Assembly: GCA_963747235.1 (NCBI GenBank)
Contig: CAVVEU010000013.1
Coordinates: forward strand, 96,001 to 160,000
Length of the DNA: 64,000 nucleotides
Origin: an uncultured Candidatus Rokubacteria bacterium
Lineage (GTDB): Bacteria; Methylomirabilota; Methylomirabilia; Rokubacteriales; CSP1-6
Direction of reading: 5' to 3'
The notes beneath the pieces are model-generated. The model did no database searches, was not told the DNA's origin, and saw only the letters and a list, made by a program, of their open reading frames with translations. Shown in pieces: positions 1-64,000 of the stretch. Both the position numbers and the translations under genes were made by a program. Every line of letters begins with the position of its first letter. Positions within the stretch are counted from its first letter, which is position 1.

Positions 1-1493
1 AGGACCTGATCCCGACCCCGTCCGCGGCCATGGCCATCAACGGCAAGCAGGGCACGATCGAGAAGGTCGATACCTACACCGTGCGGTACAAGTTCCCCGA
101 GCCCTACTTCATGCTGCCCGACGTGCTGGCCGGCTCCACCGACCTCGCCGGCCAGATGTTCGGGTACCGCGGCATGGGCGGCTTCGCTCCCGCCCACTAC
201 ATGAAGCAGTTCCACCCGAAGTACGCGGGAGCGGCCGAGCTGGACCGGAAGGTCAAGGAGGCGAAGTTCGACAGCTGGGTGCGCATGTTCCTGGCCAAGA
301 ACGACTGGGCGCTCAACCCGGATCTGCCGGTGCTCTCGGCCTGGAAGACGGTGACGCCGATCAACACGCCGACGTGGACGCTCGAGCGCAACCCCTACAG
401 CGTCTTCGTGGACACGGCGGGCAACCAGCTGCCCTACATCGACCGCGTGGTCCTGACGCTGGCGGAGAACCTGGAGGTGCTGAACCTGCGCGCGATCGCC
501 GGCGAGTACGACTACGCGTCGAGGCACGTCGACCTCGGCAAGCTCCCGGTCTTCATCGAGAACCAGCAGAAGGGCGGGTACAAGGTCTATCTGGATCCCG
601 GCGACTACGGCGGGGACATGATCATCAAGTTCAACCTGAACTACGACGCCGACCCGGAGATCGGCAAGTGGTTCAACACCGCCGACTTCCGGCGCGCGCT
701 CGCGCTCGGCATCGACCGCGACCAGATCAACGAGACCTTCTGGCTCGGCACGGGCACGCCCAGCTCGGTGGTGCCCGCGGACGGCAACAAGTACAACCCG
801 GGTCCGCAGTACCGGAAGATGTGGGCCACCCTCGACGTCAAGAAGGCCAACGAGATGCTCGACAAGATCGGGCTCGCCAAGAAGGACGGCGAGGGCTACC
901 GCCTGCGCGCGGACGGCAAGGGCCGGCTGCGCATCGAGATCATGACGCTCGGCGGCCAGTTCGTGCAGTACACGCAGATCTCGGAGATGATCCGCGAGCA
1001 GTGGAAGAAGATCGGCATCGACCTCACGGTGCAGGAGGTCGAGCGCAGCCTGGCCCTCAAGCGGACCGCGGCCAACGAGCAGCAGCTCGGCGCGTGGAAC
1101 AACGACGGCAGCGAGCACCTGTTCACCTTCCCGCTCCACGTGTTTCCCTTCGAGCTCGCCGCGGTCGCCTCGTCCGGGCCGCTCTACGTCAAGTGGTTCC
1201 ACTCCGCCGGCGCGCAGGGCAAGGAGCCCGAGCCGCGGATGAAGGAGCTGATGGAGAAGTGGAAGAAGGCCTTCGGCGTGCCCGAGAAGGAGCGGATCCA
1301 GCTCGGCAAGGAGATCTGGAAGATCGCCGCCGAGGAGGTCTACATCATCGGCGTGATCGGCATGGGGCCGGCCTCGATGGGCGTGCGCGTCGTCAAGAAC
1401 AACATGGGCAACATCCCGTCGCGCCAGTACAACAGCCCGGACGGCAAGACCCCGGGCATCTCGCGTCCGGCGACGTTCTTCTACAAGAACTAG
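1..1493 (+). CDS. ABC transporter substrate-binding protein, family 5 (peptide/nickel type), 5'-truncated by the window edge
   Basis: Frame is open upstream of ATG 30. SBP_bac_5-like segments (WTLERNPY, GNQLPYIDRV, DFRRALALGIDRDQI, WKKIGI). First gene of a 5-gene ABC operon. Confidence 0.93.
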   Translation, partial: DLIPTPSAAMAINGKQGTIEKVDTYTVRYKFPEPYFMLPDVLAGSTDLAGQMFGYRGMGGFAPAHYMKQFHPKYAGAAELDRKVKEAKFDSWVRMFLAKNDWALNPDLPVLSAWKTVTPINTPTWTLERNPYSVFVDTAGNQLPYIDRVVLTLAENLEVLNLRAIAGEYDYASRHVDLGKLPVFIENQQKGGYKVYLDPGDYGGDMIIKFNLNYDADPEIGKWFNTADFRRALALGIDRDQINETFWLGTGTPSSVVPADGNKYNPGPQYRKMWATLDVKKANEMLDKIGLAKKDGEGYRLRADGKGRLRIEIMTLGGQFVQYTQISEMIREQWKKIGIDLTVQEVERSLALKRTAANEQQLGAWNNDGSEHLFTFPLHVFPFELAAVASSGPLYVKWFHSAGAQGKEPEPRMKELMEKWKKAFGVPEKERIQLGKEIWKIAAEEVYIIGVIGMGPASMGVRVVKNNMGNIPSRQYNSPDGKTPGISRPATFFYKN

Positions 1494-1499
1494 GTCGCG

Positions 1500-1546
1500 C
1501 CCCTCACCCGACCCTCTCCCCGCCGGGGAGAGGGCCGGGTGAGGGG
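1500..1546. repeat. REP-like palindromic hairpin (CCCTCACCCG-A-CCCTCTCCCC / GGGGAGAGGG-C-CGGGTGAGGG)
   Basis: Near-perfect inverted repeat of about 22 bp with a 3-nt loop, between the SBP stop and the permease start. Confidence 0.8.
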
Positions 1547-1567
1547 GAGTGACCCGGGCTCCGACCC

Positions 1568-2558
1568 ATGCTCGCCTACATCGGCCGCCGCGCTCTCCTC
1601 GGGATCTTCACCGTCTGGGCGATCTCCGTCCTGGCCTTCGCCATCATCCAGCTCCCGCCCGGGCGACTACGTCACCTCCTACATCGCCCAGATGGCGTCG
1701 ATGGGCAGCGTGGTCACCGACGAGGAGGCCCAGAACCTCCGGATCCAGTACGGCCTGGGCCAGCCGATCTACGTGCAGTACTTCAAGTGGATGCGGCTGA
1801 TCGTCCAGGGCAACTTCGGCATGTCCATGGAGTGGCGGCGCCCGGTCACCGAGGTGATCGGGGAGCGCCTGTGGCTGACCGTGATCGTCTCGGTGGCGGC
1901 GCTGATCCTCACGTGGGTGCTGGCCCTGCCCATCGGCATCTACTCCGCGGTCCGGCAGTACTCGGTGGGCGACTACGTGGCGACGTTCATCGGCTTCATC
2001 GGGCTCGCGGTCCCCAACTTCCTGCTGGCCCTGGTGCTGCTCTACCTGGGATTCGTGCTGTTCAACGCCCACATCGGCGGACTCTTCTCGCCGGAGTTCC
2101 AGGACGCGGAGTGGAGCGGGGCGCGGGCGTGGGACCTGGCCAAGCACCTGCCGATCCCGGCGGTGATCCTGGGCCTGGCCGGGACCGCGCAGCAGATCCG
2201 GATCATGCGCGCGAACCTGCTCGACGAGCTGCGCAAGCCCTACGTGGTCACCGCGCGCTCGAAGGGGCTGTCGGAGACCCGGGTGATCCTGCGCTATCCG
2301 GTGCGCGTCGCGCTCAATCCGTTCGCGAGCACGATCGGCTACACGCTGCCGTACATCGTCTCGGGCAGCATCATCGTGTCGCTCGTGCTCGGATTGCCGA
2401 CGGTCGGGCCGCTCCTGCTGAAGGCCCTCATCGCCCAGGACATGTTCCTGGCCGGGACCATCGTGCTCCTGCTCGGGGTGATGACGGTGATCGGGACGCT
2501 GATCTCGGACATCGTGCTCGTGCTGATCGATCCGCGGATCCGCCTGGAGGAGACGTGA
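1568..2558 (+). CDS. ABC transporter permease, DppB/OppB-like (frameshift at ~1660)
   Basis: MLAYIGRRALLG..QLPPG continues in another frame as DYVTSY..YGLGQPIYVQY. EAA-like motif YVVTARSKGLS and C-terminal DPRIR. Confidence 0.9.
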
Positions 2559-3724
2559 TGGCCGAGCCCGAGGCGATCCTCGAGCGCGGGCGCGAGCCCC
2601 TGGGCGGGCCGGCGGCGGTGGCCGACACGCGGGAGCAGCGCATCTTCGTGGCCTCGCAGTGGCAGCTCATGTGGTGGCGGTTCCGCAAGCACAAGGTGGC
2701 GGTGGCCAGCGCGCTCGTCGTGGTGGGCTTCTACATGATCGTCCTCGGCGCGGACTTCCTCGCCTACGCCGACCCCAACGCGTCGGAGGCGCACCGCTCG
2801 CTCATGCCCCCGCAGCGCGTGTACTGGTTCGACGGGGGGCGGTTGAGTCCTCACGTGTACGGATTGAAGGGCGCGCGCGACCCGCAGACCTTCAAGCGCG
2901 TCTATGTCGCGGACCCGGATCGGAAGATCCCGATCCGGTTCTTCGCCGAGGGATTCGAGTACCGCCTCTTCGGGCTGATCCCGACCACCCGGCACCTCAT
3001 CGGGGTGGATGGCGGGGCCGACGCCACCCAGGCGGTGTTCCTGCTCGGCACGGACGTGCAGGGACGGGACCTCTGGTCGCGGTTGATGTACGGCACGCGG
3101 ATCTCCCTCACGATCGGGCTGTTCGGGGTCACGGTGAGCCTGATCCTGGGCGTGGTCCTGGGCGGGTTCTCGGGTTTCTACGGCGGGATGGCCGACACCA
3201 TCATCCAGCGCACGATCGAGATCCTCCGGTCCATCCCGACGATTCCCCTCTGGATGGGGCTCGCGGCGGCGCTGCCGCGGGACTGGTCGGTGCTACAGGT
3301 CTACTTCGCGATCACGATCATCATCTCGCTGCTCGGATGGACGGAGCTGGCCCGCGTGGTCCGGGGCCGTTTTCTCGCCATGCGCGAGGAAGACTTCGTC
3401 GTCTCCGCCCGGCTGGTCGGGTGCAGCCAGATGCGGACGATCTTCGTCCACATGGTGCCGTCGTTCATGAGCCACATCATCGCGGCCACCACGCTGGCCC
3501 TGCCCGCCATGATCATCAGCGAGACCGCGCTCAGCTTCCTGGGCCTGGGCCTGCGGCCGCCCGCGATCAGCTGGGGCGTGCTGTTGCAGCAGGCGCAGAA
3601 CGTCCAGACCGTGGCGATCTCGCCGTGGCTCATGCTCCCCGCGGTGCCGGTGATCATCGCGGTCATGGCCTTCAACTTCCTGGGCGATGGCCTGCGCGAC
3701 GCGGCGGATCCCTATGGCCGCTGA
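2558..3724 (+). CDS. ABC transporter permease, DppC/OppC-like
   Basis: TGATG coupling at 2556-2560. SQWQLMWWRFRKHK, LGTDVQGRD, EEDFVVSARLVG, NFLGDGLRDAADP. Confidence 0.93.
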   Translation: MAEPEAILERGREPLGGPAAVADTREQRIFVASQWQLMWWRFRKHKVAVASALVVVGFYMIVLGADFLAYADPNASEAHRSLMPPQRVYWFDGGRLSPHVYGLKGARDPQTFKRVYVADPDRKIPIRFFAEGFEYRLFGLIPTTRHLIGVDGGADATQAVFLLGTDVQGRDLWSRLMYGTRISLTIGLFGVTVSLILGVVLGGFSGFYGGMADTIIQRTIEILRSIPTIPLWMGLAAALPRDWSVLQVYFAITIIISLLGWTELARVVRGRFLAMREEDFVVSARLVGCSQMRTIFVHMVPSFMSHIIAATTLALPAMIISETALSFLGLGLRPPAISWGVLLQQAQNVQTVAISPWLMLPAVPVIIAVMAFNFLGDGLRDAADPYGR

Positions 3725-4720
3725 GCCGCTGCTGTCGGTGCGGAACCTGAAGACCTATTTCACGCAGGATGAGGGGACGGTGCGGGCGGTGGATGGGGTG
3801 AGCTTCGAGATGGCGCCGGGGGCGACGCTCGGGATCGTGGGGGAGAGCGGGTGCGGCAAGAGCATCACCGCCCGGTCGATCATGCGGATCGTGGATCGGC
3901 CGGGACGGATCGTCGAGGGGGAGATTCACTTCAGGCGGCCGTCCGGCGGCAACGGGGCGGGGCCGGTCGTGGACCTGGCGAAGCTCGAGCCCAACGGCGC
4001 CCTGATGCGCTCGATCCGGGGCGCGGAGATCGCGCTCATCTTCCAGGAGCCGATGTCCTCGTTCAGTCCCGTCCACACCGTCGGCAGCCAGATCATCGAG
4101 GCGATCCGGCTGCACCAGCCCCTCGGTCGGCAGGCGGCGCGCGAGCGGGCGATCGAGATGCTGCGGCGGGTGGGCGTGTCCTCGCCGGAGGAGCGGGTGG
4201 ATCAGCTCTCCAACCAGCTCAGCGGCGGCCTGCGCCAGCGCGCCATGATCGCGATGGCGCTGTCCTGCGAGCCGACCCTGCTGATCGCCGACGAGCCGAC
4301 GACGGCGCTCGACGTGACCACCCAGACCCAGATCCTCGAGCTGATGCGCCGGCTCCAGCAGGAAGACGGCATGGCGATCATGCTGATCACCCACGACCTG
4401 GGCGTGGTCGCGGAGATGGCCACCGACGTGGCGGTGATGTACCTGGGCCGGGTGGTCGAGCAGGCGCCGGTGGACGCGATCTTCCACGACCCGCGCCACC
4501 CGTACACGCGGGCGCTGCTGCGCTCGATTCCCCGCATCCGGTCGCGCACGCGGGAGCGGCTGACGCCGATCGCGGGCGCGGTGCCGCATCCCTACGACCG
4601 GCCGAGCGGCTGCCCCTTCCACCCGCGCTGCCCGGAGTTCATGGCCGGACGGTGCGATCGGGAGGCGCCGATCCTGCGCCCGGTGGGCGATCACCACGCG
4701 GTGAGCTGCTTCCTCTACGA

Positions 4721-4724
<4 letters not shown>
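3714..4724 (+). CDS. ABC transporter ATP-binding protein, DppD/OppD-like
   Basis: Walker A GESGCGKS, signature LSGG, Walker [14 protein letters not shown]-terminal GCPFHPRC..C. Confidence 0.95.
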
Positions 4725-5738
<1,014 letters not shown>

Positions 5739-5795
5739 CGCGAGAGGCGGGCGCCTACCGGGCGTCCCGCTTGGCCTGCTTCCGCTGCCCGCTCG

Positions 5796-5978
5796 TCACT
5801 GGCGCGGGTCCTTGCCCGTGAAGCCCGGCGAATGAATCTGGGCGCACGCGATGGAGCAGTAGACACGCGCCTTCGCGGTCGCGGGGTCGCCGCTCCGGAT
5901 GGAGTAGGGGAGGAACTTGGCCTGGCCGCATCCGTGGCAGACCGGTCGATGTTCGTCCTGCGGTAGCTGCGGCAGCAT
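5796..5978 (-). CDS. Small hypothetical Zn-finger protein (60 aa, CHGC...YCSIAC)
   Basis: GGAGG Shine-Dalgarno before ATG 5978. Four Cys arranged as CxxC and CxxxC. Confidence 0.55.
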
Positions 5979-6071
5979 GGCAGCCTCCATCGTTGTGCTG
6001 GGCGTTGGGTTGGGGGCGGGGGTGCGGTCTCGATCGTCGTGGCCTCCACGCGTAACAACGCGCGGGTGGAG

Positions 6072-6100
6072 CGGCCATTGGACCAACGTCCAATAGGCCG
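6072..6100. promoter_or_regulatory. Palindromic operator-like site ATTGGAC-N4-GTCCAAT
   Basis: Perfect 7-bp arms at 6077-6094, extendable with CGGCC/GGCCG, in a divergent intergenic region. Confidence 0.45.
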
Positions 6101-6129
6101 GACGGGTCACGCCGCACTACAGTGATTTC

Positions 6130-6549
6130 ATGGGGAGATCTCCCGGCGGGCCCCTGGCCGGTGACGAGCCGGCGGCGACGGGCGTGGCGTCGTGGTCCAT
6201 CGACCACATCAGCGGCGTGACGCTGGCGGTGCGCGAGATGGCCGAGTCGGTGGCGTTCTACGGCAAGCTCGGGTTCGAGGTCTCCTACGGCGGATCCGAC
6301 GCCCCGTTCACCACGATGCGGGCGGGGCAGAGCGTCGTCAATCTGCGGCAGGAAGCGACGAGCGGAGGCGGCGCCTGGAATCGCGTGATCCTCCGCGTGC
6401 GCGGAGTGGACGCGCTCCATCGGGATCTGGTCGGGAAGGGCCTCGGGCCGACCGCGCCCCGGGACGCGGAATGGGGCGAGCGCTATTTCGAGATCCCGGA
6501 CCCTCAAGGAGTCGTGATCAGCTGCGCGGAGCCGATCCGGTTCGAGTAG
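6130..6549 (+). CDS. VOC/glyoxalase family protein (start uncertain, possibly GTG 6184)
   Basis: IDHISGVTLAVREMAESVAFYGKLGF and PRDAEWGERYFEIPDPQG motifs. Confidence 0.88.
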   Translation: MGRSPGGPLAGDEPAATGVASWSIDHISGVTLAVREMAESVAFYGKLGFEVSYGGSDAPFTTMRAGQSVVNLRQEATSGGGAWNRVILRVRGVDALHRDLVGKGLGPTAPRDAEWGERYFEIPDPQGVVISCAEPIRFE

Positions 6550-6632
6550 TGCACGTGTCCAATCGAGGACACATTTCCGAGTGGTCAAATCGGAACAGAT
6601 TCCGCTCGGTGAAGAGCGTACTCAGTCCCTGA

Positions 6633-7437
6633 ATGGAGTACAGAGTGGTACAGCACATGTGGATCGCTCCGCTCGTCGCCCTCGCGCTGGCCGAGATCGC
6701 GGTGATCGCGACCTCCGTGTACCTGCACCGGGGGCTCGCGCACCGCGCGCTCCGGCTGCATCCGGTCATGGATGGATGCTTCCGGGCCCTGCTCTGGCTG
6801 ACGACGGGCCAGAGCCGGCGGGAGTGGGTCGCCGTCCACCGCAAGCATCACGCCTTCACCGATCGAGAGGGCGATCCGCACAGCCCCCGGCTGTTCGGCT
6901 TCTGGAACATCCAGCTCTGGAACGTGTACTACTACGCGCGGGAAGCGCGCAACCCGGACACGCTGCGGACGTTCGCGCCCGATATCGCGGAGGACTGGCT
7001 GGATCGCGTGGTGTTCTCGCGGGGCCTGTAGCGGAGTCGGGATCGGGATCGTGTTTCTGTGCCTGGTGTTCGGACTCTGGGTCGGCCTCGCGGCCGGGCT
7101 GGTGCACGCGGTGCTGTACGTGTTCGTGCTGGCGCCGCTGATCAACGGTCTGGGGCACTGGCGCGGCGAGCAGAACTTCGGCAACACCGCCTACAACTCC
7201 CGGGCGCTCGCCTGGGTCACCGGCGGGGAGAGCCTGCACAACAACCATCACGCGCATCCGCGCGCGCCGAAGTTCAGCATGCGGCGGTTCGAGTTCGATC
7301 CATCGTGGGTGGTGATCCGTTGCCTCGCCGCGGTGGGACTGGTGGAGATCGTGGGGGCGCCCGTGCAGCTTGCCGAGCCTGGAGTCGTCGGACGAGCGAT
7401 CAGCGGGGGAAACGACAAAGGGGGCCGTGATGACTGA
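6633..7437 (+). CDS. Membrane acyl-CoA/fatty acid (delta-9-like) desaturase (1-nt frameshift at ~7029)
   Basis: Three His boxes HRGLAH, HRKHH and HNNHH, plus DPHSP, INGLGH and EFDPSW. Confidence 0.9.
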
Positions 7438-8008
7438 GCAGGTCGTGAGAATGGGCCTGATGTGGATTTTGGCCGGCCTCAGCGCCGGCTGGCTGGCCGA
7501 GACGCTGATCGTCCGGCGGGGCTACGGCCTGCTCGTGGACATGGGCCTGGGCGTCGGGGCGGGCCTCCTCGGCGGCGGCCTGTTCATGATGGGGTCGGAC
7601 CGTCCGGCCGGGACGCTGGCGATGTTTGTCGGCGCGTTCGTCCTCGCGTCCCTGGTGATCGTGGCGCAGCGGCTCTTCCTGCCGCGCACGCCCGGCGCGC
7701 GGGCGCGGAAAGCCCAGCTCCGCCTCACCGAGCTGCGGGGCACGGCGCCCGGCGAGAAGGACACGGTCTCTGGACTGCATGGGGCCGGCAATGGAGTGAT
7801 CGGCCGACCCGCCGCGCACGTGCTCATGCGCGTGGCGACGACCGGGATCTACCTGCTGCGCGGGGTGCCGCTGGAGCTGCAGCGCGCGGCGCGGGTGCGC
7901 GCGGTGAGCGACGGGACCACGCTTCACCAGGTGCTGCTCAAGGGTCTGGGCGAGTACGCGGCGGGAACCTGGACCCCTCAGCCGGGCAAGAAGCGTTCAG
8001 CCGCGTGA
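7430..8008 (+). CDS. GlsB/YeaQ/YmgE-like membrane domain fused to a C-terminal ribbon-helix-helix-like domain
   Basis: N-terminus WILAGLSAGWLA..GYGLLVDMGLGVGAGLLGG. C-terminus IYLLRGVPLELQRAARVRAVSDGTTLHQVLLKGL. Confidence 0.7.
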   Translation: MTEQVVRMGLMWILAGLSAGWLAETLIVRRGYGLLVDMGLGVGAGLLGGGLFMMGSDRPAGTLAMFVGAFVLASLVIVAQRLFLPRTPGARARKAQLRLTELRGTAPGEKDTVSGLHGAGNGVIGRPAAHVLMRVATTGIYLLRGVPLELQRAARVRAVSDGTTLHQVLLKGLGEYAAGTWTPQPGKKRSAA

Positions 8009-8027
8009 GCGGCGTGCGGCGGACGCG

Positions 8028-8276
8028 TCAGGGGCGGGGCTTGGTGGGCCAGTGGCGGTCGGCGACGCCGGGCTCGAGGAGCTCGGGAGTCACGACCGGG
8101 ACCGGCTGCAGCGGATCCTCGACCTCCACGCTCTCGTCCATCATGATCCAGGCGAGCATTCGTCCCTTCGCCGTTCGACGCGGTGATCCGAACCAGACGC
8201 GGCCCTCCGCGTCGAGCCCCACCAGGTGCCAGCCGTCGCCCTGCGTGATGACCTGGATCTGCCGGAGACCTTCCAT
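8028..8276 (-). CDS. Small hypothetical protein (82 aa, QI..LVGLDAEGRVW blade-like motif)
   Basis: GAGG before ATG 8276. Motif shared with 20273..20431. Confidence 0.6.
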   Translation of the reverse strand: MEGLRQIQVITQGDGWHLVGLDAEGRVWFGSPRRTAKGRMLAWIMMDESVEVEDPLQPVPVVTPELLEPGVADRHWPTKPRP

Positions 8277-8340
8277 GGTGAACCTCTTCCGCGGACTCGC
8301 GAGTCGAGCCCGACACGTCCACACTAGCACGAACGCGATA

Positions 8341-8369
8341 TTGACAAGGCGGGCGCGCGCCACTACGGT
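8341..8369 (+). promoter_or_regulatory. Sigma70-type promoter of dnaA, predicted leaderless
   Basis: TTGACA-17 nt-TACGGT-5 nt-ATG, with no SD. Confidence 0.65.
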
Positions 8370-8374
8370 CAGAC

Positions 8375-9679
8375 ATGCTTGAAGAGCTGTGGTCTCGGCT
8401 GCTCACCGCTCTCGAAGGTGAGGTTCCCGCCTCGGCGCTGGAGTCGTGGCTGCGCCCGTGCCGGCTCGTCGCGGTGGACGGCGACCGCCTGCGGGTCCTC
8501 GCGCCCAACAAGTACACGCGCGACTGGATCGGCCAGCACCACGTGGACACGATCGAGGCGGCCGCGCGCCGCTTGCTCGGCGTCAACACGCGGGTCTCCA
8601 TCGAGATGGACGCGGAGCCCGAGCCGCCGCCCGCGCTCGCGCGCGAGCGCGTTCCCGGCGCGCTGGACGAGCTGACGCCGCGCTACACGTTCGAGTCCTT
8701 CGTGGTCGGCAGCTCCAACCAGTTCGCGCAGGCGGCCTGCCAGGCGGTCGCCGAGCGGCCCGGGACGGCCTATAGCCCGCTGTTCCTCTACGGAGGGGTC
8801 GGCCTCGGCAAGACCCATCTCCTCCACGCGGTGGGGCACGAGATGGCGCGCCTCCACCCCACGCTGCGGCTGCTCTATCTCTCGTCGGAGCGCTTCACCA
8901 ACGAGCTCATCAATGCCATTCGCTACGACCGCACCGGCGAGTTCCGGGCGAAGTACCGGACGATCGATCTCCTGCTCATCGACGACATCCAGTTCATCGC
9001 GGGCAAGGAGCGGACGCAGGAGGAGTTCTTCCACACCTTCAACGATCTCTACGAGGGCCACAAGCAGATCGTGGTGTCTTCCGACTCCACGCCCAAGGAG
9101 ATTCCCGAGCTGGAGGAGCGGCTGCGCTCCCGCTTCGAGTGGGGCCTGGTCGCCGACATCCAGCCGCCCGACTTCGAGACCCGCGTGGCCATCCTGAAGA
9201 AGCGCGCCGAGATCGAGCGGGTCCAGTTGCCCGACGACGTGGCCTATCTGATGGCGAGCCGCATCAAGACCAACATTCGAGAGATCGAGGGGTCGTTCAC
9301 TCGGATGGCCGCGTTCTGCTCCCTGACCGGCCGCGAGATGAGCGTGGACGTCGCCCAGGAGGTCCTGTCCGAGCTCTGGGGCGCGGACGAGAAGATCATC
9401 ACGATCGAGCACATCCAGCGCACGGTGTCCGGGTTCTTCGGCCTCAAGCTGGCCGACATGCGCACCCGGACGCGGACCAAGGCGGTGTCCTTCCCGCGCC
9501 AGATCGCGATGTACTTCGCCCGCCAGCTCACGCACGCCTCGCTCACCGAGGTCGGGCGCGCCTTCGACAAGGACCACACCACCGTGCTCCACGCGGTGAC
9601 GAAGATCGAGGCGATGATCCGCGAAGACGCGAAGTTCAAGAAGACCGTCGATACGCTCGCCGAGAGCGTGGCGAGATAG
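8375..9679 (+). CDS. dnaA: Chromosomal replication initiator DnaA (orphan/second copy)
   Basis: Domain I (ESWLRP..APNKY..DWI), YTFESFVVGSSNQFA, Walker A GGVGLGKTHLL, LLIDDIQF, RLRSRFEWGL, domain IV PRQIAMY..DHTTVLHA. Confidence 0.97.
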   Translation: MLEELWSRLLTALEGEVPASALESWLRPCRLVAVDGDRLRVLAPNKYTRDWIGQHHVDTIEAAARRLLGVNTRVSIEMDAEPEPPPALARERVPGALDELTPRYTFESFVVGSSNQFAQAACQAVAERPGTAYSPLFLYGGVGLGKTHLLHAVGHEMARLHPTLRLLYLSSERFTNELINAIRYDRTGEFRAKYRTIDLLLIDDIQFIAGKERTQEEFFHTFNDLYEGHKQIVVSSDSTPKEIPELEERLRSRFEWGLVADIQPPDFETRVAILKKRAEIERVQLPDDVAYLMASRIKTNIREIEGSFTRMAAFCSLTGREMSVDVAQEVLSELWGADEKIITIEHIQRTVSGFFGLKLADMRTRTRTKAVSFPRQIAMYFARQLTHASLTEVGRAFDKDHTTVLHAVTKIEAMIREDAKFKKTVDTLAESVAR

Positions 9680-9783
9680 GGAGGCGATCCGCGTGGGCTC
9701 TCACCTGATCTCGGTCATGACCGCCGCGTGGCAGCGGCTCGTGGGGCCGCCCGCGCGTAACGGCGTCGCGCACGACCCGGAGC

Positions 9784-9830
9784 GCAGCGTCGCAGCGTAG
9801 GCCCAGCGTGCCCAGCGTGCACGCAGCGTG
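9784..9830 (+). repeat. Five tandem CAGCGT hexamers
   Basis: CAGCGT at 9785, 9793, 9804, 9813 and 9824. Confidence 0.7.
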
Positions 9831-10142
9831 AAGGTCCGCGAGCTCACCTGGCAATCCGGGGAGGCGGCGGTCTGGCCGGTCGGGTGGGTGGACTGGGCGG
9901 ATCCGGGCGGGGCCTCCGACGTGCCCGAGACGGGCGTGCTGGAGGGGCTCACGCGGCTCGGCAACCGCTTGCTGCTACGGATCAACGTCAACGGCAGCCG
10001 GCGCACCGCGGGGCTCGAGTGGGACGCGCCGCCGAGCGTGGACGACGTGGAGGCCGTGCTGCAGGCGAACCTCGGGGCCCAGATTCGCGCGGTCGGGCAG
10101 CTCGAGGTGCCGATCCGCGCCCGGCCGGGTCCGTCCGCGTGA
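9828..10142 (+). CDS. Hypothetical protein (104 aa, Trp-rich N-terminus)
   Basis: GTG start, protein-like composition, GTGA coupling to the next gene. Confidence 0.7.
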   Translation: MKVRELTWQSGEAAVWPVGWVDWADPGGASDVPETGVLEGLTRLGNRLLLRINVNGSRRTAGLEWDAPPSVDDVEAVLQANLGAQIRAVGQLEVPIRARPGPSA

Positions 10143-10417
10143 CGGCTCCGGTGACGGCGGTCACCTACACGACCGAGGACTTCGTGCGCCGCACCGTCGG
10201 GCGGATGTTGCGGGGCCGGTACCAGGGCGGGGTGGTCTGCTCCACCTGTCTCGTGGGGATGACGCTCGAGCGGCTGCACACCGGGTGGCGGAGGTCGGAG
10301 ATCGAGCACGCGATGGAGAAGGTGTTCAGCGCCCCCGGGGTGCTCGGCGGCGTGTCGAGCGGGCCCTGCGCGCGCTGCAAGCGCCCGAACCCGTGCATCG
10401 GCGAGCACGCCTCATGA
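10139..10417 (+). CDS. Small CxxC..CxxC..PC Zn-binding protein, paralog A
   Basis: [25 protein letters not shown]. Aligns with 21200..21463 and 20906..21172. Confidence 0.8.
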
Positions 10418-10430
10418 TGGGCCCCGCCTC

Positions 10431-10679
10431 ATGATGGGAGAGGAGATGGCCCGGTGCCACGCGGGGGCGATGCTGCGCGCCCGCCCGGGCTGCTACTACT
10501 GCGCGCGGTGTGTCACGCGGCGGCTGGGCCCCGCGGCGGTGTGGACGAAGCGGGACGCGCGCCGGGCGATCGCGGCGCTGTTCCTGGGGCCCATCGGGCT
10601 CACCGCCATCCTCCGTCACGGCCCGGATCCCTGCGGGGATTGCGGGATCGTCGGCGGAGCGCTCCTGGGCTCGGTGTAG
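10431..10679 (+). CDS. Small CxxC..CxxC Zn-binding protein, paralog D (divergent, start possibly 10446)
   Basis: [27 protein letters not shown], with the same motif order and similar spacing as paralogs A-C. Confidence 0.65.
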
Positions 10680-10684
10680 CCCGC

Positions 10685-13600
10685 TCAGCCGAGCACGACC
10701 CGGACGCGGCGCGTGGCGCCGTCGCCGATGAGGGGGATGCTGGCGGCCGGGGACGGGAGCGGGACGCCGTCGATCTCCATGGTCGAGATGCCGCGGGTCA
10801 CCCCGTGCGGGTTCTCGACCGTGATCTCGTAGCGCGAGGCGTGATAGCGGAACGCGATCTCGAAGCGCGGCCACGCGCGCGGGATGCACGGATCGAGATG
10901 GAGCGCCGCCCCGCGCAGGCGAAACCCGAGGAGCCACTCGAGGCCGGCCCGGTACATCCACCCCGCGGAGCCGGTGTACCAGGTCCACCCTCCGCGCCCG
11001 ACGTGCGGGTACTCCGCGTAGACGTCGGCGGCGGCCACGTACGGCTCTCCCTTGTAGCGGTGGACGCCCGCCCGGGTGCTCGTGCGGTTGATCGGGTTCA
11101 GGATGGAGAACAGCTCGTTGGCGCGGTCGCCGTCGCCCGAGCGCCGCGAAGGCCATCACGGTCCAGATGGCGGCGTGGGTGTACTGCCCGCCGTTCTCGC
11201 GGATGCCGGGCGGGTAGCCCTTGATGTACCCGGGCTCGAGCGATGAGTGATCGAACGGCGGGGTGAAGAGCAGGATCAGCTCCTGATCGCGCCGGACGAG
11301 ATACTCCTCCACCGCGGCCATCGCGCGCGCCGCGCGCGCGGGCTCGGCGGCCCCCGAGAGGACCCCCCAGGACTGGGCGATCGAATCGATGCGGCACTCG
11401 GGGTTCACGATGGAGCCGAGCGGGGTGCCGTCGTCGAAGTAGGCGCGGCGATACCAGTCGCCATCCCAGGCGTGCTGCTCGAGCGCCGTCTTGAGGGCGC
11501 GGACGTGGGCCCGCCACGTCTCGGCGCGCGCGCCCTCGCCGCGGGCGTCGGCCAGGCGCGCGAACTCCCAGAGGGTCGTGTGCAGGAACCAGCCGAGCCA
11601 GACGCTCTCGCCGCGCCCCTCGGGCCCCACCCGGTTCATGCCGTCGTTCCAGTCGCCGGTGCCCATCAGGGGCAGCCCGTGAGCGCCGACCGCGAGGCTG
11701 CGGTCGAGCGCACGCGCGCAGTGCTCGAAGAGCGTGCCGTGCTCGGCGGAGACGGTGGGCTCGAAGTACGCGTCCTCCTGACCGGAGGGGATCGGCGGGC
11801 CTTCCAGGAACGGAACGCGCTCGTCCAGGAGCGGCGTATCCCCGGTGATCTCCAGGTAGTGCGTGACCGCGTAGGGTAGCCAGAGCGAATCGTCGGAGAT
11901 CCGGGTGCGCACGCCCTTGCCGGAGGGCGGATGCCACCAGTGCTGGACGTCGCCCTCGATGAACTGCCGGGCGGCGGCCCGGAGGAGATGCTCGCGCGCC
12001 ACCTCGCGCTTCGCGACCACGAGCGCCATCACGTCCTGGAGCTGGTCGCGGAAGCCGTAGGCGCCGCCGGCCTGATAGAAGGCGGAGCGGGCCCAGACCC
12101 GGCAGGCGAGCGTCTGGTAGAGCAGCCACCGGTTCAGCATCAGGTCCATGGACCGGTCCGGCGTCTTCACCTGGATGGCGCCGAGCGTGTCGTCCCACCG
12201 GGTCGTGACGTCCTTCAGGGTGACGATCGACGTCCGCGGCGCGATGGCGGACGATGAGCGCTCGCGCGGCCTCCACGGTGTCGCCCTGGCCGAGGAGGAA
12301 GACGATCTCCTCCCGGCCGCCCGGGGCCAGCTCGATCACGGCCTGGAGCGCCGCGCACGGATCGAGCCCGGCGCCGACCCGCCCGGACGGAGGCGTGCCG
12401 CGCTCCAGCATCGCGGGATGATCGAGCGTGCCGTTGCGGCCGATGACCTCCGCGCGATCGGCCGTCCACGCGGTCTGGCGGCCCCCGAGATCGGCGAACG
12501 CGACGCACCCGGCGAAGTCGGTGTTCCAGGCGTTGCGGGCCAGGAGCGCCCCGGTGTCCGCGTCGATCTCGGTGACGATGGACGGGGCGTTCGCGCTGCG
12601 CGAGGCGCCCAGCACCCACTCGACGTAGGCGGTGACCGAGAGCCGGCGCGGCTTGCCGGAGCGGTTCTCGATCGTCAGCCGCGAGATCTTGACCGGGTCC
12701 TCGGACGGGACGAACTGCAGGAGCTCGAGCGCGATGCCGTGGGAGGCGTGCTCGAAGCGGCTGTAGCCCTGTCCGTGCCGGGCGATGTAGGGGGACGCGT
12801 CCTCCCGGATCGGCAGGAGGGTGGGGCCCCACAGCGCGCCGGTCTCCTCGTCGCGGACGTAGAACGTCTCGCCCGGCGGGTCGCCGACCGCGTCGTTGGA
12901 CCACGGCGTGAGCTGGTTCTCGCGGCTGTTGAGCGCCCACGTGTACCCGGCCCCGGATTCGGAGACCTGGAAGCCGAAGCGGGGGTTGGCGATGACGTTG
13001 ACCCACGGCGCGGGCGCCCACTGCCCCTCGCCGAGCACGGTGACGTACTCGCGGCCCCCGTCCACGAAGCCCCCGATGCCGTTGAAGAACTCGGATTCGA
13101 AGCGCGGGGGTGGCGCGTGCGCGGCGGCCGCGGCCCGGGCCGGTCGCGGCGCGGGAAGGGCCGCGGCGTCGGGCGCCGACTCGGCGCGCGCGAGCTGCTC
13201 CGCGAGCGTGCCGTGGCGGCTCAGGAGCACGGCCCGGGCCGCCGACTGGAGTGCCGCGTGGTCCGTGGACGAGAGGAGCTCCTTCCGGAGGATGAAGACC
13301 CGACCCTGCGTCTCGCTGCGCTCCGGCCGGGGCGCCGACTGGCTCGTCCGCACGAGGGCCTCGAGCGAGGTCTGGAACTCCTGGACGTAGGAGTGCGCCT
13401 TCTCGTTCAGGATGACGAGATCCACGGCGAGCCCCTTCATGCGCCAGTACTCGTGGGCGCGGAGGAGCTGGCGGACGATGCCGCGATCCTCCGGCTCGTC
13501 GATGCGCACGAGGACGATCGGGAGGTCGCCGGAGATCTGGTGGGCCCAGAGGGTCGACGGGCCCGCCGTGTTCCGTCGCAGCACGTCCGGCGCGGAGCGC

Positions 13601-16600
13601 ATCGCGGGGTCGGAGTAGAGGATCCGGCTCGCCAGGTCCTGGAACAGATGGGCCTCGTGCGGGTCGATGCCCAGGTGGTGGAGCTGCACCTGCGCCTGGG
13701 TCCAGGCCAGGGTGACGGTGCGCTCGAACGTCGCGGGGTCGCGATACTTGTCGGCCAGGGCCACCGCGGCCTCGCGGGAGGCGGCGACGAGCGTGGAGAA
13801 GATGAGGCGGGCGCACTCGCCCGGGGCGAGCCGGATCCGGCGCCGCAGGCTGAAGATCGGATCGAGCACCGAGCCCGCGGTGTTCGACAGGGGCCGGCCG
13901 TCGATGACCGACATCGGCGTGCGGATCGTGCGGCCGCGGCCCAGGAAGCGGGCCCGGTCCGTCTCGTACTGGGCGCCGCCCGCGGGCTGGCCTTCCACCA
14001 CGACGGTGTGGGCCGCCCACACCGGGGTCTCCGCCGGCGCGCGGAGCCGGCGGGTGGCCAGGAGCGCGCCGAGATCGGCGAGCAGCTCGGTCTGGACGAA
14101 CAGGTTGGAGAAGGCGGGGTGGGCGGAGTCGGCCGCCGGCGCGGCGAGCTGGAGCTCGGCGTAGGAGGTGAGCTCGATCTCTCGCACCCGGTCTCCCAGG
14201 TTCGTGACCGAGACGCGCCGGATCTCGGCGTCGTCCTCGGGCGAGACGATGACCTCGAGCGCGGTCGCGATCGTGCCGTCCAGGCGATAGAACTCCGCGC
14301 GGTCCTCCGAGAACGTGGCACGGTAGACGGTCGGCTCGACGCCGGTGGGCTGGTAGGCGGCCGACCAGACCGCGCCGGTCTCGACGTCGCGCAGGAACAC
14401 GTACGTCCCCCACGGATCCCGCGTCACGTCCTCGCGCCATCGCGTGACGCCGAGCCCGGCGCACCGGCTGTAGCCCGATCCCGCGGTGGTCAGCATCACC
14501 GCGTAGCGCCCGTTGGAGAGAAGATGCGTCCGGGGGGCGGGCCCGTGGGGCGTGGTGAAGCGGCGGAAGACGGGCTCCACGAACTCGCGGACGTGCGCCG
14601 GCACGTCCACTTCCTCGAGCCGGGGGCGGGCGACCGCGACGTCGCGGGGCGCGCGCTCCTGCAGGAGCAGGTCCGTGGCCTGGATGATGGGCTCGGCGTG
14701 GAACCGCGCGCGCATGATCCCGTCGTGGAGCACGTTCCCCAGGGCGATGAGCGTCATGCCCTGGTGGTGGGCCATGTAGGCGCGCACGATCGCCACCGTC
14801 GCGCCGTCCGGCACCCGCGACGGGGTGTAGTCGAGGGCCTCGTAGAAGCCGTACGGCCCGCGCGCGCCCGACCGCGGCGAGGGCGGAGAAGTTCCGCGCC
14901 GCCGCGACCGGGTCGATCATCGCGGCGAGCGCGGTCGCGTAGGGGGCCACGACCAGGTCCTCGCCCAGGCCGCGCTCGAGACCCAGGCCCGGCACGCCGA
15001 AGTTCGAGTACTGGAAGGTGAGGTCCAGATCGCGGACGTTATAGGCCGATTCGGAGACGCCCCAGGGCACGCCGTTGTCGGCGCCGTAGCTCATCTGGCG
15101 CTGGACCACGAGCCGGCACGTGTCCTCGAGGAGACTGCCCGCCGGGGCGTCCATCACGAGCTCGGGCATCAGGTACTCGAACATCGAGCCCGACCAGGAC
15201 ACGAGGACCGAGCCGAGCCCGACCGGGGTCATCTGGCGGCCGAGGTGGAACCAGTGCGAGACGGGGACGTCGCCCTTGGCGATGGCGATGAAGCTCGCGA
15301 GCCGCGCTTCCGAGGCGAGGAGGTCGTAGGCGCTGCCGTCGAGGCTGCCGTCGGAGACGCGATAGCCGATCGAGAAGATCTTGCGGGTCGGGTCGAAGAG
15401 GAAGCCGAACTGCATGGCCTCGAAGAGCTCGGTGGTCGCCCGGGCGACGGCCAGCAGGCGGCCGGCGAGCGATTGAGCGGCCGCGGAGGAGCGCGCCAGG
15501 CCTCCGATGAGCGCGTCGATGCGCGCGATCGGGCCCGCCGACTGTTCGGCGCCCGCGCGGAGGGCGGCGTCGCGAGCGGCGGTGAGCTCGTCGATCGCGA
15601 CGCGGCAGCGCTCGGGCAGATCGGCCGGGCTGGGCGGCGAGGCGAAGAGCCGGCCGAGCGCGCTCGCGACCTCGGGGGGCGCGCCCGCGATGTCGGCCCA
15701 GGGCATCAGGGTCTCGACGTCGCGCGCGTGGCTGGCGACGGTGGCGCGCGCCGCCTGGGCCCAGACCAGGACGCCGGCGCCCCCGCCGCCGTCGCCGCTG
15801 GTCGTGAGCACGCGCGCGATGTCCACCAGGGTGTCGGCGTACCCCGCGAGCCGTCGGACGCGGGCGGACCGTCTCCGCCGGGCTCCCCGCGTCGTCGCGA
15901 AGCGCCGCGCCCAGGGTGTCGCGGGCCTCGGCGAGCTGGCGGACGGTCACGGTCTGGCTGCGGTGACTATCCGCGAGCGCGGTGGCGGCCTCCCCGACGA
16001 GATGGAGGGCGTCGTCGATGCCCGCGACCAGGTCCCGGTGCGGAAGCGGATCGTGGACCGCGCCGCGACACGCGCTGCCGAGGGCGAGGAGATGCGCGGC
16101 GAGGTTACCGCTGTCCACGGTGGAGACGTAGCGGGGCTCCAGCGGGCGCAGCCCGGTCGTGTCGTACCAGTTGTAGAAGTGGCCGCGGAAGCGCTCGAGG
16201 CGGCGCATCGTCGCCAGGGTCGCCTCGAGGCGCTCCACCGTGTCGAGGAGGCCCAGCCAGCCGAAGTCCCGGGCCGAGATCACCGCCAGCAGATAGAGCC
16301 CGATGTTGGTGGGAGACGTGCGGTGCGCCAGGACGGGCCGGGGATCCTCCTGGAAGTTGTCGGGCGGCAGGAAGGTGTCGTCGTGCCCGACGAAGGACTC
16401 GAAGAAGCGCCAGGTGCGGCGCGCGGTCGAGCGAAGGACGACGGAGTCCTCGGGGGAGAGCCGCTGCTGGGGCGACGGCACCGGCGGGCGGCTGACCCAT
16501 CGGGCCACCGCGGGGGAGAGGCTCCAGAGCAGGAGGAAGGGCGCGGCCACCGCGAGGCTGCTCGGCCGCAGCCAGACCACGAGCGCGCCGGCGGCCGCGG

Positions 16601-19467
16601 CGACGACGAGCGCCCCGCCCATGCGCCGGTACGCGCCGGTGATGTCCCGGGAGAGGTCCGACTTGGTCTGCGCGGCGGTGGTCCATTCCAGCAGCCGGCG
16701 GCGGGTCAGGTACAGGCGCACGAGCGTGCGTCCGATCGCGTCGCCCATGAGCCAGGCCTGGTGCGCGAGGAAGGTGATGGCGAGCGCGATCTGAGACGCC
16801 GCGATCGTGAAGGTCCGCCCGACGCTCCGCAAGTGGGTCCGCTTCGAGATGCCCGACCGCTTGGGGATGATCTCGTCGAACGTCGGGAAGGAGGGATGGG
16901 AGCGCGATGGTGGCGAGGACGAACGCGGTCCACACCAGCGGGAGACCGTGAGGGAGCAGCCAGCCCACGATGAGGGTGAGCCCGGCGGCCGGCGCCGACA
17001 AGGTCCGGCGGAGGTTGTCGGTGATCTTCCACAGGCCGACCGGCGGGATCCAGGTCGGCCGCGCCCCCGCGCGGGTGTCGCCCCGGATCATCCAGGGGAG
17101 GAGCTGCCAGTCTCCGCGCGCCCAGCGGTACTGGCGTCCGGCCGCGACCTCGTAGTCGGTGGGGAACTCCTCGAAGAGCTCGATGTCGGTGACGAGTCCG
17201 GCTCGCGCGAAGATCCCCTCGAAGAGATCGTGGCTCAGGAGGGAGTTCTCGGGAACGCGATCCTTGAGCGCGGCGGTGAACGCGGCCACGTCGTAGATGC
17301 CCTTCCCGGTGTACGAGCCCTCGCCGAAGAGGTCCTGGTAGACGTCGGAGGTCGCGGTGGCGTAGGGATCGATCCCGGCGGGCCCGGCGAAGATCCGCTG
17401 GAAGAGCGAGCGGTCACGATCCGAGGGGATCGTGGGCGTGATCCGGGGCTGCAGGATCGCGTAGCCGTCCACCACGCGCCCGGCGCGGGCGTCGAAGACC
17501 GGCCGGTTCAGCGGATGGGCCATCGTGCCGACGAGGCGATTGACCGCGCCGCGCGGCAGGCGCGTGTCGGCGTCGAGGGTGATGACGTAGCGGACTCCGG
17601 TGGGTACCGCGGGCGCCGGGCCCCGCGGCGTCTCGAACGCCGGTCCTCCGGTGCCGGTCAGGAGCTGGTTGAGCTGGTCGAGCTTTCCGCGCTTGCGCTC
17701 CCAGCCCATCCACGTGCCCTCGCGCGCGTTCCAGGCTCGACGGCGATGGAGCAGGAGGAAGCGCTCGCCGCCGGGAAGGGCCGGGCCGCTGCGCGCGTTG
17801 AGGCGGGCGATGCCGTCCGCGGCCAGCGCGAGGAGCCGATCGTCCTCCGGCGTGCGCTCGGTGGACGCGTCCCTCCAGTCCGAGAGCAGGACGAAGTGGA
17901 CGTGGCCGTCCGGGTTGGCGAGATAGTGGATCTCCAGGCGGTTGATGTGCTCCTCGATCTCGTCGGCGCCGGTCAGGAGCGTGGGCACGACCACGAGGGT
18001 GCGCATGCCCGCGGGCACGCCCTCGGCCAGCTCGAGACGCGGGAGCGGGGTCGGACCGATCAGGTCCATGACCGCGCGATTGATGAGGGCGAGCGCCAGA
18101 TCGGAGGCCGGGATCACCGCGAGGAGTCCGAGCAGGGCCAGGGCGCCGGGGCTCATGCCGGCGGTGTGCCCGGCCAGGAGCGGGAGGGCCAGGAGGAGGC
18201 CGGTCACGGTGGCGATGGTCGTCAGGTAGCCCGGCGTCGCGCCGGACAGGAACACGCGGAGGAACCGCTGGCCCGGTGGCGCGCGGTAGCCGGTCTCGGC
18301 TTCCAGCACGGTGCGCCCCTGGGCGAGCAGGTAGTAGCCGGGATCGGTCGAGCGTGCCGCGGGCGCCGCGTCGCTGCGCGGCACGTCCGCGATCGCGCGC
18401 CGGGCGTGGGCCATCACCAGCCGGGTGACGTCGAGCTCGGACCGCCGGGAGCCGCGCGCGAGGTCCTCGATCACGTGACGGTACTGATCGCGGGTGGCGA
18501 AGTCCATCGCGCGGAAGGTGCGGTCGGCGCGGAGCAGGTCGTCCACCAGGCTGACGCTCTCGAAGAAGTCGGCCCAGTCGAACGTGGCCATCATCCGCAT
18601 GCTCGTGATCACGTTGCGGACGGTCACGTTCAGGGCGGCCTGGTTCTGGTGCTCGAGCTGCACGAGCGCGTCGGCCGAGGTGCCGAGCGCGGTGAGCTGC
18701 TCGTCGAGCCACCGCAGCGCGGGGGTGGACTCGGGATCCTGCTCGCGCAGCCGCTGCACGAGGTTCACCATGAAGGCGCGCGACAGGCGCGCGGTCTCGA
18801 TTCGCTGGAAGGCGAGCGGGCGCCGCGTCCGTCCGCCGAGTCCGAGCAGCTCGTCGGCCAGCGCGTCGGCCCCGAGTCGCGCGGCCCGCCCATTCACGAT
18901 GCGCTCGGCCAGGCGCCGGAGGTTCTCCACGAGCACGAGGCGAAGCGCGATCGGGATGGCCCAGAGCTCGCCGATGGTCAGGGGCTGCACGCGCTGGAAC
19001 CGGCGCACGAAGCGCTGGAGCGTCTCCGGCTCCAGGCGGCTGTCGGTGTGGGCGATGAACTCCCAGGCCAGGCCGAGCACGCGGGGATACCCCTGCAGCG
19101 GCTCCTCCGCGAGCTTGGGGAGCTGGCGGTAGAACCCGCGCGGGAGGTCCTCGCGAACCTGCCGCACCACCTCGTCCGCGACGTGGTAGTTGTCGACGAA
19201 CCATTCCGCGGCCGGCGTGATGGCCCCTTCCTCCCGGATCACCGCCGCGATCTCGCGATAGCACTGCAGGAGGACGCGTCCGCTGTCGCGCACGCGGGGC
19301 GAGAGGAGGCGCCCGGAGGTGCCGCCGGCCAGGACCGGGCGGCTCGCGACGCGCTCCGCGAGCTCCTCCAGGCGCTCGGGGCTCAGGAGCTCGGTGCGGA
19401 TCGGCTCCTGGGACTCGCGGGAGAGGGGAGACGGGACGGCGGGCGACCGGAAGCCTCGGAGATGCAT
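10685..19467 (-). CDS. ndvB: Cyclic beta-1,2-glucan synthase (GT84 + cyclisation domain + GH94 phosphorylase), about 2900 aa, broken by at least 5 indels
   Basis: [89 protein letters not shown] and WYTGSAGW in collinear order across ORF fragments. Confidence 0.93.
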
Positions 19468-19561
19468 GCTGCGTTCAGCCTCCCGAGGTCCACATCTGCG
19501 ATTGAATGTACCATGATATAAGCTACATAACCGACATAGGGGATACCGTGATCGTTATCGC

Positions 19562-19773
19562 TTGACAGTACGGAGATCGCCCTGTAATGTGACGGGCGGT
19601 GCTGATTCACCCGGCTTTCGGTTGCAGCGAGCAGACGAATACGATTCGCGACTAACGCCGCGCGGGTATCAAGCCGCTCGGCGTTTTTGTTTGTCCTCCA
19701 CTCCTGGAGGGCGCCCTCGCCATGGTGGCGAGGTTTCACCGAGGCGAAAGCCTCAGAATAAGAGGTCGGTTCA
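19562..19773 (+). promoter_or_regulatory. csp promoter and long (~175 nt) 5' UTR
   Basis: TTGACA(19562)-17 nt-TAATGT, and GAGG SD before ATG 19774. Long leaders are typical of cspA-family mRNAs. Confidence 0.55.
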
Positions 19774-19974
19774 ATGGCACAGGGCACGGTCAAGTGGTTC
19801 AACGATGCGAAGGGTTACGGCTTCATTACCCAGGAGGGTGGCGAGGACGTCTTCGTGCATTTCAACGCCATTCAGGCGCAGGGCTTCAAGAGCCTGGCCG
19901 AGGGCGACAAGGTCGAGTTCGAAGTGACCAAGGGCCCCAAGGGGCTCCAGGCCGCGAACGTTCGGAAGGCCTGA
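19774..19974 (+). CDS. cspA: Cold-shock protein (CspA family)
   Basis: [15 protein letters not shown] (RNP1), DVFVHF (RNP2), 66 aa. Confidence 0.97.
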
Positions 19975-19995
19975 CGAAAACCCCGCGTCAAACGG

Positions 19996-20030
19996 AAGGC
20001 CGGGTCCCCTTCGGGGGGCCCGGCCTTTTT
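19996..20030 (+). terminator. Rho-independent terminator of csp
   Basis: 14-bp stem (one G-U pair), C(UUCG)G tetraloop, ending in a T run. Confidence 0.9.
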
Positions 20031-20044
20031 CATGTCCGCCCGGT

Positions 20045-20078
20045 CCAGAACGTAGATCTAGCCAGAACGTAAATCTAG
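20045..20078. repeat. 17-bp tandem duplication CCAGAACGTA(G/A)ATCTAG x2
   Basis: Directly visible, 1 mismatch. Confidence 0.8.
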
Positions 20079-20087
20079 CAGGTCGGT

Positions 20088-20252
20088 CTAGCGGGCGCTC
20101 TCGTCACGGAGCTGCCACCCGAGCCCGACGAAGCTCAGCACGACGCCGAGCCAGAAGGCCACCTCGCGGGTCGAGGTGCCGTCGCCGAGGTGGCCGATGA
20201 CGACGAAGGCGAGCCCGACCGCGAGGAGTACGTGCTTCGGCTTGATCGCCAT
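20088..20252 (-). CDS. Small 2-TM membrane protein (54 aa)
   Basis: MAIKPKHVLLAVGLAFVVIG..VAFWLGVVLSFVGLGW, two hydrophobic segments. Confidence 0.65.
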   Translation of the reverse strand: MAIKPKHVLLAVGLAFVVIGHLGDGTSTREVAFWLGVVLSFVGLGWQLRDESAR

Positions 20253-20272
20253 GACGCGGCCCCGGGCGGCCC

Positions 20273-20431
20273 CTAGGCTTCCCGATCGTTGGCCAGGCGG
20301 CCCCACTTCTTCTTCGCGAAGTTGAAGAGCCACACGCTGCCGGAGGAATCCAGCGCGTACAGCAGGGTCGGCGACAGGGGGGCTACCGTCGTCGCGATCT
20401 GGACGAACTTGGGCTGCCCTCGGGGGTCCAT
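20273..20431 (-). CDS. Small hypothetical protein (52 aa, FVQIA..LYALDSSGSVW blade-like motif)
   Basis: Strong SD GGAGGAG before ATG 20431. Motif shared with 8028..8276. Confidence 0.7.
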   Translation of the reverse strand: MDPRGQPKFVQIATTVAPLSPTLLYALDSSGSVWLFNFAKKKWGRLANDREA

Positions 20432-20495
20432 GGGGTCTCCTCCGTGCGTAGCGAGAGCGGGCGCGGCAAGGTCGTCGAAGGGAGAGGCAACCGGA

Positions 20496-20552
20496 TTGCC
20501 GGGCACCATGTATGTATGATATAACTTAAATAACAATAAGAACGTATATTCG
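20496..20552. promoter_or_regulatory. AT-rich divergent promoter region
   Basis: TTGCCG-18-TATAAC with extended TG, and an ~40-nt strongly A/T-rich tract in a very GC-rich window. Confidence 0.55.
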
Positions 20553-20614
20553 CGGCCCGCGCATCCCGAAAGACGCCGGTACGCCGGGATACGTCTGGGG
20601 ATATGGAGATCGCA

Positions 20615-20905
20615 ATGTTCGAGGACAGAGCCAGGGTCCTGCTCATTCTCCCTCAAGACGTTCTCGACCGGGCGCGCGTGTTCGCGGGCGAAGCGATGAC
20701 GAAGCTGAAGGGCCCCGTGAGCCTGCAGATGGTGCTGCGCGCGCTCATCGACCAGGGGCTCCGGCGCGATCGCGACCGGGCCCTCCTGACCAACATCGAG
20801 GTGCAGATGCGGGCGGTCCGGGAAGTCCGGAGCCGCGGCCGCCGGCCCGCCGTGATGGCGCGCGCCACGCGGGCGGGTGCCCGGGCGAGCGGGCGAAGGA
20901 GCTGA
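20615..20905 (+). CDS. Ribbon-helix-helix (CopG/Arc-like) DNA-binding protein with a basic tail
   Basis: RVLLILPQDVLDRARVFA..VSLQMVLRALIDQGL pattern, GGAG SD. Confidence 0.65.
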   Translation: MFEDRARVLLILPQDVLDRARVFAGEAMTKLKGPVSLQMVLRALIDQGLRRDRDRALLTNIEVQMRAVREVRSRGRRPAVMARATRAGARASGRRS

Positions 20906-21172
20906 ATGGCCGCGACGATCTTCACGGTGGGAGACTTCATCCGGCGGGTCGTGGACAGCCTCCTCCGTGGTGATTGCCGGGGCAAGTTCCTCTGCGCGCG
21001 GTGCCTGGTCAAGCTGACCAAGGGCCACCTGGACCGGAGCTACACGACCCGCGAGGTGGTGGAGGTGATGGAGGAGATCTTCGTGGCGCCCGCGCCGTTG
21101 ACGCACGCGCCGGCCTCCACCTGCGCCGCCTGCGCGCGGAAGAAGGTCCCGTGCCTCGCGGCGGCGGCGTGA
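20906..21172 (+). CDS. Small CxxC..CxxC..PC Zn-binding protein, paralog C
   Basis: FTVGDFIRR..LLRG..CARCLV..CAAC..PCL. Starts immediately after the RHH stop codon. Confidence 0.8.
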   Translation: MAATIFTVGDFIRRVVDSLLRGDCRGKFLCARCLVKLTKGHLDRSYTTREVVEVMEEIFVAPAPLTHAPASTCAACARKKVPCLAAAA

Positions 21173-21199
21173 CGGCCGGTCAGTGGCGATAGAGGCCGA

Positions 21200-21463
21200 T
21201 CAGAGGTAGGGCGAGCCGAGGCAGGGCTTGACGTTCCGGCAGGCGGCGCACCGGAACGCGGCCCGGGATTCCATGGGGACGCCGGGTGTCGCGTAGACCC
21301 GGTCCATCGCCCGGGTGATCTCGGCCGGGCGCCATCCCGGGTGCAGGCTCTCGAGGGTCATCGCGACGAGGCAGGGCAGGCAGACGAAGGTGTTCCGGTA
21401 CTTGACGCTGCGGAGAATGCGCTGCAGCGAGTGCCGGACGAACTCTTCGGTGGTGTAGGTCAT
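21200..21463 (-). CDS. Small CxxC..CxxC..PC Zn-binding protein, paralog B
   Basis: MTYTTEEFVR..CLPCLVAMTLESLHPGW..CAAC..PCLG. Closest to paralog A. Confidence 0.82.
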   Translation of the reverse strand: MTYTTEEFVRHSLQRILRSVKYRNTFVCLPCLVAMTLESLHPGWRPAEITRAMDRVYATPGVPMESRAAFRCAACRNVKPCLGSPYL

Positions 21464-21548
21464 CCGGACAAAGTATGCGCCACCGCGCGGCGGTGAAGCA
21501 AGCGTCAGGCGAGCGAGGGGGACGATCATGGGGGGCAGAAATCGAGTG

Positions 21549-22022
21549 ATGGCGCGGCGGCACTTCATGGGGAACCGGACCTACAAGGGGCTGACCTATA
21601 CCCTGGAGCTGGAGGCCATCGAGGAGAACGTGTTCAAGGCGCACGCGAGGCTGTCGCCCTCCGGCCCGGAGGTCTCCATCGTGCACGAGACCTCGGACAC
21701 CGCGCTCAAGCAGGCCGAGGCCGGGATCCGGCAGGTGATCGAGCAGCGCGAGGCGGGCACCGTCGTGCGCGAGCGTCTGCCCGAGCGCACGTACGGAGAC
21801 GTCAAGTACACGATCATCGTGCGGACCGAAGCGACGCGCGTGGTGGCCGAGCTCTACTTCATCCGCGCCAACGCGCAGCCGCGCCGCCCGGGCCCCGGCA
21901 CCTTCTTCGCCCTCTTCGAGGGCAAGACCAAGCAGGGCGCCATCGGACAGGCGGAGCGGGGACTCAAGGCCAAGCTCGACAAGGAGCGTACGGGCACCAC
22001 GGCGGCGCGCTCCAGCCGGTAG
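21549..22022 (+). CDS. Hypothetical protein with two internal ~65-aa repeats (HicB-N-like beta-beta-beta-alpha, tentative)
   Basis: RTYKGLTYTL..TSDTALKQAEAGIRQVIE versus RTYGDVKYTI..TKQGAIGQAERGLKAKLD. Confidence 0.7.
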   Translation: MARRHFMGNRTYKGLTYTLELEAIEENVFKAHARLSPSGPEVSIVHETSDTALKQAEAGIRQVIEQREAGTVVRERLPERTYGDVKYTIIVRTEATRVVAELYFIRANAQPRRPGPGTFFALFEGKTKQGAIGQAERGLKAKLDKERTGTTAARSSR

Positions 22023-22024
22023 CA

Positions 22025-22312
22025 ATGCCTGAGCCGGGCCTGGGCCTGAGTGCCTTGTGGGAGGAGCGCGACTACAAGGCGTGCGGAGCCTCGATGGAGT
22101 GCCGGGGACGCTTCATCCTCGGGAAGCTGTTCGACCGTGACACGCGGATGCTCAAGGCCGCGTGGCTCGCCGCCTTCGGCACGCGGGTGCTCGGCCCGCC
22201 CGAGATCCGGACCGACGAGATCACGAAGGCCCAGTGGGGGATGATCCTGTCCCACATGGGCGCCAGCCAGGACGAGATCGCCGACGTCCAGACCCGGATG
22301 GGTCGAATCTGA
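22025..22312 (+). CDS. Hypothetical protein (95 aa)
   Basis: Starts 2 nt after the upstream stop, with GC3-rich codon usage. Confidence 0.6.
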   Translation: MPEPGLGLSALWEERDYKACGASMECRGRFILGKLFDRDTRMLKAAWLAAFGTRVLGPPEIRTDEITKAQWGMILSHMGASQDEIADVQTRMGRI

Positions 22313-22542
22313 CGACTCCTTTGAACCTCTGGCCCCTGGCCCGCGACCTACGGGCAGAAGGTCAGGGGCGGCGAGGCCGCCGGAAAGGAGACGGTCTCTC
22401 GGGATGGCGGGACAACATCGTGGCCGTCCCGGCCGGCACTCCGGGCCCCAGGCCGGGCTTGAACGTGGGGTTGGGCACCATCGACGGGCGCAGGGTGAAC
22501 CCCAAGGCCAACGTGCTCCGGTAGCCTCTCGCATCACTTGGC

Positions 22543-22577
22543 GATTCCGGCCGGCGGAGCCTCCGCCGGCCGGAATC
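22543..22577. repeat. Perfect 35-nt palindrome (17-bp arms), terminator- or REP-like hairpin
   Basis: GATTCCGGCCGGCGGAG-C-CTCCGCCGGCCGGAATC. Confidence 0.8.
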
Positions 22578-22630
22578 ATGTTCGCGACCGGTTGACCGCG
22601 GTCGCGGACCACTGCATGATCGGCAGCCAC

Positions 22631-23560
22631 ATGACGGCGGCCGCCAGGGCATCACGACCCGCTCGCTTCCGCGTGCCCGGACGCCTGGGGGCAGGGATGG
22701 TGATCACCGCCGGCCTTCTGCTCGTCCTGGCCGCCACCGCGGGACCATTGCCCGCCCCCGCGGGTGATCCCGGCGCCAAGGTGATGATCCGGCTGCCGGA
22801 CGTCGTACGGGCCCTGGTGCTCGGCCTGCTCGCCCTGTCCGCCGTGATCCTGATCTCGCTGCAGCGGCGCCGCCCGACCGACGACACGCCGGAGCCCTCG
22901 CGGCCGCCTCGGCGCCTGCCTCCGTGGGCGGCCGCGCTCGTCTCGCTCCTCCCGCTCCTGCTGGTGGTGATGGCCTGGTATCTCGTGTCGCGCTACTGGT
23001 CCGGCGGCGGCGGCCAGCCGATCGAGCAGGCCTTCGCCGCCATCGCGGGCCTGCTCGATCTCTTCACGCTGGCCGACAAGCCGCCGACCTCGATTCCGTC
23101 GCTCGACATGGCGATCGCGGTGCTCCTCGTGCTGCTCACGCTCGGGATCTTCGCGCTGATGGTCCTGGTCGCGCTGGCCGACCGGCTGGAGGCGTGGTGG
23201 GCCGAGCGCGGGAGCACCGTCCGCGCGCCCGCCATGCCCGAGGCACTCGCCGCCATCCAGGCCGATCTGCGGACCGACCCCGACGCGCGGCGCGCCATCA
23301 TCCGCGCGTACGGCCGCTTCGAGCGCGCCCTCGCGGGCGCCCGCGCCCCGCGGGCGGTGTGGCAGACGCCGGCCGAGTTCATGCGGGCCACGCTCGCCCG
23401 CCTCCCGGTGGCGGCCGCGCCGGTCCGTCGCCTCACCGCGCTCTTCGAGATCGCGCGGTTCAGCGCGCATCCCCTGGGGGTGGAGGCGCGCGACACGGCG
23501 TGTGATTGCCTGGACCAGATCGGCGCCGCGCTGGAGGAGGACGCGACCCGTGCGCGCTGA
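22631..23560 (+). CDS. DUF4129-domain membrane protein (start uncertain)
   Basis: TM helices followed by RRAIIRAYGRFE..R..WQTPAEF..RLTALFEIARFS. Confidence 0.8.
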   Translation: MTAAARASRPARFRVPGRLGAGMVITAGLLLVLAATAGPLPAPAGDPGAKVMIRLPDVVRALVLGLLALSAVILISLQRRRPTDDTPEPSRPPRRLPPWAAALVSLLPLLLVVMAWYLVSRYWSGGGGQPIEQAFAAIAGLLDLFTLADKPPTSIPSLDMAIAVLLVLLTLGIFALMVLVALADRLEAWWAERGSTVRAPAMPEALAAIQADLRTDPDARRAIIRAYGRFERALAGARAPRAVWQTPAEFMRATLARLPVAAAPVRRLTALFEIARFSAHPLGVEARDTACDCLDQIGAALEEDATRAR

Positions 23561-24005
23561 CCGGCTCCTCGCGCCGATCGTCATCCGCTGCGCTCTCCTG
23601 GGAGGCGTCGTGCTCCTCGCGGCGGTGCCGGTGTACGTCTTCGTCGAGGCGCCGTGGCGGACGCTCGTGGCGCGGCTGGCGGTGGCGTTCGTGCTCGGCG
23701 TCGCGCTCCTGCAGCTCCGCGGCGCGGTCGCGGCGCGGCTCGCGCGCGCGGGGGGCTCGCCGCTCGAGCAGGAGCTCGGGCGGCCCGGGACTCCGCCCGC
23801 GCGTCCCGCTCCGCTTCGAGGAGCTGATCGACGACGTGCGCGCGACGCGCCGCAGCCGGGGCCACTTCGAGCGGATCATGTGGCCGCGGCTGGTCGCGCT
23901 CGCGGCGCGCCCGCTCGTCCGCCCGCCCGCCCGGCTCGGCCGCGGACCCAGCCTGGGCGACCTCCGGCGCGTGATCGCGGAGATCGAGCGCGGGGAGGGC
24001 GGGCG

Positions 24006-24009
<4 letters not shown>
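23550..24009 (+). CDS. Hypothetical membrane protein of the MoxR operon (frameshift at ~23795)
   Basis: GGAGG + GTG, two TM helices, continues in another frame as RFEELIDDV..GPSLGDLRRVIAEIE. Confidence 0.65.
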
Positions 24010-24958
<949 letters not shown>

Positions 24959-24962
<4 letters not shown>

Positions 24963-26236
24963 TCTGGCGGCCCACCGCGCTGAACGTCTCCTTCCTGACC
25001 GTGGTCGGCTGGGCGCTCTTCCTGGCCGTGTTCACGGGCCGCGTCGAGCTCGCGGTGGTCGCGATCCCCGCCGTCGTCGCCCTCGTGGCCGGCCGGCGGG
25101 TCGGGGCGCCGCCCGCCTGCCGGATCCGTCGCGAGCTGTCGAGCCGTCGCCTGCTCGAGGACGAGCGCGTGACCGTCACCGTCACGCTCCACGCGGACGG
25201 GCCGCTGCCCCTGGTGGAGCTGCTCGAGCCGCTGCCGCCCCGGGTCGGCCTCGAGCGCGGGAGCGACCACGCCTTCTTCACGCTGCGGGCCGGTCAGGAG
25301 ATCGCCTGGACCTTCGAGCTGCGCGGCGTGGGCCGCCAGCACCTGCGCCTGGAGGGGCCGCACGTGCGCGCATGGGGACCGCTCGGGCTCGCCGCCGCGG
25401 AGGCCCAGCATCGCGCGGCCGCGACGGTGGCGGTCTACCCGCGGCATGCCCCGATCCGGTACCTGCCGCACCCGCGGCGCACGCAGACGTTCGTGGGCAA
25501 CTACGTGTCCCCCACGCAGGGCGAAGGCATCGAGCCCGGCGACATCCGGCCCTTCGCGCCCGGCGATCAGGTCCGGCACGTGAACTGGCGCGCCACGCTG
25601 AAGCTCGGCCAGCTCCACGTCACGCGGCACCATCAGGAGCGCAACGCGGACGTGGTCCTCCTGCTCGACACCTTGTCGGACGTGGGCCCGGACGGCTTGA
25701 CGGTCGTGGACGCCGCGGTCCGGGGCGCGGCCGCGCTCGCCGCGGCCTATCTCGCGCGAAAGGATCGCGTCGGCCTGATCGAGTACGGCGGCCAGCCCCG
25801 CTGGGTGAGGCCGGGCGCGGGCCGCGCCCATCTCGAGCGCCTGCTCGATGCGCTGCTGAGCGCGTCGGTCGTCTTCACCTACGTCCATCGCGACCTCGAT
25901 CTGGTGCCGCCGCGCATCCTGCCACCGCAGGCCCTGGTGGTGGCGCTGAGCCCGTTGCTCGACCGGCGCTTCGTGCGGGCCGCGACCGATCTCGCCGCGC
26001 GGGGCTTCGACCTCCTCGTCATCGCGGTCTCGCCGGTGCCGGCGGCCCGGGCCGCGACGCGCCGCTCCGCGGTCGCCGACGTGGCGGCGCGGCTGTGGAC
26101 GCTGGAGCGCCGCGCCGAGCTCGACGAGTACCGGCGCCGCGGGCTCCGCATCGTGGAGTGGGACGGCGCGGGGCCCCTCGACGCGGTGCTGGCCGCCTGG
26201 AGCCGCCGGTCGCGGCGGCGCGTGCTGGCCGGATGA
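24959..26236 (+). CDS. DUF58 domain (vWA-like) protein
   Basis: DIRPFAPGDQVRHVNWRAT, VVLLLDT, DRVGLI, directly after moxR. Confidence 0.9.
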
Positions 26237-26751
26237 TGCGCCTGGCCGCGGTCGTGCTCCTCGCGGTCCTGGTCGCGCTCCCGCTCGGGGTGCGGCCGTC
26301 CACGCCGCCCGTCACCTGGCTCGCGACGGCCGCGCTCGTGGTGGGCGGCATCGGGGTGATCGCGTGGTCCGTGCCGCTCGTGACCGCGGCCGGCTCGCTG
26401 GTGGTGATCGCCTACGCGCTCGCGCTCGTGGTCGCCGCGCCCGCCGCCGAGTCCCTCACCGCGATCGCGCTGGGCGCGACGCTCGTGCTCCTGCTCGCGC
26501 TCGTCCACTTCGGGGGTCGCGTCCGCGGGGCCATGCTCGGCCCCTCGGTGATCGCGGTGCAGGCGCGCCAGTGGCTGGCGGTGGTGGGGCTCGGAGTCGC
26601 CGCGGCGGTCGGGCTCACCGCGGTGGCGGCGCCGCTCGGCGTCGCGCTCCGGGGCGCCACGCTCCCGGTGGTGGCGGTCGCGGCGGCGCTGGGCGCCGTC
26701 CTGACCGTGGCGGGCGTCATCGTCCTGATGGCGCGAGAAGGAGACCCCTGA
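26233..26751 (+). CDS. Hydrophobic membrane protein
   Basis: ATGA coupling and about 5-6 TM segments. Confidence 0.7.
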   Translation: MMRLAAVVLLAVLVALPLGVRPSTPPVTWLATAALVVGGIGVIAWSVPLVTAAGSLVVIAYALALVVAAPAAESLTAIALGATLVLLLALVHFGGRVRGAMLGPSVIAVQARQWLAVVGLGVAAAVGLTAVAAPLGVALRGATLPVVAVAAALGAVLTVAGVIVLMAREGDP

Positions 26752-26765
26752 TCATGGAGGCGGGC

Positions 26766-27503
26766 ATGCAGACGGCGACGCGAAGGCGGTTCATCGAGAT
26801 GGTCGTTGGCGGGGCCTGGGGCTGGGTCGGGCTGACCGCTGGCGCCGGTGTCCGGACCGCGGCCGGCGCGACCGAGAAGCGATTCGAGGGCTGCTTCCTG
26901 CGCGCGGTGCCGCCGGGAGAGTTCCTGGAGGGCATCACGCTCCTGCCCTCCTCGAACGACAAGGAGGCCGATCAGGTCTGCCGGACGGCCGAGAGCGACC
27001 TTCGGCGCGTGTTCGGCGTCTCGCCCGAGCTGGGGTTCTTCGACGATGGCTCGGAGCCGAACGCGTTCGCCACGCCGCTGCGTCGGCGAGGGGCCGTCGG
27101 CACCGACGGTACCGTGCTGCTCGGGCTCCGGCTCGTCGCCACGACGGCGCGCCGCAACGAGCTCAACCGGCGCTGGAAGCAGCGGCTCACCGCGATCGTG
27201 GCCCACGAGTGGGCGCACATCGTCCAGTACTCCAGGCAGTATCGCGCCGCGTCCTACAAGGCGGCCGAGCTCCACGCCGACTATCTCGCGGGCTGGTTCC
27301 TGGGCCGGACGACGCCAGCGACGGGAGGGCAGGCGGCGAAGGACGAGGCCATGTACCGATTCTTCTTCCTGGGCGATACCGAGTACACGAACCCCACCCA
27401 CCACGGCACGCCCATGGAACGGGTGAGCGCGATCACGAGCGGCTTCGAGCTCGCCGCGACGGTGGACAAGCTGGACGTCGCCTTCAACGCCCGGCGCTTC
27501 TAG
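26766..27503 (+). CDS. Tat-exported neutral zinc metallopeptidase (YpfJ-like)
   Basis: TRRRFIE twin-arginine motif, NAFA, HEWAH (HExxH), ELHADYLAG, HGTPMER. Confidence 0.8.
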   Translation: MQTATRRRFIEMVVGGAWGWVGLTAGAGVRTAAGATEKRFEGCFLRAVPPGEFLEGITLLPSSNDKEADQVCRTAESDLRRVFGVSPELGFFDDGSEPNAFATPLRRRGAVGTDGTVLLGLRLVATTARRNELNRRWKQRLTAIVAHEWAHIVQYSRQYRAASYKAAELHADYLAGWFLGRTTPATGGQAAKDEAMYRFFFLGDTEYTNPTHHGTPMERVSAITSGFELAATVDKLDVAFNARRF

Positions 27504-27504
27504 C

Positions 27505-28905
27505 TCACGCCGGCTCCGGCGGCCGCCGCGTCTTCCAGTCGGTGGCCTCCTCGTAGGCCTGGCCGATCCGGAGCGCCATCGCCTCGTCGCCCGCGTGCGC
27601 CACGATCTGCAGTGAGGTCGGCAGGCCGCCCGCGGTGAAGCCGTTCGGCACCGCGAGGCCGCAGAGGCCGAGGTAGTTCACCGGCCGCGTGAAGTGGGCC
27701 GCGGTGCCGGCCTGATCCGCCTGCTCGATCGGGATGGGCGGGGTCAGCGCGGTCGGGGTGAGGAGCGCGTCCACCTGAGCCAGCGCGGCCGCCACCTCGC
27801 GGCTCCGCTCCTCGCGCTCGGCCAGCGCGAGCAGGTAGTCGCGCGCGGAGACGCCGCGGCCGATCTGGATGCGCGGCCGCACGTGTGGATCCACCGGCTG
27901 CTTCTCGTCGTCCACCAGGTGCCCGACGAAGCGGTAGCCCTCGGCGCCGATGATGCGGCCGGTGGCCGCCGCGTAGTCGCTGAAGCGGTGGGGGAGCTTG
28001 ACGCGCTCGATGCGCGCGCCGAGCGTGGCGAGGGTCTCCACCGAGGCGTCGTAGGCCGCGAGCACTTCCTTGTCCACGCCCACGCGCTCGACGTCCGGCA
28101 TCACCGCGATCCGGAGGCCGGCGGCGCCGCGGCGCAGGGTCGGCATCGGATCGTCGGGGGCCCAGGCCAGCGTCTGCCGATCGCGGGGATCCGGCCCGTT
28201 GAGCAGCCGGTAGATCAGGGCGGCGTCCTCGACCGAGCGCGCCAGCGGGCCCGGGGTGTCGAGCGTGAACGAGAGCGGCAGCACGCCGAAGGTGCTGATG
28301 CGCCCCGCCGTCACCTTCAGGCCCACGATGCCGCACCATCCGGCGGGCAGGCGCACCGAGCCGCCGGTGTCGGTGCCGATCGCGACGGGCGCGAGCCCCG
28401 CGCTCACCGAGACGCCGGAGCCGCTGGAGGAGCCGCCCGGCGTGCGGTGCACCTTCGGATCCCACGGGTTCCGGGGCGTGCCCATGTGGGTGTTGGTGCC
28501 CCAGCTCCCCATCGCGAACTCGACGGTGTGGGTCTTGCCGAGGACGATCATGCCCGCCGCGATGGCCCGCTCCGCCAGCGTGGCGGTGACCGGCGAGACG
28601 CGCGCGGCCCAGACCTTCGAGCCGCCGGTGGTGACGCGGCCCTCGAGGTCCACGAGATCCTTGAGCGCGATCGGCACGCCGTGGAGCGGCCCGATGCGGT
28701 GGCCGGAGCGGATCGCCCGGTCGGCGCCCTCGGCGGCCATGCGCGCCTCGTCGGCGTAGACCGTGACGAAGGCGTGCAGGCGGTCGTCGTGGCGGCGGAT
28801 GCGGTCGAGCAGCGCGCCGACCGCGTCCACGGGAGTCAGCGTGCGCGCGCCGAAGGCCTGCGAGAGCTGGGCGACGCCGGCCCATACCGGATCGATGCTG
28901 GTCAT
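27505..28905 (-). CDS. Amidase signature family enzyme (GatA/AtzE-like)
   Basis: GVPIALKD, GGSSSGS, GTDTGGSVRLPA. Has its own GGAGG SD before ATG 28905. Confidence 0.92.
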   Translation of the reverse strand: MTSIDPVWAGVAQLSQAFGARTLTPVDAVGALLDRIRRHDDRLHAFVTVYADEARMAAEGADRAIRSGHRIGPLHGVPIALKDLVDLEGRVTTGGSKVWAARVSPVTATLAERAIAAGMIVLGKTHTVEFAMGSWGTNTHMGTPRNPWDPKVHRTPGGSSSGSGVSVSAGLAPVAIGTDTGGSVRLPAGWCGIVGLKVTAGRISTFGVLPLSFTLDTPGPLARSVEDAALIYRLLNGPDPRDRQTLAWAPDDPMPTLRRGAAGLRIAVMPDVERVGVDKEVLAAYDASVETLATLGARIERVKLPHRFSDYAAATGRIIGAEGYRFVGHLVDDEKQPVDPHVRPRIQIGRGVSARDYLLALAEREERSREVAAALAQVDALLTPTALTPPIPIEQADQAGTAAHFTRPVNYLGLCGLAVPNGFTAGGLPTSLQIVAHAGDEAMALRIGQAYEEATDWKTRRPPEPA

Positions 28906-30147
28906 GCCGGAGAGTCCTCCGTACTGGTTGGCGTGCTGGGTTGGCCCGCGCTTGTCCGAGACGATCCGCCCGTCCTTGAAGACGAGCAGCAGCCGGCGCA
29001 GGTTGGTGATGTTCTCGAGCGGATCGGCGGCCACCACGATGAGGTCGGCGAGCTTCCCGGGCTCGATGGTGCCGAGCTCGTCGCCGACCCCGCACAGCTC
29101 CGCGGCGTGGCGGGTGGCGGCCAGCAGCGCCTGCCACGGCGTGGCCCCGGCGGCCACCCAGAGGCCCAGCTCGAGCAGGGCGGCGTCCTTGAGCGGGCGG
29201 ATGTCGGAGCCGAGGGCCATGCGCACGCCGGCGGCGAGGGCCTGGCGGAAGGCCTCGCGGTGCGGCTCGGCGGCCGCGTCCGCGCGATGGCAGAGATCGG
29301 AGGCGAGGTTGCGCTCCTCCACCCAGCGCTTCTCCCACGGATCGCGCGCCTGGTCCGGCGTCAGATGGGTGATGGCGAGCGTCGGCACGTACCAGGTGCG
29401 GTTCACGCGCAGGCTCTCGATGGCCGGCGCGTCCATGATGTAGCCGTGCTCCACGCTGTGGGCGCCCAGCCGCGCCGCGGCCTGGACGGTCTCCGGGCTG
29501 GCCGCGTGCGCCATCACGCGGAAGCCGCGCTGGCGGCAGATCGCGAAGGCGGCCTCGAGCTCGTCGTCGAGCAGGAACGCCTGCGAGTGGCGATCCCACG
29601 CGGGCCCCATGATGCCGCCGGTGAGATTCAGCTTGATGTGGTCGACGCCGTTCTTGATCTGCTCGCGGATGGCGCGGACGAAGCCGTAGGGCCCGTCGCA
29701 CTCCCGCGCGTGCCCGGAGGTGAGGAAGTGGCCGCCGGTCGTGGTGAGGAAGTACCCGGCCGCGAACACCCGCGGGCCCACGTATTGCCCGGCCTCGAAG
29801 GCCCGCTTCCAGGCCACGTCCATGAAGTGCGCCGCGCCCGCGCAGCGCACGCCGACCACGCCGCTCTCGGTCAGCGCCTGCATCAGCCGGTGGCCGAAGA
29901 TGGCGGTCTGCTCGGCGACGGAGGCGCCGGTGGCGGCGAGGTAGTCGGGGTGGATGTGGACGTCCCAGAGGCCGGGCAGGAGGTAGGCGCCCCCGAGGTC
30001 GATCACGTGGGCGTCGCGCGTGTCGGGGGAGCGGCCGGCGCCCAGGATCTCCACGATGCGCCCGCGCTCGATGGTGACGCTGGCCCCGGGAACGGGGCGG
30101 GGGCTGACGCAGTCGATCACCGTCGCGTTCGCGAGCACGGTTCGCAT
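28902..30147 (-). CDS. Metal-dependent amidohydrolase (prolidase-like), appears fused to the amidase probably through an indel
   Basis: LPGLWDVHIH, HIKL, MAHA, VEHG, ALGSD, GKLADLIVV. Confidence 0.88.
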
Positions 30148-30237
30148 CGCGCCCGATCCTGCCAGAGCGTGGGGAGCAGGTCAAACCGGGCTCGGCGGGC
30201 ACTTGACGGCCGCGAGGAAACTGGCCATGGTGCGGGA

Positions 30238-31116
30238 ATGCCGAGGCCGGCCGGCGTGCCCGTGTCCCTCGTCAGCGTTCGCACGCGCGACGGTGTCGTC
30301 CTGGACGGCGCGGCCGCCCACCCGCCCGGGCGCCGGGGGACCGCGCTCATCTGGGTGCATGGCCTCGGCTCGACGTTCTCCTCGGGGCAGCCGCTGATCC
30401 GGGCGCTGTCGGCGCGCCTCAACGCCGCGGGCCTCGGCTACCTCAAGCTCAACACGCGCGGCCACGGCGTGGTCACGCGTGCCGGCACGCGGCTCGCGGG
30501 CGCGGCGTTCGAGGATTTCGGCGAGAGCGTCCACGACGTCCGGGCCGCGATCGGGCTCGCGATGGCGAGTGGCTACCGTCGCGTGATCCTGGCCGGGCAT
30601 TCCACGGGCGCCAACAAGGTGCTCCACTACATGGCGCGGACCCGCGATCGGCGCGTCGCCGGGCTGGTCCTCCTCGGGCCCGTCTCCGATATCGCGGGCG
30701 AGCGGAAGCGGATCGGCCGCCGCGCGCTCGCCCGGCGTGTCGTCGCCGCGGGGCGGATGGCGCGGCGGGATCCGGGGGCGCTCATCCCGCGCGCCTGGGG
30801 CTTCCGCAGCGCCGCGCGCTTCGTCAGCCTGTTCCGCCCGGGCGAGGCGGAGGACGTCTTCCAGTACTACCGGCCGGATGGCGACTGGCGGGCGCTCGGA
30901 CGGATCCGGGTGCCGACCGCGGTGATCGTCGGCGGCCGGGACGAGTATCTGGACCGGCGCGCGGCGGAGCTGGTGGCCGCGTTCGAGCGGCACGCCACCG
31001 GGACGCGGGCGTTCACCGGCATCATCGTGCCCCGGGCCGGGCACGGCTTCCGCGGCCACGAGGACGTCCTCGCGCGCGAGCTCGTGCGCTGGATCCGGCG
31101 GAACGGGTCGCGCTAG
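30238..31116 (+). CDS. Alpha/beta hydrolase (DUF1749-like)
   Basis: VHGLGS, GHSTG nucleophile elbow, D..H (AGHGF). Leaderless promoter TTGACG-17-CATGGT. Confidence 0.85.
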   Translation: MPRPAGVPVSLVSVRTRDGVVLDGAAAHPPGRRGTALIWVHGLGSTFSSGQPLIRALSARLNAAGLGYLKLNTRGHGVVTRAGTRLAGAAFEDFGESVHDVRAAIGLAMASGYRRVILAGHSTGANKVLHYMARTRDRRVAGLVLLGPVSDIAGERKRIGRRALARRVVAAGRMARRDPGALIPRAWGFRSAARFVSLFRPGEAEDVFQYYRPDGDWRALGRIRVPTAVIVGGRDEYLDRRAAELVAAFERHATGTRAFTGIIVPRAGHGFRGHEDVLARELVRWIRRNGSR

Positions 31117-33317
31117 CGCAGGATCACGCTGTTCAGGGACTCGATGCGCTTGCCGGCGAAGCCGCGGATGCTCTCGTTCCCGCCCCCGTTCTTCAACACG
31201 TCGGCGGCCAGCACGCTCGCGTCGAACACGACGCCGGTCTTCCGGGTGATCTCCTTGATCGGCATCTGGTAGATCACGTAGTCGGTCATGTTCATCCGCT
31301 CGTAGCCGAGGCGCTGCACCGGGTCGGTCTGGTCGAAGACGAAGCCGTAGGCGAGACGCTGCGCCTGCCCGTCGACCTTGCTCACGCACGCGACCACCTT
31401 CCAGAACTCCATGGGGACCTGGATCTCGGTCCCGTTGTCGTAGCCGTGGTGCGGATCCTCGAGGCTCAACACGGGGCCGGCGAACACCGACATCCGGCCG
31501 CCCTCCGCCTTCACCTCGTCCTGGATGTGTTCTTCGAACTGGCCCCAGATGCCCGACTTGCCGCTCTGATTGAACGCTTCGCTCTGGGGCGTGCAGTTGG
31601 TCCAGTGGTAGGTGTCGCTGTTGCCGTACTCGGCTTCGCGGCTGGTGCTGCCCCACGCGCCGTCCTCGCGTCGGACGATGTGCCCGCGGTCGATCTTCTT
31701 CGCGGGCGCGTAGAAGTCGGCGTCCTCGATCTGCAGGCCGGGGGCCGCCAGGGCGACCCGGGGATCGAGGCGCCAGTTTTCCCCGCCGTAGTCCTTTCGC
31801 GTCTTCGTGTACCGGCGCGCCGCGGGCCGGTAGTCGACATTGCTGGCCGCCCAGGCCACCAGGCGGCGGTCGCGATTCATGCTGAGCGAGTAGTGATAGT
31901 AGGGAATGACCCACGGAGCGCCCGCGGGGTCCCGGAGGAGATCGCCGTGGTGGTCCGCGTTGACGTGAGGGGCCGGCACGCTCCAGCCGGTGAGGAAGCT
32001 CGGCCGGTAGCCCTTCTGCTTGCGCGCCTCGTAGTTCTCGTCGAACTTGAGGGTCTTCTCCCTGAAGTCGGTTGCGGGCGCTCCGGGAGGGATCGCGGGG
32101 GTGGAAACGGCGCGTCCGGTCGACACGTCCGGGGGAGCGTTCACGTGAATGGTGACGGGACCGCTGAAGTTGAATACGTGACCGGCCATGGGTGGGCTTC
32201 CTCCCGCAAGGCGCGTCGGGGCCAGGTCGGGTGGGGCGGGAATGAGAGGGCTCTTCTCGGCGACGATGCGCAGCGGGTCCGTGGTGGTCGCCAGAAACCC
32301 CTCGAGGATGCGCTGCGCTTCGGGCCGGTCGAGCCGCTGCTCGGAGAGCGACTTGACGAGCGCGCTCACCCGGATGCCCTCGTTGGCGATCCAGATCAGA
32401 TCGCCGTCCGCGACCTCCGCGTCGAGCGGCAGCCGTCGCCCATCACGCGTGACGAGCTGGCCGTTCTCGATCTGGGGCACGCCGCAGTGATGCAGGCCGA
32501 TCGTCTCCCAGTGCTGGTTGAAGACCGGGGCGCCGCTCGATCCCTCGAGGGTGTCGGTCTCGTACAGCAGGAAGCCGTCGTCCCGCAGATCGAGGAGGCG
32601 GTTGTTGACGGTGGCGTATTGCTTCGGGCGACCTTCGGGGTGCTGGATGATGTTGACGGGGTCTCCCTTGGCGATCTTGCCGGTGATGCCGATCAGGGGG
32701 AGATACTGAAACTGGGTCAGGGACGCGCCCTCGAGTGCGGTCGCGCCGACCGCCACCAGCGCATAGTCGAGCCCCTTGTCGTTCACGAAGAAGCGGGCGG
32801 GCTCGAGCTTGAAGATCAGCCCGGCGCGCAGCCCGCCCTGGGTACGCTCGTACAGGAACTGGGCGCCGACGCCGTCGGCCTCGTCCGGCGTGCGGAAGAC
32901 GTGGTGGTTGGTGAGCAGGAGATCCGGGGCCACCAGGAAACCCGTGGCGAACCCTTCGGGGATCGTGCCCGCCGCGCCGATGATGACGAGCCGGGCCACC
33001 GGCCGGCCCGCCTTGAGGGCCTGTTCATCCGGGGGCAGGTCCGCGAAGTCCAGGGTGGCACCGATCTGCCGCTCGGTGGTCCGTCGCAGCTCGCGGTAGG
33101 CCGTGCTCTCGACGAGGGTGCGGAGCTCTTCGCGTTTGGTCTTGGTCGCGAACTGGGCGGCGGTGTTGGCGGCCACGCGCGGCACGGGAATCGAGCCATC
33201 GCGGTCGGGCATGGCGCCCTGGGCCCGCGCCGCGTCGACCTGGAACGCCTTCCAGCGCTCGTGGGCGCGCTCGGAGAGGGCTCGTCGTTCCTGGCGGACA
33301 CGCCGCTCTCGTTCCAT
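31113..33317 (-). CDS. Trypsin/V8-like serine protease fused to a DNA/RNA non-specific (NucA/EndoG-type) endonuclease
   Basis: Protease triad LLTNHHV / LDYALV / GSSGAP. Nuclease motifs W..DPR, DRGH, NCTPQ..FNQ..W..FE. Confidence 0.92.
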   Translation of the reverse strand: MERERRVRQERRALSERAHERWKAFQVDAARAQGAMPDRDGSIPVPRVAANTAAQFATKTKREELRTLVESTAYRELRRTTERQIGATLDFADLPPDEQALKAGRPVARLVIIGAAGTIPEGFATGFLVAPDLLLTNHHVFRTPDEADGVGAQFLYERTQGGLRAGLIFKLEPARFFVNDKGLDYALVAVGATALEGASLTQFQYLPLIGITGKIAKGDPVNIIQHPEGRPKQYATVNNRLLDLRDDGFLLYETDTLEGSSGAPVFNQHWETIGLHHCGVPQIENGQLVTRDGRRLPLDAEVADGDLIWIANEGIRVSALVKSLSEQRLDRPEAQRILEGFLATTTDPLRIVAEKSPLIPAPPDLAPTRLAGGSPPMAGHVFNFSGPVTIHVNAPPDVSTGRAVSTPAIPPGAPATDFREKTLKFDENYEARKQKGYRPSFLTGWSVPAPHVNADHHGDLLRDPAGAPWVIPYYHYSLSMNRDRRLVAWAASNVDYRPAARRYTKTRKDYGGENWRLDPRVALAAPGLQIEDADFYAPAKKIDRGHIVRREDGAWGSTSREAEYGNSDTYHWTNCTPQSEAFNQSGKSGIWGQFEEHIQDEVKAEGGRMSVFAGPVLSLEDPHHGYDNGTEIQVPMEFWKVVACVSKVDGQAQRLAYGFVFDQTDPVQRLGYERMNMTDYVIYQMPIKEITRKTGVVFDASVLAADVLKNGGGNESIRGFAGKRIESLNSVILR

Positions 33318-33413
33318 GGCGCTGGTGCGAGTCTAGGAACGAGGACGGAAGCAAGTCAAGGGACGTGAACGCAGTAAGGGCAGGTGCGAGGGGTGCCGCG
33401 GCGGCACGCCGGC

Positions 33414-34157
33414 CTACCGCCGCGCGACCAGCCGGCGGAACGCCGCCGCGTACTCGAAGTCGTAAGGGGCGCCCAGCTCGGCCGCGCCCTTCTTCACGCG
33501 CTCGCCGATGGTCACGCCCTCCGGCACGTTGAAGCCCGGCATCTGGCTCTGGTGGCGCACCAGCGCGGCGATCTGCCGCTCGATGCCGGGGGTGACGTCC
33601 ACGATGACGTCCGGCTCGTCGGCGCCCCAGTACCAGAGCTCGCGCACCTTGTGCGGCTCGAGCCCTTCCTGCGTGATGTGCTCGGCGAAGTGCAGGTGGT
33701 CGCGGGCATAGGGGTAGACCGCGTCGGTGGTGGCGATGCCGGCCTTGCGGTGGTCGCGGTGCTGGAAGCCCTTCATGCGATAGGGATCGTGGACGAAGAC
33801 GGTGTGCGGCCGGTGACGGCGGATGGCGCGCACCACGTCGCCCAGGAGCTCGCGCGTGTCCTCCAGCCGCCCGTCGGGATAGCCCAGCATCTCCACGTGG
33901 CGCACGCCCATGAAGTCGGCGGCGGCCCGCTGCTCGTGGGCCCGCTTGCGGGCCAGCTCGGCGGGAGCGAGATCGCGGTCGGCGGTGCCGGCGTCCCCGT
34001 TGGTGCACAGCACGTAGCTCACCTCGCAGCCGGCGGCCACCCAGGTGGCGATGACCCCGCCCGAGCCGATCTCGGCGTCGTCGGGATGGGCGAAGACCAC
34101 CATGGCGGACTCGGGGACCTCGGTGACGATCTCGAGCTTGCGGTCGGAGTTGGGCAT
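33414..34157 (-). CDS. PIG-L/LmbE family deacetylase
   Basis: AHPDD, TNGDAG, R..EQ..AA, HRDH. Confidence 0.92.
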   Translation of the reverse strand: MPNSDRKLEIVTEVPESAMVVFAHPDDAEIGSGGVIATWVAAGCEVSYVLCTNGDAGTADRDLAPAELARKRAHEQRAAADFMGVRHVEMLGYPDGRLEDTRELLGDVVRAIRRHRPHTVFVHDPYRMKGFQHRDHRKAGIATTDAVYPYARDHLHFAEHITQEGLEPHKVRELWYWGADEPDVIVDVTPGIERQIAALVRHQSQMPGFNVPEGVTIGERVKKGAAELGAPYDFEYAAAFRRLVARR

Positions 34158-34175
34158 GGAGGTGATCTTACCCTG

Positions 34176-35029
34176 TTATGGCTCGTGAACCGTGGCGAGG
34201 ACGGCGGGGAGGGCGGTCATGGCCTCCTGGAGGCAGCGGCGCACGCGGGCGATGTTCGCCTCCGCCTTCTCCGGGACGCCCCCGCGCGAGATCAGGGCGA
34301 TGAACTCCTCGCGACTGGTCGCCATCAGCAGGGACGCGTTGATCTCGAGCTGGAGCGCGTGGATGCGCCGCGTCCAGGGCTGGCCGAAGGTGGCCACGAT
34401 GTTGCCGCCGGTGTAGCCGGTGACGTTCTCGTGGACCTCGAAGCCGTGGCGCGTGAAGATCTCGGCCACCGTGGCCACGATCTGCGGGGCGCAGGTGGCG
34501 TCGTGACGCGTGCCGATGATCACCTGGTGGTCCTTCATCCGGCGCGGGCTGCCGGTGTGGCCGTCCAGCAGCAGGGCGTGGCCGTGCGTGCGGTGCAGCG
34601 CGGTCAGGAGCTCCTGGAGCGTCGCGTAGTAGGGGTCGTACAGCGCGCACAGGCGCGCCTCGAGCGCGGGGAGCCCGAGCGGCCGCGCGAAGATGGCCAC
34701 GTCGCGCATGGTGTGGGTGCGCACCACTCCGCGGCGCGAGCGCACCGGCCCTCGTGGTGCTCGAAGTCGTCGCGGCGGCGATTGACGTCCACGAACATGC
34801 GCGAGAAGGGAGTGGCCAGCACCGTGGCCCCATGCTCGTGCAGATCGCTGTAGACGTCGCCCACGAAGGTGTCGGCGAAGCCGTAGGCGAAGGTCTCGAA
34901 CCAGGGCTCGGAGTAGTCGTCGCGGGTGATGTGCGGCAGCGGCTGCGTGCCGTAGTGGGGCACGCTCACCAGGATCGGCGTGCGCCGGTCGTCCGCCGGG
35001 TGCCGGACGATCGGGAAGGGGTGCTCCAT
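34176..35029 (-). CDS. N-formylglutamate amidohydrolase family (frameshift at ~34745)
   Basis: SVPHYG, SRMFVDVNR, YDPYY, LLDGH, EN..YTGG, HALQLEIN. Confidence 0.85.
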
Positions 35030-35934
35030 CAGCTCCGGCCGAGCTGCCGGCCGACGAAGTCGCGGACGAGGGCCACGCACCGCTCGGTATCCGGGCTCGC
35101 CTGCTGCGCGAAGCTGTGCCGCGCGTCCGGGAAGTGCGCGTGCTCGACCGCGCCGCCCGCGCCCTGGTACGCCTTCACGAAGGCCTCGGTGATGGCGGCG
35201 GGCACGTTGTCGTCCAGGTCCGGCTGGGCGACCCAGATCGGCGGCAGCGCGGTGGCCTGGCCGGCGGAGACGATCCGCGTGACGCTCCCGGCCGCCATCG
35301 CCGCCTCGTCCGCGAAGAAGGCGCGATGCGAGGCGATCAGGCGCTTGGCGTCGAAGCCCGAGGGCGGCGGGGGCTCGTGCTCGCGGGACAGCGCGTAGTG
35401 ATAGCGGGCCAGCGGGTCGGCGACCGGATAGAAGGCCACCACGAAGGCCACCGAGGCATCGCCCGCGGCCGGATCGAGCGAGCCGTCCGGCCGCACGATC
35501 GGCGTGCCCGCGGTCTCGGGCGCGGCCGGTCTCACCGCGTGGAGCAGGGCGAGCTGCCCGCCGCTCGAGCTGCCGAGGAGGCCGATGCGCGCCGGGTCCA
35601 CGCCCAGCCGGCCCGCGTGCGCGCGGGCGTAGCGGACTCCGGCCGCGACGTCGGCGCTCGCCACCGGGAACCGGTGGTCCGGGGCCTGGCGGAAGTCGAG
35701 CGCGACGACGACCACCCCGGACGCGGCGAGCGCCCCGCACATGATGGCGTCGGCGGTGCGGTCGAGTCGCGCCCACGCGCCGCCGTGCACGTAGACGACC
35801 GCGCCGAGGGGCCGGTCGGCCGGCCCCCGCGGGCGATAGATCCGGGCCAGCAGCTCCGCGCCCGCGGGCCGCGCGAAGGGCGTGTCGGTCTCGTCCACCT
35901 CGTACGGACCGGTGGGATCGAAGCGAACGGTCAC
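35029..35934 (-). CDS. Alpha/beta hydrolase, acetyl esterase-like
   Basis: VHGGAW, DFRQAP, GSSSGG, D..H(SF). Confidence 0.88.
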   Translation of the reverse strand: MTVRFDPTGPYEVDETDTPFARPAGAELLARIYRPRGPADRPLGAVVYVHGGAWARLDRTADAIMCGALAASGVVVVALDFRQAPDHRFPVASADVAAGVRYARAHAGRLGVDPARIGLLGSSSGGQLALLHAVRPAAPETAGTPIVRPDGSLDPAAGDASVAFVVAFYPVADPLARYHYALSREHEPPPPSGFDAKRLIASHRAFFADEAAMAAGSVTRIVSAGQATALPPIWVAQPDLDDNVPAAITEAFVKAYQGAGGAVEHAHFPDARHSFAQQASPDTERCVALVRDFVGRQLGRS

Positions 35935-35940
35935 GGGAGG

Positions 35941-36855
35941 TCAGCCGAGCCGGGACAGGTACTGGGCCACGAAGTCGGTACCGACCAGCGCCACGTAGGC
36001 GTCGGTGAGGCGCTTCGTGATGGGGCCGGGCACCCGGCCGTCTCCGATCGGCTGCCCATTGACCGAGCGCACGCCGCAGAGGCACAGGCTGGTCGAGGTC
36101 AGGAACACCTCGTCGGCGGTCACCGCGTCGTAGACGTCGAGGTCGCGCTCCTCACAGGGAATGCCGAGCTGCGCGGCCATCTCCATCGCGGTCCGCCGGC
36201 TCACTCCGGGCAGCACGTACTGCTCGCGCGGCGTGTAGACGCGGCCGCCGCGCACCACGAAGATGTTGCTGCCGACCCCTTCGCAGAGGTTGCCGTGCTC
36301 GTCCAGGAGGACCGACCAGGCGTCGGGGCTGGCGCGCTTGACCTCGCGGTCGGCCAGGATGAGGTTCAGATAGTTGTGGGTCTTGGCCCGCGGGCTCAGG
36401 ATCGACGGCGGCGTGCGGCGGATGGACGGCACCGCCACGTCGATCCCGTCCCGGAAGTGGGCGGCGCGCTTGCGGAGCGGCAGCGGCGTGCAGTCCACGA
36501 TGACCTGGGGGCCGGTGTGCGCCCACCCCTCGTCGCCGATGGCGTCCACGCCCCGGCTGATCCGCTGGGCCACCCACCAGTCGCCCGCGGCCGCGCGCAG
36601 GGGCTCGTTGCGCTCGACCACGTCCTCGGTGATCGCGATCATCTCCTTGGGCTCGAGGCCGACGTCGATCCCCAGGTACTGGAGCGAGCGATAGAGCCGC
36701 TCGACGTGCTCCTCCAGGCGGAAGATGCGTCCGTCGAAGGTGCGCGTCATGTCGAAGCAGCCGTCGCCGCGGTTGAAGCTGCGATCGCGGTAGGGGATCA
36801 TCACCTGCGTCTCGGGGACGAGGCGGCCGTTGAAGTACGCGGTGCGAGTGGTCAT
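35941..36855 (-). CDS. PLP aminotransferase class IV (IlvE/Dat-like)
   Basis: DRSFNRGDGCFD, EHVERL, AKTHNYL, EGVGSNIF, LPGVSR, ADEVFLTST. Confidence 0.92.
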   Translation of the reverse strand: MTTRTAYFNGRLVPETQVMIPYRDRSFNRGDGCFDMTRTFDGRIFRLEEHVERLYRSLQYLGIDVGLEPKEMIAITEDVVERNEPLRAAAGDWWVAQRISRGVDAIGDEGWAHTGPQVIVDCTPLPLRKRAAHFRDGIDVAVPSIRRTPPSILSPRAKTHNYLNLILADREVKRASPDAWSVLLDEHGNLCEGVGSNIFVVRGGRVYTPREQYVLPGVSRRTAMEMAAQLGIPCEERDLDVYDAVTADEVFLTSTSLCLCGVRSVNGQPIGDGRVPGPITKRLTDAYVALVGTDFVAQYLSRLG

Positions 36856-37739
36856 GCGCGGCTCCGCACGAACCGGCCGATCGCGTCCACCGCGGTCTGC
36901 GCCTCGTCGAGCATCGGCAGGAACCAGTGCCAGACGTGGATCATGCGCTCGTAGATCTCGATGCTCGCGTCCACGCCGGCGGCCCGGGCCCGCTCCGCGA
37001 GCTGGACCGCGTCGTCGAGCAGGACCTCGTCGCTGCCCACGTGGATCAGCAGCGGGGGCAGGCCGCGCAGGTCGGCGAAGAGCGGCGACGCGAGCGGCGT
37101 GCGCGGCGGGGTCGCCCCGAGATAGGCCTGCGCCATCTGCTCGACGCCGGCGCGGCGCACGATCGGATCCGCGTCCGCCTTCGTCGCGTAGCTGGCGCCC
37201 CCGCAGGTGAGATCCACCCAGGGCGAGATGCAGACACCGCCCGCGGGCAGCGGCACGCGCGCCTCGCGCAGGGCCAGCAGCGTGGCCACCGTGAGGCCGC
37301 CGCCCGCGGAGTCGCCCGCGATCACGATGCGCTCGGGGGCGATGGCCTGGTCCAGCAGCCAGCGGTACGCCGCGGTCGCGTCCTCCACCGCCGCCGGGTA
37401 GGGGTGCTCGGGCGCCAGGCGGTAGTCGAGCAGGAGCGCGCTGGCTCCCGCGGCGGTCGCGATGGCGGCGGCCAGGTGCCGGTGCGAGCGCGGGGAGCCG
37501 ATGACGTAGCCGCCGCCGTGGAGATAGAGCACCACGCGGCCGGGCTCGGCGGACGGCGGGCGTAGCCACTCCGCGGGCGCGGCGGGGGCGTTCACGCGCT
37601 CCACCTTGACGTCGGGCGGAGTCGGGAAGACCTTCTCGGCCCGCTCGTACTGGGCGCGGCGCTCGGCGGTGGTGAGCGAGTCGGACGGGGGCAGCTTCGC
37701 GAGGTGCGCGCGAACAGCGTCGATGCCGCGGTCAGCCAT
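36852..37739 (-). CDS. HSL-family esterase/lactone hydrolase
   Basis: LHGGGY, DYRLAPEHPYPAA, GDSAGG, EVLLDD, HVW. Confidence 0.93.
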   Translation of the reverse strand: MADRGIDAVRAHLAKLPPSDSLTTAERRAQYERAEKVFPTPPDVKVERVNAPAAPAEWLRPPSAEPGRVVLYLHGGGYVIGSPRSHRHLAAAIATAAGASALLLDYRLAPEHPYPAAVEDATAAYRWLLDQAIAPERIVIAGDSAGGGLTVATLLALREARVPLPAGGVCISPWVDLTCGGASYATKADADPIVRRAGVEQMAQAYLGATPPRTPLASPLFADLRGLPPLLIHVGSDEVLLDDAVQLAERARAAGVDASIEIYERMIHVWHWFLPMLDEAQTAVDAIGRFVRSRA

Positions 37740-37810
37740 GGGACTCCTCCATGAGGAGGGATTCTGCGCCGGGACGGGGGTGGTTGGCAACCTGGTGTAC
37801 TCTCCCGCCC

Positions 37811-38701
37811 ATGATCCCGCTCGTGGATGCCCACCATCACATCTGGCGCCAGGCCGACCTGGCGTGGCTGCAGGGGCCGCCGCAGCCCCGTATCTTCGGG
37901 GAATACGCGGCGATCCGCCGCGACTACCCGATCGAGGAGTACATGGCCGAGGCGCGCGCCGCCGGCGTGGTCGGGTCGGTGTACGTGCAGACCAACTGGC
38001 CGCCGGGGCGGGAGGAAGAGGAGGTGGCCTGGGTGCAGTCGGTGGCCGACCGCCACGGCTTCCCGCACGCGATCGTGGGCTATGCCGACCTGGCGGCGCC
38101 GGCGGTCGGCGCCGCGCTCGATCGGATGATGAAGCACTCGCGGCTACGCGGCATCCGCCAGCAGCTCCACTGGCACGAGAAGGACCTCTACCGGTTCGCC
38201 GCCCGTCCCGATCTCATGGACGATCCGGCGTGGCGCGCCGGCCTGGCGGAGGTGGCGCGGCGCGGGCTCGTCTTCGAGCTCCAGGTGTTCGCCGGCCAGA
38301 TGGAGGCCAGCGCCCGGCTCGTCCGCGACTTCCCGCAGGCCACCTTCGTGCTGATGCACGCGGGGATGCTCGAGGACCGCTCGCCCGACGGCTGGACCCG
38401 CTGGCGAGCCGGCATGCGCGCCCTGGCCGCGGCGCCCAACGTCCACGTGAAGCTCTCCGGCCTCGGGACGTTCCCGCGGGCGTGCTCGGTCGAGCTCTGG
38501 AGCCCGGTGATCCGGGAGACCGTCGAGCTCTTCGGCCCGGGGCGGTGCATGTTCGGGAGCAACTTTCCGATCGAGAAGCTGTGGACCACGTACGAAGAAG
38601 TGGCGCGTGTCACCACCGAGTGCCTGGCCCGGCTGTCGGCCGACGAGCAGCGCGCGGTGCTCCATGACACCGCCGCCCGCGTGTATCGACTCGGCCGGTG
38701 A
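37811..38701 (+). CDS. Amidohydrolase_2 family lactonase-like protein
   Basis: DAHHHIW, LRGIR, LMHAG, VKLSG, FGSNFP. Confidence 0.9.
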   Translation: MIPLVDAHHHIWRQADLAWLQGPPQPRIFGEYAAIRRDYPIEEYMAEARAAGVVGSVYVQTNWPPGREEEEVAWVQSVADRHGFPHAIVGYADLAAPAVGAALDRMMKHSRLRGIRQQLHWHEKDLYRFAARPDLMDDPAWRAGLAEVARRGLVFELQVFAGQMEASARLVRDFPQATFVLMHAGMLEDRSPDGWTRWRAGMRALAAAPNVHVKLSGLGTFPRACSVELWSPVIRETVELFGPGRCMFGSNFPIEKLWTTYEEVARVTTECLARLSADEQRAVLHDTAARVYRLGR

Positions 38702-38891
38702 ACCTCGATCTGCGAACGCTCCAGCTCTTCGTCGCGGTGGTGGAGGGGCAGACGGTCGCCAAGGCGGCCAAGCGCGCGCACATGGCGGCGTCTGCGGTCG
38801 GCAAGCGGATCGCCGGCCTCGAGAAGGAGGTGAAGGTCGAGCTGTTCCGGCGCCACCGAACCGGGCGCCGGGACTCTCCATCGCGAGGTAG
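38698..38891 (+). pseudogene. Truncated LysR regulator (HTH only)
   Basis: LDLRTLQLFVAVVE..AKAAKRAHMAASAVGKRIAGLE..LFRR, followed by no substrate-binding domain. Confidence 0.8.
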
Positions 38892-38900
38892 CCGGCCGCG

Positions 38901-39995
38901 CTAGCGGAAGAGGGAGACCACGCGGTCGAGCGTGGCGTCCAGTAGGATCTCCCGCTCGTCCAGCTGGAGCGCGGGGCGCGCGGGGACGAGCGCGCGGTCC
39001 AGCCGCTGCCGGTAGCGGCCGCCGCCGGTGATGTTCAGCAGCACGATCGCCTCGCGGGTGATCGGCCCGTAGCGCGCGGCCTTGAGCAGGGTGGCGAAGG
39101 CCACCGCGCCCGCCGGGTCGATGTCGATGCCCTCCGTCTCCTCGAAGAGGCGGCTCGCGTGCAGGACCTCGAGGTTGTCGGCGGCCAGCATGTCCCCGCC
39201 GCTCTCGGTGAGAATGTCGTAAACGAGCCGGGGCAGCCGCTCCCCGAAGCGGCCGTCGGCCACCAGCCGCCGCGCCATCTCGTGGACCCCGATGCCGCCC
39301 GCCCCGCTACCGATGGCCTGGAGATAGTAATGGGGGAGCCGCCCGATCGCCTCCACCGCGCTCAGGAGGGTGGTGCCGAGGCCTCCACCCGCGCCACATT
39401 CCGGACCCCGCCTTCCGGGACGAAGCTGTCGAGCGCGGCGACGCGGTTGGCGAGGATGATCGCGTCTCGATCTTCACGCAGGGCTTGATGAGCTCGGGGA
39501 ACTGCAGCGCGTTGAGCCCGGCCTCCGGCACCACCACGAGGCAGGGGATGTCGTTCATCGAGCACGCCCGGACGAAGGCGGCCCCGGTGTTGCCGGCGGA
39601 GGCGATCACGAGGACGCGGCTGTTGCCGCTCGGCAGGCGCGACAGCACGGTCCACGCCTCGAGATTCTTGAACGTGGTGGTCTGGAGCTCGGCGCCCTTC
39701 TCCGGCCAGTAGCCGTTGAAGGCGACCAGAGGTTCGGCAGGCCCACCACGCGACTCAACCGCTCGCTCTGGTAGGTGACGGTGCGCCCGGAGCCGTGGAG
39801 CTGCCGCACGACCGGCAGCCAGTGATGATAGCGATAGATGCCGTCGGCGGCGGCGTCGGGCTCGAAGGTCTTCGTCCGGTAGAGCGCGGAGAGGAGTCCC
39901 GGCTCGTGAGATCGCGGACAGTCGAGCAGGAGCCCGTCGTCCTCGAACGCCGTCTCGCAGACGCGACACTGAATCACATGGTGACGATCTCCCAT
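38901..39995 (-). pseudogene. Cysteate synthase-like PLP enzyme (threonine synthase fold), with frameshifts and apparent internal deletions
   Basis: N-terminal CxxC..C, FNGYWPEKGA..TFK.LEA, ASAGNTG, EGG.RNVAR, YYLQAIGSG.GGI, EGIDIDPA, LLNITGGG. Confidence 0.75.
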
Positions 39996-40063
39996 CGCCG
40001 CTTCTCCTCTTCTGGCTGCCCGGACGTTAGGCTTCTGCCTGGCGGGAAGCACGAGGGACCATA

Positions 40064-40092
40064 TACCTACACGGCGGGGTACCTACACGGCG
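40064..40092. repeat. 13-bp direct repeat TACCTACACGGCG x2 (16-bp period)
   Basis: Directly visible in a divergent intergenic region. Confidence 0.75.
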
Positions 40093-40115
40093 AGCACTCG
40101 TGGCAGAATGGCGCG

Positions 40116-40936
40116 GTGACCGCGCCGGAGTTCCTCTACGGCACCGCGTGGAAGGAAGACCGCACCCCCGCCCTCGTGGAGCTGGCCCTCCGGGCCGGCT
40201 TCCGGGGCATCGACACCGCCAACCAGCGGCGGCACTACTTCGAGGCGGGGGTGGGGCAAGGCGCTGGCGGCTGCCTATCGCGCGGGCATCGTCACCCGGG
40301 CGGAGCTGTTTCTCCAGACGAAGTACACGTATCAGCCCGGGCAGGACCACCGGCTGCCCTACGATCCGGACGCCGATCTCGCCACCCAGGTGGCCCAGTC
40401 CATGGCCAGCTCGCTCGAGCATCTCGGACACCGACCACGTGGACAGCTACGTCCTGCACGGCCCCGCTTCGGGCCACGGCTGGACCGAGTACGACGCGGA
40501 GGTCTGGGGCGCGATGGGGCGCGAGCGCGACGCTGGGCGCACGCGGGTGCTCGGCGTGAGCAATGTCTCGCTCCGGCATCTGCAGCAGATGGTGGCCACC
40601 GGCGCGGAGATGCCCGCGTTCGTGCAGAACCGGTGCTTCGCGGTGCGCGGCTGGGATCGCGACGTGCGGGCCTTCTGCGCGGAGCGCCGAATCGTCTACC
40701 AGGGCTTCTCGCTGCTCACCGCCAACCCGGACGTGCTGCGCCACCCGCTGGTGACCGGGATCGCCGCGCGCAGCCAGGCGACGCCCGCGCAGGTGGTGTT
40801 CCGCTTCGCGCTCGCGGTCGGGATGCTCCCGCTCACCGGCACGTCGAGTCCTCAGCACATGAAGCAGGACCTGGCCGCCCGCGCGCTCGCGCTCTCCGCC
40901 GACGAGGCGCGGGCCATCGAATCGCTCGCCGGGTAG
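40116..40936 (+). CDS. Aldo/keto reductase (2 frameshifts)
   Basis: LYGTAWKE, GFRGIDTA, LFLQTKYT, DSYVLHGP, LGVSN, VQNR, TPAQVVFRF. Confidence 0.88.
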
Positions 40937-40946
40937 CCGAGACCCC

Positions 40947-41860
40947 ATGCGCCGCCTCACCGTGCTGATGCCCTTTCACACGCCGTTCTACGCGCCGCTG
41001 CCGGCCGGCGTGGCGCTCGGGCATTTCCGCGACGAGGGTCTTGACGTGACGTGGCTCGCGGCGGCGGCCTTTGGCAAGGGCACGATGCCCGCCCTGCTCG
41101 ACGGGGACATCGAGATCAGCCTGGGCGGGCTGATGCGGAGCTTCGAGCTGGCGGATCGCTCGGGGCCGATCGTGGTGCACTTCGCGGAGGTGTGCAGCCG
41201 GAACGGCTTCTTCCTCGTCGGACGGGCGCCCCGGCCCGCGTTCGCGTGGACGGACCTGATCGGCCGGACGGTCCTGTCGTTCGCGGAGGCCCCGACGCCC
41301 TGGCAGTGCATGCTCACCGTGCTGCGCCGGCACGGCGTGGACGCCGGGCGGGTGCGGATCGAGCGGACGCGCCCGGCTCCCGAGGCGGTCGCCGCGTTCC
41401 TCGCCGGCCACGGCGACTTCCTCGAGCAGCCCCAGCCGGTCGTGGAGCAGCTCCTGGCCGAGGGCGCGGCCCACCTGGTCGCCTCGATGGGTGAGGCCAC
41501 CGGGCCGGTGCCCTTCACGTCGTACATGACCACGCCGGCCTTTCTCGCGCGCGAGCCCGACGTGGTGCGCGCCTTCACCCGCGCGGTGCAGCGGACGCAG
41601 CGCTGGCTCGCCGGCGCCGAGCCGGCCGAGATCGCGGCGGCGATCGGGCCCGCGTTCCCCGAGACCGCCGCGCCGATCCTGGAGCGCGCGGTCGCCCGGT
41701 ACCACCGGCAGGGGACCTGGGCCCGCGATCCGCTGCTGCGCCGCGAGGGCTACGACTATCTCGAGGAGATCCTGCTCGCGGGCGGCCTCATCACGCGGCG
41801 GGCGCGCTACGAGGAGCTGGTGGACACGGAGATCGCCCGGCAGGTGATGGCGGAGGCGTA
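40947..41860 (+). CDS. NMT1/THI5/SsuA-like ABC substrate-binding protein (stop not visible, end approximate)
   Basis: FYAPL..GHFRDEGLDV, GPVPFTSY, VRAFTRAV, YEELVDTEIA. Confidence 0.8.
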
Positions 41861-41964
41861 CGCCCTGCAAAGGATTGACAGGTCCGGAGTCCGCGTGCTA
41901 CTCCGCGCAGTGACGCCGGGTACGCGCGACACGGGCTTGTCTCAACGACGAGAGGAGAATCGCG

Positions 41965-42431
<467 letters not shown>

Positions 42432-42435
<4 letters not shown>

Positions 42436-44748
42436 GCGCCCGGCGGGCGGAAGGCGCGACCGATCGCTCCCTCGTGCTGGCCAACCTGAGCCGCCGGGGC
42501 TTCCTCCAGGGGATGACCGCCGCCGGTGGCTTCGTCCTCGCGGCCGGATTCTCGTCCGCGGCGCGGGCGGCCGATCCGCCGAAGTACGGCGCCGACGGCA
42601 TGCCCAATGGGTGGGTGGACGACCCGCTGGTCTTCGTGGCCATCGCCCCCGACGGCACGGTCAGCATCACGTGCCACCGCTCCGAGATGGGGCAGGGCGT
42701 GCGGACCGGCATGCCCATGATCGTGGCCGACGAGCTCGAGGCCGACTGGAAGCGGGTGCGCGTGGTGCAGGCGCCGGGCGACGAGAAGCGCTTCGGCAAC
42801 CAGGACACCGACGGCTCGCGCAGTACGCGGCATTTCTTCGATCCGATGCGGCGTTGCGGCGCGGCGGCTCGTACCATGCTCGAGGCCGCGGCGGCCAAGC
42901 GCTGGGGCGTGCCGGTGAGCGAGGTGGAGGCCCGGAACCACGAGGTCGTGCACGCCAAGAGTGGCCGGCGCATCGGCTACGGCGCGCTCGCCAAGGACGC
43001 GGCCCAGCAGCCGGTCCCGTCCCGGGATACCGTGCGCCTCAAGGATCCCTCCAAGTTCCGCTACATCGGCAAGGGCCAGCTCAAGCTCGTGGACGCCCCG
43101 GCCATGGTGACCGGCAAGGCCCAGTACGGCATCGACACGCGGGTGCCCGGCATGCTCTACGCGGTGGTGGCCCGGCCGCCGGTCTACGGGGGCAAGGTGG
43201 TGAGCGTGGACGCCGCCGAGACGCTCAAGGTGCCGGGGGTGCTGAAGGTGGTGGAGATCGAGCAGAGCCCGGCGCCGGCCCAGTTCAACCCGGTGGGCGG
43301 GCGTGGCGGTGGTCGCGAGCAACACCTGGGCGGCCATCCAGGGCCGCCGGGCGCTCAAGGTGGTCTGGAACGACGGGCCCAATGGCAGCTACGACTCGGT
43401 GGCCTTCAAGGCCGCCATGGAGGAGTCCGCGCGCAAGCCCGGCAAGGTCGTGCGCGACAACGGCAACGTGGACACCGCGATGGCCTCGGCCGCGAAGAAG
43501 ATCGAGGCCGAGTACTACATCCCGCACCTCGCGCACGCGCCGATGGAGCCGCCCGCCGCGACCGTGCGCATCACCGGCAGCAAGGCGGAGGTGTGGGGGT
43601 GCTTCCAGTCGCCCCAGGCCACGAAGGATCTCGTGGCGAAGCGGCTGGGCCTGCAGCCGGCCGACGTGACCGTGCACGTCACGCTGCTGGGCGGGGGGTT
43701 CGGGCGGAAGTCCAAGCCCGACTTCGCCATCGAGGCGGCCGTCGTCTCCAAGGCGATGGAGGGCAAGCCGGTCAAGCTGACGTGGACGCGCGAGGACGAC
43801 CTGATGCACACCTACTTCCACACGGTGTCGGTCGAGCACCTGGAAGCGGGGGTGGACGGGCAGGGCAAGCCGGTGGCCTGGCTGCACCGCAGCGTGGCGC
43901 CGACGCTCTTCTCGACCTTCGTGGACGGGGCCAAGAACGAGCACGCGCTCGAGCTCGGCATGGGCGTCATCAACGTGCCGTTCGACATCGCCAACATCCG
44001 CATCGAGAACCCGGAGGCCGCCGCGCACACGCGCATCGGCTGGTTCCGCGCGGTCTCCAATATCCCGCACGCCTTCGCGGTGCAGTCCTTCGTGGCCGAG
44101 CTGGCCGCGTCGGCCGGCCGCGACCCGAAGGACTATCTGCTCGAAGTCATCGGTCCGGCGCGGCGGATCACGCCGGAAGCCCTGTCGGACACCTGGAACC
44201 ACGGCGAGTCACCGGACAGGTACCCGGTGGACACCGGCCGGCTGCGGCGCGTGGTGGAGACGGCCGCGCGCGAGGCGGGCTGGGGCCGGTCGCTGCCCAA
44301 GGGCCGGGGCCTGGGTATCGCCGCGCACTACAGCTTCACGAGCTACGTGGCGACGGTGGTGGAGGTGGCGGTGGACGACGCGGGGGTCATCACGGTGCCT
44401 CGCATCGACGTCGCGGTGGACTGCGGCGCGACGGTCAACCCGGATCGGGTGCGCGCGCAGATGCAGGGCGCCGCGGTGATGGGGCTGGGCATCGCGACGC
44501 TCGGCGAGATGACCTTCAAGGACGGCCGGGCGCAGCAGGACAACTTCCACACCTACGAGGTCACGCGCATGTCGACCTCCCCCCGGGAGACGCGCGTGCA
44601 CATCATCCCCGGCGACTACGCCCAGCCGATGGGCGGGGTCGGGGAGCCGGGCGTGCCGCCCATCGCCCCGGCCCTCTGCAACGCGATCTTCGCGGCCACC
44701 GGCAAGCGCATCCGGCGCCTGCCCATCCGCGAGCAGCTCAAGGCCTGA
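42432..44748 (+). CDS. iorB: Isoquinoline 1-oxidoreductase-like beta subunit (molybdopterin, Tat signal), frameshift at ~43300
   Basis: [45 protein letters not shown]. Confidence 0.92.
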
Positions 44749-44754
44749 TCAAGG

Positions 44755-45567
44755 TCAGATCGGTCGCAAGACCAGGGCGTCCCGGCTCAGGGTGACGGTG
44801 AGCGGGCCGAGCGCGGCCAGACGGTCGCGCCGGCTCGCTCGCCCGGCCCGGTAGGAGCCGGTCATCACATCGTGGATCGCCGCGGCGTCGAGGCGCGCCA
44901 CGTGCCGGAGCCGCTCGTGGCGCTCCAGCGTGAACCGCGACGCGAACGCGGCCACCGCCTGATCCACCCGATCCCGCAGCAGCCCGCGGCCGAGCACCGC
45001 CTCCCGCAGCTCGACGAGGTCGTCGGGGCCCGGGATCACCAGCAGCAGCCGGCCGTCGTCGCCGAGCACGCGGCGGAACTCGGCCGGGTTCCGCCGCGCG
45101 GTGATGGACGCCACCACCCTGAAGGACGCGTCGGCATAGGGCAGGGCGCGGTCGGCGTTGGCCACCACGAGGTGCAGGCCGGCGTGTCGCGCGGCCGCCG
45201 CCTCGATCGCGGGCACCGAGAGATCCACGCCGTGGCCCTCGCAGCCGAAGCGGGCCGTGAACGCGGCCACGTAGTGCCCGTCGCCGCAGCCGACCTCGAG
45301 CAGCGCATCCCCCGGGGCGAGGGTCAGCAGGTCTCCGATCGCGCGGGTGAGCTCCGCCTCGAAGCCGCCCGCCAGGAAGCGCCGGCGCGCCGCGACCGCG
45401 GCGGCGGAGTCGCCCGGCCGGGCGGAGCGGCGGTCCTGGGGCTGGAGCAGGTTGACGTAGCCGCGACGGGCCACGTCGAAGGAATGCGCGCGCGGGCAGG
45501 TCAGGCGTTGCCCCTCCCGCGCGAGCGGAAGGCGGCAGGCGCGGACCGAGCAGAGAAGCGTGACCAG
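44755..45567 (-). CDS. RlmA-like 23S rRNA m1G methyltransferase (N-terminal Zn finger, no canonical start found)
   Basis: C...C..L..LTC...[33 protein letters not shown]. Confidence 0.82.
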
Positions 45568-45573
45568 GAGGGG

Positions 45574-46590
45574 TTACCGTGAGGTGATGACGAAGTCGAT
45601 GGCGCCGGCCTCGCGCGTCACCGTCAGGCGGAGCCGCCGGTCGTGGGCGGCCAGCGCGCCGTGCCACAGCTCGGCCCAGGCGTCGAAGGCGGCCGGGTCG
45701 AGGGGCTCGAGGCCGCGCGCGAGGCGCCAGCCCTTCTGGCGCACGCGGGCCCGGCCGGGCTCGCTCGAGACCTCCACCGTTTCGCCCTGGGCGGCGGCCA
45801 GCGCCGCGAGGTAGCGGGCGAACGCGGCCGGCCCCGAGTCGGCGATGCCCAGGAGCCGCGCGGTCTCGTCGTGGTACTGCATGCCGATCAGCCGCGCGGC
45901 GTGGCCGAGGACCCGTCGCGTGTCGGCGGGCCCCAGCAGCGCGAGCAGGACGGGCAGCGCCGTGCGCACGTACTCCATCGCGTAGCGCGAGACCACGAGC
46001 TCGAGCCGCTCGGCGGGCCAGGCCGCGGGATCGAGGCGCGGGGCGCGGGCCGGATCGGCGTCCGGCATGATCTCACCCGGGGCGAAGCGCACGCGCTCGT
46101 GCTCCAGGAGATCGCGGTCGTGCTCGAGGTAGTAGCCCTCGAGGCCCGGGTGGCCGTCCACGGTCTGGCCGGTGCAGACGAAGCCCAGGCGCGGATTGCC
46201 GAGGGTCACCCCGTTGTGGCCGTGCCAGCCGTGCAGCATGGCCGCGTTCACCCGGCTCGGGATGCCGCAGATCGCCGAGCCGTACCAGATCCAGCGCGGC
46301 GGCGGGTACCGGACCCACGCCTTCCGGTCGGATTCGTACGCGTACTCGGTCTTCACGCCGCCCAGTCGATTCGAGAGGTAGTGGTACTGGGCGCAGGCCA
46401 CCGCGGGGGGCAGGCCGTCCAGGCCGAGCTTGGCGAGCCCGGGCAGGAACTTCTCCAGGTGCTGGCGGCGGAAGAGCCGGAAGACGAACTCGGCGGCCTC
46501 GTCCTCGCTCCGGCGGGTGACCAGGGTGAGGACGAGGCCGGTGAGCAGCGCCTGGTAGAGAACCGAGACGGCCCGGTGGCCTTCCGCCAC
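45574..46590 (-). CDS. Hypothetical protein (338 aa)
   Basis: Long clean ORF in an operon with protein-like motifs (QYHYLSN, WVRYPPPRW, GFVCT). Family not recognised. Confidence 0.75.
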   Translation of the reverse strand: MAEGHRAVSVLYQALLTGLVLTLVTRRSEDEAAEFVFRLFRRQHLEKFLPGLAKLGLDGLPPAVACAQYHYLSNRLGGVKTEYAYESDRKAWVRYPPPRWIWYGSAICGIPSRVNAAMLHGWHGHNGVTLGNPRLGFVCTGQTVDGHPGLEGYYLEHDRDLLEHERVRFAPGEIMPDADPARAPRLDPAAWPAERLELVVSRYAMEYVRTALPVLLALLGPADTRRVLGHAARLIGMQYHDETARLLGIADSGPAAFARYLAALAAAQGETVEVSSEPGRARVRQKGWRLARGLEPLDPAAFDAWAELWHGALAAHDRRLRLTVTREAGAIDFVITSR

Positions 46591-46597
46591 GCCGTGG

Positions 46598-47866
46598 TCA
46601 GTCGACGATGGCCGCCTGGACGAGCTGGCGGAACAGGTCGCGGTCTTCTCCGCGCCGCGGGCCGGGCTGTCCCTGGCTCATCCACACCACCACCATCTGC
46701 TCCTTCGGGTCCACCCAGAAGGCGGTGCCGCCCGCGCCGCCCCAGCGGTACTCACCCGCCGAGCCGGTGACCCAGTTGAGGCCCGTCTCCCTGCGCACCG
46801 CGAAGCCCAGCCCGAAGCCGTAGCCGCGGGCCAGAACGGGGGAGGCGATCCGGATATCGCCCACGTGGTCCGACGACATCTGCGCGATGGTGGCGCGGCC
46901 GAGCAGGCGCAGGCGATCGAGCTGGCCGCCGTTGAGGAGCATCTGGGAGAAGCGCGCGTAGTCCATCGTGGTACCCGCGGTGCCCGCGCCGCCCGCGTCG
47001 TTCTTCTGCGGCTGGGTGACGTCCAGCAGCTTGACCTCGGCGCCGGTGACCGGATCCTTGGCGAAGGGCTGCGCGAGGCGGACCACCTTGCCGTTCGGCA
47101 CCAGGAACGCGGTATCCGTCATCTTGAGCGGCGCGAAGATCCGCTCCTGGAAGAACTGGCCGAGCGTCATGCCGCTCACCGCCTCGACCACGCGCCCGAG
47201 CACGTCGGTGGAGATGCTGTACTCCCAGGCACTGCCGGGCTGATGCGCGAGCGGCACCCGCGCGATCCGCGCGATCTGCTCGGCCGGGGTGACCCCGTCC
47301 CAGGTCACGCCTTCCTTGGCGTAGGCTTCCTTCACCACGGCGTGGCTCGTATTCGGGCCGTAGACGAGCCCGGAGGTGTGACGGAGCAGGTCCTGGATCG
47401 TCATCTCGCGCTCGACGGGCACCAGCGTGTAGCTCACCTTGCCGGTCTGGGCATCGAGGCGGGGGACGCTCACCTGAAGATCCTTGAGCTTCGGGAGGTG
47501 CCGGGAGACGGGATCGCTCAGCAGGATGCGCCCGTCCTCGACCAGCATCATGGCCGCGACCGAGGTGAACGGCTTGGTCATCGAGTAGAGGCGGAAGATC
47601 GCGTCCTTGGTCATGGGCGCGCCGCTCTGGGGATCGCGCTGGCCGAGCGCCTCGAAATAGGCGATCTTGCCACGCCGCGCCACCAGGGCGACCGCGCCGG
47701 GATAGCGCCCCTTGGCGATCTCGGCCTTGACGGCGTCGGTCACGCGGGCCAGCTTCTGCGAGGAGAGCCCGACGTCCTCCGGGGTCGCGGTGGGCAGGCC
47801 CTGGGAGAAGGCCACGCCGGGGAGCAGCAGGACGAGCAGGGCGACGAGCGCGACGGACCTCTTCAT
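46598..47866 (-). CDS. Serine hydrolase, beta-lactamase/esterase family VIII, with signal peptide
   Basis: SMTK (SxxK), LLRHTSG, WEYS, WGGAGG. Confidence 0.92.
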   Translation of the reverse strand: MKRSVALVALLVLLLPGVAFSQGLPTATPEDVGLSSQKLARVTDAVKAEIAKGRYPGAVALVARRGKIAYFEALGQRDPQSGAPMTKDAIFRLYSMTKPFTSVAAMMLVEDGRILLSDPVSRHLPKLKDLQVSVPRLDAQTGKVSYTLVPVEREMTIQDLLRHTSGLVYGPNTSHAVVKEAYAKEGVTWDGVTPAEQIARIARVPLAHQPGSAWEYSISTDVLGRVVEAVSGMTLGQFFQERIFAPLKMTDTAFLVPNGKVVRLAQPFAKDPVTGAEVKLLDVTQPQKNDAGGAGTAGTTMDYARFSQMLLNGGQLDRLRLLGRATIAQMSSDHVGDIRIASPVLARGYGFGLGFAVRRETGLNWVTGSAGEYRWGGAGGTAFWVDPKEQMVVVWMSQGQPGPRRGEDRDLFRQLVQAAIVD

Positions 47867-47881
47867 GGTGTGGTCTCCTCG

Positions 47882-49439
47882 CTAGGGGTTCTTCAGCCGC
47901 ATGTCTTCGTAGGCCGGGAACGGGTACACCGGGATCGAGTTGACGGTGTGCTCGGCCACCCGCGGGCCCACCCCGATCAGCCCGCGCAGGTCCATCAGCG
48001 GCGCGAACATGACGCGGTCGATCGTCATCTGCTGGATCCGGTGGAGCAGGGCTTCGCGCTTGGCCCGGTCGCGCTCGCGGGCCTGCTGCAGGAAGAGCTC
48101 GTCGAGATCGGGATACCCGCCGTAGGCGGAGGCGCCCTTCGAGTACATGAACGCTTCCACCCGGCTCGCCGCGTTGCCCGAGTTGCCCACCGCGACGAGG
48201 AAGAGCCCCCGCAGCTTCTTCTCCTGCCAGGCCGCGTAGAAGGACGCGCGCTCCATCGGGCGCATCCGCATCCGGATGCCCACCGCGGTCAGGTTGTTGA
48301 GCGCGGCCTCGCCCACGGTGGCGAAGCCGGGGATGGCCACGAACTCGCCGGCGTCGATGCCGCTCGGAAAGCCGGCCTCGGCCAGCAGGCGCTTGGCCCG
48401 CTGCGGGTCGTAGGGATGCGGCGGCACCTGGAGCGCGAAGTCCATCACGCGCGGGACGATGACGCCCGCGGGCGGACAGAAGCCGAGGCAGGCCGCCTCG
48501 CTCGTCGTCTTGCGATCGAGCGCGTAGTTGACCGCCTGCCGCAGCCGCTTGTCGCTCCAGGGCGACTTGGGATCCCACTGGTCGGCGAACTCGATCCAGA
48601 AGATCGAGGCGTGGCGGGTGTCCACGAGCTGCATGCGCGGATCCTTCGTCACCGCCTCCGCCTCGGGCCCGTCCAGGAACAGGGCGAAGTCGGTCTCGCC
48701 GCTCTTCAGCATGGTGAGCCGGGTGGTGCTGTCCGGCACGCTCTTCATGGTGAGCTTCTTGATGTTGGGGACCTTTCCGCCAGTAGCCGGTGAACGCTTC
48801 GAGGGTGATGTCGATGCCCGGCCGCTGGCTCACGAAGCGATAGGGGCCGGCCCCGATCGGCCGCTGGCGGAAGCCGTCCGCGCCGGCCTGCTCGGCGTAC
48901 TTGCGGGGCAGCACGATGCCGGCGGCGGAGGCGGTGGTGCCGTAGAAGGTCATGAAGTCCGGCCAGGGCTCCTTCAAGTGGAAGCGGATCACGAGGGGAT
49001 CCACGATCTCCACCTGCCGCACGCGCGCCCGGAACTCCTTGGCGCCCGCGCCCTGGTAGCGCTCGAAGCTCCACTTCACGTCGTCGGTGGTGAGCGGCGT
49101 CGCCGTTGTGGAACTTGAGGCCGCGGCGCAGCTTGAACTCGTAGACGAGCCCGTCGGCGCTCTCCGTCCACGACTCGGCCAGGCTCGGCCCCATCTTCTG
49201 GCCGGGGAGCGGGCGGACCAGCGCGTCGTGGATCGCGTACAGCACGCCGAAGGGCGTGATCTGGGGCGGGCGCGGTCGAGGGATCGAACCAGCTCGGCGC
49301 GAGCGTCACGTGGAAGGAGACCGCGATTTCTCCGGCCGGCCCGGCCGGGGCGGGCGTCTGGGCCGGACGCGGGCGTCAGCGCGGCCAGGAGCAGGACGGC
49401 GGCGACGGCGACGGTACCGATGATCGGGCGAGGGGACAT
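47882..49439 (-). CDS. ABC substrate-binding protein family 5 (several frameshifts)
   Basis: Signal peptide, YAIHDALV, SLAESW, FHNG, PIGAGPY, RQAVNYALDR. Confidence 0.88.
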
Positions 49440-49461
49440 CGTTGACCCTCCCTTCCACCCC

Positions 49462-50518
49462 TCAGGCGTAGGCAAAGGCCCGCCGGGGGTTGTCGATCAA
49501 GAGCGTCTGGACGATCTTGTCGTCGGCGCCCTTGGCGCGCAGGCGCGGGATCACGTTGACGAGCAGGTGATGGTAGCCGAAGCCGCCCCACCGGGTCAGG
49601 CAGTGCTTGTAGGCGATGTCGTGCGACATCAGGATCTGGCCCAGGTGGCCGCGCTCGATCAGGAACAGGATCTGGCGCATGCGCTCGCCGTCGTTGGGCA
49701 TGTCGAAGGCGGGATTATAGGGGTAGTACGAGGTCTCGAGGCCGAAGAGGTCGTACTCGAGCCGCACCCCGGTCGCGGCCAGCTCGAGCAGCACCGCCGG
49801 ATCGGCGATGGTGCGCTCGATGTGGCACATGATGGTGCGCCCGAGATCGGCGCCTTCCTTCCTGATGAAGTCGACGATGGCGAGCGGCAGCCGCTCGTGG
49901 CGGCCGGGATGGATCATGAGCGCCGCTCCGGTCTCCCGCTGCGCGGCCACCGCGGCCCGCACCACCTTCTTCTCGTTGTCGGTCCAGGGCCAGGTGGTGC
50001 CGATCTCGCCGATGAAGCCCGCGCGCACCCCGGTGCCGTCCACGCCCTCGGTGAGATCGGTGACCAGCTCGCGCGCGATGTCGTCGGCGGTGCGCCGGTC
50101 CATGTCCGGCGGATGCGCGGCGGCCACGTAGTAGCCCGAGCCCATGATGATGTTGAGGCCGGTGGCGCGGGCCACGCGCGCGAGCGCGAGCGGATCCCGC
50201 GCGAGCCCGCGATTCGTCGGGTCCACGAAGGTCTGGCCGCCCGCGTGCTTGAAGAGCAGCGCCTCGTCGCGGGCGACCGCCTCGTCGAGGAGCTGCAGGT
50301 TGTCGAGGTTCGAGCTGAAGTTGTGGCGGACCCAGCCGAGGTTGGCCAGGCCCACCGGCTGCCGGGCCAGGCCCCGCTCGGCGCCGTTGGCGGGTTCCCG
50401 GAACATCACCTCGAAGTCGATCAGGAGATGCTCGTGGGGCAGCGTGATTCCCATCGCCTCACCGGCGATGGGGCCGAGCACGGTCTGGGCCTGTCCCGAC
50501 GAGGCCGGGGCCTGGCAT
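49462..50518 (-). CDS. Phosphotriesterase-related protein (Php/PTER-like, probable frameshift near the start)
   Basis: QTVLGP, TLPHEHL, GFIGEIG, IHPGR, CHIER, MSHD. Confidence 0.9.
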
Positions 50519-50534
50519 GCCTGGCGCCGGGCGC

Positions 50535-51704
50535 CTAGACGTTCTGGTACACGCTGGTCTCGAACTTGCCGAACAGGTCGATCGCGGTGTCGTCGCAGAA
50601 CGGAAGGAGCTGGGACGCGAAGACGCCGCACACGCGCTTGGTGCGATCGATCCAGAAGTAGGTGTTGGCGAGCCCGGCCCAGGCCAGCGAGTTGGCCGAG
50701 CGGCCGCCGGGCACCGCCTTGGTGTTGATCAGGAAGCTCAACCCCCACTTCTTGCTCATGCCCGGGAAGAGCTCGACGTCGTTCGAGAGCGGCGGCATCG
50801 CGGTCTTGAGCACGCCGACCTCGAGATCGCCGATGTGGTTCTGGGCCATGAGGTCCACCGTGCTCTTCTGCAGCACCTGCGCGCCGTTGTGCGTGCCGCC
50901 GTTCACGATCATGCGGCAGAACTGCCAAGATAGTCGGGAACGGTGCCGTAGAGGCCGCCGCCGCCCATGTGGAACTCCGGCTCCTGCGGGAGGCCGAACT
51001 CGATCGGGGCCAGGGCGCCGTCCGGTCCGCGCCCGTGCACCGCGGAGAGCCGCTCGCGCTGCGAGGCCGAGAGCTTGAAGGAGGTGTCCTTCATGCCGAG
51101 CGGCCCGAGGATATTGTCCTGGAGGTAGCGGTCGAGCCGCTGGCCGCTCACCGCTTCGACCATCTTGCCGACCCAGTCGATGTTGATGCCGTAGTCCCAC
51201 TTGTCACCCGGATCGAACAGGAGCGGGGTGCCGAGCGCCGCGTTGGTGCAGGTGGTGATGCCCGGGCGTGCCGGTCACCTGCTGGAACTGGGCGATGGCC
51301 GGGCTCCAGATCTCGTAGGAGAAGCCGGCGGTGTGGGTCAGCAGATGCCGCAGGGTCATCGGCCGCTTCGGCGCCCGCAGCCGCGGCTTGCCCGCGGCGT
51401 CGAAGCCCTCGAGCACGCGGACCGCACCCAGCTCCGGCACCACCTCGGCGGCGGGCCGCTCCAGGGAGAGCTTGCCGCGCTCCACGAGCTGCATGGCGGC
51501 GGCCCCGGTGATCGCCTTGGTCATCGAGGCGATCCACACCACGGTGTCGAGGGTCATCGGGGCCGGCTTGCCGATCTCGCGCTGGCCGAAGGCGCCCTCG
51601 TAGAGGACGCCCTTGTCGGTGGTCGCCATGGCCACGATGCCGGGGATCTTCTTCGCGGCGACGGCCTGGCTGAATGTCGTGTCGAGGCTCTTGAAGTCGG
51701 CCAT
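50535..51704 (-). CDS. Serine hydrolase, beta-lactamase family (2 frameshifts)
   Basis: IASMTK, LLTHTAG, WDYG, WAGLANTYFWID. Confidence 0.88.
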
Positions 51705-51797
51705 GGTCAGCCTCCTTGCTGATGGTGGCGCGGTTGCGGGTAGGCCCGACTGCGGGCGCCCCCGACGCTACCGCCGGGTCCGCCCGAGATCAAGCGC

Positions 51798-53090
51798 TCA
51801 GGCCGGGGCGGGCACCGGCTCGGGGGCGCCGCCACCACCGCCACCCCCGCGGCCCCGTCCACGCCCCCCGCGCCGACGGCGGCGACGGCGGGACCGGTGC
51901 GGGGCGTCGGGCGTCTCCGGGGAGCCCTCGCTGGCCGGGGCCTCGTTGCCGGGCGTCGCCTCGTCGTCCGCGGCCCCGACTTCCGTCTCCACCGGCTCGA
52001 GCTCGGCGTCCGCCATCGGGCCCGCGTCGGCCGAGGTGGACGCGGCGCCCCCCGCGTCGGCCAGCGTGATGCGGCCGGTCTGGCTCACCACGAGCTGGCG
52101 GATGCGTCGCAGGCGCGTGATCAGCCGGGGCGAGCCCGCCGGCCGGCTGAAGCCGCGCTCCTTGAGGGCGCGGGCGAGCGTGTCGATGAGCACCGCGCCA
52201 TTGGGCGCGTGGTCGGCCAGCTCGCGCACCACCTCCACCAGCTCGTCGTGCGGCGCGGTGTGCGCATCGGGCTCGGCCTGGGCCCGTGCCGGCTCGGCCG
52301 CGCGCGCGGGAGGCGGCGGGCTCGGGGCGGTGCTGCGCGCCGGCATCGGCCCGCGCCCGCCCTGATCGAAGCGGCTCCGGCCCCCGCTCCCGCCCCCGCG
52401 GCCGCCCCGGCGCCGACCGCGTCCGCCGCGCCGGCCGCCGCGGCCCTCGCGGGGCGCCTGCGCCTCGGGCGCGGGCAACTCCTCGGAGGAGGGGACCAGC
52501 CCGGTGAGACCGCGGTGGGACAGGCGGCGATACTCCACGCCCAGCACCGCGGCCACGTCCCCCACCGCGTCGAAGGCGCGATCGTCGGAGATGATCTCGA
52601 TCAGGTCGCCGGGCCGGGCGCTGCCGAGCCAGACGCCCGCGCTCACCGCGATGCGCAGGTCGCTCCAGTCCTTCACGCCGGTGGAGGGCGCGCTGTGGAC
52701 GAGCTGGGCGCCGCGCCGGGCGAGGAGCCGCGCGCTGTCGGCGCCGATGACGCGCCAGTTGCCGACCGCGATCAGGTCCACCCGGCGGTCGGCGCGATCG
52801 ATCGCGAGGTGGTCGAGTACCCGGCCGATGTGGTCGGCGCGGCTCGAGTTCTCCACGTCCACGAAGACGGCGCGCCGCCCGGTCGGCAGCGGCCGCGGCG
52901 GCGCGGGCGGCTGCACTCGGCCGGCGAAGACGCGCTCGGGCGTGGCCGTGCGCACCGCGAGCGCGGTCGTCTCGGGCTCCGGCGGCGCGGCGGGGGGTGG
53001 TGCGGCGACCCGGGTCCGGGTCGGCTTGCTGGGCTTGGTCTTGACGGGTTTTCGGGATCGACTGGGGGTCGCTCGCTTTTTCTTTGCCAT
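51798..53090 (-). CDS. NYN (PIN-like) domain + LOTUS/OST-HTH protein with RG-rich disordered regions
   Basis: VFVDVEN, KDWSDLRI, IISDDRAF, an HTH-like C-terminal domain, RGG and poly-Arg tracts. Confidence 0.8.
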   Translation of the reverse strand: MAKKKRATPSRSRKPVKTKPSKPTRTRVAAPPPAAPPEPETTALAVRTATPERVFAGRVQPPAPPRPLPTGRRAVFVDVENSSRADHIGRVLDHLAIDRADRRVDLIAVGNWRVIGADSARLLARRGAQLVHSAPSTGVKDWSDLRIAVSAGVWLGSARPGDLIEIISDDRAFDAVGDVAAVLGVEYRRLSHRGLTGLVPSSEELPAPEAQAPREGRGGRRGGRGRRRGGRGGGSGGRSRFDQGGRGPMPARSTAPSPPPPARAAEPARAQAEPDAHTAPHDELVEVVRELADHAPNGAVLIDTLARALKERGFSRPAGSPRLITRLRRIRQLVVSQTGRITLADAGGAASTSADAGPMADAELEPVETEVGAADDEATPGNEAPASEGSPETPDAPHRSRRRRRRRGGRGRGRGGGGGGGAPEPVPAPA

Positions 53091-53151
53091 GGCTGACGAG
53101 CCTAGCACTTCCGCGCGCGGAGCGGTCGGCCGAAATCCCGGCAGCGATCGT

Positions 53152-54412
53152 CTACGCGAGCATCCGGGCCAGGACGGCCCCCTCGACCGCCTCCATCCGG
53201 AGGCCCAGGACGGTCGCCACGGTCGGCGCCACGTCGCGGCTCTTGATCGCCCCCAGGGCCACGTCGCGCCGGACCCCCGCGCCGGCGGCCAGGAAGAAGG
53301 CCGCGTTGTCGCCGTAGATCGGACGCTGGCCGTGGGTGCCCAGGTACTTCGGCGCGCCGTGCTCGTCCGGGCCCTCCGCCGCGTCGCCGTAGGAGTAGCC
53401 GGGCGCGGCCTCGAACATCACGTCGGCCACCTGGGCATGCTCGCCGGGCGTGGGCAGGCCGAGGGCGCCGTACTCCGTCGCGGGCCACATGCCGCTCACG
53501 CCCTCCATGGCCGCGATCTCCCGCGGCGAGCTGGTGCACGGCGGCGAGATCGCCGTCGAGCCGGTAGAGCGCGCCCGCGCCGTGGTTCATCACGAAGCGC
53601 GCCTCGCGCTCGGCCCCCAGCCTGCGCAGCTTCACGTTGGGGCGAATCTCGCGGTGCGACGGCAGGAAGCCGTGGTCGGACACCACGAACACGGTGGTCT
53701 CGTCGAGGCCGGGGTCGGGGAGCGAGTCGAGGAAGCGGCCGATCAGGCCGTCCACGTACTCGAGCGCCCAGTAGGCCTCCGGCGATCGGGGGCCGTGGAG
53801 ATGCTGGAAGCTGTCCACGCACAGAAAGTGCAGGAGCAGCAGCGCCGGCTCGTGGCGGCGCGCCGCGTGGGCCGCCACGCGGCCGACCATCTCGTCCTTG
53901 AGGAAGCGCTTGGGCAGGAGCGCCCACTCGCCCTGGCGGTGCATCGGGTAGCCGAGCGCGGCCAGCTCTTCCCACACCGCCCGCGCGGTCTGGGTCTCGA
54001 ACACGCGCTGGTCCTTGAAGAAGGGCAGGTTGAAGTCGAGCGTGGTCGCGTTGCGGGTGGCCGGCCAGTCCACGGCGGCGGTGCGCAGGCCCGCGGCGTG
54101 GGCGAGATCGTAGACGGTCGGCGCGCGCAGCAGCGCGGGCGCGTCGTAGATGGGATCGCCGGTGAGATCCTCGGTCGCGCGCGTGTCGCGATTCAGGATG
54201 TGGTTGGCGACCACGCCGTGGGCGCGGGGGCTCACGCCGGTGACCATGCTCACGTGGGTCGGCCACGTGGTGCTGGGGAAGACCGTCTCCATGCCCGAGG
54301 CGAGGGCGCCGCGCTCGGCGAGGCGCCGGAGGCGCGGCAGGCGGGCCTGCGGATCCGCCCAGTAGAACGCCGCGAAGCCGTCGATGCTGATGACGACGAC
54401 GCGGCGCTTCAC
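53152..54412 (-). CDS. Alkaline phosphatase superfamily nucleotide pyrophosphatase/phosphodiesterase (frameshift at ~53520)
   Basis: ISIDG, FPSTTWPTH, DSFQH, SDHG, GTHG. Confidence 0.9.
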
Positions 54413-54421
54413 GGGCGCGAT

Positions 54422-55404
54422 CTAGGCCGACGCCGCGGCGGCGGTGGCGCGGGCGCGCGCGGTACTTCTCGAGGTTGCCGCCCGACTTGAGCTTGCCGGG
54501 CAGCGGGTGGCCGACCACGCGCTCGGCGAGCTGCCCGGCCTCGATCATCGCGTCGAGGCTCGATGCCGGTGTCCACGCCCAGCTCCTGGCAGAGGAAGAC
54601 CAGGTCCTCGGTGGTGACGTTGCCGGCCGCGCCCTTGTGGGCCGCGAACGGGCAGCCGCCCAGGCCCGCCACCGCGCTGTCGAAGCGGTCCACGCCGATC
54701 TCGAGCGCGGCGACCACGTTGGCGATGGCGAGCGCGCGCGTGTCGTGCAGGTGGAGCTTCACCGGGATCGCGGGCCAGCGCGCCCGGACCGCGCCCACCA
54801 GCCGCTTGATCTGCAGGGGATTCGCCCAGCCCATGGTGTCGGCCAGGCTGATGTTGCCGAGCCGCGAGCCGCAGCCCAGCGCCTGCTCCTCCACCTTCTC
54901 GATGACGCGGATCACCTGCGCGGGCGTCACGTCGCCCTCGTAGTTGCAGCCGAAGGCGGCCATCACGCCCACGTCGATCCAGTCCATGCCGAGGGCCTGG
55001 TAGCGCCGGGCCCAGCCGGGCAGCTCGGCGATCTTCTCGTCGACGCTGCGGTTGGTGTTCTTGCGCGTGAAGGTGTCGGTGGCCGCCACCCCGAACATCG
55101 GCCGCAGCGCGAGCGACTCGCGCAGGCGCGCGGCCCGCTCGAGCCCCGCCTCGTTGAGCCAGATCGCCTCGTAGGCGACGCCGGGCACGCGCTTGATGCC
55201 CGCCACCATCTGGTCGGCGTCGGCCATCTGGGGCACCCACTTCGGGCTCACGAAGGACGTGAACTCGATGGTGGAGACGCCGGTGTCGGAGAGCGCGTCC
55301 ACCAGGGAGATCTTCGCGGCGAGGCTGATGTCGCCCTTCTCGAACTGGAAGCCCTCGCGCGGGCCCACTTCCTTGATGATCACGTGACTCGGCATGTCGC
55401 TCAT
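54422..55404 (-). CDS. Hydroxymethylglutaryl-CoA lyase family (frameshifts near the 3' end)
   Basis: EVGPREGFQ, SFVSPKWVPQMAD, LADTMG, HLHDT, GLGGCPFA, GNVTTEDL. Confidence 0.9.
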
Positions 55405-56598
55405 GCGATGACCCTCCGTGACGCCAGCGCGTCGATCTCGTCGGTCTCGAGGCCCAGCTCCCGCAGCACCTCGCGGGTGTGCTCCCCCAGCGTGGGCGCC
55501 GGGCGCTGGAGCCCCATGTCGAAGGCGGTGCTGTGGACCGGCAGCTTGGGCAGCTTGGCGATTCCGCCGCCGGGGAGCGGGGTGTCCAGGAGCTGCCCGG
55601 TCGCCTGCAGGTGCGCGTCGTCCAGGAGCTGATCCGGGCGTCGCAGCGGAGCGAACGGCACCCGGCAGCGCTCGAGCCGCTCGGACAGCTCGGCGCTCGA
55701 GTAGCGGAGCATCTCCTCCGCGATGCGGGCGGGCAGCCAGGCGCGCGCGGCCACGCGCTTGGCATTGTCGTCGAGGCGCTCGTCCGCGAGGAGATCCTTC
55801 AACCCGAACTCGTCGCAGAAGCGCTCCCAGTGGCCGTTGGACGTGATGCCGATGAAGACCTGCTCGCCGTCGGCGGCGGTGAAGAGCTGGTACACGCCCC
55901 AGCCCATGCGCGTGCCCTGGCGGATCTCCGGCATCGGCACCGACGGCTGGCCGGTGGCCGCGTGCTGGGCGAGCCACTGGCCCACCCAGAAGACGACGGT
56001 CTCGAAGAGGCCCGAGGTGATCTTCTGCCCGCGGCCGGTCTGCGCCCGCTGATGGAGCGCGGCCAGCACCGCGATCACCCCGTAGGCCGCCGCGCCAACG
56101 TCCACGATCGAGGCGCCCGCGCGCAGGGGCTGGCCGCGCGGCCCGGTCATGAAGGCGAGACCGGCCGACATCTGCGCGAGCTCGTCGAGGAACGGGCCGC
56201 GCCTCCGACGGGCCGGGAAGGAAGCCCTTGAGCGCCAGGTAGATGATGCCCGGATGGACCCGCGCCAGGACGTCGTAGCCCAGGCCCAGGCCCTCGACGG
56301 CGCCGTAGGCGAAGTTGTCGATGACCACGTCCGAGCCCGCGGCCAGGCGCAGGAAGAGGGCCCGGCCATCCGCCGAGCCCTTCAGGTCGATCGCGATCGA
56401 GCGCTTGTTGCGGTTCAGGAAGTGGAAGTTGGCCGAGGTGCCCGCCGGCATGCCCCGCGACTGGTCGCCCTCGCCGGGCCGCTCCACCTTGATCACGTCG
56501 GCGCCCAGGTCGGCCAGCAGCAGTCCCGCCGAGGGCCCCGCGATGATGTGGCCGAGCTCGAGGACGCGCACGCCCTCGAGCGGAAGCGGGGTGGTCAT
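55401..56598 (-). CDS. CaiB/BaiF family III CoA-transferase (frameshift at ~56200)
   Basis: PLEGVRVLELGHIIAGP, ADLGADVIKVE, NRNKRS, APTLGEHT. Confidence 0.92.
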
Positions 56599-56705
56599 GA
56601 CGCGGGCATTGTATCGTAAACGCGGGGTGTACAGGTTGCGCGGCCTGGATCGCTCTGATACCGTCGGTCGCGCTGGCAGCACGATCACGGAGGAGGAGCA
56701 ACGCG

Positions 56706-57258
56706 ATGCCCATCGAGGCCCGGCGCTGGCTGTGGATTCTGCTGCTGACCGCGGCGAGCGTGTTCGTCACGCTCGGCATGGCGTGCGCCACGCCCTTCGC
56801 CGCGCTCGCGACGCTGGCCGCGCTCCACATGAGCCGGCGCGACGGGCTCGCGCTCATCGGCATCGCCTGGCTCGCCGACCAGGCGGTGGGTTACGGCCTG
56901 CTCGGCTACCCGCGCACCGCGAACAGCTTCGCCTGGGGCGTGATCCTGGGCGCGGGCGCCTTCGTGGCCGCTGGTCGCCGCCCAGTCGCTCGTCGAGCGC
57001 CTGCGCGACCGCGGCGTGGTCCTGGCGGGCGGGGTGGCGTTCGCGGGCGCGTTCATGGCCTACGAGGCAGTGCTCGTGACCGCGACCGCGGTGCTGGCGA
57101 GCGGCTCGGAAGCGTTCTCGCTGCCGATCGTCGGCTGGGTGCTCCGTGTGAACCTGCTCTCGCTCGCCGGCCTGTTGATCCTCTACCGCCTCGCGGTCTG
57201 GATCGGGCTCGTGACGCGGGCGCCCCTCGGGGCGCGAGCCACCGTCACCGCGGGCTGA
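56706..57258 (+). CDS. Hypothetical integral membrane protein (frameshift at ~56970)
   Basis: GGAGGAG SD, CATPFAA, about 5-6 TM segments. Confidence 0.7.
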
Positions 57259-57262
57259 GCCC

Positions 57263-58078
57263 GTGAGCGCCACCGGCAAGCTGGACCGGCCGGGCGGGTC
57301 GCTGCACTTCGAGATCATCGACGCGACCGCGCCGTGGGCGGCGGAGGCGCCGCTGATCGTCTTCCACCACGGGATCGGCGCCACCGCCGACGTCTGGGCG
57401 GAATGGCTCCCCGCGCTGCTGGATCGCTACCGCGTCGCCCGCTTCGACATGCTGGGCTTCGGCCGCTCCGGCGTGCCGGGTCCTGGCTTCCCGTGGTCGC
57501 TCGAGGGGCTGATGGCCGACGCGCTCGAGGTCGCGCGGGCCGCCGGCGCCGAGCGCTTTCACTTCGTCGGCGAGTCGGTGGGGGGCACCGTCGGCCTGCT
57601 GCTCGGGAGCCGGCGCCCGACGCGCTGCTGAGCCTGACCGTGTCGAACGCTTCGCACCGCGGCGGCTCGATCCAGCGGGCGCGCGAGTGGCGCGAGTTCA
57701 TCCGCGCCAACGGCATGAGCAAGTGGGGCGAGATGATGACGCCGCTTCGCCTCGATCGCGCGCGCGTGTCGGAGGCGCAGTACCGCTGGTTCGAGCGGGC
57801 GCAGGCCGGGTGTTCCGCGGACTCCGTGCTCGATCTGGCCGACGTGCTCATCGGGAGCGATCTCTCGCCCGAGCTGGAGCCGCATCCCCGTGCCGACCCT
57901 GCTGCTGGCTCCCGGCCGGAGCCCGTTCGTGCCGCTCGCGGTCATGGAGGAGATGCACGCGGGCATCGCGGGCTCGGAGCTCGTCGTCTTCCCGGACGCG
58001 CGCCACGGCCTGCCGTGCTCGCACGGCGCCGCGTGCGGCCGGGCCCTGCGCGCCTTTCTCGACCGCCGCGCCGCGTAG
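57263..58078 (+). CDS. Alpha/beta hydrolase, PcaD-like (2 frameshifts)
   Basis: HHGIG, FDMLGFGRS, GESVGG, ARHG. Confidence 0.85.
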
Positions 58079-58082
58079 GCCC

Positions 58083-59190
58083 ATGCCGGTCTCCCCGGCC
58101 GTCGCGGAGACGACGGACGCGCTGCTGGTCGCCCTGCTCGGCGCGCTCGACCGGGTGGAGTGGGCGCAGCGGCACCTCTTCCCGCCGCGCGCGCTCGAGC
58201 TGGCCGACCGCCTGGCGCCCGCACGCCGAGCGCCTGACCGGGCCGCTGGGCGCGCTCGAAGCGGCCGCGTGGCCCGACGACCTGCGCCTGCTGCGCGAGC
58301 GGCTCGCGCAGGTCACCCGGCAGGCCATCGAGCTGATCGGCGCCTTCACGTCCGCCGCGCGATCCGGCGAGCCGATCGAGCTCTACCGCGCCCTGCGCCG
58401 CTTCGCCCCGCTCCAGGAAGCGCTCTACCCGCTCGCCCCGGTGCTGGACCCGGTGAGCCGCTGGTTCCTCGAGCCGGGCCGCCGCGGCGACGAGGTGCTG
58501 GTGCGCCGCCTGCGCGACGCCGCGCTTCGCGACGACGGCGCGCGGGTCGGCGTGCTCCACGCCCGCAACGACCACGGCAGCCGCGGCGGGCTTTCGCTCT
58601 ACGTGCCGGAGACGTGGGAGGCCACCGCGCCGCCGGCGCCGCTGGTCGTCGCGCTGCACGGCGGCAGCGGCCACGGCCGTGACTTCCTGTGGGCCTGGCT
58701 GCGCGAGGCGCGCGCTCGGAGCGTGCTGCTGCTCTCGCCGACCGCGCTCGATCGCACGTGGTCCATCATGGGCGGGGAGGACGTGGACGCGCCGCGGCTC
58801 CAGGCCGCCGTCGAGGATGTCGTCACGCGCTACCACGTGGACCGCTCGCGCGTCCTGCTCACCGGCATGTCCGACGGCGCGACCTACGCGCTGCTCTGCG
58901 GGCTCGTCGAGGGCATGCCCTTCACGCACCTCGCGCCGGCCTGCGGCGTGCTCCATCCGTTCCTGCTGGCGCGCGGCGACATCCAGCACGCGCGCGACCG
59001 GCCGATCTACCTGGTCCACGGCGCGCTCGACTGGATGTTCCCCGTGCAGACCGCGCGCATGAGCCGGGACGCGCTCGAGATGGCGGGGGCGCGGGTCGTC
59101 TACCGCGAGATCGAGGACCTCTCGCACACCTACCCGCGGGACGAGAACCCGCGGATCCTCGACTGGCTGCTCGGCCCGGTCAGCTCGTAG
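58083..59190 (+). CDS. Phospholipase/carboxylesterase family protein (frameshift at ~58220)
   Basis: ALHGGSG, GMSDG, VHGALDW, LSHTY. Confidence 0.85.
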
Positions 59191-60683
59191 GCGTCGGCGC
59201 CGCGAAGCGGTTGATCGGTAGCGGCGTGGTCACCGCGCCCCGGCACGCCGCGGCCACATAGGGCGCCAGGCGCCCGGCCAGGGCCCAGGCGTCCGCGGCC
59301 CGCTCGCGGTGCCGGTCGGCGGCCTCCTGGGCGCGGGCGTAGATCCTGGTCTCGTCCACCGTGGTCACGCGGCCCCCCTCGAGGACGACGCGCCCGTCCA
59401 CCAGCACCGTGTCCACGCTGGCTCCGGTCTCGGCGTAGACCAGCGCCTTCACCGGGTCGGACAGGGGACGGAGGAAGATCGAGTCGGTCCGGAGCAGGAC
59501 GAGATCGGCCTTGCGCCCCGGCGCGAGCGCGCCCAGGTCTCCGGGCTGGCCCATGACCCGCGCGGTGCCGGACGTGGCCAGGCCCCAGACGGTGTCGGCG
59601 TCGAGCCAGCGGGCGGTCTCGTGCGGGAAGCGCACGGTGCTGATGATCGAGGCGATGCGCAGGGCCTCGAAGAGGTTCTGGTTGTCCGCGCAGGTCGAGC
59701 CGTCGGTGCCGAGGCCCACCGCGAGGCCTCGGTCGAGCATCTCGCGTACCGGCGCGATGCCCACGCCCAGCCGCAGGTTGCTGCCGGGATTGTGGGCCAC
59801 CGCGGCGCCCGCGTCGGCCAGCATGCGCAGATCGTCGTCGTCGAGCCAGACGGAGTGCGCGCCCACGAAGCCGGGGCCGAGCACCTGGTGGTCGGCCAGC
59901 CGGGCCACGATGCTCTTGCCCCAGCGCCGCCGGCTCTCGACCACCTGGACCTTGGACTCGGCCAGGTGGGTGTGGATGCCGACGCCGTACTCCCGCGACA
60001 GGGCGGCGCAGCCGTCGAGCAGCTCGTCCGTGGCCTGGTTCGGGATGGTGGGCGCCACCGCCACGCGGATCCGCCCCTCCGCGCTGCCGTGCCAGCGGCG
60101 AATGGCGCGCTCGGTCAGGTCGAGCAGGCCCTTGGTCGGCGCGGGCCGGATGTCCTGGACCGTGCGGCGCAGGTCCGGCGGGCAGGAGGTCGCTGAGGCC
60201 CGGGACGGTCTGGTAGAAGACGACGTCGGCGACCGCCGGCGCCAGGACCACGCGCACCCCGACGTCGGTATAGGCCTGCACCACGGCCGCGAAGGTCTCG
60301 TCGGTGATCGCGGGCACCGCGATGTAGAGATCGTAGGCGCCGGTGCAGCCGGTCTTGAGCATCTCGATGGCGCCGATGGCCGCCGAGAGGTACTCGTCGT
60401 CCGGCGTTCGAAATCCGGAGTTTGCGGGCGAGTAGGTCAGCAGATCCTCGAGCGTGAAGCTCCCGACCCGTCCGCGGGCCAGGTGGCTGGCCGCGTGGGT
60501 GTGGGCATTGCCCATGCCGGGGAGCACGAGGCGGTCCGCGGCCTCGATCACCCGGGCGCCGGGCGGAGGCGCCAGCCCCGGGCCCATCGCGGCGATACGG
60601 TCGCCCTCGATGAGGACATCCGCCCGCTGGAGCCCCGCCGGGGTACCCGCCAGGACCCGCCCGCCGCGAATCAGCATCGCCAT
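59180..60683 (-). CDS. Amidohydrolase/deaminase, AtzA/TriA/MtaD-like (frameshift at ~60180)
   Basis: NAHTH, HTHLAE, AHSVW, HNPGSN, LGTDG. Confidence 0.9.
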
Positions 60684-60693
60684 GGCCGCCTCC

Positions 60694-61308
60694 TCAGACC
60701 GCGCCGGAGCTCGACAGGGGCTGGGCGGCCGCGTCGTCGTCGAGATGGGTGACGCAGTTGAGCAGCCGCACGCGCCAGGGAGCCGGATGGTCGATGATCG
60801 TGAGCGCGGTGTTCTCCCAGCGCTCGGGGACGTCCTCGCCGTCGGGCAGGATCAGGTGACGCGCGGCCAGCGAGCGGCAGACGAGGCCGTGGGTGACGAC
60901 GGCCAGGTGCCCGCCGGTCGCGGCGGCGCGCTCCTGGACCAGCGCCCAGGCCCGGTCCACGCGCGCGTGGAAGACCTCCCAGGTCTCGCCGTTCGGCGGG
61001 GCGTAGTCGAGCGCGAACATGTCGAAGCCGAGCCTGGCGTAGGGCGTGCCGCGGATGTCGCCGAAGTTGCGCTCCTGGAGCAGGGGATCGTGCCGGACCG
61101 GGAGGCCGGTGACACGCGCCAGGCGCTCCGCGGTCTGCGCGGCGCGCGCGTAGTCGCTCGCGAGAATGGCCCCGATGCCCTCGCGCTCGAGCCGTCGGGC
61201 CAGGCGCTCGGCCTGGGCGATGCCGCGCGGGGAGAGCGGGTTGTCGGGGAGCTGGACGGTGCGCGAGGCGTTGCCGAGCGTCTCGCCGTGCCGGATCAGG
61301 AAGATCAG
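60694..61308 (-). CDS. Histidine phosphatase (phosphoglycerate mutase family)
   Basis: LIRHGET, SDYARA..TA, ERNFG, VTHG. Apparent CTG start overlapping the upstream TGA. Confidence 0.88.
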   Translation of the reverse strand: MIFLIRHGETLGNASRTVQLPDNPLSPRGIAQAERLARRLEREGIGAILASDYARAAQTAERLARVTGLPVRHDPLLQERNFGDIRGTPYARLGFDMFALDYAPPNGETWEVFHARVDRAWALVQERAAATGGHLAVVTHGLVCRSLAARHLILPDGEDVPERWENTALTIIDHPAPWRVRLLNCVTHLDDDAAAQPLSSSGAV

Positions 61309-62502
61309 ATCACGCTCTCGCCGCGCAGGCCCTGGATGTCCGCCGGGGTGTAGCCGAGGCCGGCCAGGATCTCGCCGCGTGTGCTGGCCGAGCTTCGGCG
61401 CGGTCCGCCGCACCGCCACGTCGCTGGCCGAGAGGCGGATCGGGGTGCGGATGTGGGGCACGCGGCCCAGCTCGGCGTCGTCGGCGTGGACCACCATCTC
61501 GCGGTGCTGGACCTGAGGGTCGGAGAAGAGCTGCTCGTAGTTGTACACGGGCCCGCACGGCACGCCCGCGTCGTCGAGCACCTTGGTCCAGTGCGCGGTC
61601 GGCGCGGTCGCCAGCACCGCGGTGATCTCCTTCTCGAGCGCGAAGCGATTCTTCCGCCGCTCCGGGGAGCGGGCGAAGCGCGGGTCCTCGAGCCACTCCG
61701 GGTGGCCGAGCGCGCGGGCGCAGCGCTGCCAGATGGACTGGCCGGCGGCGCCGATCATCATGTAGCCGTCCTTGGTCTCGAAGCGCTGGTAGGGCGCGTT
61801 CTGGCGGTGGCGCGAGCCCATGCGGACGGGCTCCACGTGGTCGGCCAGCCAGCCCGCGCTGGTCCACGAGGAGAAGCCGACCGCGGTCTCCAGCAGCGAG
61901 CACTCGACCTTCTGGCCCTGGCCGGTGCGCTGCCGCTCGTAGAGCGCGGCCAGGACGCCCTGGGCGCCCCACATGCCGGTGCCGAGATCGCAGATCGGTA
62001 GGCCCACCGAGGTGGGCGGGCCGTCGGGCTCGCCGGTGACGTGCATGATGCCGCCCATGCCCTGGGCGATGAGATCGAAGCCGCCCTTCTCGCGATAGGG
62101 GCCGTCGGAGCCGAAGCCGGAGAGCTGGGCGTAGATCAGGCGGGGATTCACCTGCTTGAGCGTGTCCCAGCCGAGGCCCGCGCGGTCCATGACGGTGGGA
62201 CGGTAGTTCTCCACCAGCACGTCCATGGCCGGGATCAGCTTGAGGAAGATCTCGCGGCCGCGCGCGCCCTTGTAGTCGAGCGTCAGGCTCTTCTTGTTGC
62301 GGTTGATGTAGCGGAAGTAGGGATTGCGCTCGCTGCCGTCGCCCATGCCGCGGGAGGAATCGCCCGCGCCGGGCCGCTCGAGCTTGATCACGTCGGCGCC
62401 CATGTCGGCCAGGATCATGGTGCAGAAGGGGCCCGCCATGTGCTCGGTCATGTCGAGCACCTTCACGCCGTCGAGCGGGCCCCGCGGATTCCGATCAGCC
62501 AT
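61305..62502 (-). CDS. CaiB/BaiF family III CoA-transferase (frameshift at ~61375)
   Basis: PLDGVKVLD..AGP, NRNKKS, ENYRP, GFDLIAQ. The corrected end reads EILAGLGY..ESVI*. Confidence 0.92.
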
Positions 62503-63022
62503 GGTGGGAAGAGCCTCCGATATCTCGCGCGTGGCCCAGCACGTGGGCCACCGCGATCTGGTGGAAGACGGTGGCGAGCGGGCCGACCACGCCCCCCGCG
62601 GAGCGGATGCGGCGCGCGAACAGCTCCTCGTCCGCGGCCTCCACGGCCCGGATGGTCGCGGCGCGATTCGCCTCGAACTCGGCGAGCAGTTGGGCGACGG
62701 TCATGCTCTCGCGCTTGGCCACCTGGCGATCGTTGTAGGCGTCGTTGCCGCCCTTCATCGTCCGCGTGGGCGGCGTTGCCTCGACCGGCGCGGGTGGCGT
62801 GCGGGCGATGTCGATCAGCCGGGGATAGCTCCACTCGATGGAGGCGATGTGGGCCAGGATCTGGCGGCCGTTCCAGCCGTTCTCGTAGCGGCCTTCCTCG
62901 AGCTGGGCGGGGTCCATCGCGCGCACGAGGGTGATGACCTCGTCCCGGCTCGCCGCGAGGGCTGCCAGGAGCTCGCGCTTCGTCGGCGCGGGGGTATCCG
63001 GGATCGTGTGGTAGTCGGCCAC
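62495..63022 (-). CDS. DinB/MDMPI-N family protein
   Basis: W...QILAHIA, H...H at the C-terminus. Its own TTGACA promoter-like element lies upstream of GTG 63022. Confidence 0.8.
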   Translation of the reverse strand: MADYHTIPDTPAPTKRELLAALAASRDEVITLVRAMDPAQLEEGRYENGWNGRQILAHIASIEWSYPRLIDIARTPPAPVEATPPTRTMKGGNDAYNDRQVAKRESMTVAQLLAEFEANRAATIRAVEAADEELFARRIRSAGGVVGPLATVFHQIAVAHVLGHARDIGGSSHHG

Positions 63023-63074
63023 GGGGAGAGAGTGAAGCGGGGCCCCGGGCCCTGTCAAGTCGCGCGCCCGGCCG

Positions 63075-63946
63075 CTACTGCCGATGGCCACGCCGCCCAG
63101 GACCAGCACGATCGCGACGACGAGCGTGAGAGTGAGCGGCTCACCCAGCCAGACGGTCGCGGTGATCACGCTGACCACCGGGGTGGCGAGCAGCCCGAGC
63201 GATGTCGTGACCGCAGGGAGGTTGCGGCTGGCGGTCGCGGTGGCCCAGTACGCGATGGCGGTGCCCACGATGCCCAGGTAGAGAAGCAGCGTGATGAACG
63301 ATGGAGTCCACTGAGCGGGCGCCGGCGCGGTGGTCGCGAGCGCGAAGGGGACCAGGAGCAGGGTCGCGAGCAGGGTTTCCCAGGGGATGAGCGCGAACGG
63401 CGTCGAGGCCCAGCGGTGCGCCCGGATGTGCAGGATGCTGAGGGCCCAGAGCAGCGCCCCGGCCAGGATGGCCAGGTTGCCGAGCACGACGTCGCGATCA
63501 CTCCAGTCGAGCGCGAGCGGGTTGAAGAGCGTCACGAGGCCGGCCAGGCCGATGAGCACGCCGACGGCGCGGCGCGGGGTCAGGGGCTCGCGCAGGAAGA
63601 GCGCCGCGCCCGGCGTGACCCAGAGCGGCGTGGTGTAGGCGAGCACCACGGTGCGGCCGGTGGGGACCAGGCCCAGGCCCCAGCTCGCGAGGAGGTTGAA
63701 GCCGACCATGTGCAGCAGCGTGATGCTCAGCAGCACCGGGAGGTCCCGCCGGGGCGGGAGGGTGATCCGACCGCGCCAGGCGGTGAGCGCGAAGAGCGCG
63801 ACGGTGGCGATGGCCGAGCGCAGGGTCACGGCCCAGAGCGGCGAGAGCGTGGCCAGCACCACCTTGTTGACCGGCCACGTGAGGCCCCAGGCCGCGATCA
63901 CGATGACCAGCGCCAGCAGGCCCTGGCGCCGCGCGCTCGAAGGCAC
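63075..63946 (-). CDS. EamA/DMT family transporter (end approximate)
   Basis: WGLTWP, about 10 TM segments in two EamA halves, LGEPLT. Confidence 0.9.
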
Positions 63947-64000
63947 GGGCCGATCAGCCGCGACGCTGCGGGTGGGCGAGGGCGCGAGGCATCGAGCGCG

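Follow-up and report, generated by a model that had tools for sequence, protein, structure and literature searches.

Miniprotein genes ring a giant glucan-synthase gene in the 5.57-Mb, 72% GC genome of a Methylomirabilota soil bacterium, and the question that this locus raises is whether the similar-looking genes on its two sides are copies of one module or parts of a single neighbourhood. An earlier note had read them as a twice-repeated module of a blade miniprotein, a DNA-binding protein and Zn miniproteins, belonging to a lineage-specific regulatory network in which an extra DnaA possibly acted as a transcription factor or replication modulator tied to stress or dormancy. We examined the window, i.e. 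the whole stretch of 64000 nucleotides that was analysed, and each ORF named in that note was found where it had been placed (Table 1). In our judgement there is about an even chance (roughly 0.5) that, in layout and workings together, these genes form one lineage-specific small-protein gene neighbourhood and not a duplicated module.

Table 1. Features of the locus (positions within the window) and the evidence for each
Feature	Position	Strand	Evidence
Fusion protein, 192 aa: N-terminal membrane domain and C-terminal RHH-like domain 'RHH-B' (residues ~122-192)	7430..8008	+	ORF, orthologs
blade1 miniprotein, 82 aa: ~50-residue blade-like domain and Pro-rich tail	8028..8276	-	Profile, orthologs
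Extra full-length DnaA paralog, 434 aa	8375..9679	+	Pfam DnaA_N, Bac_DnaA, Bac_DnaA_C
hyp, 104 aa, Zn-cluster member, no known family	9828..10142	+	Orthologs
Zn1, Cys5 winged-helix miniprotein (predicted fold), clade B	10139..10417	+	phmmer
Zn2, divergent Zn-family member	10431..10679	+	hhalign, orthologs
cgs-like giant glucan synthase, GH94 domains, six frame segments	10685..19467	-	GH94 domain scores
Cold-shock protein (csp)	19774..19974	+	Pfam CSD, E 4e-30
Small membrane-like ORF 3' of blade2, uncertain gene	20088..20252	-	ORF, G009 match
blade2 miniprotein, 52 aa	20273..20431	-	Orthologs, profile
Extremely AT-rich promoter/operator-like tract 5' of RHH-A	20507..20551	.	GC windows
RHH-A, small RHH-like protein; likely start is the invariant Met at 20615	20603..20905	+	Profile, AF2
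Zn3, Cys5 winged-helix miniprotein (predicted fold), clade A	20906..21172	+	AF2 model, phmmer
Zn4, Cys5 winged-helix miniprotein (predicted fold), clade B', convergent with Zn3	21200..21463	-	phmmer
Two conserved nameless genes, 164 and 95 aa, after the cluster in relatives	21528..22312	+	Orthologs

Both the presence of same-genus orthologs of the small ORFs (70-100% amino-acid identity) and their low dN/dS values (0.08-0.58 at dS 0.2-1.0, from pairwise comparisons with two to six orthologs each) indicate that these are genes rather than ORFs that arise by chance at 72% GC. Their families are without a match in Pfam, NCBIfam, PADLOC and PHROG, PHROG giving nothing at E ≤ 0.03 for the small proteins and PADLOC no match for ten window proteins at E ≤ 0.1. 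The neighbourhood consists of conserved miniprotein families without names, which recur together in related genomes. One of these, hyp, has orthologs at six further loci (54-72% identical, dN/dS 0.23-0.56), and its stop overlaps the GTG start of Zn1 as GTGA; searches of Pfam, NCBIfam, PADLOC, PHROGs, PDB sequences and the Atlas returned nothing usable for it. The two genes that follow the cluster, 75-98% identical in the related genomes G009, G010, G011, G013, G014, G015 and G020, likewise matched nothing in Pfam, NCBIfam, PADLOC or PHROG, and the membrane-like ORF beside blade2 is absent from the closest relatives and was found only in G009 (71% identity), where it is divergent from RHH-A.

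Cgs proteins are giant membrane proteins that combine a glycosyltransferase part with GH94 at the C-terminus. The large gene of the window has this architecture of a cyclic beta-1,2-glucan synthase, with GH94 domains of the supersandwich (E 1e-167) and catalytic (E 7e-99) types, a weak GT2 match in its N-part and an intact 2964-aa ortholog in G014; relative to that ORF it shows five frame changes in the assembly, and the ends of the small genes could therefore also be wrong. The cold-shock protein is 100% identical in G013, G014, G015, G020 and G011.

A phmmer search against the 77,083 ORFs in all six frames of the genome joined Zn1, Zn3 and Zn4 with a further copy on a different contig (C4) at E values of 1e-8 to 1e-21, those from Zn1 being 1e-21 to Zn4, 1e-13 to Zn3 and 5e-12 to the C4 copy, and linked no other ORF of the genome to them. 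Zn2, which escaped this search, was tied to the Zn1/3/4 profile by hhalign (95.4%, E 2e-8, 77 columns; 0.1-0.3% for six unrelated control pairs), and the claim that the Zn paralogs are one family is borne out by the two methods together. Both CxxC pairs are kept in Zn2 without the fifth cysteine, and its orthologs are 61-78% identical (dN/dS 0.24-0.38). Zn4 has orthologs in G014, G015, G020 and G018 and dN/dS values of 0.14-0.27. Four of the five Zn copies lie within 11.3 kb of the 5.57-Mb genome, an arrangement to which our own arithmetic gives a chance of ~1e-7 under random placement and for which tandem duplication is the ordinary cause. The lineage-specific character proposed in the earlier note is supported for the families, the Zn family having been found in two of the 48 genera searched of the taxonomic family and the RHH-A family in only two families of the phylum.

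The AF2 model of Zn3 (pLDDT 88.9, pTM 0.77) has the winged-helix fold, which is common among DNA-binding proteins, with elements (helices 8-21, 31-41 and 48-60, bridge 29-30, strands 66-71 and 81-85) that fit its H1-(S1)-H2-H3-S2-wing-S3 topology. All 50 matches listed by VIA-align were winged-helix-type domains, at Z scores of 6.3-8.2 on a scale where 7-8 is a typical best score and 6-8 is common; Foldseek gave nothing at E ≤ 0.001 (best E 0.43), its weak top rows being winged-helix domains as well. Like the Fur/Zur DNA-binding domain, MarR/MecI, the globular domain of linker histones H1/H5 and the cullin WHB, the Zn3 model has three helices and then a wing formed by a beta-hairpin. Unlike these, the Zn proteins are stand-alone proteins of ~88 aa with no dimerisation or sensor domain and no Pfam family, are only 4-16% identical to them, i.e. 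without sequence similarity, and carry five cysteines (C30, C33, C73, C76 and C83, invariant in 84 sequences and spaced CxxC ... CxxC-x5/6-C) that connect the beginning of helix 2 to the region of the wing. FeoC-type proteins are small winged helices whose Cys-rich wing binds an Fe-S cluster. On prediction the Zn proteins share with them the small stand-alone winged helix and the wing cysteines, but two of the five cysteines sit at helix 2, and a FeoC-type family was named neither by the Pfam scan (E ≤ 1) nor by any structural match. A few source annotations label members of the Zn family 'ferredoxin'.

RHH-A, whose stop is followed at the very next base by the start of Zn3, aligns over 22 columns in the same register as the RHH-B domain described below. 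It differs from known ribbon-helix-helix proteins in a long third helix, as predicted by the AF2 monomer (pLDDT 77; extended N-terminus, helices 18-35, 41-50 and 58-96), and in having no match in Pfam, PDB sequences or Foldseek, and its RHH identity is tentative. Database relatives number 2341 proteins at E ≤ 1e-3, of which the best 120 are 70-99% identical, with no Pfam domain among these 120 matches listed; in the phylum, RHH-A has a patchy distribution over 65 of 151 genomes, at one to four copies per genome, and it is conserved across one taxonomic family of the Methylomirabilota. Upstream of the gene lies one of only ten stretches in the 5.57 Mb with a 30-nt window of GC ≤ 20%. Such AT-rich tracts (GC ≤ 27%) were present upstream of 38 of the 39 RHH-A homologs examined, and in many of them a TTGAC box precedes a TATAA-like box. 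The RHH-A/Zn3 junction is crossed by a 366-nt RNA-library contig (positions 20711-21076), which is a weak hint.

At the left end of the locus, the fusion protein has orthologs in G013 (86% identical) and G014 (73%) with dN/dS values of 0.23-0.30, and as a whole it matched nothing in Pfam at E ≤ 1. Its RHH-B domain shares the strand-helix-helix sequence pattern of ribbon-helix-helix antitoxins and repressors (VapB26, FitA-like, CopG/RHH_1): the RHH-B profile weakly matches VapB26 (E 0.043) and, among ten RHH-B members, two match FitA-like_RHH (best E 0.0021) and one matches RHH_1 (E 0.023), all below the curated cut-offs. In contrast with VapB26/FitA-type antitoxins, RHH-B is here fused to a membrane domain, with no toxin partner recognised, and in other genera the two halves are separate small genes that adjoin RHH-A or blade2-like genes. 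Profile scores between RHH-B and RHH-A were only 0.1-1.3%, and the 'DNA-binding protein' of the proposed repeat turns out to be DnaA on the left and an RHH-like protein on the right. DnaA, RHH-A and the fusion were considered as one recurring family and rejected, as these are unrelated proteins.

The DnaA of the window (dN/dS 0.14-0.23) has domains I, III (AAA+) and IV, with Pfam matches to PF11638 (E 2e-12), PF00308 (E 2e-70) and PF08299 (E 1.5e-25), and is one of three full dnaA genes in the genome, which are mutually 76-78% identical and all keep the P-loop and the domain IV signature. Three such genes were found in this genome alone among 121 of the phylum. The copy on contig C2 is followed by dnaN and recF; the dnaA of the window is not beside dnaN.

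The blade1 gene is single-copy and present in 18 of the 21 genus genomes (dN/dS 0.24-0.47), and blade2 is 88-90% identical in G013, G014, G015 and G020 and 84% in G011 (dN/dS 0.08-0.20); across the taxonomic family, relatives of blade2 turn up in 17 of 48 genera and 46 of 151 genomes. Among 1.84 billion proteins, the blade1 profile matched 47 at E ≤ 1e-3. Thirty-five of these are of 124 aa or less and mostly stand-alone miniproteins, and 11 are repeat proteins with three to seven matched stretches (full-sequence E 2.6e-8 to 2.3e-4); ten of the repeat proteins were scanned, giving seven RCC1 and three Reg_prop propellers. By sequence, the blade1 unit thus resembles the repeats of known beta-propellers, its length of ~50 residues being that of one blade. 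Whereas three to seven such repeats are consecutive in the RCC1/Reg_prop propellers, blade1 and blade2 are single-unit, stand-alone genes that are conserved and under purifying selection. The pairing of the two made in the earlier note holds in part: narrow profiles gave only 7% and 18%, but profiles enriched from other genomes gave 88.6% (E 2.6e-6, 42 columns; controls 0.05-0.2%). We regard blade1 and blade2 as probable remote homologs, a relationship that shows only once the profiles are enriched (89%), and blade2 is tied to the propellers only through this link and a Kelch_4 match at E 0.024.

Gene order varies in almost every species. In the more distant species G005 there is one string on one side of the glucan synthase, csp-cgs-RHH-hyp-Zn3-Zn1-Zn2, which is difficult to reconcile with a twice-repeated module, and the orders in G019, in G018 and in both G009 and G010 are cgs-RHH-hyp-Zn1-Zn2, dnaA-Zn4-RHH-Zn3-Zn1-Zn2-hyp and Zn3-Zn1-Zn2-RHH respectively; G013, G014 and G020 have the layout of the window. 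The close relatives G011 and G015 have dnaA-csp-blade2-RHH-Zn3, where dnaA and csp are not separated by cgs or the left Zn genes, i.e. the 10-kb hyp-Zn1-Zn2-cgs block is missing, their sole cgs being 59% identical and located elsewhere. Within the window, gene order, orientation and Zn subfamily all differ between the two sides, and in the Zn tree the left side holds clade B (Zn1) and Zn2 and the right side clade A (Zn3) and clade B' (Zn4, support 99/100), clades that are older than the species splits. The symmetry is therefore only apparent, as it probably stems from a split cluster, made of old paralogs and gene shuffling. It is very improbable that a three-part module of blade, DNA-binding and Zn genes was duplicated to both sides of cgs/csp in a network centred on the extra DnaA: each side does have blade-like and Zn genes, five genomes (G011, G013, G014, G015 and G020) keep the divergent blade1-dnaA pair and hyp-Zn1-Zn2 stands straight after dnaA in the window, G014 and G020, but the 'DNA-binding' members are unrelated, the side-specific Zn subfamilies are not left/right sister genes, the two blades are kin at profile level only, all Zn genes lie on one side in other species and blade1 adjoins this dnaA copy in just seven, and is apart from it in 11, of the 18 blade1-bearing genomes of the genus. 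A central role of DnaA is not upheld by these counts, and its link to the small-protein families is weak.

A greater chance, though still a small one, attaches to the view that there is no functional link, and that small, conserved genes specific to the lineage but unrelated to one another gather in a variable, rearrangement-prone stretch of chromosome. The almost universal differences in gene order agree with it, as do the blade1 genes, solitary in most species (nine loci in other species of the genus have none of the other families nearby), and the C4-type Zn copies, solitary in 12 loci (L045-L048, L050-L051 and further single copies). On the other hand, Zn1 is directly followed by Zn2 in all eight clusters where Zn2 was found and in each of the 13 genus clusters a Zn gene is found no more than 1 kb from RHH-A, proximities that outlast the rearrangements, and the same families come together in varied orders in several genera. 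Outside the genus, 11 of 20 RHH-A loci hold within 4 kb a membrane domain (eight), RHH-B (two) or a blade2-like gene (one); of 24 blade2-like loci, eight have a gene for the membrane domain or RHH-B no farther than 1.5 kb away and four have RHH-A, and other neighbours of blade2-like genes are a hyp paralog, in G005:C3, and a Zn fragment, in G019:C70. These co-location counts overstate the case, since related genomes are not independent. The families were not scattered at high copy number without synteny, the finding that would have counted against the earlier note; copies are few and synteny is kept in relatives. Toxin-antitoxin- or defence-like pairs, in which RHH proteins would be the antitoxins and a Zn, blade or membrane miniprotein the toxic partner, are less probable again. 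Weak similarity of RHH-B to the VapB26 and FitA RHH domains, tight or overlapping gene pairs, the patchy one to four copies of RHH-A and the frequent small membrane neighbours speak for such pairs, whereas the partners contain no toxin or defence family (in PADLOC, Pfam or NCBIfam), the best RHH-A matches are highly conserved, dN/dS is below 0.6 for all genes in a stable chromosomal context and RHH-A has no Zn gene at any of its 20 loci in other genera. We consider it similarly doubtful, if anything slightly more so, that the Cys5 miniproteins are Fe-S/Zn carriers or thiol switches and not nucleic-acid binders, with the winged helix a mere scaffold. The five invariant cysteines in their CxxC pattern and the 'ferredoxin' label on a few members fit that idea, and so does helix 3 of Zn3, read as acidic from the sequence, the third helix being the usual recognition helix of a winged helix; but the Pfam Fer2 match is at chance level (E 0.047), the whole protein is basic with a Lys/Arg-rich cysteine-carrying loop, and the fold matches are nucleic-acid- or protein-binding winged helices.

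For a single small-protein neighbourhood, synteny suggests that the Zn and hyp genes were probably once one string transcribed behind RHH-A and adjoining cgs. In the lineage of the window, hyp-Zn1-Zn2 would then have moved to the far side of cgs, 3' of the extra dnaA, while RHH-A-Zn3 (with Zn4) stayed; a split rather than a fusion is the tentative direction of this rearrangement. RHH-A may bind its AT-rich, sigma-70-like promoter/operator and so control itself and the genes behind it, and the Cys-bearing winged-helix proteins may be small nucleic-acid-binding regulators or modulators, their metal/thiol site being structural or sensing metal or redox state. The blade miniproteins would act as oligomers. 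We infer a regulatory role for the small-protein cluster, and its neighbourhood with csp, a desaturase and cgs, by position only, suggests a link to cold or osmotic adaptation. Position among these neighbours is likewise what would point to DNA binding and to the tie to stress or dormancy of the earlier note.

Single blades cut from WD40 propellers did not fold in an eLife 2019 report (PMC6805158), and oligomeric propellers assembled from fragments are described there and in a Front Mol Biosci 2022 paper (PMC9218822). We put forward, as a speculative proposal, that blade1, blade2 and ~35 clusters of metagenomic relatives may be natural single blades of the RCC1/Reg_prop lineage, whose folding would require homo- or hetero-oligomeric rings. 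They are encoded next to small RHH and Cys5 winged-helix proteins, which might control them or work together with them in a Methylomirabilota-specific small-protein system. If this is true, the blade miniproteins would be a living example of the single-blade stage that is thought to precede propeller amplification.

All of the ORFs that the earlier note had listed for this stretch were present in the sequence (contig C13, 96001-160000), which comes from a Candidatus Rokubacteria genome of 5.57 Mb (42 contigs, 88% complete, GC content approximately 72%). Every small gene has orthologues in genomes of the same genus, and pairwise comparison with these gave dN/dS values of 0.08–0.58 at dS 0.2–1.0, as compared with 0.14–0.23 for dnaA and 0 for the cold-shock gene csp. 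The likely start of the Cys miniprotein Zn1 is a GTG codon overlapping the stop codon of the gene we call hyp. The small proteins gave no meaningful or usable match in Pfam, NCBIfam, PADLOC or PHROGs, and profiles of RHH-A, blade1 and hyp matched PDB sequences at chance level only; armadillo-repeat rows obtained for hyp in the PDB sequence search were discarded, their scores being sums over repeats, and an Atlas search with hyp yielded no usable match. Database relatives of the small proteins are labelled Methylomirabilota or Rokuibacteriota. We also observed two conserved genes (164 and 95 amino acids) after the Zn/RHH cluster in seven relatives; they belong to no family in any library and are followed by genes for a DUF4129 membrane protein and a MoxR-like ATPase.

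Positions of the features discussed, in window coordinates
Feature	Position	Strand	Remark
ABC-type ATPase gene	3851-5738		frame switch at ~5028
Fatty-acid desaturase	6633-7437		two ORFs, 6633-7031 and 7051-7437
Membrane/RHH-B fusion	7430		RHH-B is the C-domain
blade1	8276	-	miniprotein
dnaA	8375-9679		full length
hyp	9828		
Zn1	10139		Cys miniprotein
Zn2	10431		Cys miniprotein
cgs (glucan synthase)	10685-19548		frame changes near 16866, 15855, 14869, 12243 and 11137
csp	19774-19974		cold-shock gene
blade2	20431	-	miniprotein
AT-rich tract	20507-20551		upstream of RHH-A
RHH-A	20603		
Zn3	20906		Cys miniprotein
Zn4	21463		Cys miniprotein
Two conserved genes	21528-22312		164 and 95 aa

The paralogy proposed for the Zn miniproteins proved to be real. 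Among 77,083 six-frame ORFs of the whole genome, phmmer joined Zn1, Zn3, Zn4 and one copy on contig C4 and nothing else, and Zn2 joins the family by profile comparison only (95.4%, E 2e-8, 77 columns; 0.1–0.3% for six control pairs). C30, C33, C73, C76 and C83 are invariant in an alignment of 84 members. The AlphaFold2 model (pLDDT 88.9) has three helices and a β-hairpin, for which Foldseek found nothing at E ≤ 0.001, its best weak rows being winged-helix DNA-binding domains; VIA-align against 48,161 chains gave Z scores of 8.2–6.3, values that the tool warns are common, and the listed rows were all of winged-helix type. At E ≤ 1e-3 the database contains 314 members of the family (571 candidates scored), and the 120 matches listed carry no Pfam domain. 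Within the genus, 17 of the 20 other genomes have it, as compared with none of 20 drawn from 13 further genera of the order; broader sampling placed it in two of the 48 genera of the taxonomic family (13 of 14 genomes of the genus g1 and three genomes of g25). The tree contains three clades, namely Zn2, a clade B, in which Zn4 is nested next to Zn1, and a clade A (Zn3 with stand-alone C4-type copies), each of which holds several species, indicating that the paralogues are older than the species. In one relative (G020, locus L036, 9851-10000) the N-terminal third of Zn1 continues in frame into the C-terminal half of Zn2, which looks like a deletion joining both paralogues.

The window layout is common to three relatives (G013, G014 and G020). 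In G011 and G015, dnaA, csp, blade2, RHH-A and Zn3 are contiguous without hyp-Zn1-Zn2-cgs, and the sole cgs, 59% identical, lies elsewhere. G005 has csp and cgs followed by RHH-A-hyp-Zn3-Zn1-Zn2 in a single direction, and in G019 cgs is followed by RHH-A-hyp-Zn1-Zn2, with dnaA and blade1 on the opposite side of cgs. The order is dnaA-Zn4-RHH-A-Zn3-Zn1-Zn2-hyp in G018 and Zn3-Zn1-Zn2-RHH-A in G009 and G010, and G001 contains two clusters with RHH-A in each. The earlier note had proposed a module of blade miniprotein, DNA-binding protein and Zn miniprotein, repeated on both sides of cgs and csp; this is not supported, as relatives carry all Zn genes on one side of cgs (G005) or lack the left block (G011 and G015). 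The conserved neighbourhoods themselves stand: Zn1 and Zn2 are adjacent in 8/8 clusters and a Zn gene lies no more than 1 kb from RHH-A in 13/13, although these counts, like the other co-location counts reported here, are raw and come from kin genomes that are not independent. On the simplest reading of these unrooted layouts, a single cluster would have stood behind RHH-A and later been split in the lineage of the window.

In other genera, no Zn gene was found near RHH-A in 20 loci; eight of these loci contained a small gene resembling the membrane portion of the 7430 fusion, two a stand-alone RHH-B gene and one a blade2-like gene, and these neighbours are often divergent from RHH-A. Within 1.5 kb of 24 blade2-like loci there was a membrane or RHH-B gene in eight cases and RHH-A in four, and within the genus blade2-like genes are also adjoined by a hyp paralogue and a Zn fragment. 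As a counter-case, blade1 stands alone in nine loci from other species of the genus. The DnaA-centred regulatory network suggested previously is not supported. We counted three full-length DnaA genes in the genome (C2:76102, C24:822746 and that of the window). They are 76–78% identical, and all conserve the motifs of the ATPase and of domain IV; dnaN and recF follow the C2 copy alone. Three DnaA matches occur in this genome alone among 121 genomes of the phylum, a tally that includes four unpublished ones. Titles and abstract openings in the Rokubacteria literature yielded nothing on DnaA paralogues, nor did we find Rokubacteria literature on glucan synthase.

Set against an intact 2964-amino-acid orthologue, the cgs gene, which encodes GH94 domains, changes frame five times and is read in six segments. 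The broken ATPase and desaturase genes are further signs of assembly indel errors or gene decay. Given the frame switch in the ATPase gene and the fact that cgs of G013 is broken too, assembly error is as likely as decay, and the frame changes may equally well be assembly indels or mark a pseudogene. Elsewhere in the genus, cgs is found on contig C352 of G011 and C342 of G015, and a cgs-like C-terminus of approximately 50% identity lies near blade1 on G001:C269; from these divergent copies there are at least two cgs lineages in the genus.

For RHH-A, 2341 of the 8000 database candidates scored are relatives at E ≤ 1e-3, the best 120 with 70–99% identity. RHH-A is present in 65 of 151 phylum genomes, including two unpublished ones (59/93 in family f1 and 5/7 in f11, one to four copies each), and was not found in any of the remaining sampled families. 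The predicted structure (pLDDT 77) combines an extended N-terminus with three helices, and since Foldseek with the monomer found nothing below E 0.8, the RHH label is plausible but unproven. RHH-B shows weak matches to RHH antitoxins and has no demonstrable relation to RHH-A in profile comparison (0.1% and 1.3%). Complex prediction with two RHH-A chains and Zn3 gave a best score of 0.28 against a mark of 0.32, run without controls, and speaks neither for nor against binding.

Upstream of 38 of the 39 RHH-A genes examined lies a tract whose lowest 30-nt GC content is at most 27%, often with a TTGAC box, a TATAA-like box approximately 17 nt after it and additional ATATA repeats. That of the window is one of just ten stretches in the genome holding a 30-nt window at GC ≤ 20%. 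A promoter consensus scan of 7000-22500 gave no sites; the −35 box of the window's RHH-A is degenerate, and the promoter-like tract was recognized through the 39-locus comparison. By eye, the other nine AT-rich stretches have no obvious motif in common with it; three of the ten lie together near a contig end (C33:400576-402143), possibly a segment of foreign or mobile origin. In four homologues from other genera (L067, L068, L069 and L082), a conserved GC-rich stretch, approximately 50 nt long and containing a hairpin-like inverted repeat, separates the AT-rich tract from the start codon and may be a structured 5′ leader.

Contigs of four sequencing runs were aligned to 19700-21600, where uncovered parts carry no information. 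csp, whose protein is 100% identical across close relatives, was covered in all four runs and was by far the most covered part, which accounts for the small shares (0.10–0.17) in most RNA runs. A 366-nt contig with six differences, from one run recorded as a metatranscriptome, covers 20711-21076 and thus the RHH-A/Zn3 junction, and most of 20265-21600 was covered in two runs of uncertain type. Any hint of transcription across the junction is weak, as contigs cannot prove a single transcript and RNA libraries can hold DNA.

Of the 21 genus genomes, 18 carry blade1, each as a single copy. blade2 has a strong match in only six of the 21, and by profile its relatives are present in 46 of 151 genomes, spread over 17 of 48 genera in the family, a tally including two unpublished genomes whose loci were left out of the analysis. 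When 1.84 billion representatives were scanned in full by HMMER with the blade1 profile, there were 47 matches at E ≤ 1e-3, 35 of at most 124 amino acids, mostly stand-alone miniproteins, and 12 longer, 11 of them with 3–7 matched stretches. Seven of ten long matches scanned were RCC1-repeat proteins and three had Reg_prop repeats only, so that for blade1 the term 'blade-like' holds at the sequence level. A word-indexed search for longer forms had returned one 201-amino-acid protein and no propeller, whereas the full scan did recover propellers; the Atlas gave blade1's own cluster and unnamed clusters only. The supposed kinship of blade1 and blade2 was not evident with narrow profiles (7%) or with a half-enriched one (18%, four tail-only or mid-protein-starting matches left out), but remote paralogy is probable from two enriched profiles (A9, 13 orthologues and 18 of the 35 miniproteins; A8, 28 members), which gave 88.6% (E 2.6e-6, 42 columns; controls 0.05–0.2%). 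In PMC6805158, single blades failed to fold once excised.

The earlier note was partly right, in that the small ORFs are genuine genes, the Zn proteins are paralogues, the blades are probable remote paralogues and the neighbourhoods are conserved. What remains are unnamed lineage-specific families of small proteins with regulator-like folds that travel together, and a family of single-blade-like miniproteins. 'Repeated modules' seen in a single window can arise by paralogy and rearrangement, which comparison with relatives resolves. Four conserved families of an uncultured soil phylum (a predicted Cys-stapled winged helix, an RHH-like, a single-blade-like and the hyp family) are nameless in four libraries, and the RHH-like one, with more than 2000 database relatives, has a strikingly AT-rich promoter-like tract despite a 72% GC genome. 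The blade miniproteins are relevant to the origin of β-propellers out of single blades, and the recurrent co-location provides concrete and cheap experimental targets in a phylum without genetics.
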